NCBI GenBank assembly: GCA_965153355.1
Contig: OZ231126.1
Coordinates: 11,408,001 to 11,472,000 of the forward strand
Reading direction: 5' to 3'
Source: Flaccisagitta enflata
Lineage: Eukaryota
DNA length: 64,000 bases
Shown here: piece by piece, positions 1-64,000 of the stretch
How positions within the stretch are numbered: the first letter of the stretch is position 1
Layout: each line of letters opens with the position of its first letter
Position numbers and translations under genes: made by a program
The notes under the pieces: generated by a model
What the model saw: only the letters and a program-made list of their open reading frames with translations
Told to the model about the DNA's origin: nothing
Database searches by the model: none

Positions 1-60
1 CCATTAGGAAAGCATTTCCCGGGTGCACCCTCGACCTCGGCTCAGACCACCAACGATTAA

Positions 61-330
61 GGGGACGTTTCTAGTCACAGACAATCGCGTTTTGAACGGG
101 CCACTCGGTCGCTCGCTAGGTTCGTTCGCTCGCACCACTCACTCCGCTCACTCGCTCCGCAGCGCTCCGCTTTGCTACGCTCGCTTCGCTCGCTCGCTCC
201 GTTCACGGGCTCGCTCACTCACTTGGCTCACTCCTTCATGGGACAGTTGAAATTCTTTAATATGTGTTCACGCTGTTATCGCGTTTCATGGGAACAAACG
301 CGTTTTTGGCGCACACTAGAAACACGCCCC
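61..330. mobile_element. MITE with GGG-starting terminal inverted repeats (PIF/Harbinger-like), internal CGCT repeats
   Basis: GGGGACGTTTCTAGT at 61 is an imperfect inverted match to ACTAGAAACACGCCCC ending at 330; left flank TTAA; no coding capacity. Superfamily inferred from termini only. Confidence 0.45.
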
Positions 331-1050
331 AAGTTCAGAAAACATGAAATGGGAGGAAAATTCCATCCATGAGCTCCAGGGGAGAAATAACTAATTTTTT
401 TTTCTTAGTCCATTTCTATGTATTTTCCCTGAGATTGCCAAAAACCGATCATATTTCGCACTGAAATTTCATAAGAGGGGAGAGGAACAGAGAAAACAAC
501 AACATTGCCCGTTTGGACAGCATCCGGAGGGAGGTCTTTGAACCTTCTTTCACTCTTTTTTTTTCTCTCGCAAAATTCGCATACATATGTCTATGGCAAG
601 TGAATCCATATTCTTTGCTACATTCAAAACTGACACACAGTTACACGCCGCTACAACAGATCTGACAGTAACGGAAATCTGCTTATGAAAAATGGATATC
701 AAAGTTTGGTCCCTTCAAGTCATTTTCTTTCATTTTCTAAATTGGCAACCTAGTAAATACACTAAAAAACATTTGTTAGTCTCTTAGCATCCGTTATTGC
801 GGGGTTCAACTGTACATGTATGTGGAAAGTTGAAAATGGTACTTCTCAACCCGTCTAAATCAAGGTTGAGAACCTTTGGCGCTCGCAATAGTGGTTAATC
901 TGGAACCATCCGTCCATGACAGTTATCTATGATGTCTAGTGAACCCCTACTTACTGTAGCCGTACGATTAATAATGAATCCTTCATAAAACAAATGCTTT
1001 ATGTGAAATGATCATTTATCCCATTGTATTTTCTCGTTCACGCTGCGCAG

Positions 1051-1276
1051 GTTTACAATTACGAAGGTCCCCTGATCTCAACGATTAAAGGCGAGGCCGG
1101 GTTGACCGAGCCCACGGGCATCGTCACTGACGACCAAGGCCATTGCTACATTTGCTACCCTCAACAACAATGCATCAAGAAATACCTCTACACCAACGCA
1201 GCTCCCCCGGAAACACCCAAGATGGTCACGCAAATGAGCATGACCATGATCAGCAATGGAGAAGCAGCCATGGCAG
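1051..1276 (+). CDS. Internal exon of an NHL-repeat (TRIM-NHL-like beta-propeller) protein, last NHL blade
   Basis: Acceptor ...ttttctcgttcacgctgcgcAG|1051; translation VYNYEGPLISTIKGEAGLTEPTGIVTDDQGHCYICYPQQQCIKKYLY fits the NHL pattern (L..P.GI..D..G..Y); donor gcag|GTacaa after 1276 (phase 1). Confidence 0.7.
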
Positions 1277-1470
1277 GTACAAATGTGTGTGTGTGTGCCA
1301 GTATGCAAATGAGCATGACCACGATCAGCAACGGCAAATCAGCCATGACAGGTTTGGATGTACATGTGTGTGTTTCAATGTGCAACTGAGCATGTTGAGC
1401 ATCTCCAGTTGAGCATGACCATGATCAGCAACGGGGAGGCAGCCATGGCAAGTGCGTCTGTGTATGTGTG
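1231..1470 (+). repeat. Three tandem copies of the exon 3' end plus splice donor (first unit 75 bp)
   Basis: ATGAGCATGACCAYGATCAGCAAYGG...GCCATG(G/A)CA(G/A)|GT recurs at about 1234, 1309 and 1410. Confidence 0.85.
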
Positions 1471-1881
1471 TCAATCTGCATAAGTTTTTTTTACTTGATA
1501 GTGAACAAGACTTTTTGCATCTTTGTCTTTTGAAAATTTGCCTATCTTTTGTTTGTTTTTTTTAAGCATGAATTAATATTGTCTTTTAAGTACATGTCTG
1601 TGTATGTGTCCTTTAATGGACTGTGCCCAATTTTGTTAAAAGTCTAAGCCCAATTTTGTTGAAAGTCTTTATTTTTTTGATTGATGATCGTATCCCAAAA
1701 CCCAGAACACAACAATATACACAAATGAGGGACCAAATGTTAATGTTGGAAACAAAGGGAGACAAATGCAATTAAAAAAAAACTGATGCTGAAGGATTTC
1801 GATAATAATGTTGATTCTTAGACAAAAAAATGGCAAATTACATAATCACATCCTATTGACACACCCAAATTTTCTCAACAG

Positions 1882-1958
1882 GCGGCGCCCACAACGGCAG
1901 AAACCACCACTCCACCCACAAGCTCGAGAGGCAAGAAACCAAGCCAGGGTCCATCTGA
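1882..1958 (+). CDS. Terminal coding exon of the NHL-repeat gene up to the first stop (GGAHNGRNHHSTHKLERQETKPGSI*)
   Basis: Acceptor ttttctcaacAG|1882; phase 1 matches the 1276 donor; first in-frame stop is TGA at 1956-1958. Confidence 0.6.
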
Positions 1959-2369
1959 CTATATGGACCCCAAAAATCCGTGGATATCCCGTCAATATCC
2001 GGCGCTCACAAATTGCTCGTCAAAGCCAAACAGTCTTCGTTGGATGAGGCTATCGTGGCTGTTGGGGCCATCGCGGGCTCAGTCATAGCCGCCAACTCGA
2101 CCGAAGAAGAAGGAGACGAGGAAGAAGAGGAAAATGAAGTGTTTGAAGTTTTGGCCGATATCTCCGCTTACAGGAAAGTGCTCAGCGGAAACGGAAGCAG
2201 TAAAGAGGGAAGCGCGGACGTGGTGCCGGAAGGAGGGGGCGAAGGTGGTGGTGGTGGTGGAGGAGGAGGAGGAGGAGGAGGAGGAGGAGGAGGAGGAGGA
2301 GGAGGAGGAGAGGAAATTAACGGCGGTGAGAAAGGAACTGTCTCAAACGGCTCCAACAAAAGAACGTGA
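1959..2369 (+). CDS. Candidate stop-codon-readthrough extension of the NHL gene (acidic and poly-Gly tail)
   Basis: Same frame as 1882-1958 and open to TGA at 2367-2369; the preceding stop context is TGA-CTA; translation includes SLDEAIVAVGAIAGSVIAANSTEEEGDEEEEENEVFEVLADISAYRKVL. Confidence 0.4.
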   Translation, partial: LYGPQKSVDIPSISGAHKLLVKAKQSSLDEAIVAVGAIAGSVIAANSTEEEGDEEEEENEVFEVLADISAYRKVLSGNGSSKEGSADVVPEGGGEGGGGGGGGGGGGGGGGGGGGGGEEINGGEKGTVSNGSNKRT

Positions 2370-3003
2370 CGAAAACAAAAGACTGAAGCAAAAAACGAAA
2401 ACAAAAGACAAAATTGAGCTGAGACAAAGTAAAAAAAAAATGAGAAAACAATCGGAAAAGACTTTCCAAAAGTCTACTTTTACATCTCTCTTTTTACGCG
2501 TCTCGCTCATTCTCCTTTGTCTTTAAAGCTAATTTCAAATTTTGGAAGAAAAAATATGTTTCTGTTGACCCCTGAAGATGAAATAAGAATCTCCAGTTGA
2601 TTTTTTGTTCCTCGTCAAAATCGTGAAAGCGGAGTTTTGTCTTCTTGGCGCTGTCATGAGAAAAAAAAGACGCTGTCAACGAGAAACGCTGTTTATGAAA
2701 AACGCTGTTTACGGAAAACGTTATTAGCGAAAAACGCTGTAACGGGAAACAGTGTTAACGCTGGATTAGCAAGAACATAAGTCAAATCTTACAATCTTAC
2801 TTCTTTCGCCCCCCTCTGAGGAAAAATCTCACTAATCAAAATAGAACAACGTACAGGAAAAAAACAAACAAACAAAAAAACAAACAAACCGTTTCAATGA
2901 TTTTCTCTTTCTCTTTGTCTCCACGAAAAAGTTAAAGAGAAAATTTTCCTTTCAACCTTTTTTTTGTTCCGATCATGGAAAAAAGGAAAGTCATCGTGTC
3001 ATT

Positions 3004-3075
<72 letters not shown>

Positions 3076-3555
3076 ATAATGAGAAATTAAAAGGCGTCTC
3101 ACCTGGCACCATTTTCTATAGAAGATTCGGCGTTCTTACATTTTGACGCCGGTAAAAAAAAAACAAGATCTCTCTGAATTCTTTTTTTCATTCCTTCGGC
3201 ATCGTTCATTCGTTGGAAATGAATTCCTTCCCTCGATCAAACGTTCATTGAAAATTCATTCAACTTGTTCGTTTGTTCGTTCGTCAATTGCGCGCGAATC
3301 GGAAGTACCCAGTTCTTCATTTTTGTCTTCGGTTCGCGCCTGCGCTCCAAGTTGGTACACACAAGGAGAGGGTCAGTTTCTGACATCAGGACTTGGATAA
3401 AGATGTGGCGTTGCAATGCAACGCAATGCAACGCAAAGCAACGCTTCGTAAACGTAAACGGAACGCAAACACGCGGTGTCGCAATCGCACACAATCAAAA
3501 TAAACTAGACACCAAAGCATCTCAATTTAAGTTCAAATCTGAGTTAGACAAGCAA

Positions 3556-3567
3556 TGCGCATGCGCA
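3556..3567. promoter_or_regulatory. NRF1-type palindrome TGCGCATGCGCA in a CpG-rich patch (ETS-like CGGAAGT near 3300)
   Basis: Exact 12-bp palindrome matching the NRF1 consensus; no transcript evidence. Confidence 0.3.
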
Positions 3568-4105
3568 TCCGCATGAGACCCGTGCGCACAAGGGTGCACT
3601 TACACTCAGAAATTGTCTCCATTTGTTAAAAATAAACACGTAAAAAAAAAAAGGATCATATGAAAATTGGGCGCATGTGCACTTTGTAGTTGCCCTCATG
3701 GGTCTACCTTGTACGAGACATTTCACCCGACGCGACGCCCACACGCACGCAAACGGGTTATGCCTGTGTTGTTGTTGTTGGTTTTATTTTTGCTGATGAA
3801 AAAATAACAAGAAAGAGAAATGAAATTGCGGGTAAAATTGAGTTGGAGAAGAAGGAGGAGAATGAGGAGAATGAGGAGGATGTGGAGGTGTCAGAGGGAC
3901 GAGGATGGAGAGGAGGAGGATGTGGAGGATGTGGAGGTGTCAGAGGGACGAGGATGGAGAGGAGGAGGAGGAGTCAGAGGGTCATTCTTATTCGGTGACC
4001 ATCGCCAACTATTTTTGGAATCGACCACAAAACGAAAAAGATGACCTCTGTGTGCCGTAATTCGCGAAAAAAAAACGTGACGCGCCATCCATCTTGTCTC
4101 TTTCG

Positions 4106-4240
<135 letters not shown>

Positions 4241-4475
4241 AAGCATAAAAAAATAACAACGACAACGACAACGACAACATCAACTACTCATCTAAAGGTT
4301 CGACCTTTTTTTCTTTCCCAAAAAAGGTTCTCTTTTCCACTCAAAACAATGTGCCCCTCCCCAAGCCCCAATCTCAGCCGCTGCCCCTGCCCCAGCCGCT
4401 GCCCCAGTCCAAGCCCCAGTATAGCCGCCACGGAGCCCCTGGAAAATCTGTCTCTCGCTCTCTCTCTGCTTCTTC

Positions 4476-4568
4476 TTATCGACTGAGCGTGAAGGAAGAT
4501 GAACAATTCGTCATTTCTAATCGAAATTCTACCTCTTCATCTTCGTCTTTCTCACACACTGGAAACGT
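4476..4568 (-). CDS. Possible terminal exon of an unidentified minus-strand gene (TFPVCEKDEDEEVEFRLEMTNCSSSFTLSR*)
   Basis: Strong minus-strand acceptor atttttttcAG at 4570-4569 followed by a short open frame; no recognised domain. Confidence 0.25.
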   Translation of the reverse strand, partial: TFPVCEKDEDEEVEFRLEMTNCSSSFTLSR

Positions 4569-5299
4569 CTGAAAAAATATACATAAAAAAATCTGGACGA
4601 TGGAAATAAAAACAAAATCTGTTCGATTGGATATTACGAAAATTCCCTTCTACATAACGCCGAGTCAATCATTTCAATGTGCCCTTGTCAAAAGACGGTG
4701 TGTTAATGTGCCCAAAACAAGTGTTTCGCCTCGTTACATCATATACTCGGTATTAGAATCGGTCAGATGATAAATCAGTATTTTGCAAAATGTGAACTCA
4801 TCTGAAAGGGTATTTGTGCCTGTTTTTAAACACATGATGGAGTGTCTCAATATGTGTAGACACCCTTTTTACACCCATAATAGTCATTTTCTTTAAGCAG
4901 GGATGCCGTGTGAAATCATTGTGATTTCTGTTTTGAACAATTCTTTCAAAGCAAACCTGATGCAAAAATGAATATTTTCAGTTTAAGAATGGGTTTTTAC
5001 ACATTCTAAGTACGTCTCACATTAGTTCACTTGCTGCGAAATTGACCTAAATAGAATAATGATGCCTTGAAGTAATATGTTGTGATGAAATACACTTGTA
5101 TCACTCACATTTAGTACAAATTTCATGATGATTTTTTTTTTCACTCTTTCCTCGTTTATTTTCAAAGATCGTTACGATTGTTTGTCTTTTTTTCTTTTTT
5201 ATTCAGAAATTTCAGTTGGTTTTTCAAAAGTTCTGCTTCTGATATCCATACTACCATTTGCAACCTTGGCATTGATTCAATATTTTAGACTTTTCAACT

Positions 5300-5350
<51 letters not shown>

Positions 5351-6400
5351 AATCCCGATCATTTCTCTGGCGGCCATTCAAACTCAAATGTATGAAGAAT
5401 GATTGTAACACAAATTTCATTTAAAAAAAAAGGTGCTAATCGACCAACAGTGGATTTTGCCTGTAATGAAACCGCCTCCATTATGGTTACGAAAAGATTG
5501 ATTGGTATACAGCTGGTAATGTTATAGAGATCTCTTCACTAACATATTTACACCAATCTCTTTCTCGATGACAGTTTCATCAGATTTCACATCCGTCACT
5601 GTTCCATTTGGACATCTTTAGAATGACATTCATGTGGTTTGTCCTTATTCTTTTGTCCTATCCCTCACTCCAGATAGGCCTCAAACAATTATCTCAAGAC
5701 AAGTTGTTGTCACTCCCCCCCCCACCTCCCTTTTTCACCCCATTTTGGCTGCTCCACCTCCCTTTTTCACCCCATTTTGGCTGCTCCATTTATATGATAT
5801 TTTGTCCAATCCCCATCCCCTGAACAAGCGTTGTAATTGGTGGCTTGACTCCGCGAGAAAAAAAGGATTGTCAATAAACAAAAAAACTAGCAATCAATTA
5901 AAAAACATTTTTTACACACAATTCCCGCGTCATCCCCTTTTTTTGTTTTATTGTAAATATATGAAAGTTATTTCTCATAACTTTAACTGTCGTGAAGCAA
6001 CGTCTTTTTTTTATTGCTAGCTTAACAGACCTAAACTTAGTAATACTTCTTCCCCCGCCCCCCCCCCCGCCCTTCCCCCCATCGACCGCTGGTCTTAAAT
6101 TCTTTCCCTTACAATCTGGTGGGTTCCCAATACTTTGGATAGTTTATTGGCTTTCCTCGTATGTTTTTTTCCACCAATAAGATTGTTGCTTCCATCGCCA
6201 TTTTTACTAATATGAAGTCAGAAATGCTACGGATATCCTTGTTCTTTTTTTTTCTTCCGATTAATAATTCACAGATAGAAAAAGTACACTTGATTTAAGT
6301 GACAGATAGAGAAGAAACAATACGATATGGGTCAAGTAACCCGGAGTTTACTTGGCGGACGAAAGAATTTATGAATGACTGGAAGTATGGAGGAGTAAAT

Positions 6401-6420
6401 TGATGATGATGATGATGATA

Positions 6421-6517
<97 letters not shown>

Positions 6518-6546
6518 CGATGATGTTGATGATGATGATGATGATT

Positions 6547-6632
<86 letters not shown>

Positions 6633-6645
6633 AACGATGATGATG
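6401..6645. repeat. (GAT)n microsatellite
   Basis: Directly visible; source of the poly-M and poly-H ORFs. Confidence 0.95.
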
Positions 6646-7698
6646 GCTCAATTCATGGACTAGTAGATGGATGAATGTTATGAACTTGAATTATCATTTT
6701 ATGACGAATCAGCCACAGAGGGCAGACAAACGGATCAAAGACGGACGAGCAGGACATCGGTAGAACAAGCTAGCCATTGGGTGATTAAGAAAACTAATAA
6801 TGGACGGATAAGCGGCAAGCCATCTCTCGGTCGGACAAACTGTCAATCAGACTGACAAGCCAATGTGTACGAAAACCTTCGCTTCGTTTTGCTGGGTGAA
6901 ATTAAATACACAAGCAACAGTTCATGCTTAAGTCAATGAATGTGATTGTTGTAAGACGTCACTTTCTGTGTCTGAAGCTAAAATGATGCATTTCAAACTA
7001 TGATGACTGCATCGCGGTGTAGTTAAGAAGCGAGAAGAGGAGGAGGAGGAGGAGGAAGAAGAGGAAGAGGAGCAGGCAGTTGAAAAATGAACATCGGTCG
7101 CTTCGCTCAAAGAACGATGGTTTCAAACATCTCTTCATGAATTTATGACGATTTCAAAAATGTTTTGGATATAGAAAGCGCATCAAGGACCAAAGAACTA
7201 CCATTGTGAAAACTACCATTTCGAAAAAGTAATGAGGAAAACTTTTAAGATACCTAGAAAATGTTATGATTTATCTCTAAAGAAAAAGACAAAAAGTTAG
7301 CTAAACAAAAGAGGCTTTGTCGGTACCTTGGTACACACAGTCCATCAAATCCCATCCTGATGGGAAAAAACACCTGACGTCACTTTATCCTACTCAACCC
7401 ACCTATACGTGCGTACGTCCGTTAGTAACTTTCCAATATGAAGAAAACCCGCATTTGCGCTCCTGCCATCCCTGTTCAAAATGATAGTGAGCCACTAGAC
7501 GGAGTTACCTGTTACTGTATTATTCATGTCATTATTAACTGTGATCTTCAGTTCGATTTTATCATTTCGTTATCCTCTTGAATATTGACTTTATCGAGGG
7601 TAAGAAAAACCACCCCCACGCGAACATTTTTCCAGCCTGAGTTCCTGTCTGTCTGCTTGCCTCTCTCTGTCTCGCTCAGCATCTCTGCCTCTCTTCCC

Positions 7699-7778
<80 letters not shown>

Positions 7779-7821
7779 GACAGTCTCTCTGTCTGTCTAA
7801 TAGTCTGTCTGTCTCTCTCTC

Positions 7822-7869
<48 letters not shown>

Positions 7870-8253
7870 TTTTTTGCCCCTGAGTTAGAATTTATGGGAA
7901 TGTGCCAAGAAACAGCGAAAGAAAAAAAAAACAAGGCCAAATGCACGACTGATGGGAAGCCGCTAGCGGGTGAGCAGGGGCAGTTTGAGGGTGGGCGGGG
8001 GTAGTAACGCTCAAAAAAATCACTAATTCAGCCAATCTTGCGTGATACAACAAGCCCGATCGGGCAACTAGATGCGTCATCTGCGTGATATTAGAAGAGG
8101 CGTAACGGACGGACGGACGAACGGACGGACCGACGGACCGACGGACCGACGGACCGACGGACAGACCCTCTTATAGAGATGCGATGACGCATCTAAAAAG
8201 AATTTCGCGTTGACGTATCAGGCAGCCCTCCTCAGATTCTCCCATTCATAAGC

Positions 8254-8447
<194 letters not shown>

Positions 8448-9237
8448 TTGTGGGTTTGGTGTGGGAGGGCCGCCAATCGATCGTTTGTGGTTTTAAGACA
8501 CATAATTAATGCACGTTAACTCGTTTGGCGTGTATATAACAAGTTTTCGGGTTTCGTGCGCGTGAATCTATAAGTTGATGATATAATATTTCCACCCAAG
8601 ATGTATCCAACTTCGTTTTTAGTAGCGACGCTAAACAAGGCGGAGATTATAGGAGGGAACTCGCCTACAGCCGCACCCACCCACATACTGCCCCTTTCCA
8701 CCCGCTTTGCTGCCCCTTTCCACCCGCTTTGCTGCCCCTTTCCACCCGCTTTACTGCACCTACCAACCCACCAGCGTCGATTTGTTGACCGTGTATACGG
8801 GCCAATCCGGCCTAGTTTATCAGTAACTTGGGAGAAATGTAAACTAATTACTATTGACCAGCATTACCTTAAATCAAAGAGTAAATCACATCCATTCCTT
8901 TTTATGTGAGTCCTCGCACATCTGTAAAAGGTTCTGTCTGTCGGTCGGTCTGTCTGTCGCCCTGTTTCTGGGTCTGTGGGTCTATCTATCATCACGCAAA
9001 CGTTTAAGGCAACACAATCTAAGGCTTTTACATTTTCTCATTTTTTTTTCTCATTTATTCAGTGACTCGCTCATTCATTCATCAACAACGTTCATTCATA
9101 AAGAACCTTCATTGAATAAAAAAAAGAAGTTATATATTCTTAATTAGCGAGGCGCACATACTGGCCATTACTTGCCTTGTTTCAAGTCTTCTAGTTTTTT
9201 TTCTGTTTTTTTTTTTAAATATTAGACTTATAGAATG

Positions 9238-9425
9238 AACAAGGCCGGATACACGGCTACCTCAGTCGCGTGCGGGTGGGCAGGGGCCATATTTGAGGTC
9301 ACTGGAGCATTAGGGCAGGAGCAGTAAGGCCAAAAAGCTCAAAAACGCGAAAAAAGTAAGTGTGACGGACGGACTGACTGATAGACCGACAAAGCGGGGT
9401 GAAGAGTCGCGTGCACGCGACTAAA
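9238..9425 (-). mobile_element. DINE-1/HINE-like non-autonomous Helentron-associated repeat (abundant family in this window)
   Basis: Minus strand reads TTTTAGTCGCGTGCACGCGACT (palindrome containing a subterminal IR), GTCC/GTCG microsatellite, then CACGCGACT, a GCCGTGTATCCGGC hairpin and TTGTT. Related copies near 11296-11600, 14018-14160, 16435-16680, 46060-46205, 55583, 57966-58230 and 60352-60539. Confidence 0.6.
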
Positions 9426-9929
9426 AGTGTTTGTTTTGGCCTAATCTTGAATTCGAAGTGTTTTGAAAGGCCTGAGTTGGTAAGAACTGAGCCTATCATT
9501 TTCTTCCCAAGACAGCTGTGTCGGTGTTTCCATTGGTCGGTCGGTCCATCTGTTGATAAGTCATAAATCCATTTCTATGGCGTTGATAGACTTTTGAATA
9601 GTTTCACAACATATCGCCCCTGTTGACTCACACAACTGGGGCAGCCGTGTATACTTGGTCATTGGTCAATATAGTCAATAGCCGGAAAGAATTAAAAGAT
9701 AAATGTCTACTTCCAGATTAGAAACTCTCTTGAATTCCCGCCTCGCTCAATTTTCAAAAGTTTTTTCTTTCTTTTTTTTTTCTTTTCATTTTTAAATCTG
9801 TATTTTTTTTCACTCGTTGTTATCCGAGTCAGATGAATTTTATTCGCTTTGGACCAACGCGAAGTTCTGAAGGGAGCATCACGTCAAAGCGAATGCTGAA
9901 ATTGGTCTCTTGAATGTTAAGATTATATA

Positions 9930-10772
9930 CCAGTAATGGCGGCTGTCGCCGTGAGGAAAAAAGTCGTAAGCATTGGTCACTTTTCACCATGCTTTTGTCT
10001 TCAGTCATCGAAGTTTTTTTTTTTGTTAGATCAAATCAAAAGCAATTGTATGTATTGATTGCACTGAAAATCAGAGAAAAATAGAACTGAGCCAAATGAG
10101 CTAGATGAACTAAAGTATTCAAAATGATTCAACCAGACAACCAGCTTTGCTCACTGATATGCTTTCTTGTATTTGCATTTTCAAATCAAAACATTTATTT
10201 ATTTATCCTATTTTAAATCAGAGAAAAAGAGCAAGCTAAATGAGCTAAATGAGCTAGAATACTTAAAAACACCTCACAGGTGAGCAGCTCTGCTCACTGA
10301 CATGTTTTTTTATTTGCTTGCTTAAACAAGTATAAAGATATTTATTCATTTATCATAATTGAAATCAGAAAAAATAGATTGAGCTAAGTGAGCTAAATGA
10401 GCTATAATGCTAAAAAACGCCCTCACAGATGAGCAGCCGTGCTCATAAACATTTTTTATGTATTTGCATGCTCAAGTAAACATAAATTCACTCTTTTATT
10501 AATCCTACACAAAATAAAAAAAATTCGAAAAAAATTCCATTTGAATTTTTCGTAAATAAATCTTTAAAAAATCATAGCGCAAAAAATATTTGTCGTAGAG
10601 CATTCTGCTTTGCGCCAAATGAAAGAGAATTATCAAATTTACTTACCCTATCAATTTCGTTCGAGGGTGCAATCGCCCTAAGGAGTTCCTAAACTTTCGC
10701 ATAAGAAAATGAAAACCCTGTTTCTCTCGAATATGTCAAAAAGTCGAAGACTGACTTCGACTTTTTTCCCGA
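9930..10772 (-). mobile_element. Helentron-like non-autonomous element, present only in the left arm, no TSD
   Basis: Removing 9930-10772 reproduces the right-arm empty site (58721-58740) exactly. GGAAAAAAGTCG near one end is inverted as CGACTTTTTTCC at the other, where it lies inside an AAAAAGTCGAA..TTCGACTTTTT palindrome; GGCGG..CGCC hairpin; internal tandem units containing GAGCTAAATGAGCTA. Confidence 0.65.
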
Positions 10773-11687
10773 TAAACACAATAATTCTTCATAAGACCAC
10801 GCCAAAACAAACTATAGTATGGTGTTCTACCTTACAATTACACATACAATTACGTAATTGCATAAGTGCATAATCAAATTCAAAACCACCTTTATAAGCC
10901 TGAAAAGGTTTTAAGGATATAAACTAACCGAAAAATAGACCTATGAACAAACACATATTAAAACTTAATCATGATTCAAAATGGCCTAAAATGGTTATAA
11001 TTTTGGAACATTAGCGACCTTCCAACTGATCCATCAATGGATTAATAGACAGACCAACTCACTAATAGTCGCCACTAAAAATCTTTATATGGACGGATGG
11101 ATGGATGGACAGACAGACGGATAGATGGACCAATAAACGGACGGATGGACGGATAGACGGATGGACGGATGGACGGATGGACAGATAGACGGATGGATGG
11201 ACGGACAGATGGACCAATGGACGGACCAATGGATGGACCGACGGATGGATGGACAAAAGCTCTAATAGAGCTGCATGTCTGCAAATAAAAAAAAAACAAG
11301 GCCGGATATACGGCTACCCTGGTCGCGTGCAAGTGGGCAGGAGCAGTGCTGGAGAAGGTCACCAGAGCATCTGGGCAGGAGCAGTATGCTCTAAAAGCTC
11401 GAAAATCCCAAAAAAGTAAAAAGGGGACCACCGACCGACCAACCGACCAACCGACGGACCGACCAACCGACTGACGGACGGATGGACAACCAACCAACCA
11501 ACCAATCGACTGACGGACGGATGGACCAACCAACCAACCAACCAATCGACTGAGGGACCGACATAGCGGGGTGTAGATTTGCGTAGCACGTGACTATGAA
11601 TATAAAAAAAAGTGCTTGATTCATTTGTGTTTAATTTCATTTTGCAGATAAATGGTGATCAATCTCAAAGTGGGCTTAGCTAAGCTA

Positions 11688-12022
11688 CCTTATTTCCTCT
11701 AATTAGCACCCCTACTCTAATTAGCGCCCACCTCTTTAAAAAATTTTCATCTTAGCTTTGCTTTTTATTTTTATAGAAAATTGTCAAATATTCAATTGAT
11801 AATCATGTTATTTTTTTTCATTTTTCTAACTTCATGTTTGGATTTTTTTGTTGAAATTATTCATTTTGATTTTTCCGCACCTGAAATCTTCTGTTTTACT
11901 TTGTTTTTTGGTATTTCATTCTTTGTCTGACATGCTACAGGGGGCGCTAATTAGGAGGTAAAACAGGCAATGTCATTTTTCAATTTTGTAAGCGCCCTGT
12001 GCGCTAATTAGAGAAAATATGG
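11688..12022. mobile_element. pogo/Tigger-like (Tc1/mariner) MITE, TA flanks
   Basis: TA|CCTTATTTCCTCTAATTAGC ... GCTAATTAGAGAAAATATGG|TA; also present in the right arm at 57533-57876. Confidence 0.7.
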
Positions 12023-13729
12023 TAAATGTCTTTGTTGAAATTTCTATCATTTCAGAGTAGCTTGAGCTAGAGATTGTATTTGATTATTGAAATTATCTTC
12101 CATTTGCGACTAATTTAAAAATGATAATTCAAATTATTTTGAAATAGGAGCAATTTTAGGAAATACTGCCTTGATCATCTGATCAGATATTTACAAAAAC
12201 TGTAAATAATAGTTTTACAAGAAATTTATGCTGTGGTCTAAGCATTTCAGCAAGACAAATGAAATCTTAATTTAATCAAGTGCAAACATGGCTTAAGTTA
12301 TGAATGATTATAGATGATCAACTTGATGCATATAGGAATAAAAGTTAAATACTTTTCCCATTATGATTGAGAGGGGGGCCCGGATTCTTAGATTTTTTGG
12401 GGACCTAAAATTTCTTTGTCTGGCCCTGTACAAAAAAGTTTCAAAAAATAAGGGAGGGGAGGATTGATTTTCCAAACAGATTACACAGTGATAACAGATT
12501 GATCTTAAAAAGAAATCCATAATAATCTATTCAATTTATTTTCCATGTAATCATAAAAATATTTTTCTTCCAAGATTTCAAAAGCCATTCGCTGTGGCGT
12601 GACTTGACCTTACGAAACAAAAGACAAAAGCCTCGAGTTAACATCATTCGCTGTGGCGTGACTTGACCACATGAAACAAAAGACAAAAGACTCGATTTTA
12701 CATCATGTTAACTTCACCGCCCGATTAATGTGAACTTGGCCTCCGTCTTCCCAAATGAGCTGTTAGAATTAGATCTGTCCTCGCACCTATACACGAGGGT
12801 TTGTCTGTTGATCCGTCCGTCGGTCCGTCCATTGGTCGGTTCATCGATCTGTTGGCTGATTGGTCGGCCTGTGTATCCACTACTGGCGCTACGCCTATTT
12901 TTTTGATAGAGGCATTTTTCGGCATTTTTCGGCTGTTGTGAGATCCGACAGTGCATCAACGGACTGATACAAATGTCTAGAGAGGCTCCTTTGACTGTTG
13001 TATAAGAATTTCAGGCAGTCTGTCTGTCTGTCTGTCTTTCTGTCCCCCAAGTATGATGTATCACTCACATGCGAGACAAATTTCGCTGTGGGCGGTGACA
13101 GAGGTTGCCTCGACAGAGGACGCATCGTTGCGATCCTAAGGAGGTTGAATATACGGATACCGTTCTTGTGTGCAGGTAGGCAGGGAAGTGATGCTTAAGG
13201 CCACTTAAAAATTTGAGCAGGAGCAATGTAACTGTCAATAAATGTATGGTCATCTTCTAGCTGTGTGCTACAGGACAACCCGCTTTGTCGGTCCGTCCAT
13301 CCTCCTCTTGCATATACAGTACCTTCCGAGCAAACCCGGCTAAAACACAAATTTTGAGTGTTCTAACCCAGACCATTAGATTCAGCAGAGAATTTCATGT
13401 CTTTGAAAGAAAAAGATCAGCTCAATTTGACGATTATTACAGGTTTTATGGCTATTTAAAGTTTTTTCAGGACAATTGTCCAAAGTTTTTTTAGGACAAT
13501 TGTCCTAAAAACTTAAAATGTTTTCATTCTTTTGCTTGCCATTTCTAAACGGCTGAAGCCACAGGGACCAGATTGCATTCATTTTGAACATAAATTGACG
13601 AAGTTTTTTTTCTTTAAAAAAAAAAAACTAGGCCCCGCGGTAGCAAAGTCCGGCTCCGGGGCTTTGGCTTCACTGATCCTGCCCAAATGTTCTAGAAACC
13701 TCAAATATGGCCACTCACGTCTGGGATAG

Positions 13730-13998
13730 CCGGTACAATTGTACGATCATCTGTGATCTTTTGTTTTTAAGACTTTTTATGCGGTTCTTTGTATTAGGGT
13801 TAGGGGCGGGTTTAAGGTTAGGGTTAGGGTTGGGGATAGTTTTAAGGTAAGGGTTAGGGACAGGGTTAGCTTTAGGGCTAAGGGTTGGCCGTTGGCTGGG
13901 TTTTATGTATTACGGTCTGAAGCTAATTAAAGCTTCGCTCTGGCGGAGGATTGGGAAAGAAAAACAAAATCGTGCAGAGAATTATTCATTTTTTCCGG
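13730..13998. mobile_element. Short insertion containing degenerate TTAGGG repeats, nested in the end of a HINE-like element
   Basis: GGATAGCCG occurs at 13724-13732 and 13997-14005 and interrupts the family end motif ..GATAGCCGTGTATCCGGCCTTGTT; (TTAGGG)-like run at about 13794-13890. Confidence 0.55.
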
Positions 13999-14819
13999 AT
14001 AGCCGTGTATCCGGCCTTGTTAGTTGCGGACACGCAACTCTATAAGAGGCTTTGTCCGTCCGTCGGTCCGTTGGTCCGTCCGTCACGCTCGAGTTGAAAA
14101 GTGGGAAAACGCCCCTGCCCACCCGTCCGCAACCGGTGGCCGTGTATCCTGCCTTGTTTTTATCGGGACGCGCGTTGAGGGGATATGCGGGTAGTTCGAT
14201 AAGGGGATTCCGGGGAGCCGCGTATGCAATGATTTTTTGTTCATATGAAAGTGAAATCAATGGGTTACTCTTGCTAAAGAGAGAGGGCGCTTTTGCTCGT
14301 AGATATTCAATTAAGAGAAAAACAAGTGACGCGGGGTCATGATATAGTCGCGCACGGATGGGCAGGGGCATACAACCCCATCCATACCTGGTGATACCCC
14401 CCCCCCCATGCTCACGCACACGCAGACATCCTCAACCGCTGCATCATAAATGAGCGTTTCACAATATCAACTTGATCAATGATCATAAAGGTCGGACGGA
14501 CGGAGCAACGGATTTACAGTTGAACGGACGGACGGACAAAACCTCTTATAGAGTTGCGTGTCCGTAACTAAAAGACACAATCGGAAGGTTATCTCCAATT
14601 TATACCTATCTTATCATCTTCCCAATGTACAGATGCAATCTTTATAAGAGGGTCTGTCTGTCGGACCATTGAACGGTTGATCTATCCGTATGTCTGTTAC
14701 GCCTTAGCAAAAACGCATTTTTCGGCCCTTTTCGGCCATGGTCAGATCCGACAGCAAATCAACTGATGGATACACGTGTTTAGAGAGGCTCCTTTGACTG
14801 AAACTGTTTGCCACATATT

Positions 14820-15095
14820 CAGGGGTGTATAAATTTGAGCGGTCTTTGATTTCTTCCCCCCCCCCCTGGTCTTTGATTTGCTTTCCCGCCAGGGTTTGAT
14901 TTTCTACCCCATAGAGTATAAATATAGTATAAATACAGTCAGAATGATGTAAAAGAGTGTTGTTGTAATCATATACTATCTTTTGGAACTGTCAAAAGAG
15001 TTTTTTATCCTTTTCCATCCTTTGATTTTCTTCCCCATCTCCAAACCCTTTGATTTTATTCCCCCCACCCAAATACTCAACTTTATACACCCCTG
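14820..15095. mobile_element. hAT-like MITE
   Basis: TIRs CAGGGGTGTATAAATTTGAG / CTCAACTTTATACACCCCTG; flanking 8-mers CACATATT and CAGGAATT match only partly. Confidence 0.6.
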
Positions 15096-15278
15096 CAGGA
15101 ATTTTCAGAAGTTGGTCTGTCTATCAAAATATCTGTCCCTCATATATCAAACACATTCAGCGCAACCATCACACAGTGTCTCAGTCTGCACCCATTGTTG
15201 CCCGATCTGAAAAAAAAAGCCAATTCTTTAGTCTTCATAATGATTAGTGAGAGAAGCAACGTGTCAAGGCTCTTTTTT

Positions 15279-15506
15279 AAGTCGCGTGCTACGCGACTCT
15301 ACACCCTGCTTTGTCGGTCGGTCCGTCCGTTGGTCCGTCCGTCGGTCCGTCTTTCGGTCCGTCCTTCGGTCCGTCCGTCACAATTGACTTTTTCGGCGTT
15401 TGTGTTTTTTTTGGCCATGCTACTCCTGCCCAAATGCTCCACTGACCCCAAATATGGTCCCCGCCCACACACACGCGACTAGGGCAGCCGGGTATCCGGC
15501 CTTGTT
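15279..15506 (+). mobile_element. DINE-1/HINE-like element, complete short copy
   Basis: AGTCGCGTGCTACGCGACT ... (GTCC)n ... CACGCGACTAGGGCAGCCGGGTATCCGGCCTTGTT. Confidence 0.6.
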
Positions 15507-16855
15507 TATGTCAGAGCCCAGAGGCCGACATTTGTTACGAGCGTGAGGCCCTCAACCCAAATAAAAAGAACCATTTTTTCATTCAATACTTTTATTTTTC
15601 AAGAAACAGAAACAAACATGGTTTTGCATGTAGCAATGCATACTTGCAACGTGAGTATTGTTCTTCATAAATCACATTTCAAACCAAGATATAGCATCTT
15701 GATGAACTATTTAAATTACTTTTTTGATATTGTCAAATGAAAGGTAAGTCCAGTTTTTAAATAAGCAAAAAATTCTTTTGGACTGACCATCAGCATTCGG
15801 AAATTCAAAATGGAAAACTTAAATCATCACAAGTCTTTCGAGATTTTTTTTTTTTAAAGAAAAAAAAAAGGCCTTATTAGAGGATGCGCTTAAGCGAGAT
15901 TCGACTGTATTTTCAAATGATGACATGAGTTTGAAGACATTCTGCAATAAGCAATTGTCGTCCGTCATAAAGCAATTTCATGGTAAGATAACTGAATGGT
16001 TCACAAAAGGAAAATGCACAAATTATGAGAATCTCATTCAAAACTAAATCACAAAGAACGTGACGCGTGACGTGGGTGAGGTAGAAAAAGATGAACAATG
16101 TATACAGAACAACAAACGAAATGGCATGTACAACAAGGTACAAAGTCAAAGAACGTGGAAAACAGGGCAAGAAGTGACAAAGATGATTTAAGTTAAGAAA
16201 ACACTAGCGGGAGACGATAATGACAACAGCAAAAGAAAAAGAATTATAATATCCGCCCAATCAAATTCTCAGTAGATCCTGATGCACAATTATTTTCATG
16301 GTCAAACGATTAATTCGCTAAATTTGCTTTATCTAATCAAATTTCGATGATATCGTACCATTTTTCGCGGCACGTCCTTTGCCTCTCCATTCCATCTACT
16401 GCCCACCAATTTTAGCCTTGTCAAAAATTAACTGTTTTATGTTGCGGACACGCAGCTCTATAAGAAGCTTTGTCTGTCCGTAAGTCAGTTATTCCGTCCA
16501 TAGGTCCAGCTGTCAGTCCGTTACGCTTGAGTCGAAAGTACAAAAACCGCGCATTTATGATGCGCAGTTGGTATTGTGTATGTGTGAGGATGAATGTGTT
16601 GTAGGGGGTTGGGGTGGAGTTGGGGTGAGGCTGGGTCCCCTGCCCACCCGTCCGCAACGATAGTGTGACCCCGCGTCAATCAAATCAGTCCGCTATATTT
16701 CCAGAGAAATTTCAAACGTCGAAACTAGTGAGTCATAGACAAAGAAGAGAGCCGAAAGAGCGGAGATTACATCAACAACAAAAAATCACGACTGAAAACA
16801 ACAACAAAACAAAACAAGTTTAAATTAGTTGAGAAAAAATCAATCAACTCAAAAA

Positions 16856-17257
16856 TCACGATCGATCAACAGAAAGTCTGGAGACCAAAGAGGAGAAAAT
16901 GTTCGAAGCAGATCCAGAAGATCTTCTATTGTTGTTGTTTTCCGCGGCGGAAGATCGTCTGCTTCCGAAAGACAACGACGACTTCCGGTTTCCACCGTCG
17001 ACGCTGCAGTTGAGGGCGTCGCCGGAAGCGGAAGCGCGAGTCGACGGAGGGTTGGACCTCGACGACGGGCCGTTGGAGGTCGCCGAAGGGCCATTGGAAG
17101 TCGCTGTCGACGATGGCGTCAGAGATGACGATCTTTTCGAAGAGTTTGAGTGAGGAGGAGGTGGAGGAGGAGGAGGGAGGAAAGTGTCACATAAATTATC
17201 ATGACTTTGGCTTTTGGCGTTCATTGAGGGCGGGGGCAGATCGGGATCGGAGTCTTT

Positions 17258-17352
<95 letters not shown>

Positions 17353-17480
17353 GGTGATGATGCGAGTTTTTTATGGATTTCTTCCTTTCGACAAGAAAAT
17401 CAAGGAACGGATTTTGAGAAATCGATGATTGAATCACTTTCATCCAATCTTGACGCTCTTCCCATGAAGTGGCCGACAAC
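16856..17480 (-). CDS. Terminal exon of a cytohesin/ARNO/Steppke-like Arf-GEF (end of PH domain and polybasic motif, then poly-Q and Ser/Pro-rich tail)
   Basis: Acceptor ttcctctgttcAG|17480; RLSATSWEERQDWMKVIQSSISQNPFLDFLVERKK resembles the cytohesin C-terminal PH helix and polybasic region (R.SA...EE..EW...I..SIS.DPF..ML..RK), recognised from memory; TGA at 16858-16856. Confidence 0.72.
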
Positions 17481-17730
17481 CTGAACAGAGGAATCAATGA
17501 ACAAACAAATGAATGAATGAATGAATGAATGAATGAATGAAAAGATGAATCACTTTCATTCAATCATTACGCTCTTTCCATGATGTGGCCGACAACCTGA
17601 ACACAGGCATCAATGACAAAAAAATGAATGAATGAATGAATGAATGAATGAATGAATGAATGAATGAATGAATGAATCATTACACTCTTCCCATGAAGAG
17701 GCCGACAACCTGAACATAGGAATCAATGAA
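17450..17730 (-). repeat. Three tandem copies of the splice acceptor plus exon start, separated by (ATTC)n
   Basis: CCATGA.G.GGCCGACAACCTGAACA recurs at about 17462, 17578 and 17691. Confidence 0.85.
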
Positions 17731-18455
17731 CAAATGAATGACAAATTGAATAACTGAAAAAAATGAATGAATGAATAAATAAATGATTGAAGAAATGAAG
17801 TAGCTGAACTGCTTCGGAATGGAACGAAGTTCTTGTTTTAAGGCTGATTTGCATAATGCAGTTCAATCAATGTCATTGAATTGACAGACAATTATTTGAA
17901 AAAAAAACTTTTTCAATCGGAGCTTTAAGACTTAATAGTAATTCTTTATGCCTGAGCGAAGAAAAGATCTAAGAATACAAAAGAAAACACATGATTATAG
18001 CTTTCAACGACTAAAAAGTCAAAAAATCATCGGCTGGTTTGAGAGAGATTGGTTGATACCTACAAACAGCGCACTGACACGTCGATGGACACGAGGACTA
18101 GACCCTGGCCGTGCGCCTTTATCGATTTTACCTCGTAGTATTGTCGATGGCCCTCTCCACCGGCTTTAGATACAGAGCAAGACCTACTACTCCCCAACCT
18201 TACTTACTATTTATTTTTATTCTGCTCGGAAGATTGGATAAGCCAGGCTCCAAAGCTACGGGAAGGCGATGGAATGATCGGATGAATTTCCATTTTTAGT
18301 CGCGTGCTACGCGACTCTACACCCCGCTTTGTCGGTCCGTCGGTCGGTCGGTTGGTTGGTCCGTTTTTTAATTTTTTGGCGTTTTTAAACTTTTTGGGCT
18401 CACAGCTCCTTCCCTAATGCCATTATAAGTTATTTTAAGTCATTTTAAGTCATTA

Positions 18456-18999
18456 CCAATAAAGGCGGCTAATCGCCGACCGGAAAAAAGTCGTAAATGG
18501 AAGTCTCTTTTTTCAGTGCTTGTTCTTCTGTGTGTGCATTTCATGATGTCTGGTTGATTGTCTGTTTTGTTATTCAATCTGTGCGTGCTTTTTTTCTTTT
18601 TTGTCTGATCTCTCTCTCTCTCTCTCTCAAGCAGAATAAAATATCAATGCTAGCGTCATAAAAGTCAGGGTCAATTTGCGTAACATGTTTACTCTTCCCT
18701 ACTGTTACATAAGACCGAAAAAATGGGATCAATAGAAAATATCGATTTTTGCGAAAATGCAAAAAAATAAAAAAAGATTCAAAAATTCATAACTCCAAAA
18801 CTATTGATCCTAGAGACTTCTGGTTGGCGCCATTTGGAAGAGAAAAATCAGCTCTTTCTTAGCTCTGAATATCAAAAAATGTATCATCCCAGCCCAAAAA
18901 CTGCACAACTTTCTAAAATTGTCTCAAACCAAAAATGGAAAACTTTATTTCTCCCCTACGTTTCAAAAAGTCGAATTACGTAATTCGACTTTTTTCCAA
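18456..18999 (-). mobile_element. Second Helentron-like element with the same termini as 9930-10772, nested in a HINE-like copy (about 18295-19191)
   Basis: CCAATAAAGGCGGCTAATCGCCGACCGGAAAAAAGTCG ... AAAAAGTCGAATTACGTAATTCGACTTTTTTCCAA, interrupting an AAGTCATT array. Confidence 0.6.
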
Positions 19000-19433
19000 T
19001 AAGTCATTCTAAGTCATTTTAAGTCATATTAAGTTATATTAAGTCACCAAAGTCAATAAGGTCAATATGGTCATTAAAGTCATTTTAAATCATTTTAAGT
19101 CATTTCAGGTCACCTTGAGTCATTTAAACTCAATTTACGTCATCTTAAACTATTTATGCCCCGCACGCGACTTGTAGGTGTTGGCCTTGTTCTTAATGAT
19201 GAAGAAATGCAAATGCAAATGTTAATCGTGCACGTGTAAATCTATGAATTAATGAATTATGTTCTCGGGAAACTTGACGCTGGGACTGACTGCGAGACCT
19301 GATACTAGTCCAGTTTTGTAATCCATTGCATGTTTTTACAACCTTAGGATGAAGATCAAGATCAGATTGCAATCTCAATTATTTCCTGCTCTCTCTCTCT
19401 CTCTCTCTCTCTCATGTTCTCCTTGTTTATTCT

Positions 19434-19446
19434 GTTGCTTAGCAAC
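19434..19446. promoter_or_regulatory. RFX X-box-like palindrome GTTGCTTAGCAAC
   Basis: GTTGC-N3-GCAAC palindrome about 435 bp upstream of the ATG at 19881 of the FHAD1-like gene. Confidence 0.5.
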
Positions 19447-19880
19447 CGCTACTCGAGAAAAGGAATCAGAAACGCTGCGGCTTCAAATAGATAATTTCAA
19501 TGCCAATGGAGGAAGAGCCCTACTCGGGGTTATAGAAGATGATTACCTTACTTAGATGATAACTACTAACACAGAAAAACAAACACATTTGCTAGCTACC
19601 TGATACTTTTTTTGAGGTACCCAATAACGGCTTTCTGAGCATCTTCTTGTTAAAAAAAGATCAAAGGTTTCTCCGCATTGCAGAGACCACAAATAAAAAA
19701 CATAAATTTAAATGTAAAAAAAAAAAAAAACAAAAAACAAACAAAAACAAACAACAAAATGCAAACACCCAACCAAAAAAAATACAAAATGATAATGATG
19801 ATTATGTAGCTGTCAAACTGTGATCTAGAGACAAAAGGAAATTCTTGAGAAAGAAACGACGTTCAGAAATTAAGAAAAAA

Positions 19881-20387
19881 ATGCCGGATAAACCGGAAGA
19901 CGGTAAAAACGGCGAAGACGCTGAAAACGCCGGAAATGATGGAAAAGGCGGAAGTGCCGGAAATGAAGGCGATGACGACGGAAAAACGGAAGTGGATTCC
20001 GCCGTCGGCACTCTCATCTCGGTGTTGACGGAAAGTGCCGTCAGAGGAGGAAGAGCGGGAGAAGGAGGAGAAGAAGGAGGAGGAGATGGAGAAGGAGAAG
20101 AAGCAGGTGAGGAAGTGTCTGAAGCTGATCAGCCGAAAACAGATGCAAAAGCGGAAATGGGTGACGATGAAAATGCGGATGAGGTTCCAAAAAGAGACAT
20201 TGATACAACGGCAAAGAACGTTGCTGTTGCTTCGCCAGCTGCAGCAACAGCGAAAATAACGGCGGCAGCAACCGCGGCTGCGGACGCTACAGTGATTTCC
20301 ACATTAACAACAACAACGTTGACATCTTCAACGACAACAACAAACGCAGGCGAAGCGACTTTTTCGACGCACGCATCCATAGAACAG
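19881..20387 (+). CDS. FHAD1-like gene, first visible exon (acidic, low complexity)
   Basis: ATG at 19881 with an in-frame stop upstream at 19821; donor CAG|GTACAT after 20387 is phase 0 and matches the phase-0 acceptor at 33897. Linked to FHAD1 by splice phase only. Confidence 0.5.
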
Positions 20388-20402
20388 GTACATAAACGTG
20401 AG

Positions 20403-21308
20403 TGTTAGAAATGTATGTCTGTCCGTCGCTTAGGTGTGTGTGCCTTCTGTCTCTTTTGCGTGCTTTTGGCTTTTTTCTCTTTCTCTACTATTCGATGCCC
20501 GTGTCTTTTGTTTCTTGCCATTTTTTATATTGAACGCTAGATGGGTAACCATATGGTTGCGCCTTGATTTTGTGCCATTTGTTTTTACTACGTAAGCAAA
20601 TATACGTAACTCGTCTTTCGTATCATCCAATTTTTGGATTGATTGATTTTATTTAATTATGGCATCGCTTCTTAAAGTGATTGATTGATTTTTATGATCG
20701 TTTGAATGCGCCCTTGGAATTCACTAATTTCAATAATCTCTCATCTTTTTATTGCAGATAAACTAATGAACGGACAATTAACGTTAATTTGACATCGACA
20801 GACTGTGGGTTGAAACCAACGAAAGTGGGCCTAAAAGTAAGTTTTATAGACGTGTTTCTGATTTTATTAGCGTTGTTTTTTCTGTTTTCCGTCTGTTATT
20901 TTTGTCTTTTGGCCTTGATTTTTATCGCCGGATTTTAGTATGTTTTTATCGCTGCCCGGTCAGCTTACTATAGGGATGATATGGATGAATTTAATGGGAT
21001 GGGCCGGGGCAGGGGCAGGTATTATCAGGTGGCATGGGCTCTGAAGAAGATGAACATGTTGTCATGTGCTGTTTCTGTCCTTTATTGTGTCCTATCTCGA
21101 TTTCATGTTATCTTTTGCGTTTGCTGATCACAATTAACGCCCACTTTCCCTTTCATTTTTCCTCTCTCTTCAGTTGTTGAAATTTTTATGGAATAAACGA
21201 GACGATCGCCTTCCTATTTTCCACCGGCCAACCTTCTTTCACTACAAGTCGTCAGTCAGATAGACGCTCATAGACAGTGCCAGTTGAAACTCGTGGGCGT
21301 AATTTACA
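20403..21308 (+). repeat. 5' LTR
   Basis: TGTTAGAAAT...GGGCGTAATTTACA; repeated at 32635-33528 and 44397-45288. Confidence 0.95.
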
Positions 21309-21495
21309 TTTCAATTTAAAAACGAATCGATTTTTCATCTTCACCTCCGAAACGAAATTGGACAATGGCAGCGCGCAACGACGCCACTGTCTCGACCGCT
21401 TCAACGTCATCTCGTGTATTCTACTCGGTTTGAATCAGTGTCCGAGGTCGAACTGCTTGCGCGCAATGAAGAACGATCAATAATGAAATGGAAGG

Positions 21496-21912
21496 ATGCC
21501 GGCGCCTTCCGACGTGCCTCATTTCTGCGCCGAAGGAACGAATGACTTCGACGACGCTGCTGTGAATCAGATGGCGCTCGACACGGCCTTCGAGACATGG
21601 TCTACGACTTCATATCGATGCAAGAGAAATGGCGCTCGACTCGATGCCCGGCATTCTCTTCGATTCGCGGCGTCTACTTTGCGTCGAATCCGGCGCGAAT
21701 GGGACTCCATGCGTTTCTTTGATCGTGAAAACTATCCAGAGGGTTTTCCTTCCAACGCCGACATCGTGAACGCAGTGCACAACGACATTGGGAATCGCAA
21801 AAGACCCGTCAATGAATTCTCATGGAACAGTCTCCCAACTGACACTCACGCCGCCCGTGACAATGTTACCGGCGCTCCGACTCCAAGGATGCGAACGTCT
21901 TCGCCAAACCCC
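21496..21912 (+). CDS. Probable true N-terminus of Gag, one base out of frame with the main gag ORF
   Basis: ATG at 21496 opens a protein-like ORF overlapping gag; deleting one C from CCCC at 21909-21912 fuses ...RTSSPNP to TDPSIYHSPG... Confidence 0.45.
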
Positions 21913-24900
21913 GACGGATCCGAGTATCTACCACTCGCCCGGCGACATGGTGCGCATCTCCGACTGGCGGCCATTTCTAAATCTGCCGCCGATTCAAAGA
22001 GGAGACGCTGTCAATCAATGGGTATCAGACTTGGTCTCGGAAATTGAACCTGCGCGTGCGTCTCCAATGCAGCAAGCTGACGACATGCTTGCGGATCTCG
22101 ACGACGCCGACGCTCTCGCAAGAGGCCGCGGGATCATCAACGGATTGACGCCGCAGGAGAGGGCGTGGCGACGCTCGTCAACAGGAGTGGAGAGAGACAG
22201 ATGGGGTAGGCAGTTGGAGGAGGAAATGCGACAAGGCCGCCGGCTGATTAACGATATGCAGCAGCAACAACGGGAGGAGGAGCAGCGACAGCAACAGGAG
22301 CAACAGCAGCAGCATCAATTGCAGATGCAGCAGCAGCAACTCCAACAGCAACGTCAACTCCACCGACCACAGGAGCAGCAGCAAACGACGGCTCAACGGC
22401 AGCAGCAAGAGCTGTTGCAGCAGCAGCAGTTGCAGCAACTACAACAATTTTGTCAACAAGATCAGCAACAACAACAGAACCTGCAGCCGGCGCCACAACC
22501 TGTGGCGCAGCAACAGCAACAACACGATCAGCAGCAGCAGCAGCAGCAACAACAACAACAATCACAAAACGATGCAGGGGAAAACATGCAACAGCAACTG
22601 CAGCAGCAACAGCAACCTCCCGCCGCAATCCCAGCGGTGGTGGTGGATCCTCCAGCTTCAAACAACCATTTTGTCGAAAGCATGAACATCAGTGAGGAGA
22701 CAGAAGAAGAGAGACAGCAACGCCTTGCAGATCAACGGCTGCGCATGATGGCTGAAGGTGAAGGTGGTGATGCAGCAACAGCTCCAAAGGCGCCGATCGC
22801 GGTGCCATTGGGATTCCAACAACGAAGCTCATCACAAGAAGACAAGGACTTATACGACAAAATGTGTAACTTTCGCCAGCAGCAGCAACGAGATGAAGAT
22901 AGAAGAGCGGGAATATTCAACAATGCGGCAGAAATGCAACGGAAGCACTGGAATAGCCTGAACGACGGCGGCATTGGTGGGGCTTTAGAGCAGCGGGATG
23001 TGAAGCTTAGGCAACTGTCTGAGCTGGAACAGCAGCAGCCGCAGCATCCGCCAAAAGACCGTCGATCTATCTTCAGAAACGCCAATCCGGGATCGCTCAA
23101 TCCGAACATACAGCAACGCCATGTGCAGTCAGTGGAAACGTCCGTCAAGCAGCCGATGCAGCAGCAGCAACAGATGGAGCAGCAGCAGCAGCAAGGACAA
23201 CGCCAGCCGCAACTGCAGCAGCAGAATGAGCAGCAACAGCGTCCTGACCAGCAACAGCAGCTTCAACATCAACAGTGGCAGCAGCAACGGCTTCAACAAC
23301 AGCAACAGCATCAGGATCAGCATCATCAAACCCCAGCGGCAACGATTCTCCCCACCGCACCGGAAGTGATCTTCGAGAGGCAGATTGGCTCTGCTAGAAG
23401 GGAGACTGGTATTCCCCATCAAGAGGAAAAGGTCTTCAACACAGCCGGAAGCGGGGGTGATGCAACGGAGGCAATGCGCAGGAGGCAGAAGCAGGAGGCC
23501 GCTGACGCGAAGTTGGCACAACAGCTGCAAGATAAAGAAAGAAGAAAAGTCGCTCCTAAGAAGACAACGAATGGATTGCAGCCGAAGGCGCCGAAAGTAG
23601 CGCAAGCGCCTCTAGCAACGCCTCAAGCGGAAGTTATCCAGCAGAATCAGCGTTTGCAGCAAGAAGTGGACAGTTTGAAGATGCAGATTCAGCAGAGAGA
23701 CTTTGACCTTGCCGCAGCGAGAGCAGAAGAAAAACAGCGAAAAGAAGATCAACAACAGCGACAGTACGTCCGCCAAGATTTTGATGCTCCCCGATTCCAT
23801 CAAGATGATCGTCAACAACAAGTGAATCAGCAAGAGGAAGTGGGGTGGAGCGTAAAAACCACCAAAAAGAGATCTCCGGTGAAAGTCGGGGGTCAATACG
23901 CTTTCGTCCAACAACCCCCAGCGTATCATCAAGTGGAGCATCACCAAGTAGTCCGTCAACCGGAAGTTCACGTTCAGATGCCCAACAATCCGGCTCTGGA
24001 CAGGTTTTTGGAAAGAGCGACGTACAATGATCTCATGCGAGCAAGGGAGGTCGGCCTCAAAGCGTTGGAGAGAGCAAGACCTGAGAAGCCTCTGCAGGAG
24101 CTTTCGTCCACTGACTTTATGATGTGGAAGAGGAAGTTTAAAGATGCTGAGAAGCATGAAGGCTTGACGCAAATGGACATCTTATTGGAATTGCCTAAGT
24201 GGTTTGCTGGTCCGGCAAAAGAGATCATTGAAACTGCGACGATTGATGCAACTGAAGCGACAGCAAGAGGAGAGATTGACGACGCCTTCGCAAAAATGGA
24301 CGTCGTCTTCATGGCAAGGCGCTGCAACATTGCGGCGCTGTTCAACGAAATCGTCGCGGAGGCGAAGATCCAGTCGGCCGACCATGCAAGGCATTTCAAT
24401 TTGTCTGCAAGGTTGCAAAAGGCAAAGAAGATTGCGAGGACCTGTGGAGAAGTGCAACAATGCTATCGTGACGAGCTGCTGCAGGAGATCCTCAACAAGA
24501 GGGTCCCTCATCTTGCAGATAAATTCTGGGAAAAGCAACATGAAGCAGCCCTAAATGGACAAATGTTTTCATTCGACAATTTGGTCAACTTGATCGAGAC
24601 ATGGGCAGTGATTCAGCGCAACAAAGGCGCCAGCTGCAAAACAGCATCAGTGGCAGCAGTCGCAACTACAGAGAAAGAAGCGCCATCATCATATGAAGAT
24701 GCTTTGACCAATGGCAAGCAAAAGACGCAGTCGACGGACCGCTGCAACGTCTGCAGTGGAATGCATCAAACAGAAAACTGTCATCAACTGTTAGAGTTGG
24801 AAGTGGACGCGAGAGTTCAAAAGATCATGTCTCGTCGTCTTTGCTTCCACTGTCTCGCGCCAGGACACAACGCCAAAGGATGCGTGAACAGGCCGACTTG

Positions 24901-25117
24901 CCAAACCTGCAAGAAGCGGCACGCAACGATTCTCCACGGGCGCACCTACAAGAAAGAAGAAAGGGAAGAGAAGAAAGGAGAAAATAAGCAGGGAAATAAA
25001 GTACCGCTGGCTCCCTTCAAAAAGTCAGAGGATGCGGCTGCAGCAGCACCAACAACTTCGTCGACGACGGAGGCAGCCGATCCAACGGAAATCATCTCTC
25101 CTAACGCCACGGCATGA
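21788..25117 (+). CDS. gag: Bel/Pao Gag with long poly-Q region
   Basis: 1109-codon ORF; C-terminal CNVCSGMHQTENC, CFHCLAPGHNAKGC and CQTCKKRHATILH form the Bel/Pao triple knuckle; stop TGA at 25115-25117. Confidence 0.92.
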   Translation: MGIAKDPSMNSHGTVSQLTLTPPVTMLPALRLQGCERLRQTPTDPSIYHSPGDMVRISDWRPFLNLPPIQRGDAVNQWVSDLVSEIEPARASPMQQADDMLADLDDADALARGRGIINGLTPQERAWRRSSTGVERDRWGRQLEEEMRQGRRLINDMQQQQREEEQRQQQEQQQQHQLQMQQQQLQQQRQLHRPQEQQQTTAQRQQQELLQQQQLQQLQQFCQQDQQQQQNLQPAPQPVAQQQQQHDQQQQQQQQQQQSQNDAGENMQQQLQQQQQPPAAIPAVVVDPPASNNHFVESMNISEETEEERQQRLADQRLRMMAEGEGGDAATAPKAPIAVPLGFQQRSSSQEDKDLYDKMCNFRQQQQRDEDRRAGIFNNAAEMQRKHWNSLNDGGIGGALEQRDVKLRQLSELEQQQPQHPPKDRRSIFRNANPGSLNPNIQQRHVQSVETSVKQPMQQQQQMEQQQQQGQRQPQLQQQNEQQQRPDQQQQLQHQQWQQQRLQQQQQHQDQHHQTPAATILPTAPEVIFERQIGSARRETGIPHQEEKVFNTAGSGGDATEAMRRRQKQEAADAKLAQQLQDKERRKVAPKKTTNGLQPKAPKVAQAPLATPQAEVIQQNQRLQQEVDSLKMQIQQRDFDLAAARAEEKQRKEDQQQRQYVRQDFDAPRFHQDDRQQQVNQQEEVGWSVKTTKKRSPVKVGGQYAFVQQPPAYHQVEHHQVVRQPEVHVQMPNNPALDRFLERATYNDLMRAREVGLKALERARPEKPLQELSSTDFMMWKRKFKDAEKHEGLTQMDILLELPKWFAGPAKEIIETATIDATEATARGEIDDAFAKMDVVFMARRCNIAALFNEIVAEAKIQSADHARHFNLSARLQKAKKIARTCGEVQQCYRDELLQEILNKRVPHLADKFWEKQHEAALNGQMFSFDNLVNLIETWAVIQRNKGASCKTASVAAVATTEKEAPSSYEDALTNGKQKTQSTDRCNVCSGMHQTENCHQLLELEVDARVQKIMSRRLCFHCLAPGHNAKGCVNRPTCQTCKKRHATILHGRTYKKEEREEKKGENKQGNKVPLAPFKKSEDAAAAAPTTSSTTEAADPTEIISPNATA

Positions 25118-28100
25118 CTGGCGGCGACGGCAACGTCGCGGTCCGTCTCTTCATTCGACGACGTTGTCCGTCCGATCGTTCCAGTGACTATTATAAACAA
25201 TTCTTCGGGTGCGCAGAGGACGATTTACGCTATGATCGACTCAGGCGCTGATCGCGACGTGATCAGTACCAATGTCATTCGCAGTCTTCTGATTCCAACA
25301 AAAACAGTGCAAATGACGGTGATTACTGTGGGAAGTCATGTTGTTGAGGATCGTTTCATCGCTTCATTCACCATGCAATCGGTCGACGAGGAATATGTCG
25401 TCGACATCAGCGACGCATTGGTGGGTGATTTGTTAACGAGTGAACGCGATATTCCTCCTTTTCTCCGCGACCTATCTGACCAACCTCACATCGAAGGCGT
25501 AAAATTTCCAGAAGCTGAAGGCGGTGTGATGATGATCATCGGAGCGGCGCATGCGGATGCCGCCGTCGCTCAAGAAATCCGTCGAGGGCCTTCAGGATCT
25601 TTGACTTGCTTTAGATGTCTATTCGGTTGGACTGTATGTGGAAAAACGGGCAAAAGAGGACGAGATATTGCGTCGATCAACGCTATCGCGACGGATGACC
25701 GCGTCCTCAACGATAATATCGATCGCATCCTCGACAATCGCGTCCTCAACAGCAACATCGACCGCATCTTCTACCATGACTTTGCATCATCAATCGTCTC
25801 GCAAGAGGAGATGGGTGATTCCCTCGAAAATGTCAGAGCGTGCAAAACGTTAGAGGAAAAAATATATTTTTGCCCAATTGTGAAAAAGTACTTTGCTCCC
25901 GTCACATGGAAATTTCATCATGAAAAAATCATGGAGATTCTGAGAAGAGTGAAATCACGACCGACTGCGATGAAGCGACTCGGCAACCAACGTTTTCGCT
26001 TCAAGCGTGATCCAGCCTTCAAAGAAAGAGTCTTCCGTGAAATCGAGAAGTTTTACGAGACGGGAGTGGCGATTGAGATTGACAACGTCGACGACGACGA
26101 CGGCATTGAGAAGCCGCGCTGGTATTTGCCGCTTCATATTGTCGAATTGCGCGGAAAAACGCGCGTATGTCATGATGCGCGTGCGGCGACCGACGGGATC
26201 TCACTCAATGATTTGCTCGTCGGAGGCCCAAACTTGATGAATAGCCTGATGGACATCCTCATGCGTTTTCGTCAGTGGAAAATCGCCTTTATGTGTGACA
26301 TAAAGGCGTTTTTCCACCAAATCCGCGTCCATCCTGACGACGCTGATTTATTCAGATTCTTCTGGTTCAAAGATCGCACCCTTCGAGAAGCAATTTTGAA
26401 TCTGTTTCTATCACACGTCTTCGGCAGCCAATCCAGCTCATTCGTCACATCTTTCACCGTCAGAAAGCATGCTGAAGTAATCCGGCCCAAATATCCCTAC
26501 AACGTCTACGATCTTATTCGCTATGGCTTTTACGTCGACGACGGAAGTGGGGGTGGGGATTCGGTCGACGAAGCACTGCAACTAAAGGTGGATTCAGTGG
26601 CGGCGATGGCGGAAGGCGGGATGGACCTTGTGAAGTGGAAGAGCAATGCGCGGCAATTGATGGATGGAGATCCAAATGTGCCAATCCCCATTTCAGATAA
26701 GCAAGATGATGCGCCGACGAAGGTGTTGGGCGTCTCATGGCTTCCGGCGGAAGACGTCTTCATTTTCATCTGCGACGAAGAATTCAAAACTCTTAGGGCA
26801 AAGACACCTCGTCAATTGGTCTCCATGCAAGCCAAACTTTATGATCCATTGGGATTTTGGAGTCCAAGCGCATACATCGGCAGACGACATCTTCAACTTT
26901 GTCGTCCACAGGAAGTGGGATGGGATTCGCCCTTGGAAGAGAGCGTCGAGGAATCCTTCTTCCGCTACACTTCATCTTGGCCTCTTCTACAACAATACCG
27001 AATTGAACGCTGGTGGAATGGCGGCGTCGACAACAGTGACATTGCGGAAATAACAATCGAGATCTTCTGCGATGCAGCTCCAAAAGGCGGATATGGAGCG
27101 GTTGCATATCGACGTCAAGTCAACCGAGATGGAGATGTTCACATTTCATTCATCGCCTCCAAATCTCACGTCATTCCACTCAATCCAAAACGTGCTTCTC
27201 ATCACAACAGCGTTCCACGCGTCGAGATTGTATCCGCGGAAAAGGCAGTGCAGCTCAAACGCTTCGTCGGAAGGACCATCAACTTGGACAATCTCGTCGT
27301 CAGATTTTGGTCTGATTCTGAATCTGCACTGAAGATGATTTACAATCCGGCGAAACCGAGGCCTGTGTTTTTCGCCAATCGTCTCTCCAAGATCCATAGT
27401 GGGTCTGATCCTCAACAGTGGCGCTGGGTTGATTCGTCAAACAACCCGGCGGACCACTGCAGCAGAGGCATCCAGGCCCATGAAGCCGAAAAATGGCGTC
27501 AATTCCATCACGGTCCCGCATTTTTGCGTCTTCCCGAAGATCAATGGCCAAAGACGAACATCGCGACGTGCCCTATTTCTGCACAAGTCGCCGCATTATA
27601 TGTGGCTGAAAGTGAAAAGAAAGAAGTGGCTGACGCGATACTTCTTGCAGCAGCTTCTCGGGGAAAATGGATGCACAAGTTGCGGATCATCGGCATGGTT
27701 CTTATCGCAGCCAAAAGGTGGAGAGCGTATCCAAGGGCGAAGACACGAGCAACAAAGGATCTCCTTCCTAAACCGGAAGTGACGCAAGACGTTTTGGAGG
27801 AGGCGCGCAAACAGCTCGTCAAGTCAATGCAGCGGCATCATTATTCAGACGTCTTTGAACAATTGGAGTTGGGAAAAGTATTCAAGCCAGAAAGCCGTCA
27901 TGACTTTATCATCAAAAACAAAGAGATGCGGAAATTGAATCCTTTCGTCGACGACGACGGTATCATTCGCGTCGGCAGTCGATTGGAAAACGCCGACATC
28001 GCACATGACGCTAAATTCCCCTTCATTTTGCCGCCAAAAGACGAGAATGTGAAATCATTGATTCGTCATTATCATCACAATGATTTTCACGCGGGTGCAA

Positions 28101-29167
28101 AGCATACGTTGTGCCAATTACGCCAGTTTGTGTGGATTACAAAAGGTCTTCAGGCTGTCAAGAGCGTCGTCAACACGTGCTTCAGATGCCAGAAGAACTT
28201 TAAAAAGAACGCAAATCAGCAAATGGCCAATCTTCCATCAAATCGCGTCAATCCTGCACCTGTTTTTGCAGAGACTGGATTGGATGTCATGGGGCATTTC
28301 CTAGTGAAGATGAACGGGCGTGCTGATCACAAGGTGTGGATCGCAGTGTTCACCTGTTTCGTGTCACGCGCCGTCCATGTGGAATTGCTCTTCAACATGT
28401 CAGCTGATGCGATGGTAAATGCAATCATCCGCTTGGCAGCAAGGCGCCCAGGAATTCCGCTGTTTCACTTCAGATTGCGGGACGAATCTAGTAGGCGCCA
28501 ATAATATCCTCAAGAAGGAAATGGAAGCTTGGAACCGCTCGTCAACTCCCGAACTGCAGCGGCGCGGCCTTCGGTGGGATTTTATCACGCCGAGAACACC
28601 CCACTATGGAGGGGTGTGGGAGAGAATCGTCGCTCTCTTTAAGCGCCATCTTGCTTCCATCTCAACTGGCGCCATCCTCCACGTCGACGCCTTCAACACT
28701 GCCGTTGTCGAAGTTGAAGGACTTCAACGTCGCCTCTGACAGCGCTCAGCGATGATCCAAATGACTCTGAGGCCCTTACACCGAATCATATCCTCAATCC
28801 ATCTACATCCGGCCATGCCCCTCTAGATCTGGTGCAACAAGGCGTCAACTCTGACGCCGACTCTGCGAAGATTCAATGGAGGCGTGCGCAATCGCGTGTG
28901 GATGCATTTTGGAAATCATGGAGGGTCGAATACTTGTCGCTTCTTCACGCGCGAAGCAAATGGTCGAGATCCGAGAAAGACTTTGCGGTGGATGACATGG
29001 TCATCGTCATGGACGAAACGCTGCCTCGTCACAATTGGAGTTTAGGACGTGTCATGGGCGTCGAGGGTTCGTCAGCCCATGTCCGGAGGGCTCACATCCG
29101 GCGCCAGGATGGAAAGATCGTGACGAAAGACCGCACGAAGCTCGTGCGGCTGGAATTGGACTCATAA
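25118..29167 (+). CDS. pol: Bel/Pao Pol (protease, RT, RNase H, integrase); in frame with gag; frameshifts in integrase near 28450 and 28720
   Basis: PR AMIDSGAD; RT RVCHDA, LNDLL..GPNL, DIKAFFHQI, FYVDD; RH FCDAA..YGAVAY, WSDS, WRWVDSSNNPADHCSRG; IN HHNDFHAG..CFRC, GLDVMG, FTCFVSRAVHVE, SDCGTN, HYGGVWER; C-terminal FWKSWRVEYL..R.KW; TAA at 29165-29167. Confidence 0.93.
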
Positions 29168-29519
29168 AAAACGCTAAGTTTTTGAGAGAGAGAGAAAAAG
29201 GCGCATGGGCCTGTCCATTAGTAACTATAGATATGAGTGATTGATACTCTGACTTGTTATATTTACAAAGAGTTGTTATTATTCATATTTGGTTCTGATT
29301 ATCCATGCTTTCATCTTTCCTCTTGTCAATTATGTTGTCCATTTCCATTTACACATCAAAACACTGATTCATTCGCTCTGTCTATATGTACATATTATTG
29401 TGCCAAATCCGTTCTTACCTTTATCAGTTCTTCAACACGAACATTTCAAAGCTTCCGCTGACGACGTCATTCCATCTACGAAGTCAGTTTGCATCTTGAA
29501 GTCGCTCGTCGGAGTCAAG

Positions 29520-32090
29520 ATGTCCCGTCAGCAGCGTCTCGAGGCTGAAGCCGACGTGTCGACGTCGTACGGGTCCTTGGATCTTCATCGACTCTTCAAC
29601 GACGGCTCAACTCGAGAGGGATCTGCATCCACGACGTCGTTCGGGGCGGAGGAGGAGGCTGTCGCGCTGGCAGCCTTCAATGGCGACCTTCGTTCCGTCG
29701 TCGACGCAAAAATGGCGAATAAAAAGCGTCAACAAGATGATGCGTTGGTAAATCGTCAACAGCCATCCAACGCCGTTGATCCCGCGTCGCTTCCTCCATT
29801 GGTGGTCATCAGAGATGGAGGTTCGAGGCGGATTTCGATCAATCGGCCGCCGACGGACTTATTCACCACTTCTGCGGCGGCGTCATCATCGTCGGATTTG
29901 CCCTCATCGCCTCGCCAATTCTGCCTTGATTTCGGGCGCCCAGCGCCTCGTGATCAAGCCGTCTGCATGCACATCAACGCAAAGGGGCGAAGAGAGAGAG
30001 AGATTAATGAAGATGGGAGCAAGAGTGTGGAGGAGGAGGGGATGAAAGAGGAGGAGGTGCTGGTGAATGGGGAGGTGGTGGAGAAAGACATTGACCCGGA
30101 AGTGGACACTGCGACTCCGGAAGAGAAACACCAACGGATGCAGGCGCGTTGGTGGTATCGTATCATCAGCCCGGACGTCAAGTATCTCTCTTCAAAGAGC
30201 TTCTGAAAACTGGTATGCTGCAACAAACAAACTCTCATGCGCTCATCGGCTAATCAAACAGAGCTTTGCTCGGAGACTCTGGAGCGCAAAATCCAAAGCC
30301 ACAAGAGAAGGAGGGAGCATGATAAGGAGGTTCGCGCATGCATCCAGCGACGAAGAGGAAGAATGCATGCCCGGCTTCCTGGTGCAATCTCCGCCGACGC
30401 TCGTTAGTCTCCACCAGCGGTGGCTCGTGCTCGACGCAGCCGCAGCTACATCAGCGGCACCACTCTTACAGCATCAGGGAAGGTTAACGCGCCCCTGACT
30501 GCTCATCCCCAAATCAGCAGCAAATAGGTCCTCGTGACGTCACTCCTCACAAAAATCGAAGAGGATCACGTCAAAAGACTTCACAAAACGCGCAATGCCG
30601 GTAGTCAATGTGGGCCAGATTCCAAAAGCAAAGGCCCCCTTCAAGCGCCTCCAGGCGCGCCCCTGCAGCAGTAACGCCCAAAGGCCAAGGAGAAGCCAAG
30701 CGGTTCGCCGACGGCACAAGGCAGCAACCCAGAAGCTGGATCAGGCGCCTGGGGCAGCAGCAAAGGAAGAAGACCACGAGAGCTGGGAAGAAGCACAGCA
30801 GCAACCAAGGAGGTTCTACGGCGGTGCTTCGCGTCCGCTGCCAAACTCAAGGCTCTGGCCAGCAGACGGGAGCGTTTTTCCTTCACTCGCAGCCATCAAA
30901 AGCCGCGGTAGGAAGCGAACTAGCTGGCGGTGCTTCAGCATCTGTTGTGCTGGTGTAGCGCTCGTCAGCAACCGAAAGCCTGCCAAGGCCTGCAGCAAGT
31001 GCAGAACCCGCCTCCTTCGTCGGATCCAGCCTTTGATCCTGCGCATGGACACCACATCGCCGAGTCATTGCTACGAGAAGCCTCTTTACTGACCTCAAAT
31101 GCTCCATTGGGGGTGGTGAAGAATTTAGCATCAAGGCTTCCAAATGACTTCTTCTAAACGCTTCCTCCGCGTCAACGAGTTGAAGCGGCTCGTCAAGTCT
31201 TAGACGAGCGAATTCGTCGCAACATCCAAAAGGAGAAAGACGATGCTCGCCGCAGAAAGCAGCTATGGCTGCGGACAATGAGGTGGTCAAAGGCACCAAG
31301 CGAGTCGTGGAACTGGAGAAGCAGCTTGAAAGGAGAAGCAGGCCTGGTGCAATGAAGGCTAAGAAGAAAGAGGAAGCGGTGAAACGCGCAAAGGCGGCTA
31401 TGGTCGCCGATTTTAAAACTGCGTCCGCCGTACGCCCAAAATTTCGACTGGCACCGAACTGCGATGCAGTATCTCCACCTCCTGCGCCTTCTCCAGCAGA
31501 AAAAGTCTGTCAGCAGATCCCGTCGCAAAAAGACGCTCTCAAGCCTGGGAATAAGAAAAATCGAACCAGGTCTTGGAAAAATCAGACCGCCAGCTAAACG
31601 CTGATTAAAGCTACGCCCAGTTGCTGTTCAACTTAATTACCACTTTGCAACATGTGGTGGAGAGCGCCGCCATTCGCTGAGGATCGTGATCTTCCCACCT
31701 TCACATCCTCATCTCATCGATGGACAGGTCGTGCTGTCAGCGCCACCCGGGGCGTGGGGGAATGACGTCTGCCCCGCCCGCGAAAACGCCCGCGTAAGTT
31801 TCATGGTTTGGGAAGGGTTGAAGTTGAGTTTTGTTTGTAAATTTGAATCTGTGTACGATAAGAACTTTACTAATCAATCTGCCCCCATTTTTCTTTTTCC
31901 TTTCTTCCTTCGGGAGGATACACTTCAGATCTAAGCTGCACCACCTGCGCCTTTCGATGCGGTCGCCGTCGACGACATCACTCATCGCCTCCGCCCACGA
32001 GTGTTGACGAGGTGTTGGATCCGGAATGACCCGCTCGTCTCTGTAACGGAGAAGGCGCAGGTGATGTGGTCGTTCCATGATGCTTACTAA
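29520..32090 (+). CDS. Putative third (accessory) ORF of the retrotransposon; unknown function, frameshifted in this copy, probably one intron (31794 to about 31916-31928)
   Basis: Successive plus-strand ORF pieces (29289-30206, 30067-30498, 30595-31157, 31265-31597, 31686-) whose peptides recur in the second copy (e.g. LREASLLTSNAPLGVVKNLASRLP, NDPLVSV.EKAQVMWSFHDA); acceptor cttacctttatcAG at 29427; donor cgc|GTAAGT at 31794; TAA at 32088-32090. Confidence 0.55.
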
Positions 32091-32634
32091 TTTTTCTTTT
32101 ATTCAACAGATTCGTTTTTATTATATAGTTAGTAATTTATTTAATTTTGTCTTGTTTTGTCTGGTTCTTTGGAACATGTACATTTTTACAGGGGCTTGTT
32201 TTAGACATGGTCTTAGTCATTATTACGAATACTGCAATGACATGTTTTAGTAGTATGCTCCCACTTATTCTTTCCACTTTCAAGTCAAATCCCAGGCTTG
32301 AGTGCCTCCTAGGCCTGCCCCCTCTCCCCCTTCCCTTTAACTTTTTCAGAACGGGCCTTCAACCTTCGCTGCTGCCTGCTCCCATCCGTCGTCATTGACG
32401 CAATTTTTGCTGCGGTGGATCCTTCCGACGTAAACACCATTCCGTGCAGTCGTCGACCTGTTGATAGTTAGGGTGGGGATGCAAGAGGCGGTGGACGGGG
32501 GGGGAGGGGCGGGGGTTGTGTCTATGTAAATTTTTTTTTAAGGAAGGTAGTATCGGTTTTTTAGTAGGGTTTTCGACTGAAATTCATTAGATGTCGGATT
32601 TTTTACCCGTGAAATCTCCAAAATGTAGCAGAAA

Positions 32635-33528
32635 TGTTAGAAACAGGCGTCTGTCCGCCGCTAGGTGTAGCCTTCTGCCCCTTTGCGTGCTTTTGGCTTT
32701 TTTCTTCCCTACTATTCGATGCCCGTGTCTTTTGTTTCCTGCCATTTTTTTATATTAACCAGATGGGTAACCATATGGTTGCCTTGATTTTGTGCCATTT
32801 GTTTTTACTACGTAGGCAAATATACGTAACTCGTCCTTCGTATCATCCACCTTTTGGATTGATTGATTTTATTTAATTATGGCATCGCTTCTTAAAGTGA
32901 TTGGTTACTGATTTTATGATCATTTGAATGCGCCCTTGGAATTCACTAATTTCAATAATCTCTCATCTTTTTTATTGCAGATAAACTAATGAACGGACAA
33001 TTAACGTTAATTTGACATCGACAGACTGTGGGTTGAAACCAACGAGAGTGGGCCTAAAAGTTTTATAGACGTGTTTCTGATTTTATTAACGTTGTTTTAT
33101 CTTGTTTTCCGGTGCTATTTTTGTCTTTTGCCCTTTTGCATTTTTATCGCTGGATTTTAGTATGGTTTTTTAACGTTTGCCCGATCAGCTATGGGGATGA
33201 TATGGATGAATTTAATGGGATGGGCCGGGGCAGGCGCTGGTATTATCAGGTGGCATGGGCTCTGAAGAAGATGAACATGTTGTCATGTGCTGTTTCTGTC
33301 CTTTATTGTGTCCTATCTCGATTTCATGTTACCTTGGTGTCACATCACAATTAACGCTCACTTTCCCCTTTCATTTTTTCCCTCTTCAGTTGCTGAAATT
33401 TTTAAGGAAAATAAAACGAGACGATCGCCTTCCTATTTTCCAATTCGGCCAACTTTCTTTCACCACAAGTCGTCAGTCAGATAGACGCTCATAGACAGTG
33501 CCAGTTGAAACTCGTGGGCGTATTTACA
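32635..33528 (+). repeat. 3' LTR
   Basis: TGTTAGAAAC...GGGCGTATTTACA followed by TSD GTGAG; the purine tract upstream is degenerate here but reads GGGGCAGAA in copy 2. Confidence 0.95.
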
Positions 33529-33659
33529 GTGAGCGTGTGTAGTTATTTGGCGGACGAATTTAGAATTTTGACCCAAATATACCCTTCAAGTAACCAGCCT
33601 TAGTACGCATCCGACAGTGTGACTGTTTGTTTGTCTCTCTGTCGGTCTGATTGTTTCCC

Positions 33660-33754
<95 letters not shown>

Positions 33755-33896
33755 CTGTCTGTCTGTCTATCTGTCTAAGACTAAGTGCTTGTCTGTGCGT
33801 TTGTGTTTGTGCGTTTCTGCGCACAGGTCACGATGCGTAGCTGTCTTCATTTTTCTCTCCACAAATTGCATATTCACCTCCCTTTTACCCTACAAG

Positions 33897-34204
33897 GTGA
33901 TGATAAAATCGTTGATGGAGCGGAATTCCGAATTAGAACATGAATTGGCGGAAGCTCAGCGGAAAGCGGAAGAAATGACTCGCAAAGCGGAAGATTTCCG
34001 ACGGACGAAAGAATCGGAAATTATTCTGGCGAAACGACTGAAGGAATTGGAAGCGGAAGCGGAAGAGTTGGCAGCGGAAAAAGACAGAGCCATCGCTGCC
34101 GCGGAAGAATGTCATAGAGAGGAGTTAATCGGTTACAAAGAACAAATACGACAACACTCGTTGACTATTGTGGCGATGGAAGATAGAGTGTCCAGAGCCA
34201 ACAG
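33897..34204 (+). CDS. FHAD1: FHAD1-like coiled-coil protein, exon
   Basis: Acceptor ccttttaccctacaAG|; YKEQIRQHSLTIVAMEDRV resembles the FHAD1 motif YKEQI.QH..TIV..E (from memory); donor ag|GTGAGT, phase 2. Confidence 0.8.
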
Positions 34205-34227
34205 GTGAGTCATGTGAATGCCAACAG

Positions 34228-35049
<822 letters not shown>

Positions 35050-36199
35050 AGTTATCACCGACCATCTCTCCTTTTCCCTTTCCCTTTTTTTCTGACCAAA
35101 GAAAACAACAACACGCAATCTACAACAAATATAATATACAGGAAATGCTGCAGCCGTTTTCATTTAAGGCTGATTGCAATCCCATTTCTTCCTCTTTACT
35201 CTCACCGGAGGCCCTTTCTTCATATTTATTTGACCCGAGGGCAAAGTCAAGGACAATCTATTTCCACGATCCGTTTCATCCTTCTCTTCTCTGTTTCTGT
35301 TCAAAAAATCTCCACTTCTTGCCTCCAGGCACCTCCCCCCTATCCTAGAAGCAGACACTTAACATTTATGGAGCAACAAGCTTTTTTGTATTTTTCACTT
35401 GTCTCGCTATTTTCCGTGCCGATTAAGTAACTTTCAGAAGAGCGCGTAAAGGTGCCCTGCTGCATGGAAGGGAATGGGATATGATAACACGGTGAAAACA
35501 GAAAGGAAAGCCAAAGAAATGAATTAAACTAAACGAAACTTTGAGAAAGTTACGAGAAGAAATTAAGTCTGTATCCAAGACCTAATTGGCATATTGCAGT
35601 ATAAATGATCGTACTATTTTGATGGATGAAGATGTAGTTTCAATATTATATGAGGCAGAACTCATGATCAATCTAGTTTAGACGCATGAGAAAAGTATTC
35701 AAGGTGGTTCTATTAAGTCATTAACCGGGGGTATCATCACGGATCTAGTTGTTATGATCTTTGACATGGATAATGTCGATCGGTAAATTCATTAATTTTA
35801 GAATTTTAGAATTTTAGAATTTATTAATTTTAGATTCATTAATTTTAGAATTTTAGAATTTTAGAATTTTAGAATTAATTTTAGAATTTAGAATATACGC
35901 GAAATTTTCAGTGGTGAGTAGTGACAAACCTCAGATCTGTGAAGTGACACAGTGAAGTTGGGCAGATAACTTGAGCACTATTCGCACCAAGAGACTCCCA
36001 TGAGAGCTACCGCACCTAATGTCCTCCGACCTTTTAAGAATCGAGAACGGGCGCAGAAAAAATGCTGCCGTCAGTACCGCTGGATACGCCAATCACTTCA
36101 TCTGTATTCACCATGATTATCTTCCCTTTTCCCTCACACACCCCTTCCACAAACATTTCCATCCGCCCCTTCCACCCCCCCCCCTACTCCCCCTCTCAG

Positions 36200-36521
36200 A
36201 CAAAGTCAAGAGCAAGCAGCCGAGATGGAAGAACGATTCAACGAAATTTCGGCGCTCGAGGCCAAGATCCGTCAACTGGAAGAGGAAAAGGAAAATCATG
36301 CGCTGGAGGCGTCCGCAGACTCGGAAGCCATGAAGAGACTCTCGGGAAGAGGAGGAAGAGGAGGAGGAGCTGATGGAGGCATCGATTACACGGCCAAAGA
36401 TATTTACGCCATGGAACAACTCATTCTGTTGTTGAGGAGAGAGACGGCGGATTTCAAAGTGGCTTTGAAGGAGAGAGACGAGACGATTGTGGGCATGAGG
36501 AAGGATCTACAAGGGGCGCAG
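36200..36521 (+). CDS. FHAD1: FHAD1-like coiled-coil protein, exon
   Basis: Acceptor ctccccctctcAG|36200 is phase 2 and matches the previous donor; heptad-like QEQAAEMEERFNEISALEAKIRQLEEE...LKERDETIVGMRKDLQGAQ; donor cag|GTGAGG, phase 0. Confidence 0.8.
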
Positions 36522-36530
36522 GTGAGGAAA

Positions 36531-36653
36531 ATGGTGATGATGATGGTGATGGTGATGGTGATGGTGATGGTGATGTCGATGGTGATGATGATGATGGTGA
36601 TGGTGATGGTGATGATGATGATAATGATGATGATGGTTATGGTGATGGTGATT

Positions 36654-36707
<54 letters not shown>

Positions 36708-36711
36708 ATGG

Positions 36712-36781
<70 letters not shown>

Positions 36782-36807
36782 AATGGTTAAGATACTGATG
36801 ATGATGT

Positions 36808-36851
<44 letters not shown>

Positions 36852-36860
36852 GTGCTAAAT

Positions 36861-36934
<74 letters not shown>

Positions 36935-36935
36935 C
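36531..36935. repeat. Intronic (GAT/GGT)n microsatellite
   Basis: Directly visible. Confidence 0.95.
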
Positions 36936-37121
36936 CATGATAGTAATGCCATAATTCTGATTATGAATTGACTGAAATGATGATGACTGAAATGATGCCA
37001 TGAAGTGATGATGATCATGAGGAACAATTTTGCGATGATAATGATGTTGATGTTGATGTTCAAAGAAGAAGCAACAACCACGCCCTACATTTTTCTTTCA
37101 CGCCCCCCCCCCTTTCCAAAG

Positions 37122-37604
37122 GCCAAGCTTTCGGACATGACCGGTGAATTATCGGAAGAACAAAAACTCTTCATAGAAGACTTACAATCATTGGCTGAAA
37201 CACAAAGAGCCGATTTGATATCAGCTAATCAGAAACTGACTTCTCTCTCGACGGCCGTGGAAACGCAAACCAAAGAAATTTCCAGTTTAAATTCGGAATT
37301 AACACAAAAATCGAATCAAATTTCGAAACTCGAAAACCGCCTTCAAGAATCGGAAGCGAAAAACGAATCCTTGAAGGCGGAAGTTGAAACGCTTCGTCAA
37401 GCGAAAGCCGCCCTCGAGGCCGCGGCGGAGGAGAATCAGACGCTGACGAAAGAGTTGGCGAATCTCGGGGCGCAATGTCGAGGAGAACGCCATAGTCACG
37501 TGATACAAAGGCAAAGAGAAGCGTTGAGTGAGATGAGGAACAAGATCAGGACGCTGGAGTCAACGAGGCCGCCAACGCTGGATAAGGAAGAAGCGCTACA
37601 GCAG
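37122..37604 (+). CDS. FHAD1: FHAD1-like coiled-coil protein, exon
   Basis: Acceptor ccctttccaaAG|, phase 0; AKLSDMTGELSEEQK and LGAQCRGERHSHVIQRQREALSEMRNKIRTLE resemble FHAD1 motifs (SD..GEL.E.QK; GA.C.G.RH..VIQRQ..ALSE.R..I..LE); donor cag|GTGATT. Confidence 0.85.
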
Positions 37605-37634
37605 GTGATTGTAGCAGGTTGTTGCTGTTGTTGT

Positions 37635-37666
<32 letters not shown>

Positions 37667-37705
37667 CTGCTGCTGCTGCTGTTGCTGTTGTTGTTGCTGT
37701 TGTTG

Positions 37706-40700
37706 TCCACGAAAAGCCTTCAGGATCTTTGACTTGCTTCAGATGTCTATTCGGTTGGATCATGTGGAAAACGGGCAAGAGAGGACTAGATATTGCATCA
37801 ATCAACGCCATCGCGACGGATGACCGCGCGCCTCAATGATAACATCGCATCGCATCTCCATAATCGCGCCTCAACAGCAACATTGACCGCACCTTCTACC
37901 ATGATTTTGCATCATCAATCGCCTCGCAAGAGGAGATGTGGTGATTCCTTGAAATGTCAGGAGCGCAAAAACGTTAGAGGAAAAAGACATAGCTTTTTGC
38001 CCAATTGTGAAAATACTTGCTCCTGTCACATGGAAATTTCATCACGAAAATATCATGGAGATTCTGAGAAGAGTGAAATCACGACCGACGATGAAGCTAC
38101 CCGGCAACCAACGCTGCCTAAGCGTGATCCAGCCTTCAAAGAAAGAGTCTTCCGTGAAATTGAGAAGTTTTACGAGACGGGAGTGGCGATTGAGATTGAC
38201 AACGTCGACGACGACGACGGCATTGAGAAGTCAGCGCTGGTATTTGCCGCGCGCTTCATATTGTTAATGGCGCGGAAAAATCTGCGTATGTCACGATGCA
38301 CGTGCACTCGATGGGATCTCGCTCAATGATTTGAGCTCAAGGAGGTCTAAATCTCTGATGAATAATAGCTCTGATGGACATCCCCTACTGCTATTAGTGG
38401 AAAACTCGCTTTATGTGTGATATAAAGTATGCCATCTCAAATCACATCCATCCTGACGACGCTGATTTATTCAGATTCTTTTGGTTCATGGACCGCACTC
38501 TTCGAGAAGCAATTTTGAATCTGTTTCTATCACACGTCTTCGGCAGCCAATCCAGCTCATTCGTCACATCGCTCACTGTCAGAAAGCATACTGAAGTCAT
38601 CCGGCCCAAATATCCCCACAACGCCTACGATCTTTTATTCGCTTCGGCTTCTACGCCGACGACGGAAGTGGGGGTGGGGATTCGGTCGACGAAGCACTGC
38701 AGTTGAAGGTGGATGCAGGGGCGGCGATGGCTGAAGGCGGGATGGATCTTGTGAAGTGGAAAAGTAATGCGCGACAATTGATGGATGGAGATCCAAATGT
38801 GCCAATCCCCATTTCAGATAAACAAGATGATGCGCCGATGTAGGTGTTATGCGTCTCATGGCTTCCAGCGGAAGACGTCTTCATTTTCATCTGCGACGAA
38901 GAATTCAAAACTCTAAGAGCAAAAACACCTCGTCAATTGGTCTCCATGCAAGCTAAACTTTATGATCCATTGGGATTTTGGAGTCCAAGTGCAGACGACA
39001 TCTTCAACTCTGTCGTCCACAGGAAGTGGGATGGGATTCGCCCTTGGAAGAGAGTGTCGAGGAATCCTTCTTCCGCTACACTTCATCTTGGCCTCTTCTA
39101 CAACAATACCGAATTGAACGTCAGGAATGGGCGGCTGCCGACAACAGTGACATTAAGTAAATAACAATTGAGATCTTCTGTATGCTCCAAAAGGCGGATA
39201 TGGAGCAGCTGTATATCGACGTCAAGTCAAATCAGGTATGGAGATGTTCACATTTCATTCATATCGCTCCAAATCTTCACGCCATTCCACTCAATCCAAA
39301 ACGTGCTTCTCATCACAACAATGCTCCACGCTTCGAGATTGTATCCTCAGAAAAGGCAGTGCAGCTCAAACGCTTCGCCGGAAGGACCATCAATTTAGAC
39401 AAACTTGTCGCCAGATTTTGGTCTGATTCTGAATCTGCACTGAAGATGATTTACAATCCGGCGAAACCGAGGCCTGTATTTTTCGCCAATCGTCTCTCCA
39501 AGATCCATAGCGGGTCTGATCCTCAACAGTGGCGCTGGGTTGATTCTTCAAACAACCCGAAGGACCACTGCAGCAGAGGCATCCAGGCTCATGTCGCGGA
39601 AAAATGGCGTCAATTCCATCACGGTCCCGCATTTTTTGCGTCTTCCCGAAGATCAATGGCCAAAGACGAACATCGCGACGTGCCCTGTTTCTGCACAAGT
39701 CGCTGCATTGTATGTGGCTGAAAGTGAAAAGAAAGAAGTGGCTGACGCGATACTTCTTGCAGCAGCTTCTCGGGGAAATGGATGCACAAGTTGCGGATCA
39801 TCGGCATGGTTCTTATCGCAGCCAAAAGGTGGAGAGCGATCCAAGGGGCTAAGACATCAGCGACAAAGACTTCCTAAACCGGAAGTGACGCAAGACGTCT
39901 TGGAGGAGGCGCGCAAACAGCTCGTCAAGTCAATGCAGCGGCATCATTATTCAGACGTCTTGGAACAATTGGAGTTGGGAAAAGTCTTCAAGCCAGAAAG
40001 CCATGACTTCACATCAAAAATAAAGAGATGCGGAAATTGAATCCTTTCGTCGACGACGACAGCATCATTCGAGGCTGCAGCCGATTGGAGAACGCCGACA
40101 TCGTACATGACGCTAAATTTCCCTTCATTCTGCTGTACCAAAGACGTAGAATGTGAAATCATTAACTCACTGCATTATCATCACAATGATTTTCTATCGC
40201 TGGTGTAAAGCATACGTTGTGCCAACTACGCCAGTTTGTGTGGATATGTGCTATTCCAGCGCCAAGAGCTGCCGTCAACACGTGCCTAGATGTGCCAGAA
40301 GAACTTTAAAAGCAGCCCAAATCAGCAAATGGCCAATCTTCCATCAAATCGCGACAATCCTGCACCTGTCTTTGCAGAGACTGGATTGGATGTCATGGGG
40401 CATATCAAAGTCAAGATGATCGGAAGTGCTGATCACAAAAAAAGGATCGCAGTGCTCACCTGTTTTGTGTCACGCGCCATTCATGTGGAATTGCTCTTCA
40501 ACATGTCAGCTGATGGTAATGGCAATCATCCGCTGTGCAGCAGATGGCGCCAGACTCCATGTTTACCTCAGATTGCTGGACGAACTAGTAGGCGCCTGGT
40601 CAATATCCTCAAGAAGGAAATGGAAGCTAAATCATCATTAACTCCTTCTAACTGCAGCGGCGCGGCTCTTCGTGGATTTATCACGCCGAGAACACCCACT

Positions 40701-43700
40701 ATGGAGGGGTGTGGGGAGAGAATCGTTTCTCTCTTTAAGCGCCATCTTGCTTCCATCTCACCCGCCATCCTCCACGTCACGCTTCTAACACTGCTGCTGC
40801 TTCTGCTAAGGACTCTCAATCGCGCCCTCTGACAGCGCTCAGCGATGATCCAAATGACTCTGAGGCCTCACTAATCATATCCTTGTCCATCGATATCCGG
40901 CTGCCCTCTAGATCTGGTGCAACAAGGCCAACCACGCCACTCTGCGAAGCATCTGCAATGAGGCGTGCTAATCATGTAGATGCATTTGGAAATCGTGAGG
41001 GTTTAATACTTGTCGGCTTCACGCGCGAAGCAAATGGTCGAGATCCGAGAAAGACTTTGCGGTTGATGACATGGTCATCGTCATGGACGAAACGCTGCCT
41101 CGTTGCCACTGGCGAGACGTGTCATGGGCGCGAGGGTCTGGTCAGCCTGTCCGGAGGCTTGATCCGGGGCGCCAAGATGGAAGGATCGTGACGAAAGACC
41201 GCACGAAGCTCGTGCGTGCTGGAATTGGACCTCATAAAAACGCTAAGTTTTGAGAGAGAGAGAAAAAGATGGCCTGTCTATTAGTAATCATAGATATGAC
41301 ATTGAAACTCTGACTTGTTATATTTTTACAAAGAGTTGTTATTATTCATATTTGGTTCTGATGATTCATGCTTCTTAATTCCTTTCCTCTTGTTAATTAT
41401 GTTGTCCATTTCCACTTACACATTAAACACTGATTCATTCGCTCTGTCTATATGTACATATTATTGTGCCAAATCCGTTCTTACCATTATCAGTTCTCAT
41501 TAACATTTCAAAGCTTCCGCTGACGTACGTCATTCCATCTACGAAGTCAGTTCGATCTTGAAGCCGCTCGTCGGAGTCAAGATGTCCTGCCAGCAGCGTC
41601 TCGAGGCTGAAGCGGACGTGTCGACGCCGTACGGATCCTGGGATCTCCATCGACTCTTCAGCGACGGCTCGACTGAGAGGGATCTGCATCCACGACGCCG
41701 TTCGGGGCGGAGGAGGAGGCTGTCGCGCTGGCAGCCTTCAATGGCGACCTTCGTTCCGCCGTAGACGCAAAAATGGCGAATAAAAAGCGTCAACAAAGAT
41801 GATGCGTGGAAAATCACAACAGCCTTCCAACGCTGCTGATCCCGGTCATTTCTCCACAGACAATAAAGATGGAGGATCGGTATGGATCTCATCAATCGTC
41901 ACGGGACGGGATTCTATTCACCATCACAGCGTCATCATCATCATCGGATTTGCCCCCATCGCCGCCAATTCTGCCTGATTTCCGGTCGCCCAGCCGCCCG
42001 GGATCAAGCCGCCTGCAGCTGCACATCACCCAGCGGGCATGAGATTGGTCACGATGGAGCAAGAGGAGCGCAAAACTAAAGCAGTCACATGAGTGGAGCA
42101 GGACAAGGAGGTTCGCCGCATGGTCCAGGCGACGAAGAGGAAGAATGCGGCTCCTGATGCAACTGCAAACTCATCTGCTGCAACTTCCGTCGACGCTGCC
42201 GCAACTCCACCAGCGGTATTTGCGCTCGACGCAGCCGCAGCTACATCAGCGGCAATTCACTCTACAGCATCAGGAAGTCGTCAATCGCGCCCTGGATTGG
42301 TTCATCCCCCAAATCAGCAGCAACAGGGTCCTCGTGACGTCACTCCCTCACAACAGCCGAAGAGATCACGTCGGGGAAAGACTCCACAAACGCGCAATGT
42401 GCCGAGTCAACAAAAGGGCCAAATTCCAAAAGCAAAGGCCTCTCTGCTGCGCCTTCCGCGCGCTCCCCAACGTCAGCGCCAAGGAGAAGCTTCAAGCGGT
42501 TCGTCGACGGCAACGCGGCAGCAACTCCAGAAGCACCAGGCGCTCGGGGCAGCTGCAAAGGGAAGAAGACCCAGAGAGCTGGGAAGAAGCACAAAGCAGC
42601 AACCAAGGGAGGTTCTACTTGCGGCGCCGCGCCCGCTGTTAAAACCTCAAGTCTCTGGTCAGCAGATCGGAGCGCCTTCCTTTCACTCGCAGCCATCAAA
42701 GCCGCTGTAGAAGTTAACTATGCGTTTCAGCATCTGTTAAAGCTGGTAGCGCCTCGTCAGGGCAAACCGAAGCCCGTCTAAGGTCTGCGCAAAGTGCAGA
42801 ACCCGGCCTCCCGCGGATCCAGCCTTGGATCCTGCGCATGGACACACTACATCGCCGAAATATTGTTAATACGAGAAGCCTCTTTACTGACCTCAAATGC
42901 TCCATTGGGGGTGGTGAAGAATTTAGCATCAAGGCTTCCAAAAGACTTCTTCACAAGCCGCTCGCCTGCCACCAGGCAGCTGTTGTCAAGTCTTAGACGA
43001 GAGGATTCGCCGCAACATCCAAAAGGAGAGACGATAGCCATGAGCAGCAATGGCTATGACAATGAGGTGGTCAAAGGCAATAAGCTAGAAGTCGCGGGAA
43101 CTGGAGCAGCTGAAAGGAGAAGCAGGCCTGTGCGATGAAGGCTAAGAAAGAGAAGCGGTGAACGCCAGAAGGCGGTTATGGCCGCCGACTTTAAAATCCG
43201 CAGCCTCGCCGTGACGCCCAAAATTTCGACTGGCCAATTGCGATGCAGCACTCACCCTCCTGCGTCTTCCTGCAGCAGAAAAGTCGGTCAGCAGATCCTG
43301 TCGCAAAAGACGCTCCCAAGCCTGGGAATAAGAAAATCGAACCAGGCCTTGGAAAAATCGGACCGCCAGCTAAACGCTGATTGGTGCCACGCCCAGTTGC
43401 TGTTCAATTTAATTACCAATTTGCAACATGGCGTGGAGAGCGCGCTTATTCTGAGGATCGTATTCCACTATCACATCCTCATCCCATCGATGACAGGCTG
43501 GGAGTCGGGGCGCCACCTGGGCGTGTGGGAATGACGCCCGCCCGGCCTGGCGAAAACGCCCGCGTAAGTATCATGGTTCTGGGAAGGGTTGAGGTTGAGT
43601 TTTTGGTGTGAATTTGAATCTGTGTACGATAAGAACTTTATTAATCAATCTGCCCTTTTTCTTTCTCTTCCTTTTCTTTCCCTTCGGGGAGGATCCACTC

Positions 43701-45288
43701 TCAGACTGCTGCACCACCTGCGCTTTTCGATGCGGTCGTCGTTTACGACACCACTCATCGCCTTTCGCCCACGAGTTGACGGGGTGTTGGAGCCGGAATG
43801 ACCCGCTCGTCTCTGTAATGGAGAAGGCGCAGGTGATGTGGTCGTTCCATGATGCTTGCTAATTTTCTTTTTATCTTACAGATTCGTTTTTATATATAGT
43901 TAGTAATTTATTTAATTTTGTCTTGTTTTGTTTGGTTCTTTGGAACATGTACATTTTTGTTGTATTTGAGCTTTAGACATGGTCTTTAGTCACATTACTT
44001 GTAATACTTTCAGAGACAGTTTTAGTAGTATGCCCCCACTTATCTTTTCCACTCTCAAGCCAAACTTGTGGCTTGGAGTGCTCGAGTCTGCTCCCTTCCC
44101 CCTTCCCTTTAACTTCTTCAGAACGTGGCGCCTCAACCTCGTCGCCGCCGCCCTGCCTCCATCCGCGTCATTGACGGCGTACTTGTTGGTGGATCCTTTC
44201 CGGACGGGAATCATCATTCAGGCAGTCGTCGATCTGTTGATAGCCAGGTGGGGATGCAGGAGGCGGTGACGGGGGAGAGGCGGGGGCAGGCCCATGTAAA
44301 TTTTTTTAAGGAAGGTAGTATCGTTTTTTTAGCAGGGTTTCCCGACTGAAACTAGGTGTCGGATTTTGGAAATTGCAATCCAAAAATGGGGCAGAATGTT
44401 AGAAATGTATGTCTGTCCGTCTCTTAGGTGTGTGTGCCTTCTGTCTCTTTGCGTGTTTTTGCTTTTTTTTCTCTTCATCATTCGATGTCTGTAATTTCTT
44501 TTGTTTCTGCCGTTTTATATTGAACGCTAGATGGGTAACCATATGGTTGCGCCTTGATTTTGTGCCATTTGTTTTTACTACGTAGGCAAATATACGTAAC
44601 TCGTCCTTCGTATCATCCAATTTTTGGATTGATTGATTTTATTTATTTACGGCATCGCTTCTTAAAGTGATTGATTGATTTTTATGATCGTTTGAATGCG
44701 CCCTTGGAATTCACCATCTCAATAATCTCTCATCTTTTTATTGCAGACAAACTAATGAACGGACACCAACGCACTCACATCGACAGACTGGCTGGAAGTT
44801 CAACTAAAGTGGGCCTAAAAGTAAGTTTTATAGACGCGTTTCTGCTTTTATTAACGTTGTTTTTATCTTGTCTCCGGTCTGTTATTTTTGTCTTTTGCCC
44901 TTTTGCATTTTTATCGCCGGATTTTAGTATGGTTTTTATCGTTTGTCCGATCAGCTTGCTATAGGGATGATATGGATGAATTCAATGGGATGGGTCAGCA
45001 GGGCAGGTATTATTTGTGTGGCATGGGCTCTGAAGAAGATGAACATGTTGTCATGTGCTGTTTCTGTCCTTTATTGTGTCCTATCTCGATTTCATGTTAT
45101 CTTTTGCGTTTGCTGATCACAATTAACGCCCACTTTCCCTTTCATTTTTCCCCTTCAGTTGTTGAAATTTTTGTTTTAACAACAAGACGATCGCCTTCCT
45201 ATTTTCCCACCGGCTAACTTCTTTCGCACGCAAGTCGTCAGTCAGATAGATGGCTCATAGACAGTGCCAGCGAAACTTCAAAGCGTAT
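37706..45288 (+). mobile_element. Second copy of the same Bel/Pao family, 5'-truncated and indel-rich (partial pol, ORF3 region, 3' LTR)
   Basis: Colinear with copy 1 from about 25580 onward (GCCTTCAGGATCTTTGACTTGC); many frameshifts; lacks gag, the 5' LTR, the terminal TTACA and a TSD. Confidence 0.92.
44397..45288 (+). repeat. 3' LTR of the second copy (3' tip degraded)
   Basis: Polypurine tract GGGGCAGAA then TGTTAGAAATGTATGTCTGTCC...; similarity ends at GCGTAT, about 45288. Confidence 0.9.
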
Positions 45289-45346
45289 CGAGATAATTCG
45301 AAGAGCGGAGCGTGGAAAACAGAATTAATGGAAGTGAGAAAGTGAA

Positions 45347-45399
<53 letters not shown>

Positions 45400-46556
45400 A
45401 AGAAACAAAAGAAATTTCAATCTCTCAGAAAATTATGAGCACCATTTTCTTACTCTATTGCCTTTTTTTCCCTTTTTTAGTTTTTTTTTCCTCTTGTTCT
45501 TTTTTTTTAACTCTATCTTTCTTTTTCTTTTCTTTCCTTTTCTTTTCTTTTTGTCTCATTCGTGCATGTAGCAGCCCAAAATGTAGCAAATAAATGAGGA
45601 CATGGTCATCAGTTATCACAAGAAAGACTTGTACGGACTATGAAGGGACTTGCTGGCTATCTTGTCCCGGGAGCTTTGGTCCCAAAGGCCAGTAATCAAG
45701 CTATGAAATTTGGACATCACCACTAATTTACTACCCAACGATAAATAAACTAACATCCTTAAGGTGAAAGCCTTTAGAGCTTGAATTTGTAAGAAACGAT
45801 TCTTGAGTTCTAAAACCAGCGTTTAAGCCGTCTTAGAGTATATTCAGTAACAACTGCGAAAAGTTGTTGCCTCAGACATCAACTTTTTCTGTCGTTACTC
45901 GTCACAACCGTATCCTTTTGTAAAGATATGATTGTTATCCCCATTTGTTCATGTTATGACAAGCGCGCTTAGCAAGTGTGTACCGCATCTATCACTACAA
46001 TCTACATCGGTACGTCTATCTGTCCATCCATCCATCCATCCGTTACGCCTCTTGAAAAAAACAAGGCCGGATACACGGCAGGACAGTCGCGGACGATTGG
46101 GCAGGGGCGGCAATGCGAAAACCGCTCGCAATCTAAATATGTTACGGGACGGATCGACGATCCGACGGACAGACATGGCAGGTGTAGAGCGTGTCCACAA
46201 TTAAAATAGTAGTTCATGTATTTTCCAATACAATTAACTCTCTTGTACCTAAACCCTAATACAAGTTCTTTTTGACCATGAAAATTTTAAATTCTGTCAC
46301 AAGTCTAAAAGAGGTTCTGTCCATCTGTCTGTGTCTCTAACTGTATCTCAGCCTTCTCTCTTTCTCTCTCTCTTTCTCTCTCTCACCGCGATTCGTGTCA
46401 TGGGCATGAAGGCACGCTCGCTGTCGACCGCGGATGTAAAACGCGTTCAAGGCACGCAAGCACGCGCTCGCTCTGTCTCTAGATTAATTAATCGCTCCAA
46501 AGACACAGAGAAAGAGAGACAGAGATAGAGAGAGACACGGGGATATATGACAACGA

Positions 46557-46666
<110 letters not shown>

Positions 46667-46824
46667 GTAATTATGACGATCGATGTCCCTGATAAAAATG
46701 TCATCTAGACCTTGACAAAGATGTTGATGATGATGATGATGATGATGAGGAGGAGGAGGATGATGATGACGATGATGACGAGGCTGATGGCGATGGTGAA
46801 GGTGATGGTGATGATGACGATGGC

Positions 46825-46904
<80 letters not shown>

Positions 46905-47035
46905 CGTTCATAATCATTACGATTTTCATGATTTGGTGGACAAAGCAAACAAAACAAAACAAAATAGTCGCAAAAGCGTTAGATGGTCAGCGGTACCCGT
47001 TGCCCCTGGTATATGTGGGTGTGCCATGGTGAGAG

Positions 47036-47494
47036 GGGCAGCAGCTCACAAGAATTCAATGACCTGTGCTTACTTTGTTTTGAAGCTCTAGAATTGAACT
47101 TGAGCATCAATAATGGGATTTGAGCCTCAAGGCTGTGATTTGAGCCAAAAGACCATGATTAGAGCCTTTAGGCTGTGATTTTAGTCTCAAGGCTGTTATT
47201 TGAGTCTCAAGGCTGGGATTTGAGGCTTTAGGCTAGGATTTGAGGCTTTAGGCTTGGCTTTGAGCCTCGAGGCTGGGATTTGAGGCTTTAGGCTGGGAAT
47301 TGAGCCTTGAGGCTGGGATTTGAGCTTCTTGGCTGGGATTTGGACCTTGAGGCTAGGATTTGGGCCTCGAGAATGAGATTTGGGCCTCAAGGCTGGGATA
47401 TGAGCTTCAAAGGGGTGGACAGAGAAGGAGGAGAAGGAGAAATTTCCCCTATGTGTGAAAGCATAGGTCATTGGCCCCTTTGGAGCCGCTGCCC
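47036..47494. mobile_element. MITE-like element with about 35-bp imperfect TIRs and an internal about 21-bp minisatellite
   Basis: GGGCAGCAGCTC..CAATGACCTGTGCTT vs AAGCATAGGTCATTG..GAGCCGCTGCCC; internal GGCTGGGATTTGAGCCTCAA-type units. Confidence 0.6.
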
Positions 47495-47840
47495 AAAAAA
47501 CATAGCTTTATATTTAAGCTTCTAGTTACTGAATTTTTCATTAGCTGTAAATTTTAGGTAACGTGTGACATGTGACGACAAAATCATTAAATATGGAGCT
47601 TACACGATTAGGTAAGAAATAAACATTTTTACAATACGTGGACGTGGTAACAAACCACTGGTTAGGAATTCAAACAAGTAGACAATAAACCTTACATATG
47701 GATTTTACAAAATTTGGTTAAGAATCTCCGTCACTGTCATGTCTTATAAATGTCATATTGTTTGGCGATGAACTAACATTTCTATGCTAGGAATTCGCAC
47801 ACACGAGGCAAGAATTTGCTTCTTTTCTCAAGCACACTCC

Positions 47841-48138
47841 GTAATCTGGGGTGAGATTAAACCCCGGGGGTTGCTTGGGGTTGCTCGGGGTTGCTTGGGG
47901 TTGCTAAGGGTTGCTCGGGTTTGCTCAGGGTTGAACCCCAAGTAAACCCCAAGCAACCCAAGCTCGGGGTTTGCTTGGGGTTCCTCGGGGTTTGCTTGGG
48001 ATTGAAAGAAATCCTTTAGTTATTTACTCCTGAGCAAACCCCGAGCAACCCCAAGCAACCCCAAGGAACCCCAAGTAACCCCGAGCAAAACCTGAGCAAC
48101 CTCGGGGTTTAATCTCACTGTTTTACATTACAGATTAC
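47841..48138. mobile_element. Foldback-type palindromic element with 10-bp subrepeats
   Basis: GTGAGATTAAACCCC (47851) / GGGGTTTAATCTCAC (48118); (GGGGTTGCTY)n mirrored by (RAGCAACCCC)n; outer GTAATCTG/CAGATTAC. Confidence 0.7.
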
Positions 48139-48731
48139 CTGGTGAAGCAGGCTTGTGTCACAAGAGGTGGTCCAATCTTTTTTATATATCAGATATCAAA
48201 CATTATATCTATCATGATTTCATAATTAAATTTGATATAAAATTTAAAATACTTGAATTGTAAAAATATAAAAAAATCTTTTTACAAGACCTTTATAGTG
48301 AAAAAAGATATCTAAAAAAAAATATATAAAATTTTTTTTTATTTATGATGTATCGCAAATGTGTAACCACTTATTGTAACAAGAGCCAGCTCACAATTGG
48401 AAGAGAAAGAAATTGTTTTGTGTCATCACAGTCATTGGCATGGCTAAAACATGAATTACGACACGAGTTACGACATGAATTACGACATGAGTTACGACAT
48501 GTCACCATTAGCTGTAACATAACTACATAAGTAACGACACGACCTCAAAAACTGGACACTGGACAAAAGAAGAAATGGGTAGCATTCAAATTTGCATTGT
48601 TTATCAAATTTCGAAAATTGACAGAAGTGAGTAACGATTTTGTTTGCGTAAATGGACAAAGGAGAAGAGAAAGAATTCATCATCAGTCATGTTTTTGCGT
48701 GGTACCGGTGATTGAGTGTTTGCGTAACTGG

Positions 48732-48856
<125 letters not shown>

Positions 48857-49114
48857 AGAGAGAGAGAGAGAGAGAGAAAGACAGACAGACAGACAGACAG
48901 AGAGAAAAGAGTGAATACCGGCACAAACTTATTCATGATCAGAAGCTGATGACAGTCTTTACACAACGCGACATATTGTATGTAGTCTTATAATTTGTTT
49001 GTATATTTTTCTCGATGAGGCAGGTTTTGACCGGATGATCTGATTACTCAAGAACATTTGGTTCAAAATTAATCACAATTAAGCGTCTGAGTGAGGCGGA
49101 AACAAACAAACAGA

Positions 49115-49237
<123 letters not shown>

Positions 49238-50491
49238 AGAGAGCAAAATTCAGTTTGTAAACGGTTAAAACAAATTTGCATCTCTTGATTCGTCTCTACG
49301 CATCTTAACTAAACAATCCAGAATAAAGAGTGAGAGTAAAAAACCGGTTGCCTGTTGAGAGTGCGCTGACAGACAGACATGCGGGAAGAGAGACAGACAG
49401 ACAGACAAACGGGTAGACAAATAGACAGATAAATAGTCAATTATACAAATAGACAGACAGAAAGACAGCACACAGACAGACAAGTGGACAGAGAAGCACA
49501 CAAACAGGTGGTGACATTTTGAAGAGAGGAAATTATGGAAAATGGACATCATAGGCGAATGTCAGAGGAAATAAACATGTAAGTCAAATCTGATGCTCTC
49601 TAATGTAAGAACAAAGATATCTCAGGTGCTTATGCACAGAAAAGAATGAATGTAAATCGCTCTTAATGTCATCCTTCGAGCCAGAGAAAAAAGAAAAAAA
49701 AAAAAAGATTGAGAATATGCGCAATCTGAACGGGCAGATAATCATTTGCGAGATCCTGTTGATCGTATACTGAGCCAAGGCAATTGTCATGATTCTCAGA
49801 AAGTACAATTCATGAGTGTCACGAATGCCATCAATTTGCTTATACCATATTCACTAATAGTATAATATGATATAATGAATGATATAGTGAATCACTATAT
49901 CATTTATTATATCATATTATATATTATATTATATCATGTTTATGTTCCACCTATCATTCATACAGATTTCTTCTTTATTCATGCAAAAATCAATTTCATA
50001 TCAGTTTTGCAGTTATGCCGCTCAACAAAAGAAATGATCATAGTCTTGTTTTTTATCTCATTTGATTTTTTTATTCATATGATACGAGACATGTCTTTCA
50101 AAAGGATAATTCTGATTCCTGTCTGCAAAATTCGAAGGGGAAATGACATTTCAAATGACATCTCTTATGGATATAGACTTATCTTTAATCGCAATTCCAA
50201 ATATGGCTATAAATGTTGGTCGGTCTCCGCAAGCGGCGTTTCGCATCCCTGCCCCTGACCCTGTCTGCCCCTGTCCCGGTCCCTGTTCAACACCTTTGAC
50301 ACAAATGGCCTTTGCATCACTGTCTTTGATCACCCGCTCACACTCGTTTTCAGTCTTTGACATACATTTTGCTATTCATGTTTAGATTGCAAACGGACGG
50401 AAAAATCGACTCAACGAAATGCATATACTAGGCAGTATACACTCTCCTTCGTGGACGGGTGGACAGGAGTGGAAGACCTAAAAAAAAAACG

Positions 50492-50596
<105 letters not shown>

Positions 50597-51188
50597 CAGA
50601 GAGGCCACGCGATCCACCAAATTGGGCCATGCCATTGAATCTACTTTTTTTGACGGACCGACCAAGCCTAACACATGTCCATATTTACGCGGAAAAACAC
50701 TAACGCGCAAAAAGTATGAAAAGCACACTAGTACTAGTCGGCTCAGTGTAATGGAATTTTTGCTGTAGTGGCCCAATGATTGCGGAACACTTCAGTAAAA
50801 ATCTTTTCTAACTGGGCCAATTAGAAGTATGATTCCCATACTTTTTATGCCAAAGCGTTTTTCCGCCTAATTGTGGGACATGTGTTAAAATAATTTTTGT
50901 GAATCAACACGTGGATCGGTGCGTGCGTGCGTGCACATATGCACGAAGCGCACTCGTTTGGGCGCACGCGTGCACACGCGCGTGCAGGTGATAAAAGGCG
51001 TGTGCTAGAACAATCTCGCACATCAAAACCACTTAGAACTTTAATTACCGATTCTCAGGCAATTAAATCGTCGACTCGCCAACTTGTTGAATCCCACGTA
51101 AAATACATCTCTTTTGTCTCTTTTGTCTCTTTTGTCTCTTTTTTGTGTGTCTATTTCTCTGTGCTTGTTAGCTATCTGACTGCTTGTT

Positions 51189-51264
<76 letters not shown>

Positions 51265-51272
51265 TCATTCTT

Positions 51273-51324
<52 letters not shown>

Positions 51325-54118
51325 ACTTCATTCAGACGCACACTTTTCTTCTGGCGTGATTTAATTGCGAAATAATTCTTATCATTCGCTCTCTCGAATT
51401 CAATGAGGAGGCAGAAAAGAAAGGCAATGAATTGAAAATGATGAAAAAAAAAAAAAGACAAAGCGAGATGGACAAAGCAGAAGGGAAAAAATAAACAATA
51501 AGGGAGAACAAGAAATAATAAATAAATGTACTATCCTAGAGAAAAACAATCTTCCGCTTTGAAAAAAGGTCAAGTAAGCCAAGTAGGTGCGCTATATGGA
51601 TTGCTAAACATTAGCGTTACCGACCAACTAACAGATCAACAGACTAACCAACCAACCAACTGACGGACACAGCAAAATATAGAGGTGTTTTGGTGCACCT
51701 AAAACTTTAAAGGAGTCTAACTTATAAACAAACTGAGCTCTGCACCCAGATTGATCAAATTTGAAAAAGTTGAGACAACTTTTTCAAATAAGACCAATCT
51801 GATATCGTGAATGTATTAGACGAGTATTGACAACAGAAGATTGCAAAAATGTGAATTTTCACACAGTGATTCTGAGCTTCATCAGACGCAAAGAAACGAG
51901 ACGATGCCAAACTAACAACAGTCCAACTTCCACTGTAACCAACCTGAAATCTGTAGTTTTATTCATTCAGCGGTGACAAACCTTTCAAATTTTTCCCAAG
52001 CGGAAGACTTTTTTCCAAGATCGTAATTAACCCTTTTAAAACGATGCATACTGACATGAGCTGGATTCATGAACAGATCTGCTATGATTTATCAAGATTT
52101 TGAGTCAAATAGCCATGGATATAGCCTTCAATAGATTATAGCCTGTCATTGGCAGGTCAAGATTTGTGGTCAAGTAGACACAAAGATTACCTTTAATAGA
52201 TGATTAGTCATAATCTTGAGTCAAAAAGCCAACCATAACTCAAAATCTGAAGTCAAATAGCTCTGCCGTGGCAGCCTTAAAGTTAAACTAAAGAACAAGC
52301 CCAATAGGGCAACGATGCGTCCTCTTTTGATCTCTGTGCAGAGAGAGCTGAGTGACAAGAAAGTATGACTACATTGACTTTTGCATATTGCAATTCATAC
52401 CTTAAATGTCCTAGTTTACTAAGTACACAGGTATACTTTTTATACATCACTAAAAAGATAGTATAGCAAGAAAGATATAGTGAAAGATGTAATCATTGAG
52501 GCACAAAAGATGGAATATAGCCTCTCAATAAAAGAGGAATAAACTCTTTTGGATTTCGCATTCAGCTTCAAAGATTTTGATTTTATAAAACTGAATTCCA
52601 GAGGTGGGAAAGATGGGGGCAAGATCAATTAAATATGGTGTTGCGCAAGTCTAAAGATGCGAGGACGCATCTAAAAATGATCAGGGGTGGTTGGTGAGTT
52701 ATTGGAGATGGATGAGTGGGATTTTTGAGGTGGGGTTATCGGATGGATGGACATACATTTGGATGGATGGACAGACCCTCTTATAGAGATGCGAGGACGC
52801 ATCTAAAAAACACTTATCACTCCGCAACGTTTATAGGACGATATATAATAAACCGTAGAATATTCAATTAAACCATAACAACTTAGATGAAAGAAAAAAA
52901 GTTCTTTCCTACTTTCCGTTCAATGTTAAACAGGTTTTGAGAAATATTCTCTCTCTCTCTTTCTCTCTCTCTCTCATTGTAGCTTGGGTGGTCCTTGAAT
53001 GTATCGTCTGATTTCTTTTATGACTTTTTTTTCCTCCTTAAACCTGGGAAATCATTTCCCGCTACCACGAGAAAATTTGGTACTACCTAAATTCGGTACA
53101 CATCGATGTGACCTACCACCAATACCACCAATGATATTGCATAATCTCATTGAGTGGCAGACACGCGGCTCAATACGTTGCTGTGTCCGTCGTTGCGTCG
53201 GTGCGTCGTTGCGTCGGTGCGTCGTTCCGTCACATTGTTGAATTAAAGGGTCTTTTTTTGTCCATTTTATAGCGTTATAAGTTTTTCTGAGGTAGGTGAG
53301 TGTGAAGTAATGTTGCACTGTAGTTCCGCAGTATTGTAGTACTGCCCCTGCCCAACCTTCCGCCGCTTTTGCCCTGTTTGCTCGTTAGATGAGCGATTTC
53401 CTGCGACGACCGTCCATCAGACAGACAAACAAAGACGTTTTTTAGATTTATGATGTATTGAACTTAATGACAAATTGGTAATCCAATAATAAATCGAAAA
53501 TGAAGATATAGAGATATACAGACAGTTTAAACAATAAGGACTATGGAAACATAGTCTTAGGAAGTCTTACGAAGAAACTCTTAAGGTTCATTTAAGATTG
53601 AAAAAAAAAAAGAAAAAGAAAGTAGCTAAAAAGTAAATGAAAAAAAAAAAGAAAAAGAAAAGGAAAAAAAGAAGACGAATCAAAAAGCAAAGGAAAAAAA
53701 GAAGAAAAAAGGAGAAAATAAGTTTCGTCCTTGTCGTCGTTTTTGGGCGTTTGAGAAAACTTCCACGCGAATCCATCTGTTGTTGTTTTAAGCCCGATTA
53801 TCCTCCTACCAACTGTTGTTTTTTGCCCTCTGACTGTTGATCTTTTCTTCGCCGACTGTTGATGCACGCTGGTGGAGGTCTCGATTATGTCATTGCCGTT
53901 GGGATATGTATATATCGCCCTTTTCCTTCTTTCTTTTTTCTGTCTGTCTCTCTGTAATTCATACTGTCTTTCTCTCTGTCTTTGTCTCTGTCTTTTCCTA
54001 AATCTTTGACTCTGTCCCTCTCTTTGTCTCTTTGTCTCTGTCTCTATCTGCCTGTCTGTCTGTCTGTGTGTCTGTCTGTGTGTCTGTCTGTCTCTGTCTG
54101 TGTGTCTGTCTGTCTGTC

Positions 54119-54159
<41 letters not shown>

Positions 54160-54202
54160 GTGTCTGTGTATCTGTGTGTCTGTCTGTCTGTCTGTTTGTC
54201 TT

Positions 54203-54233
<31 letters not shown>

Positions 54234-54234
54234 T

Positions 54235-54269
<35 letters not shown>

Positions 54270-54942
54270 GTCTGTCTCTCTCTATGAATGATATTGTATT
54301 CGTCAAAGAAATGACAGTAGCAAACCACAACACACCAAAAACTGAATAAAGCTATAAACTAGCAATTTTAATCCTCTACATTTTCCAATTTTGTGTAAAT
54401 TGCAATACGATGCACAACTTCGTTTTGTGTCTCGCCATTCAAGCATTTAGAAAGAAATCTTCTGTCTCTCTGTCTCTGTCTCCTTCTGTCTCTCTTTCTC
54501 TCTCTCTTGCTCTTCGATCTTCAACTTTTGATATTTTCGCAGAATTGATCAATAATTTATTTTGATGGCTGACTTTTTCAACGACATCCAGCTGCAACTA
54601 GAAACTAGGAGGCTAAGGTTTTTGCTCCGGTAAAATAGTATTAAAGGAACTTTGCACCAGCTTGTCAGCATTGAATGACCTTACTTTACTGCCAAAATTA
54701 TTTCGCGGCAGTTAGCAAGTAAACAACTAAACAAGTTTCTGCAATTGTTTTTGTTGGATGTTTCATTGTGCTCTCGGCAGGCGATAGTATTTTGTAAACC
54801 TCCCGAGAGGCCTCATAAGTTTCTGTTGGTAACCCTTTTCGGTCAAAACTTGCCAGTCCTACGAAATTTTGCATAAAGAAATGGTAGGTCATGTGCTTTT
54901 TGGCAAATCCAATCTCAATTTCCGAAAATGAATACTTTAATA

Positions 54943-55549
54943 GTCACAGTGCAAACGAAGGCAAAATTAGGCAACCATATATATTCATAACTTGCTTTAC
55001 TTTAAATTATAACAAATCAAAGTATAGTTTGTTTTTTTTTAGTTTTATTATTTACATACTTAATGCTTAAAAAAAACTAACCAAGAGACTTGGTATTGCA
55101 TTGGTGAGAGACAGAAACAAACACTCATTTGCAAGAATTCGCTGAAAATACAGTTGCAAAAATTTAAGAAGCAGTGAGGTGAAATTCTAAGACTGTCTCC
55201 AGATGCAAATTTTTGCATTTCTAAGAACATGGCCCTATTCTTTTATGTTTTTAGAATAGAGCTATGTTTTTGGAAATGCAAATTTTTCAAATTAGAAGCC
55301 GGCTTATAATTTCACCCAATACAACTTTGATTGCAAAATCAAATTTTCATCATAAATCCACAATTTTTTCATAATTTATCTTCATTTTTCTTACATTTAG
55401 GTGAGATATCAACTATCTTTCATGCAAAAATATCAATTATAAAAATGAAAAAACCTATTTTTAATTTAAAAAATCATCATTTAATGATATTTAAAGTTGT
55501 CTAAAAAATGTGTGGACTCAATAAATTTTGTCTTCGTTTGCACTGTGAC
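54943..55549. mobile_element. MITE with 26-bp TIRs containing CACAGTG
   Basis: GTCACAGTGCAAACGAAGGCAAAATT / AATTTTGTCTTCGTTTGCACTGTGAC; AT-rich non-coding interior; TSD unclear. Confidence 0.75.
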
Positions 55550-55685
55550 GTAAGAAGTTTGAAAGATGATTTTTTTGATTTTTAGTCGCGTGCACGCGAC
55601 TCTACAACCCGCTTTGTCCGTCGGTCGGTTGGTCGGTCGGTCGGTTGGTTGGTCACACTTTACTTTTTTTATTAATTTTATTTCT

Positions 55686-56230
55686 TTAAGTCATTTTTAG
55701 TCATTTTTAGTCATTCTAAGTAATTCTAAGTCATTTTAAGTCATTCTAAGTCATTCTAAGTCATTCTAAGTCATTTTAAGTCATTATTGTCATTTTAGTC
55801 AATATAGTCCTTTTCATCATTTTAAGTCATTCTATGTCATTTAAAGTTACTTTAAGTCATTTAAAGTGATTTTAAGTCATTTCAAGTGATTTTAAGGCAT
55901 TTTAAGTCATTCCAAGTCATTTTAAGTCATTATTGTCATTTTAGTCAATATAGTCCTTTTCATCATTTTAAGTCATTCTATGTCATTTAAAGTTATTTTA
56001 AGTCATCTCAAGTGATTTAAGTCATTTCAAGTGATTTTATGGCATCTTAAGTCATTCTTAGTCATTTTAAGTCATTATTGTCATTTTAGTCAATATAATC
56101 CTTTTCATCATTTTAAATCATTTTAAGTCATTCAAAGTCATTTTATGTCATTATAAGTCATTATACATCATTTTAAGTCATTTTTAATCATTCTAACTCC
56201 TTCTTAGTCATTTTAGTCATTTTAATCAAT
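55686..56230. repeat. 10-bp TAAGTCATTY tandem array inside a HINE-like element
   Basis: Directly visible; the same unit occurs at 18425-18454 and 19001-19150. Confidence 0.9.
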
Positions 56231-57532
56231 TTTATTATTTCACTTTTTATTTACATAATTATAGGTAATTAAAGGTCATTATGCAATTTTGGTTCAAATT
56301 TTTAAGTGGCCTTAAGCATCACTTCCCTGCCTACCTGCATACAAGAACGGTATCCGTATATTCAACCTCGTTAGGATCGCAACGATGCTTCCTCTGTCGA
56401 TGCAACCTCTGTCACCGCCCGCGAAATTTGTCTTGCATGTCATATATAAGGGACAGAAAGACAGACAGACAGACAGACTGCCTGAAATTCTTATGCAACA
56501 GTCAAAGGAGCCTCTCAAGACATTTGCATCAGTCAGTTGATGCACTGTCGGATCTCACAACAGCCGAAAAATGCCGCAAAATGCCTTTATCAAAAAAATA
56601 GGCGTAGCGCCAGTAGTGGATACTCAGGCCGACCAATCAGCAAACTGATCGATGGACCGACCGATGGACGGATCGACGGACGGATCAACAGACAAACCCT
56701 CGTGTAGAGGTGCGAGGACAGATCTAATTCTAACAGCTCATTTGGGAGGACGGAGGCCGAGTTCACATTAATCGGGCGGTGAAGTTAACATGATGTAAAA
56801 TCGAGTCTTTTGTCTTTTGTTTCATGTGGTCAAGTCACGCCACAGCGAATGATGTTAACTCGAGTCTTTTGTCTTTTGTTTTATAAGGTCAAGTCACGCC
56901 ACAGCGAATGATGTTAACTCGAGTCTTTTGTCTTTTTTTTCATAAGTTCAAGTCACGCCACAGCGAATGGTTTTTGAAATCTTAGAAGAAAAATATTTTT
57001 GTGATTACATGGAAAATAAATTGAATAGATTATTATGGATTTCTTTTTAAGATCAATCTGTTATCACTGTGTAATCTGTTTGGAAAATCAATCCTCCCCT
57101 CCTTTATTTTTCAAAACTTTTTTGTACAGGGCCAGACAAAGAAATTTTAGGTCCCCTAAAAATCTAAAAATCCGGGCCCCCCTCTCAATCATAATGGGAA
57201 AAGTATTTAACTTTTATTCCTTTATGCATCATGTTGATCATCTATAATCATTCATAACTTCAGCCATGTTTGCACTTGATTAAATTAAGATTTCATTTGT
57301 CTTGCTGAAATGCTTAGACCACAGCATAAATTTCTTGTAAAACTATTATTTACATTTTTTGTAAATATCTGATCAGATAATCAAGGCAGTATTTCCTAAA
57401 ATTGCTCCTATTTCAAAATAATTTGAATCATTATTTTTAAATTAGTCGCAAATGGAAGATAATTTCAATAATCAAATACAATCTCTAGCTCAAGCTACTC
57501 TGAAATGATAGAAATTTCAACAAAGACAATTA

Positions 57533-57876
57533 CCATATTTTCTCTTATTAGCGCCCAGGGCGCTTACAAAATTGAAAAATGACATTGCCTGTTTTACCTC
57601 CTAATTAGCGCCCCCTGTAGCATGTCAGACAAAGAATGAAATACTGAAAAACAAAGTAAAACAGAAGATTTCAGGTGCGGAAAAATCAAAATGAATAATT
57701 TCAACAAAAGAATCCAAACATGAAGTTAGAAAAATGAAAAAAAAAAACAAACAAAACATAATGATCAATTGAATATTTGACAATTTTCTATGAAAATAAA
57801 AAGCATAGCTAAGATGAAAATTTTTTTAAGAGGTGGGCGCTAATTAGAGTAGGGGCGCTAATTAGAGGAAATACGG
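57533..57876. mobile_element. pogo/Tigger-like MITE (duplicate of 11688-12022)
   Basis: TA|CCATATTTTCTCTTATTAGCGCCC ... GGGCGCTAATTAGAGGAAATACGG|TA. Confidence 0.7.
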
Positions 57877-59109
57877 TAGCTTAGCTAAGCCCACTTTGAG
57901 ATTGATCACCATTTATCTGCAAAATGAAATTGAACACAAATGAATCAAGCACTTTTTTTTATATTTTTAGTCACGTGCTACGCAAATCTACACCCCGCTA
58001 TGTCGATCCCTCAGTCGGTTAGTTGGTTGGTTGGTTAGTCCATCCGTCCGTCAGTCGGTTGGTTGGTCCGTCGGTTGGTTGGTTGGTTGGTCGGTGGTCC
58101 CCTTTTTACTTTTTTGGGATTTTCAAGCTTTTAGAGCATAGTGCTCCTGCCCAGATGCCCTGGTGACTTTCTCCAGCACTGCTCCTGCCCACCCGCACGC
58201 GACTAGGGTAGCCGTGTATCCGGCCTTGTTTTTTTTAGTTGCAGACATGCAGCTCTATTAGAGCTTTTGTCCATCCATCCGTGTGTCCATCCATTGGTCC
58301 GTCCATTGGTCCGTCTGTCCGTCCGTCCTTCCGTCCGTCCGTCTGTCCATCCGTCCATCCGTCCGTTCATCGGTCCATCTGTCCGTCTGTCTGTCCGTCC
58401 GTCCATCCGTCCATAAAAAGTTTTTTAGTGGCGACTATTAGTGAGTTGGTCTGTCTATTAATCCATTGATGGATCAGTTGGAAGGTCGCTAATGTTCCAA
58501 AATTATAACCATTTTAAGCCATTTTGAATCGTGATTAAGTTTTAATATGTGTTTGTTCATAGGTCTATTTGTCGGTCAGTTTATATCCTTAAAACATTTC
58601 AGGCTTGTAAAGGTGGTTTTGAATTTGATTATGCACTTATGCAATTACGTAATTGTATGTGTAATTGTAAAGTAGAACACCGTACTATAGTTCGTTTTGG
58701 CGTGGTTTTATGAAGAATTGTTGTGTTTATATATAATCTTTACATTCAAAAGACCAATTTCAGCATTCGCTTTGGCGTGATGCTCCCTTCAGAACTTCGC
58801 GTTGGTCCAAAGCGAATAAAATTCATCCGACTCGGATAACAACGAGTGAAAAAAAAGACAGATTTAAAAATGAAAAGAAAAAAAAGAAAGAAAAGAAAAC
58901 TTTTGAAAATTGAGCGAGGCGGGAATTCAAGAGAGTTTCTAATCTGGAAGTAGACATTTATCTTTTAATTCTTTCCGGCTATCGACTATGTTGACCAATG
59001 ACCAAGTGTACACGGCTGCCCCAGTTGTGTGGGTCAACAGGGGCGATATGTTGTGAAACTATTCAAAAGCCTATCAACGCCATAGAAATGGATTTATGAC
59101 ATATCAACG

Positions 59110-60218
59110 CAGGCCTCTTGATTCTGGGGCAGCGAGCAGCGCCGCTTGTCGGCATGGTAAGAAAGATATCGGCAGGTCTCAGAATAAGAAGGAGGAGAAG
59201 GGGAAGAAGGAAGAGGAAGAAAACGAAGACGATTATGAAGACGAAGACGAAGACGTAATAAAGGGAGAAATGCTGGTTGAAGAATCGCAATTTAAGCTAG
59301 CTTTAGGATAATTTGCATATTGCAGTTTTAAGATTACTGCTCCATTGCAATGTCGCTGATTTGATTTACAGTCAATTCGAACTCGAATCATATCTTGAAC
59401 TAAATGTCAATTAATTGTAAAAGAGAGGGTGCAATTCTCATGAACAATAGTTAGTTGTCAACGTTGTTATGCGTTGTACGTAGCAATCCGCATCAGATTT
59501 GCACTGATGAGTAAATCATTGAAAACACAACTTTGATTGAGATGGTTAAGTCCAATGCTTCAAATGCCGAGTTTTAGTTATGGATGCTTGGCTCAGATGT
59601 CAGGCTGAGAACTAGCACGATAATTGTATGGTTGTTTTGGGCAACTGTAACCACTCGTTTCATTTGTCTCCCTATGGGTTAAGCAAAATAATCGATATCC
59701 TTTTTGTCAGCAAGAGTAGGTTGTTCAAAGAATAGGAAAGTAGGAACAACTGAACACCCTATTTGGATAGCCTTGCTCCCGTGTTTCGTCATGGTTCATG
59801 CAACTCGGGGACAGAATATTCTTTCAAGAAAAACTCGTTGGAAGTGTTGACAGTTGAAAGTTATCACAAAAGCAGATCGCAAACTATCTTGAAGTTTTTT
59901 TCGCGATATTGCACCGTCAAAATATTTTCATTTGATAATTGGATTATCCTATTAAGGAACTGTTGATTAGCGTCAGTTAAAAAAAAAAAAAGAAAAAAGA
60001 TGGTCCCGTTTTATTGATAAAGCAGGCATTTACTGGACTCAAGTCTGAGACTGAATGTACAATTAATCACTGCTTAGTGACGTTTTGAGCATGGTAAGCA
60101 TGGTAGGTATCATGCTGCTTTAGATTGTGATTGGGGTGGGGGGGCTTCACTTTTCTGGTCGGCAGCGTTGTAGGAAAGAATTTTGCTTCTCGGCAGGAAA
60201 GAAGAATCAAGAGGCCTG
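59110..60218. mobile_element. Non-autonomous hAT element, 1109 bp, 16-bp perfect TIRs, 8-bp TSD TATCAACG
   Basis: CAGGCCTCTTGATTCT / AGAATCAAGAGGCCTG; TATCAACG at 59102-59109 and 60219-60226; single empty site in the left arm at about 9551-9558. Confidence 0.92.
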
Positions 60219-61287
60219 TATCAACGGATGGACCGACCGACCAATGGAAACACCGACACAGCTGTCTTGGGAAGAAAATGTTAGGCGCAGTTCTTACAAA
60301 CTCAGGCCTTTCAAAACACTTCGAATTCAAGATTAGGCCAAAACAAACACTTTTAGTCGCGGGCACGCGACTCCTCACCCCGCTTTGTCGGTCCATCGGT
60401 CAGTCCGTCCGTAACACTTACTTTTTTCGCGTTTTTGATCTTTTTGGCCTTACTGCTCCTGCCCTCATGCTCCAGTGACCTCAAATATGGCCCCTGCCCA
60501 CCCGCACGCGACTGAGGTAGCCGTGTATCCGGCCTTGTTCATTCTATAATTCTATTATCAAAAAAAAAAAACAGAAAAAAAACTAGAAGACTTGAAACAA
60601 GGCAAATCATGGCCAGTATGTGCGCCTCGCTAATTAAGAATATATGAACTTCTTTTTTTTATTCAATGAAGGATCTTTATGAATGAACGTTGTTGATGAA
60701 TGAATGAGCGAGTCACTGAATAAATGAAAAAAAAATGAGAAAATGTAAAAGCCTTAGATTGTGTTGCCTTAAACGTTTGCGTGATGATAGATAGACCCAC
60801 AGACCCACAAACAGGGCGAAAGACAGACCGACCGACAGACAGAACCTCTTACAGATGTGCGAGGACTCACATAAAAAGGCATGGATGTGATTTACTCTTT
60901 GATTTAAGGTAATGCTGGTCAATGGTAATAAGTTTACATTTCTCACAAGTTACTGATAAACTAGGCCGGATTGGCCCGGATACACGGTCAACAATTCGAC
61001 GCTGGTGGGTTGGTAGGTGCAGTAAAGCGGGTGGAAAGGGGCAGTATGTGGGTGGGTGCGGCTATAGGCGAGTTCCCTCCTATAATCTCCGCCTTTTTTA
61101 GCTTCGCTACTAAAAACGAGGTTGGATACATCTTGGGTAAAAATATGATATCATTAACTTATAGATTCACGCGCACGCAACCCGAAAACTTGTTATATAC
61201 ACGCCAAACGATTTAACGTGCATTAATTATGTGTCTTAAAACCACAAACGATCGATTGGCGGCCCTCCCACACCAAACCCACAACGA

Positions 61288-61433
<146 letters not shown>

Positions 61434-61799
61434 AAGCTACGGTCTAAGAGGGTGTGTCCGTCGGTAGGTCTGTCTGTAAGTAGGTAACACAAATTTTTAG
61501 GTGTGCCATAGCACCGCTATGAGAGGCTCTGTCTGTCGGTTGGTTGGTCGGTCTGTAACGCTCGAGTTGAAAATCTCGAAAAGAAGCAAAAATCACTGGA
61601 AATGATTCAGAAATATGCTAGGATGATTTTTAAATGCGCCATAGTATCTCTATAAGAAGGTCTGTTCGTCCGTCCGTCCAATCGTTGGTCACGCTCGAAT
61701 GCAAAATCGCTAAAAATGTTTGAAATCAATAGAAAACTCATTTTGTTCATCATAAATGATACTCGTCATTTCATTCACTAATATAATCAGCTATGGTTA

Positions 61800-62200
61800 G
61801 GTCTTATAGAGCTGGGGATAGGTTGGATTGGTCTGGTGATAGGTCGGATAGGTCTGATAGAGCTGGAGATAGGTCTGATAGAGCTGGGGATAGGTCTGAT
61901 AGAGCTGGTGATAGGTCTGATAGAGCTCGGGATACGGATAGGTCTGATAGAGCTTGGGATAGGTCTGATAGAGCTCGGGAAAGGTCTGATAGAGCTCGCG
62001 AGAGGCCTGATAGAGTTCGGGAGAGGCCTGATAGAGCTCGGAATGGTCTGATAGAGCTAGGGATAGGTCTGATGGAGCTAGGGATAGCTATGGATTAATA
62101 ACGCCCGGCGGGATAGGTCTGATAGAGCTAGGAATGGTCTGATAGAGCTAAGGATAGGTCTGATGGAGCTAGGGATAGTTCTGATGGAGCTAGGGATAGC
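61800..62200. repeat. 21-bp minisatellite (GATAGGTCTGATAGAGCTRGG)n in a right-arm-specific insertion
   Basis: Directly visible tandem units without unique spacers. Confidence 0.9.
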
Positions 62201-62453
62201 TATGAATAAATAACGCTCGGCGCACCGTCTTGGCCCGTGTATCCGGCCTTGTTGTATCACGGAAGATTGGCTGAATTAGTGATTCTTTTTAGCGTTACTA
62301 CCCCCGCCCACCCTCAAACTACCCCTGCCCATCCACATTACTGCCCCTGCTCACCCGCAAGCGGCTCCCCATCAGTCGTTCATTTGGCCTTGTTTTTCTT
62401 TCTTTCGCTGTTTCTTGGCACATTCCCATAAATTCTAACTCAGGGGCAAAAAA

Positions 62454-62528
<75 letters not shown>

Positions 62529-62606
62529 AGGCAGAAGCAGAGAGAGACAGAAAGAGGCAGGCAGGCAGAGAGACAGACAGACAGAGGGACTGTCAGACAG
62601 ACAGAC

Positions 62607-62649
<43 letters not shown>

Positions 62650-62934
62650 TAGACATAAAGAGAGGCAGAGATGCTGAGAGAGATAGAGAGAGGCAGGCAG
62701 ACAGACAGAAACTCAGGCTGGAAAAATGTTCGCGTGGGGGTGGTTTTTCTTACCCTCGATTAAGTCAATATTCAAAAGGATAACGAAATGATAAAATTGA
62801 ACTGAAGATCACAATTAAGGACATGAATAATACAGTAACAAGTAACCCCGTCTAGTGGGACAGTATCATTTTGAACAGGGATGGCAGGAGCGCAAATGCG
62901 GGTTTTCACCATGTTGGAAAGTTACTAACGGACG

Positions 62935-63405
62935 CAGTCTATGGACAAAACGAGGAGAGTAGATGTTGCTGATCATGCTTAGGCGTAGTTTTTTTAAAGT
63001 GTAGGCTTGTAATTACCTCATAGAAAATTACTGAGGACTGAAAGAAACTAACGCAAGAACGATTACTACAGGGAGGCCATGTAAAATCATGAAAGAAGTT
63101 TCTTCATGATTGAAAGCAAATATTGCCATCATGTCGCAGGGTCAGCCAGAGGGGGTCAATCTTAGTCCAGATGGAGGTCTCAAGTCCCAGGGGTGACTGC
63201 ATGCCAACTTTTGCTTTCAATTAAAAAGAAGTTCTTTTTATGATTTTACATAACCTCCCTGTTGTAATCGTTCTTCCATTAGTTTCTTTCAGTCCTCAGT
63301 AATTTTCTACAAGGTAATTACAAGCCTACATTTCGAAATAAACTACACATAAGCATCATACCGGTGATCAGCAAAATCTACTCTCCTCGTTTTGTCCATA
63401 GACTG
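62935..63405. mobile_element. Tc1/mariner-like MITE with long (about 190 bp) inverted arms
   Basis: CAGTCTATGGACAAAACGAGGAGAGTAGAT / ATCTACTCTCCTCGTTTTGTCCATAGACTG|TA; absent from the left arm at about 7405-7415. Confidence 0.85.
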
Positions 63406-64000
63406 TATAGGTGGGTTGAGTGGGATAAAGTGACGTCAGGTGTTTTTCCCCATCAGGATGGGATTTGATGGACTGTGTGTACCAAGGGACCGACAAAGCC
63501 TCTTTTGTTTAGCTAACTTTTTGTCTTTTTCTTTAGAGATACATCATAACATTTTTTAGGTAAGTTTTCCTCATTATTTTTTCGAAATGGTGGTTTTCAC
63601 AATGGTAAGTCTTTGGTCCTTGATGCGCTTTCTAAATCCAAAACATTTTTGAAATCGTCATAAATTTATGAAGAGATGTTTGAAACCATCGTTCTTTGAG
63701 CAAAGCGACCGATGTTCATTTTTCAACTGCCTGCTCCTCTTCCTCTTCTTCCTCCTCCTCATCCTCTTCCTCTTCTTGCTTCTAAACTACACCGCGATGC
63801 AGTCATCATAGTTTGAAATGCTTCATTTTAGCTTCAGACACAGAAAGCGACGTCTTACAACAATCACATTCATTGACTTAAGCATGAACTGTTGCTTGTG
63901 TATTTAATTTCACCCAGCAAAACGAAGCGAAGGTTTTCGTACACATTGGCTTGTCAGTCTGATTGACAGTTTGTCCGACCGAGAGATGGCTTATCCGTCC

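Follow-up and report, generated by a model that had tools for sequence, protein, structure and literature searches.

In a marine animal host we find an LTR retrotransposon of the Bel/Pao (Belpaoviridae) type whose gag and pol genes share a reading frame. One in-frame UGA divides them; it is followed by C and, after an 8-nt spacer, by a hairpin. From this layout we infer that the UGA is read through in a programmed manner, by a signal of the alphavirus/kelch "UGA-C + 8 nt + stem" type; we consider this the best reading of the junction and a reasonably probable one. Translation of the genomic RNA would mostly stop at the gag UGA to yield Gag, while in a minority of ribosomes a near-cognate tRNA would read the UGA and translation would go on in frame, producing a Gag-Pol fusion that would then be cleaved by the element's own protease. 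By analogy with other UGA readthrough, the residue inserted at the UGA would be Trp, Arg or Cys. The UGA-C(UG) context would favour readthrough and the hairpin probably does so too: with the UGA in the A site, it would stand at the mRNA entrance of the ribosome, as in alphaviruses, several plant viruses and Drosophila kelch.

Results

All features described here lie on the forward strand of the window, the 64-kb stretch of DNA that was analysed, and are given in its coordinates. The element is flanked by a 5' LTR (TG...CA; 20403-21308) and a 3' LTR (32635-33528), which are direct repeats of ~91% identity, and measures ~13.1 kb. Its gag ORF runs from the first ATG to a TGA (21812-25117), as delimited from the open reading frame, the positions of motifs and a set of gag relatives (clusters P0001, P0002, P0009, P0044, P0104 and P0079). 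The encoded Gag of ~1,100 aa has a long Q-rich N-terminal part, then a conserved core, then Cys/His motifs, comprising two CCHC knuckles (24743-24781 and 24842-24883) and a third Cys/His motif (24899-24937). The pol frame follows in the same frame as gag (25118-28504) and, by ORF and domain search, spans PR-RT-RH and the start of IN, with RPIVPV at 25169-25186, DSGAD at 25238-25252 and YVDD at 26531-26542. The remaining integrase (28419-29167) is spread over two further frames, 28419-28739 and then 28718-29167, the latter with DUF5641 and a TAA end. The pol of the window copy is thus broken twice within integrase, which marks it as a defective copy; at the first of these breaks its length differs from that of other copies.

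Matches to the Pao-type pol domains Peptidase_A17 (E 1.2e-28), Integrase_H2C2 (6.6e-9) and DUF5641 (1.8e-20) bear out the Bel/Pao assignment made in the original prediction, as does a motif order of PR-RT-RH-IN downstream of a CCHC-knuckle gag with LTRs on both flanks. A second copy in the window (37716-44396, with an LTR at 44397-~45277) matches only from 25588 on, and contains neither gag nor the junction. The family is extremely abundant in the host animal genome, and a host DNA run (X1) contained 15,883 contig pieces matching 23900-28600. A search for tRNA genes found none within the 64-kb window.

The junction reads ...ACG GCA TGA CTG GCG GCG..., and the stop-to-stop ORFs on either side of it (21770-25117 and 25118-28504) share one frame. 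As had been predicted, the TGA at 25115-25117, with C after it (UGA-CUG), is the only stop inside this 2,243-codon gag-pol frame, which ends in its one TAA; the other two frames contain 47 and 66 TGAs. Gag therefore terminates with the leakier TGA and pol with TAA. Reassignment of UGA or its use for selenocysteine would be expected to leave further in-frame UGAs, and the gag-pol frame has none beyond the junction; reassignment is disfavoured because a second TGA is missing from all 2,243 codons. A GT...AG intron identified by eye (25001-25183), which would excise the stop, was rejected since the conserved RPIVP residues would go with it.

The prediction also held that no ATG occurs until just before the catalytic motif, and we located the first in-frame ATG past the stop at 25232-25234, two codons ahead of the catalytic D of DSGAD. 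In a six-sequence alignment, D14, V16, R18, P19, I20, V21, V23, I25, N27 and G31 are invariant, all of them before M39. Judged by this alignment, the region between the TGA and the first ATG encodes protein, and because conserved protease residues lie within it, translation of pol must come through from the gag frame. The pol starts called in relatives vary, falling 0-17 aa before RPIV or after it, and a conserved pol AUG is therefore lacking. Five pol fragments (P0003, P0005, P0007, P0074 and P0205) are called with M at one common position, so that separate initiation is possible in these lineages if those M are real AUGs.

These calls bear on an explanation that we consider unlikely, in which Pol is made separately and no Gag-Pol is formed. 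Ribosomes could start internally or at a non-AUG codon (such as the CUG beside the stop), they could reinitiate, or pol could have a subgenomic or spliced RNA of its own. Such a route would fit the many relatives whose pol ORFs are called with M 0-17 aa from RPIV, the M position shared by five clusters and the weak promoter described within the junction of the Candida albicans element Tca2 (PMC2194720). However, a scatter of called starts is what is expected of the first start-like codon past a stop, and both the element and its one related DNA sequence, L001, lack an in-frame ATG upstream of the conserved RPIVPV strand. The AUG overlapping the stop (AUGA, 25114) opens an ORF of just 45 codons in another frame and was rejected as a reinitiation site for that reason, and RNA-library contigs (X15) displayed no joint at the junction. 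Free Pol would also require another route into particles. A polyA RNA run (X23) gave 0 reads on 23900-28600, a count that says nothing on expression.

Folding confirmed the predicted 8-nt spacer (CUGGCGGC, 25118-25125) and 13-bp stem with one bulge, in which 25126-25138 pairs with 25159-25172/3 and T25167 is bulged. RNAfold recovers this core and lengthens it to 25 pairs (25117-25141 with 25155-25185; -31 kcal/mol). The 5' arm of the stem (25126-25141) lies in the codons of a linker (A T A T S R) that shows little conservation in alignments A2 and A3. A 13-nt loop (25142-25154) joins it to a 3' arm (25155-25173) whose codons specify (F)DDVVRP, a conserved stretch at the N-terminus of the protease. 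The 3' side of a lower helix extension (25174-25185) pairs with 25117-25125; because this extension covers the last base of the stop and the spacer, a ribosome with the stop in its A site would already have melted it.

The same extension places the UGA adenosine at the base of a long helix, where A-to-I editing could convert UGA to UGG (Trp) in some RNAs, as at the amber/W site of hepatitis delta virus. We regard this as extremely unlikely: A25117 does pair with U25185 in a 25-pair imperfect helix, but its 5' neighbour is G, the least favoured ADAR context. Moreover, the listed variants of RNA-library contigs (40 of 272 rows) include no A>G at 25117, with the proviso that contigs drop rare variants.

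The stability of the junction fold was equalled by 5 of 200 dinucleotide shuffles (z -1.97) and by 14 of 3,763 52-nt segments of the element interior (11.3 kb), corresponding to ~7 distinct sites. When 201 nt are folded, the total energy does not stand out (z 0.05), and the same hairpin is still present in the MFE fold. G+C content near the stem is 63%, versus 51% across the element interior. By these measures the stem is real and moderately unusual, and it sits exactly where readthrough stimulators sit; the statistics are moderate and the stem is a putative stimulator. The prediction had called for folding with RNAfold or pseudoknot tools; a pseudoknot was not supported, as 82 of 500 control regions gave a duplex at least as stable as the loop-to-downstream one (-16.5 kcal/mol). 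The junction does not carry the MuLV-type signal (UAG, purine-rich spacer, H-type pseudoknot), and an Rfam search returned no relevant match. No covariation is seen in the single related DNA sequence, L001, which has 0 changes from the window across 25094-25176; an equally long unchanged run lies just upstream (24964-25053), so this invariance is not significant.

It is rather unlikely, in our estimation, that the stop is bypassed without the local hairpin. Under this explanation, UGA-CUG alone or distant elements would suffice and the hairpin would be incidental to a G+C-rich linker and the DDVVRP codons, or a Tca2-like bypass would operate. The moderate unusualness of the stem and the lack of covariation in L001 are consistent with it, as are reports that UGA-C or UGA-CU by itself raises readthrough (PMC10085805) and that the Tca2 junction, with its predicted pseudoknot, is inactive in a reporter although pol is made from gag-pol RNA (PMC2194720). 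Against it, spacing and stem size closely fit described stimulators, and the chance is small that one of ~7 stable sites in 11.3 kb would fall 8 nt past the sole stop.

We then turn to conservation, for which L001 supplies the nucleotide evidence. This 1,165-nt metagenome contig carries the identical TGA and has 52 differences from the window (96% identity). Its codon changes are mostly synonymous (gag, 18 synonymous against 11 non-synonymous; pol, 12 against 5), which argues that the gag and pol sides both evolved under coding constraint. Among the 11 protein clusters found with junction-spanning queries, none crosses the junction. Gag fragments end in ...NATA (P0001, 93%; P0204, 55%), ...NVTA (P0002, 80%) or ...GSQA (P0009, 56%), the gag end keeps its place in relatives from 93% down to about 30% identity, and the pol fragments of relatives begin after the junction. 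On this comparative evidence, the stop is inherited. The private nonsense mutation that the original prediction had raised against itself is excluded by the TGA of L001 together with the gag and pol fragments of relatives, all of which lie on one side of the junction.

Other ways in which the stop could be spurious are very unlikely, namely a dead family with a fixed nonsense mutation, an assembly error, or a host in which UGA is a sense codon or specifies selenocysteine. The broken integrase frames and diverged LTRs of the window copy do speak for decay. Yet the stop recurs in independent data, gag ends at one place across relatives, substitutions are mostly synonymous on either side, the frame lacks any other TGA, and the position of the stop is precisely that of the NC-PR linker. 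Contigs from X3 (24789-25224) and X15 cover the junction, and no variants within 25108-25191 were present among the listed variants (40 of 272 rows), leaving room for minority copies with a sense codon.

The best 150 representatives among relatives comprised 42 at at least 33% identity and 108 more distant ones. In the near set, 41 are split (32 pol sequences starting at or after the junction and 9 gag sequences ending at most 40 aa away) and one, P0053, is fused. By contrast, 89 of the 108 distant representatives are fused gag-pol, including one sea urchin cluster named only 'uncharacterized protein'. With 41/42 near relatives split and 89/108 distant ones fused, the split is a derived trait of the near clade; the more diverged split relatives are known from protein only, and among relatives stop identity and the gag/pol frame relation are seen in L001 alone. 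Scans of viral contigs and genome contigs yielded no DNA of more distant relatives, and metagenome contigs gave the one locus, L001. We advance only tentatively the wider possibility that the near clade of marine-animal Bel/Pao (pol relatives to ~33% identity) swapped an ancestral fused gag-pol ORF for gag-UGA-pol with an alphavirus/kelch-type hairpin, convergently.

Discussion

The original prediction presented the junction as a candidate for a new mechanism, a claim that comparison with the literature does not support. UGA-C with an 8-nt spacer and a bulged stem of 11-14 bp has already been described as a signal for readthrough (Firth et al. 2011, PMC3159437). The same source describes it for alphavirus nsP3/nsP4 and, in similar form, for tobra-, peclu-, furo- and pomoviruses, Colorado tick fever virus and Drosophila kelch. 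The junction shares with this class a UGA followed by C, a spacer of 8 (7-9) nt, an 11-14 bp stem with a 1-nt bulge and a downstream enzyme domain made as a fusion, which is predicted here. It differs in its loop, 13 nt as opposed to ~100-270 nt in VEEV and kelch (the benyvirus loop is short), and in belonging to a retrotransposon whose signal is known from sequence alone.

Gammaretroviral (MuLV) gag-UAG-pol likewise has an in-frame stop between gag and protease, an 8-nt spacer, a stimulator overlapping the codons of the protease N-terminus and a Gag-Pol fusion (predicted in our case). The element departs from it in having UGA-C, the spacer given above and a plain hairpin, its loop-to-downstream pairing being no better than that of controls. 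Among LTR elements, fission-yeast Ty3/Gypsy retrotransposons have a conserved in-frame TGA-CT(A/G) context between gag and pol (PMC10085805). Tj1, Tcry1 and Tosmo1-3 resemble our element in having one gag-pol frame and this context (TGA-CTG here), but they belong to another superfamily, have GAA before the stop in place of GCA and, in the account of their junctions in PMC10085805, have no hairpin described. The Ty1/copia element Tca2 likewise has a UGA between gag and pol and a structure predicted downstream of it; when its junction was placed in a S. cerevisiae reporter, readthrough did not exceed background, and the account in PMC2194720 leaves its bypass mechanism unresolved. Layouts of this kind can therefore fail in reporter assays, which calls for caution here. 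This precedent, the moderate stem statistics and the defective window copy, with its two integrase breaks and LTRs ~91% alike, are among the points against programmed readthrough.

Neither the readthrough mechanism nor an in-frame TGA-CT in Ty3/Gypsy elements is new; for Bel/Pao we found no such description. A survey of gag/pol recoding published by Gao et al. in 2003 may list BEL-group elements with in-frame stops. That survey (RNA 9:1422) lies beyond the literature searched, in which no description linking BEL/Pao with translational readthrough was found, and De la Chaux and Wagner 2011 makes no mention of stop codons or frameshifts.

Retroelements must set their Gag:Pol ratio, and the recoding device of each lineage tells how often such devices arise. 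If programmed readthrough holds true, it would be a further way in which Belpaoviridae express pol; the ICTV profile gives gag and pol of this family only as continuous (fused) or overlapping genes (PMC8742986). The junction would also be a further independent instance of "UGA-C + 8 nt + stem", in an animal genome that harbours the family in extreme abundance, and its abundant diverged copies offer a natural series for studying signal evolution. If the tentative clade-wide reading is true as well, structure-stimulated readthrough would have a convergent origin in Belpaoviridae. Annotation pipelines that require one ORF or a frameshift will mis-call such elements as broken.

In other respects the element resembles typical Bel/Pao members, with LTRs, a zinc-knuckle Gag, PR-RT-RH-IN order, and Peptidase_A17 and DUF5641 (PMC8742986). 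What sets it apart is the gag/pol split, found here and in the nearest clade, with the single in-frame stop seen in this element and L001. It is also larger, its ~13.1 kb comparing with a range of 4.2-10 kb in the profile (PMC8742986).

Structure of the element

The TGA at 25115-25117 joins gag and pol of an LTR retrotransposon of ~13.1 kb, bounded by TG...CA direct repeats that are ~91% alike (5' LTR, 20403-21308; 3' LTR, 32635-33528). Its pol encodes Peptidase_A17 (Pao peptidase, E 1.2e-28) and Integrase_H2C2, with DUF5641 further downstream, and its Gag carries two CCHC knuckles (24743-24781 and 24842-24883); these features identify it as Bel/Pao. The open gag frame starts at 21770, has its first ATG at 21812 and runs to the TGA. 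In the same frame, pol (25118-28504) continues through PR (DSGAD, 25238-25252), RT (YVDD, 26531-26542), RH and the start of IN. The window copy's pol is then broken twice, with the integrase remainder at 28419-28739 and 28718-29167, where it ends in TAA. The domains are those of typical Belpaoviridae, but here gag and pol are split by an in-frame stop, whereas in the ICTV profile the two form a single continuous gene or overlap as two genes (PMC8742986).

The N-terminal half of Gag (21812-23600) is glutamine-rich, of low complexity and, at ~600 aa, unusually long, with no Pfam matches. Long N-terminal extensions also occur in the Gag relatives P0031, P0060, P0067, P0119, P0135 and P0196 (610-893 aa), so the Q-rich region is a family trait rather than decay. 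Pol ends in TAA at 29165-29167, and ~3.5 kb (29168-32634) separate it from the 3' LTR, owing to which the element exceeds the family's size range of 4.2-10 kb (PMC8742986). ORFs of 317, 143, 184 and 137 aa in this interval have no Pfam match; it may be non-coding or contain a third gene, env-like or otherwise.

Entry into pol

As originally predicted, gag ends in GCA-TGA-CTG, and no in-frame ATG follows before 25232, two codons ahead of the catalytic Asp. TGA occurs once in the gag-pol frame versus 47 and 66 times in the other two frames, which rules out UGA as a sense codon. Frameshifting would be of no help because pol is already in the gag frame. Downstream of the TGA and before the first ATG, residues D14, V16, R18, P19, I20, V21, V23, I25, N27 and G31 are invariant in a six-sequence alignment. 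All precede M39, so translation must enter pol ahead of any AUG. Called pol starts in relatives are scattered, falling 0-17 aa before RPIV or after it, which fits the first start-like codon after the stop rather than a conserved initiator. Five relatives' clusters have M at one shared position, which may be a real AUG or a GTG that gene calling rendered as M.

An AUG overlapping the gag stop (AUGA) opens a 45-codon ORF (25114-25251) that crosses the hairpin; we found no evidence for its use, and we rejected it as an entry to pol because it lies in another frame. The simplest mechanism for producing pol would be UGA readthrough, with ribosomes decoding the UGA at 25115-25117 and carrying on in the same frame. 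A-to-I editing of the stop's adenosine would also remove the stop and is favoured by the pairing of that adenosine at the base of the helix, but we consider it remote.

Conservation of the split

A second copy in the window is 5'-truncated and lacks the junction; we judged conservation of the stop from L001 (a 96%-identical metagenome contig), predicted proteins and a search of representatives. The TGA and the hairpin are the same in L001 (1,165 nt, 52 differences). Codon changes (gag, 18 synonymous and 11 non-synonymous; pol, 12 and 5) indicate that the two lineages diverged with both reading frames under selection. L001 also has a private TAA further downstream in the protease. Predicted-protein searches with junction-spanning queries (stop as X) returned 9 clusters (138 candidates) and 2 clusters (5 candidates); no cluster among these 11 extends across the junction. 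The Gag fragments terminate in ...SPNATA (93% and 55% identity), ...SPNVTA (80%) or ...GSQA (56%), and those of Pol begin at MIDSGAD, M-SSFDDVVRP or M-SSSDDVVRP. Reads of organism A also show the NVTA variant: C>T at 25107, among the 40 of 272 variants listed, makes up roughly one quarter of local depth. The TGA of L001 and the uncrossed junction refute a private mutation. The 40 of 272 read variants listed leave room for a minority of copies with a sense codon at 25115-25117.

An 801-aa query with X at residue 340 was then searched exhaustively against 1.84 billion representatives, and we sorted the best 150 matches. At 33% identity or more (n = 42), they comprise 32 pol proteins whose start is at the junction or beyond it, 9 gag proteins whose end is within 40 aa of it and one fused protein (P0053). 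Below 33% (n = 108), 33 span the junction unbroken, 56 have at least 150 aa upstream and only 15 are split. Split near relatives and mostly fused distant ones mark fused gag-pol as the superfamily's background state. At the protein level, the predicted sequences indicate that the element's clade shares the split as a derived, conserved trait.

In DNA run X1 of organism A, copies of the family are extremely numerous and diverse, with 15,883 contig pieces on 23900-28600 (6,229 at ≥99% identity, 5,963 at 95-99%, 3,070 at 90-95% and 621 at <90%). Near-identical pieces that cover the stretch wholly or in part also occur in marine metagenome runs (20 rows, 13 studies), and such pieces are present in RNA library X15. 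Contigs of run X3 (24789-25224) and of X15 extend over the junction. The polyA RNA run has no reads on the examined stretch, which says nothing on expression.

A hairpin behind the stop

Both the 8-nt spacer and the stem are present as predicted, the latter with 13 bp (25126-25138 paired with 25159-25172/3) and a single bulged T. RNAfold recovers this stem as part of a longer helix of 25 pairs (25117-25141 with 25155-25185, -31 kcal/mol). Equal stability is reached by 5 of 200 dinucleotide shuffles (z -1.97) and by 14 of 3,763 52-nt windows, at ~7 distinct sites, over the 11.3-kb interior. When 201 nt are folded, the hairpin stays in the MFE fold but the total energy is unremarkable (z 0.05); G+C at the hairpin region is 63% versus 51% for the element interior. 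The modelled stem is real; its stability is moderately unusual, and it stands out through its position directly behind the frame's only stop. The linker codons that contain its 5' arm are not conserved, leaving them free to acquire pairing; the 3' arm occupies the conserved DDVVRP codons. L001 has no changes in 25094-25176, but a run of similar length is also unchanged at 24964-25053, so its invariant stem region is not evidence for the stem. Pseudoknot potential was absent (pairing is equally good in 82 of 500 control regions) and Rfam gave no match; on these grounds we rejected a signal of the type in MuLV, a gammaretrovirus with gag-UAG-pol readthrough, from which the hairpin differs in lacking that potential.

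Comparison with known systems

The sequence likeness to alphaviruses and kelch consists of UGA-C, an 8-nt spacer and a bulged stem. According to PMC3159437, VEEV has UGA-C, a spacer of 8-9 nt and a stem of 11-12 bp with a 1-nt bulge, and Drosophila kelch combines an 8-nt spacer with a 14-bp stem that also has a 1-nt bulge. Spacers are 8 nt and stems at least 12 bp in several plant viruses, and Beet necrotic yellow vein virus has a 9-nt spacer, a 12-nt stem and an 8-nt loop (PMC3159437). Spacers of at least 8 nt put structures at the mRNA entry channel, according to a recent review (PMC13517186). The gag-TGA-pol arrangement, here TGA-CTG, is shared with some Ty3/Gypsy and Ty1/copia elements: Tj1, Tcry1 and Tosmo1-3 have a conserved TGA then CT(A/G) (PMC10085805), and Candida albicans Tca2 has gag-UGA-pol with a predicted structure, yet background-level readthrough in a reporter (PMC2194720).

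The original prediction of a new mechanism is not borne out, as UGA-C, spacer and stem form a class already described in PMC3159437. In the literature searched, no paper links Bel/Pao with translational readthrough, although a prior mention in the Gao et al. 2003 survey is possible. We infer that the junction is a well-supported candidate for programmed readthrough.

Neighbouring sequence

Downstream of the 3' LTR, ~4.2 kb of unrelated sequence (33529-37715) separates the element from the second copy, so the two do not share an LTR. Besides long microsatellites ((TCTG)n, (ACA/ATG)n-type and (GA)n), this interval contains three coiled-coil ORF pieces that resemble exons (36996-37823 is one), and it appears to be part of a host gene. 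The second copy (37716-45277), without gag and the putative readthrough site, is ~88% identical in pol from 25588 on, with several frame breaks, and has its own 3' LTR from 44397 to ~45277.

What the first reader, a model, noticed from the sequence alone, without database searches (positions are those of the whole stretch)
29168..32634. 3.5-kb extra region after pol encoding an apparently spliced, non-env accessory protein
Seen: after an AT-rich spacer ending in a good acceptor (29427), GC-rich coding-like sequence runs from ATG 29520 to TAA 32090 in pieces. The two copies break at different places, and combining them suggests one protein of roughly 800 aa: acidic N-part, WWYRIISPDVKYL..ENWY segment, Ala/Pro/Gln/Arg-rich linker, basic helical part. 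A GTAAGT donor (31794; also 43564 in copy 2), TACTAAT branch site and pyrimidine tract indicate a sense-strand intron. I see no signal peptide, transmembrane anchor or Cys pattern typical of env. Established: some Bel/Pao elements (e.g. nematode Cer and Tas) carry env-like third ORFs. Inference: an uncharacterised accessory gene (RNA export, anti-silencing or transactivation) expressed from a subgenomic RNA while the genomic RNA stays unspliced.
Basis: partly seen in the sequence, partly recalled or inferred. Interest (0 to 1): 0.75.

Follow-up and report, generated by a model that had tools for sequence, protein, structure and literature searches.

The report
Orphan third gene in Bel/Pao retrotransposon
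The stretch after pol is the decayed remnant of a real third gene of a Bel/Pao retrotransposon, which in intact relatives is one unspliced reading frame of about 710 codons for a mostly disordered, non-envelope protein with no known relatives.

Summary
The 3,467-bp region between the pol stop (29167) and the 3' LTR (32635) exists as described, in a 13.1-kb Bel/Pao element that shares LTRs with a second, more decayed copy. It holds a genuine third gene, but not a spliced one. Four database clusters (183 member sequences) encode intact 703-710-aa proteins colinear with window 29520-31597. All 14 members I aligned stop at or just before 31597, about 200 nt upstream of the proposed GTAAGT donor. 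RNA-library contigs from three marine runs show no joint at 29427 or at 31794>31916/31928 and include the proposed intron. Both window copies are pseudogenes: copy 1 has at least 11 frameshifts and one stop, and copy 2 has at least 16 frameshifts including a 278-nt deletion. The protein has no signal peptide, no membrane segment, no Pfam, PDB or fold match, and only 17 relatives among 1.84 billion representatives. It is predicted to be mostly disordered, with an acidic N-part, a basic remainder and a confident C-terminal long helix that a model pairs with itself. I infer a trans-acting, self-associating, nucleic-acid-binding accessory protein; this function is untested. In copy 1, gag-pol is nearly intact while ORF3 is riddled with indels, so ORF3 may be dispensable in cis.

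The parts
20403..21308 (+). 5' LTR of copy 1 (906 bp, TGTTAG...TTTACA)
   Evidence: Three-way alignment and blastn self-match with 32635-33528 and 44397-45277.
21812..25117 (+). gag: first in-frame ATG to TGA. The frame is open for 1115 codons from 21770. It has a Q-rich N-half and three zinc-knuckle-like motifs near the C-end.
   Evidence: No Pfam hit. The motifs were read from the translation.
25118..29167 (+). pol, in the same frame as gag after a single TGA. It carries two frameshifts (about 28457-28463 and 28722-28732).
   Evidence: Peptidase_A17, Integrase_H2C2, DUF5641 and a weak RVT_1 match. 97% identical to the intact 1312-aa P0038.
29168..29519 (+). AT-rich spacer between pol and ORF3. 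It contains the acceptor-like ...TTTATCAG ending at 29427. Bases 29428-29519 are open in frame with the ORF3 ATG.
   Evidence: The translated stretch is conserved in 4 N-extended database proteins.
29520..31597 (+). ORF3 remnant of copy 1, colinear with intact 703-710-aa proteins. It has at least 11 frameshifting offsets, 3 in-frame offsets and 1 stop.
31598..32634 (+). 3' untranslated region. It contains the intron-like motifs (GTAAGT 31794, TACTAAT 31868, AG 31916/31928) and a purine-rich run 32620-32634 abutting the LTR.
   Evidence: No joints, and the interior is covered by contigs. Calling the purine run a polypurine tract is inference.
32635..33528 (+). LTR shared by copy 1 (as 3' LTR) and copy 2 (as 5' LTR)
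41582..43370 (+). ORF3 remnant of copy 2, with at least 16 frameshifting offsets including a 278-nt deletion that removes residues about 148-270
44397..45277 (+). Third LTR, closing copy 2

Best explanation
Shown: the region is the pseudogenised copy of a third gene (ORF3) of a 13.1-kb Bel/Pao LTR retrotransposon. In intact relatives ORF3 is one uninterrupted frame of 703-710 codons (window 29520-31597). It is followed by about 1 kb of untranslated sequence up to the 3' LTR. The protein is an orphan and is not an envelope protein. It has an acidic N-terminal 200 residues (pI 4.6). A conserved helical block follows at about 200-290 (QARWWY...LLFKEF..KL..CCNK plus a basic helix). Then comes a 235-residue Ala/Ser/Pro/Gln/Lys-rich basic linker with several K/R clusters. 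The C-terminal domain (about 530-655) is helical, and its roughly 85-residue helix is predicted to pair antiparallel with a second copy. Inferred: ORF3 is a trans-acting accessory protein that self-associates through the C-terminal helix. It would bind nucleic acid, most likely the element's own RNA or DNA, through its basic disordered parts. It would act as a regulator, chaperone or scaffold of the element's expression or particle assembly, not in cell entry. Also inferred: it is dispensable in cis, because copy 1 kept gag-pol almost intact while its ORF3 evolved like non-coding DNA. How ORF3 is expressed (spliced subgenomic RNA, internal promoter in the spacer, or re-initiation) is open.
For: A real gene with one exon. 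The search found 4 clusters (87, 81, 11 and 4 members) of 703-710 aa, 78-86% identical to the window's first 228 codons. In cluster 1, of the 15 members listed, 11 are 710 aa, 1 is 703 aa, and 3 are longer only by N-terminal read-through. Divergent fragments at 36-56% identity keep the same blocks. The LTRs show 17 gap events per 67 mismatches. Frames that stay open at 14% aa divergence therefore cannot be neutral (my inference). Copy 1 against copy 2 gives dN/dS 0.51 (0.39-0.66) for ORF3 and 0.43 for pol. Not env: the highest 19-residue hydropathy is 1.32, the N-terminus is charged, and there are 6 Cys. Orphan: no Pfam match; only 17 hits among 1.84 billion representatives, none of which can carry a name because that library holds none; no PDB sequence or fold match beyond generic coiled coils at Z about 6. 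Fold: 465 of 710 residues have pLDDT under 50, while residues 530-650 score 89-97. Self-pairing: score 0.54 against a best control of 0.00 among 3 controls. The three runs agree in at least 85% of contacts, and the partner's pLDDT is at least 70. The mark was reached by 21 of 30 microbial proteins solved as pairs of one chain and 0 of 23 solved as single chains. For eukaryotes the counts were 17 of 29 and 0 of 30. Charge: net +30, pI 9.84. Asymmetric decay: gag is open, pol has 2 frameshifts, ORF3 has at least 11; the binomial P is 2.9e-6. Eleven RNA-library contig pieces within 23176-27879 show 0 gaps against the window, while 66-67 gap letters fall in 29203-31520, at similar substitution levels of 3-7%.
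Against: No experiment or homology bears on the function; nucleic-acid binding and trans action rest on composition and analogy. The self-pairing model concerns a long helix, a shape that models pair readily, and the tool's calibration did not include predicted or disordered chains. The codon-position signal for ORF3 between the two decayed copies is weak (63/72/90, P = 0.08). The excess of indels in copy 1's ORF3 could also come from recombination between a young gag-pol and an old 3' part. The LTRs of copy 1 are only 92.4% identical, which fits poorly with a simple young insertion. I could not see the DNA of the intact copies, so linkage of intact ORF3 to pol rests on overlapping contigs, and codon-level selection could not be measured. 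The database clusters are ascertained as long ORFs.
Confidence: 0.55

Rival explanations
1. One reading: an accessory protein of about 800 aa assembled from exons, with a sense-strand intron 31794>31916/31928 and a stop at 32090, translated from a subgenomic RNA spliced into 29427.
For: The motifs are present. GTAAGT is kept in both copies. The 92 nt after the AG at 29427 are open in frame with the ATG and are conserved at the protein level in 4 N-extended database proteins. GC content rises there.
Against: All 14 aligned members stop at or just before 31597. No joint at either site appears among the 15 joints listed for 3 contig runs, and positions 31833/31834 inside the proposed intron are covered by contigs in all 3 runs. 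The single motifs occur at chance frequency. Copy 2 has lost the TACTAAT. Divergent relatives start at the same Met. The intron-in-coding part is effectively refuted; use of the acceptor at 29427 for a subgenomic RNA remains open.
Confidence: 0.05
2. ORF3 is a degenerate envelope gene, as in Tas, Cer, roo or mosquito BEL elements.
For: The position between pol and the 3' LTR is where env-like genes sit in some Bel/Pao elements (PMC8742986, whole text; PMC13524379, passages). It contains a long helix.
Against: The intact family members have no signal peptide, no membrane segment, few Cys and no env family match. The protein is mostly disordered and basic.
Confidence: 0.03
3. ORF3 is a transduced host gene, or a fragment of one, with no role for the element.
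For: LTR retroelements do capture cellular sequences (PMC5408684 and PMC7264820, passages). The host genome is not held here, so a host parent cannot be excluded.
Against: Only 17 relatives were found among 1.84 billion representatives, all fragments or full ORF3s. That library holds no names or genomic context, so whether any is a host gene could not be seen; the four clusters carry no source name. ORF3 divergence (86%, about 50%, about 40%) runs alongside that of related pol families (97%, 78%, about 50%). Hundreds of copies remain intact.
Confidence: 0.1
4. ORF3 acts on the host instead of on the element's own nucleic acid, for example as an antagonist of small-RNA or chromatin silencing.
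For: The acidic N-part, basic clusters and disordered regions are common in nuclear interaction hubs. The linker evolves fast between conserved blocks.
Against: There is no direct evidence, and no similarity to any known suppressor. A gene needed against silencing would be expected to stay intact in propagating lineages unless it is supplied in trans.
Confidence: 0.12
5. ORF3 is not a gene: the frames are open by chance in GC-rich sequence.
For: GC-rich DNA gives long frames on both strands, for example a 208-aa antisense frame at 30883-31509.
Against: There are 183 member sequences in 4 clusters with intact frames of about 2.1 kb at up to 14% aa divergence. Blocks are conserved down to 36-40% identity. 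A C-terminal domain is confidently predicted once divergent relatives are included.
Confidence: 0.02

Closest known systems
Env-like third ORFs of Bel/Pao elements (Tas, Cer, roo, mosquito BEL; Belpaoviridae)
   Same: They sit in the same element family and at the same position: sense strand, between pol and the 3' LTR (PMC8742986, whole text; PMC13524379, passages).
   Different: Those are glycoprotein-like proteins acquired from viruses. This protein has no signal peptide, membrane anchor, Cys pattern or viral homologue. The element is 13.1 kb, against the stated 4.2-10 kb.
Non-env additional ORFs (ORF3/aORF) of LTR retrotransposons: the bdelloid rotifer ORF3 types, including a coiled-coil ('CC') type, and plant sense aORFs
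   Same: An extra family-specific ORF after pol, conserved across copies, often without database similarity. The proposed roles are accessory or regulatory (PMC5408684 and PMC7264820, passages only).
   Different: Those are in Ty3/gypsy or copia lineages of rotifers and plants. I found no sequence relation. I did not see the sequences of the rotifer CC type, so that comparison is by description only.
Regulatory proteins of complex retroviruses (Tat, Rev, Rex, foamy-virus Tas): analogy only
   Same: A small set of features: an extra gene 3' of pol, an acidic part plus basic clusters, and predicted self-association.
   Different: No homology. No evidence of spliced mRNAs. ORF3 is much larger and mostly disordered. 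The resemblance is recalled, not tested.
LINE-1 ORF1p: analogy only
   Same: A retroelement protein with a disordered basic part and an oligomerising coiled coil. The human ORF1p coiled coil appears among the generic helix matches (6fia_A: Z 6.0, rmsd 4.4, 98 aligned).
   Different: That Z is within the noise for long helices. No RRM or CTD was detected. ORF1p is a parallel trimer, whereas the model here is an antiparallel pair.

Membership tests
Bel/Pao LTR retrotransposon (Belpaoviridae): the host element | pol with the Pao-type domain set (Peptidase_A17, RT, integrase zinc-binding domain, DUF5641 tail) | tested here: met
   Peptidase_A17 E 1.2e-28, Integrase_H2C2 6.6e-9, DUF5641 1.8e-20. 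RVT_1 scores only 18.1 bits, below its cutoff of 29.6, but close relatives carry PF00078.
Bel/Pao LTR retrotransposon (Belpaoviridae): the host element | Flanking LTRs, and a gag with nucleocapsid zinc knuckles | tested here: met
   LTRs of 894-906 bp. Three CX2C...H...C/H motifs were read in the gag translation. There is no Pfam gag hit.
Retroelement envelope (env-like) protein | N-terminal signal peptide and C-terminal membrane anchor | tested here: not met
   The highest 19-residue Kyte-Doolittle mean is 1.32 in P0001, and 0.75-1.32 in the five other members tested. The N-terminus is MSRQQRLEAEAD.
Retroelement envelope (env-like) protein | Homology or fold likeness to a viral fusion glycoprotein | tested here: inconclusive
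   No Pfam or PDB sequence match. Fold searches returned only generic helices. Most of the model is low-confidence.
Additional ORF (aORF/ORF3) of LTR retrotransposons | A sense ORF between pol and the 3' LTR that is present and conserved in many copies of the family | tested here: met
   Position. 183 member sequences in 4 clusters, plus divergent relatives. RNA-library contigs join pol, spacer and ORF3 by overlap.
Spliced accessory gene of a complex retroelement | A mature mRNA formed by splicing into the ORF (29427) or within it (31794>31916/31928) | tested here: not met
   No such joints in the contigs of 3 runs, and the proposed intron interior is present in contigs. Caveat: contigs cannot show rare forms, and the raw-read run did not cover the element.
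LINE-1 ORF1p-like RNA chaperone | Coiled coil followed by RRM and CTD | tested here: not met
   A long helix is predicted, but no RRM or CTD family was detected.

The most novel reading that the evidence does not exclude
This Bel/Pao lineage is a 'complex' retroelement. It would have evolved its own trans-acting, self-associating regulatory or chaperone protein, unrelated to any known protein. Copies that keep gag-pol but have lost ORF3, like copy 1 here, would propagate by using ORF3 supplied by intact copies, an internal host-parasite relation within one element family.
Probability: 0.2. Interest if true: 0.7.

Novelty: new variant of a known kind. Interest (0 to 1): 0.45.

Why it matters
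The only third genes described for Bel/Pao elements in the papers I read are env-like. A conserved, abundant, non-env ORF3 with no relatives adds a new gene type to this family. It is a candidate for a retroelement-encoded regulator in marine animals. The contrast inside copy 1 (gag-pol kept, ORF3 decayed) gives a testable handle on whether such accessory genes act in trans. The practical value is modest: it corrects the annotation (one exon, about 710 aa, stop at 31597) and gives natural intact sequences for expression and binding tests.

Tried and rejected
- Whole-genome access: none is held for this window.
- Earlier scan notes: none by place or by sequence.
- Raw RNA reads (X8): 485 reads laid, 437 under 90% alike, almost all on the CAG-rich part of gag. 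This says nothing about ORF3 expression.
- JGI metagenome contigs and IMG/VR contigs: pattern hits (595 and 268) but no relative by tblastn. Alignment A4 was too diverged for that tool.
- Profile search with the C-terminal fragments (A5, 'longer'): nothing. It did not recover even the known 703-710-aa members, so this is uninformative.
- ESM Atlas: best score 0.81, within the range of shuffled sequences.
- Foldseek against PDB: no match at E <= 0.001. VIA wide: only generic coiled coils at Z about 6.
- PDB sequence profile: best E 0.07.
- Pfam on 13 family members: only scattered single hits at E >= 0.02.
- ORF3 against gag by BLASTP: no similarity, best E 1.3.
- Rfam on 20300-33700: nothing.
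- First dN/dS script: it picked codons by exact matches to the guide protein. That biases dN downwards (0.149 and 0.355), and the script crashed on gag. It was replaced by the DNA-aligned version.
- Literature: 3 full-text searches found no description of a non-env ORF3 in Bel/Pao.
Full report
THE ELEMENT. The window holds two head-to-tail units that share LTRs. The LTRs are at 20403-21308, 32635-33528 and 44397-45277. Unit 1 (20403-33528, 13,126 bp) is a Bel/Pao element.

Its gag frame is open for 1115 codons (21770-25117). The first in-frame ATG is at 21812. gag has a Q-rich N-half and three zinc-knuckle-like motifs.

pol follows after a single in-frame TGA (25118-29167). It carries Peptidase_A17, Integrase_H2C2, DUF5641 and a sub-threshold RVT_1 match. 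It is 97% identical to an intact 1312-aa database pol, P0038.

According to the ICTV profile (PMC8742986, read whole), Bel/Pao genomes are 4.2-10 kb with gag, pol and sometimes an env-like gene. This element is longer.

THE OBSERVATION. pol stops at 29165-29167 and the next LTR starts at 32635. The extra region is therefore exactly 29168-32634, 3,467 bp. It has three parts:
- An AT-rich spacer, 29168-29519, GC 0.37.
- A GC-rich stretch, 29520-31597, GC 0.555.
- A tail of 1,037 bp up to the LTR.

WHAT THE GC-RICH STRETCH IS. I searched with the first open piece (29520-30206) for longer proteins. This found four clusters of 703-710 aa, 78-86% identical, with 87, 81, 11 and 4 members. They run from MSRQQRLEAE... 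to ...NKKNRTRxWKNQTAS, colinear with window 29520 to 31594, followed by TAA 31595-31597.

In cluster 1, of the 15 members listed, 11 are 710 aa and one is 703 aa. Three are longer (755, 772 and 803 aa) only because the gene call ran upstream through the spacer. In the alignment of 14 members, all end at the same stop or 4-5 codons before it. ORF3 is therefore a single exon of about 710 codons.

The stop at 32090 and the intron are not part of the gene.

STATE OF THE WINDOW COPIES. Against P0001, copy 1 changes reading offset at least 14 times. Eleven of these shift the frame and three are in frame. It also has one in-frame stop. Copy 2 has at least 16 frame-shifting offsets, including a 278-nt deletion that removes residues about 148-270. 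The breaks are at different places in the two copies.

IS IT UNDER SELECTION? I could not get the DNA of the intact copies. The evidence is therefore indirect, in four parts:
- Many distinct intact frames exist at up to 14% aa divergence. Non-coding parts of this same element show 17 gap events per 67 mismatches (LTR a against b). Neutral sequence of that divergence would be full of frameshifts; this is my inference.
- A phmmer search of 1.84 billion representatives found 17 hits. Among them are fragments at 36-56% identity that keep discrete blocks. These are the N-terminus, AAFxGDL, EEEGM..DPxVD..PE..QARW(W/Y/F)Y...LLFKEFxKLxxCCNK, and a C-terminal block from DPxxGHHI through LPKDF, PRQRxEAAR and VERxKAAM to a terminal KxRxRxW. 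Variable low-complexity linkers lie between the blocks.
- Adding these divergent sequences raised AlphaFold confidence for residues about 530-650 from 42-89 to 89-97.
- Between the two window copies, using DNA-aligned codons framed on copy 1, dN/dS is 0.51 (bootstrap 0.39-0.66; 432 codons) for ORF3 and 0.43 (0.36-0.52; 1209 codons) for pol. The codon-position skew is weak for ORF3 (63/72/90, P = 0.08) and clear for pol (146/173/236, P = 1e-5).

WHAT THE PROTEIN LOOKS LIKE. P0001 has no hydrophobic segment; the highest 19-residue hydropathy is 1.32. Its N-terminus is charged, and it has 6 Cys. Overall pI is 9.84, net charge +30. Residues 1-200 are acidic (pI 4.6) and the rest is basic. K/R clusters sit at 67, 265, 282, 360, 434 and 633.

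AlphaFold gives 465 of 710 residues a pLDDT under 50. It predicts helices at 201-285, best at 254-285. It also predicts a C-terminal unit: two short helices (535-543, 550-559) and one long helix (570-654).

A two-copy model of residues 520-665 pairs the long helices antiparallel. The score is 0.54 and the best of 3 controls is 0.00. The runs agree in at least 85% of contacts, and the partner's pLDDT is at least 70. By the tool's calibration, the mark was reached by 21 of 30 microbial proteins solved as pairs of one chain and 0 of 23 solved as single chains. For eukaryotes the counts were 17 of 29 and 0 of 30. Disordered or predicted chains were not tested. This supports self-association but does not show it.

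No family, structure or fold relates to the protein, and it is unrelated to the element's own gag.

RNA EVIDENCE. Seven marine metatranscriptome or transcriptome runs hold small shares of the region. Contigs of three of them were laid at 85% likeness or better. They cover the element from LTR to LTR in 30, 29 and 30 of 30 bins, at roughly even depth outside the CAG-rich part of gag.

Overlapping pieces join pol to the spacer (27680-29232; 28919-29419) and the spacer to ORF3 (29203-31520). None of the 15 joints listed is at 29427 or at 31794>31916/31928. Positions 31833/31834, inside the proposed intron, are covered by contigs in all three runs.

There are limits. Contigs drop rare forms, do not prove transcription, and cannot show ends. 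The only raw-read run (X8) matched almost only CAG repeats. The intron inside the coding sequence is therefore refuted by the protein family. A spliced or internally initiated subgenomic RNA is simply untested.

In favour of some function for the 92 nt between the AG at 29427 and the ATG: they are open in frame, and in the four N-extended database proteins they read ...HFKASADDVIPSTKSVxILKSLVxVKM with only two variable positions. Against an upstream coding exon: divergent relatives start at the same Met.

AN UNEXPECTED ASYMMETRY. In copy 1, gag has no break, pol has two frameshifts in 3.9 kb, and ORF3 has at least eleven in 2.1 kb. Under a uniform rate, P(at least 11 of 13) is 2.9e-6.

The same pattern shows against the RNA-library contigs. 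Eleven pieces within 23176-27879 have 0 gaps. The three long pieces that reach the end of pol or the start of the spacer have 4-6. The two long ORF3 pieces have 66 and 67 gap letters. The LTR piece has 12. Mismatches are similar everywhere at 3-7% (table 8). One ORF3 contig is 52 nt longer than the window over 29203-31520. That is close to the 55-nt net deficit of copy 1 relative to P0001.

In copy 2 the ORF3:pol ratio of frameshift density is only about 1.5, so an indel-prone sequence does not explain the ten-fold excess in copy 1.

The simplest reading is that gag-pol stayed under selection in the lineage leading to copy 1 while ORF3 did not. ORF3 would then be dispensable in cis, or supplied in trans. 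The alternative is a recombinant between a young gag-pol and an old 3' part. The 92.4% identity of copy 1's two LTRs makes this a live possibility.

MECHANISM (INFERRED). The protein is basic and largely disordered, with an acidic head, K/R clusters and a self-pairing helix. This fits a nucleic-acid-binding, multimerising accessory factor acting in trans on the element's RNA or DNA: a regulator, chaperone or scaffold. It does not fit an entry protein.

I put about 0.85 on 'real, unspliced, non-env, orphan ORF3' and about 0.35 on this functional class. An anti-silencing role, a captured host gene and an env remnant are the rivals.

COMPARISON AND NOVELTY. Env-like ORF3s are known in Bel/Pao (PMC8742986; PMC13524379, passages). 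Non-env ORF3s or aORFs, including a coiled-coil type, are described for rotifer and plant LTR elements (PMC5408684 and PMC7264820, passages). Three literature searches gave no non-env ORF3 in Bel/Pao.

I rate this a new variant of a known kind, of moderate interest.

Noticed in passing
window 25115-25120: gag and pol are in the same frame, separated by a single TGA followed by CTG. Related intact pol proteins (about 1300-1350 aa) start just downstream. This suggests stop-codon read-through instead of frameshifting for Gag-Pol.
   Followed up: partly
window 21812-25117: gag is unusually long: 1115 codons open, with a Q-rich, CAG-repeat N-terminal half of about 700 residues. It has no Pfam gag hit (DUF1759 absent), but three zinc-knuckle-like motifs near the C-end. 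RNA-library depth spikes on the CAG part, which comes from unrelated repeats.
   Followed up: partly
window 25700-25770: A 39-bp in-frame tandem duplication in pol relative to the intact relative P0038 (the ...NDNIDRI... stretch is doubled).
   Followed up: no
window 33529-37716: Unit 2 has no recognisable gag. This 4.2-kb 5' internal part shares no similarity with unit 1's 21309-25587 (no tblastn or blastn match). It holds a (CTGT)n run at about 33650-33770 and arrays of 8-15-nt period at 34135-35093 and 36411-36925. Similar arrays recur at 46449-46900, beyond the third LTR.
   Followed up: partly
window 20403-21308, 32635-33528, 44397-45277: The three LTRs are 92.4% (a-b), 88% (a-c) and 84% (b-c) identical, with 15-21 gap events per pair. 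The LTR-sharing tandem is therefore neither a recent duplication nor a simple pair of young insertions.
   Followed up: partly
window 20837-21173: The LTR carries AAAAGTAAGT at 20837 (also at 44821 in the third LTR; lost through a 4-bp deletion in the middle LTR) and a pyrimidine tract plus CAG ending at 21173. This is an intron-like pair in the leader. An RNA-library contig (20536-21302) retains it.
   Followed up: partly
window 29428-29519: The 92 nt between the acceptor-like AG (29427) and the ORF3 ATG are open in frame and strongly conserved in the four database proteins that read through them. They may be a conserved 5' leader or regulatory element.
   Followed up: partly
window 16856-17563 (-): A 235-aa open frame gives a sub-threshold Pfam hit to P22_portal (E 5.7e-4, 18.9 bits against a cutoff of 26.1). 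It is probably spurious. None of the other nine flanking frames scanned had any hit.
   Followed up: no
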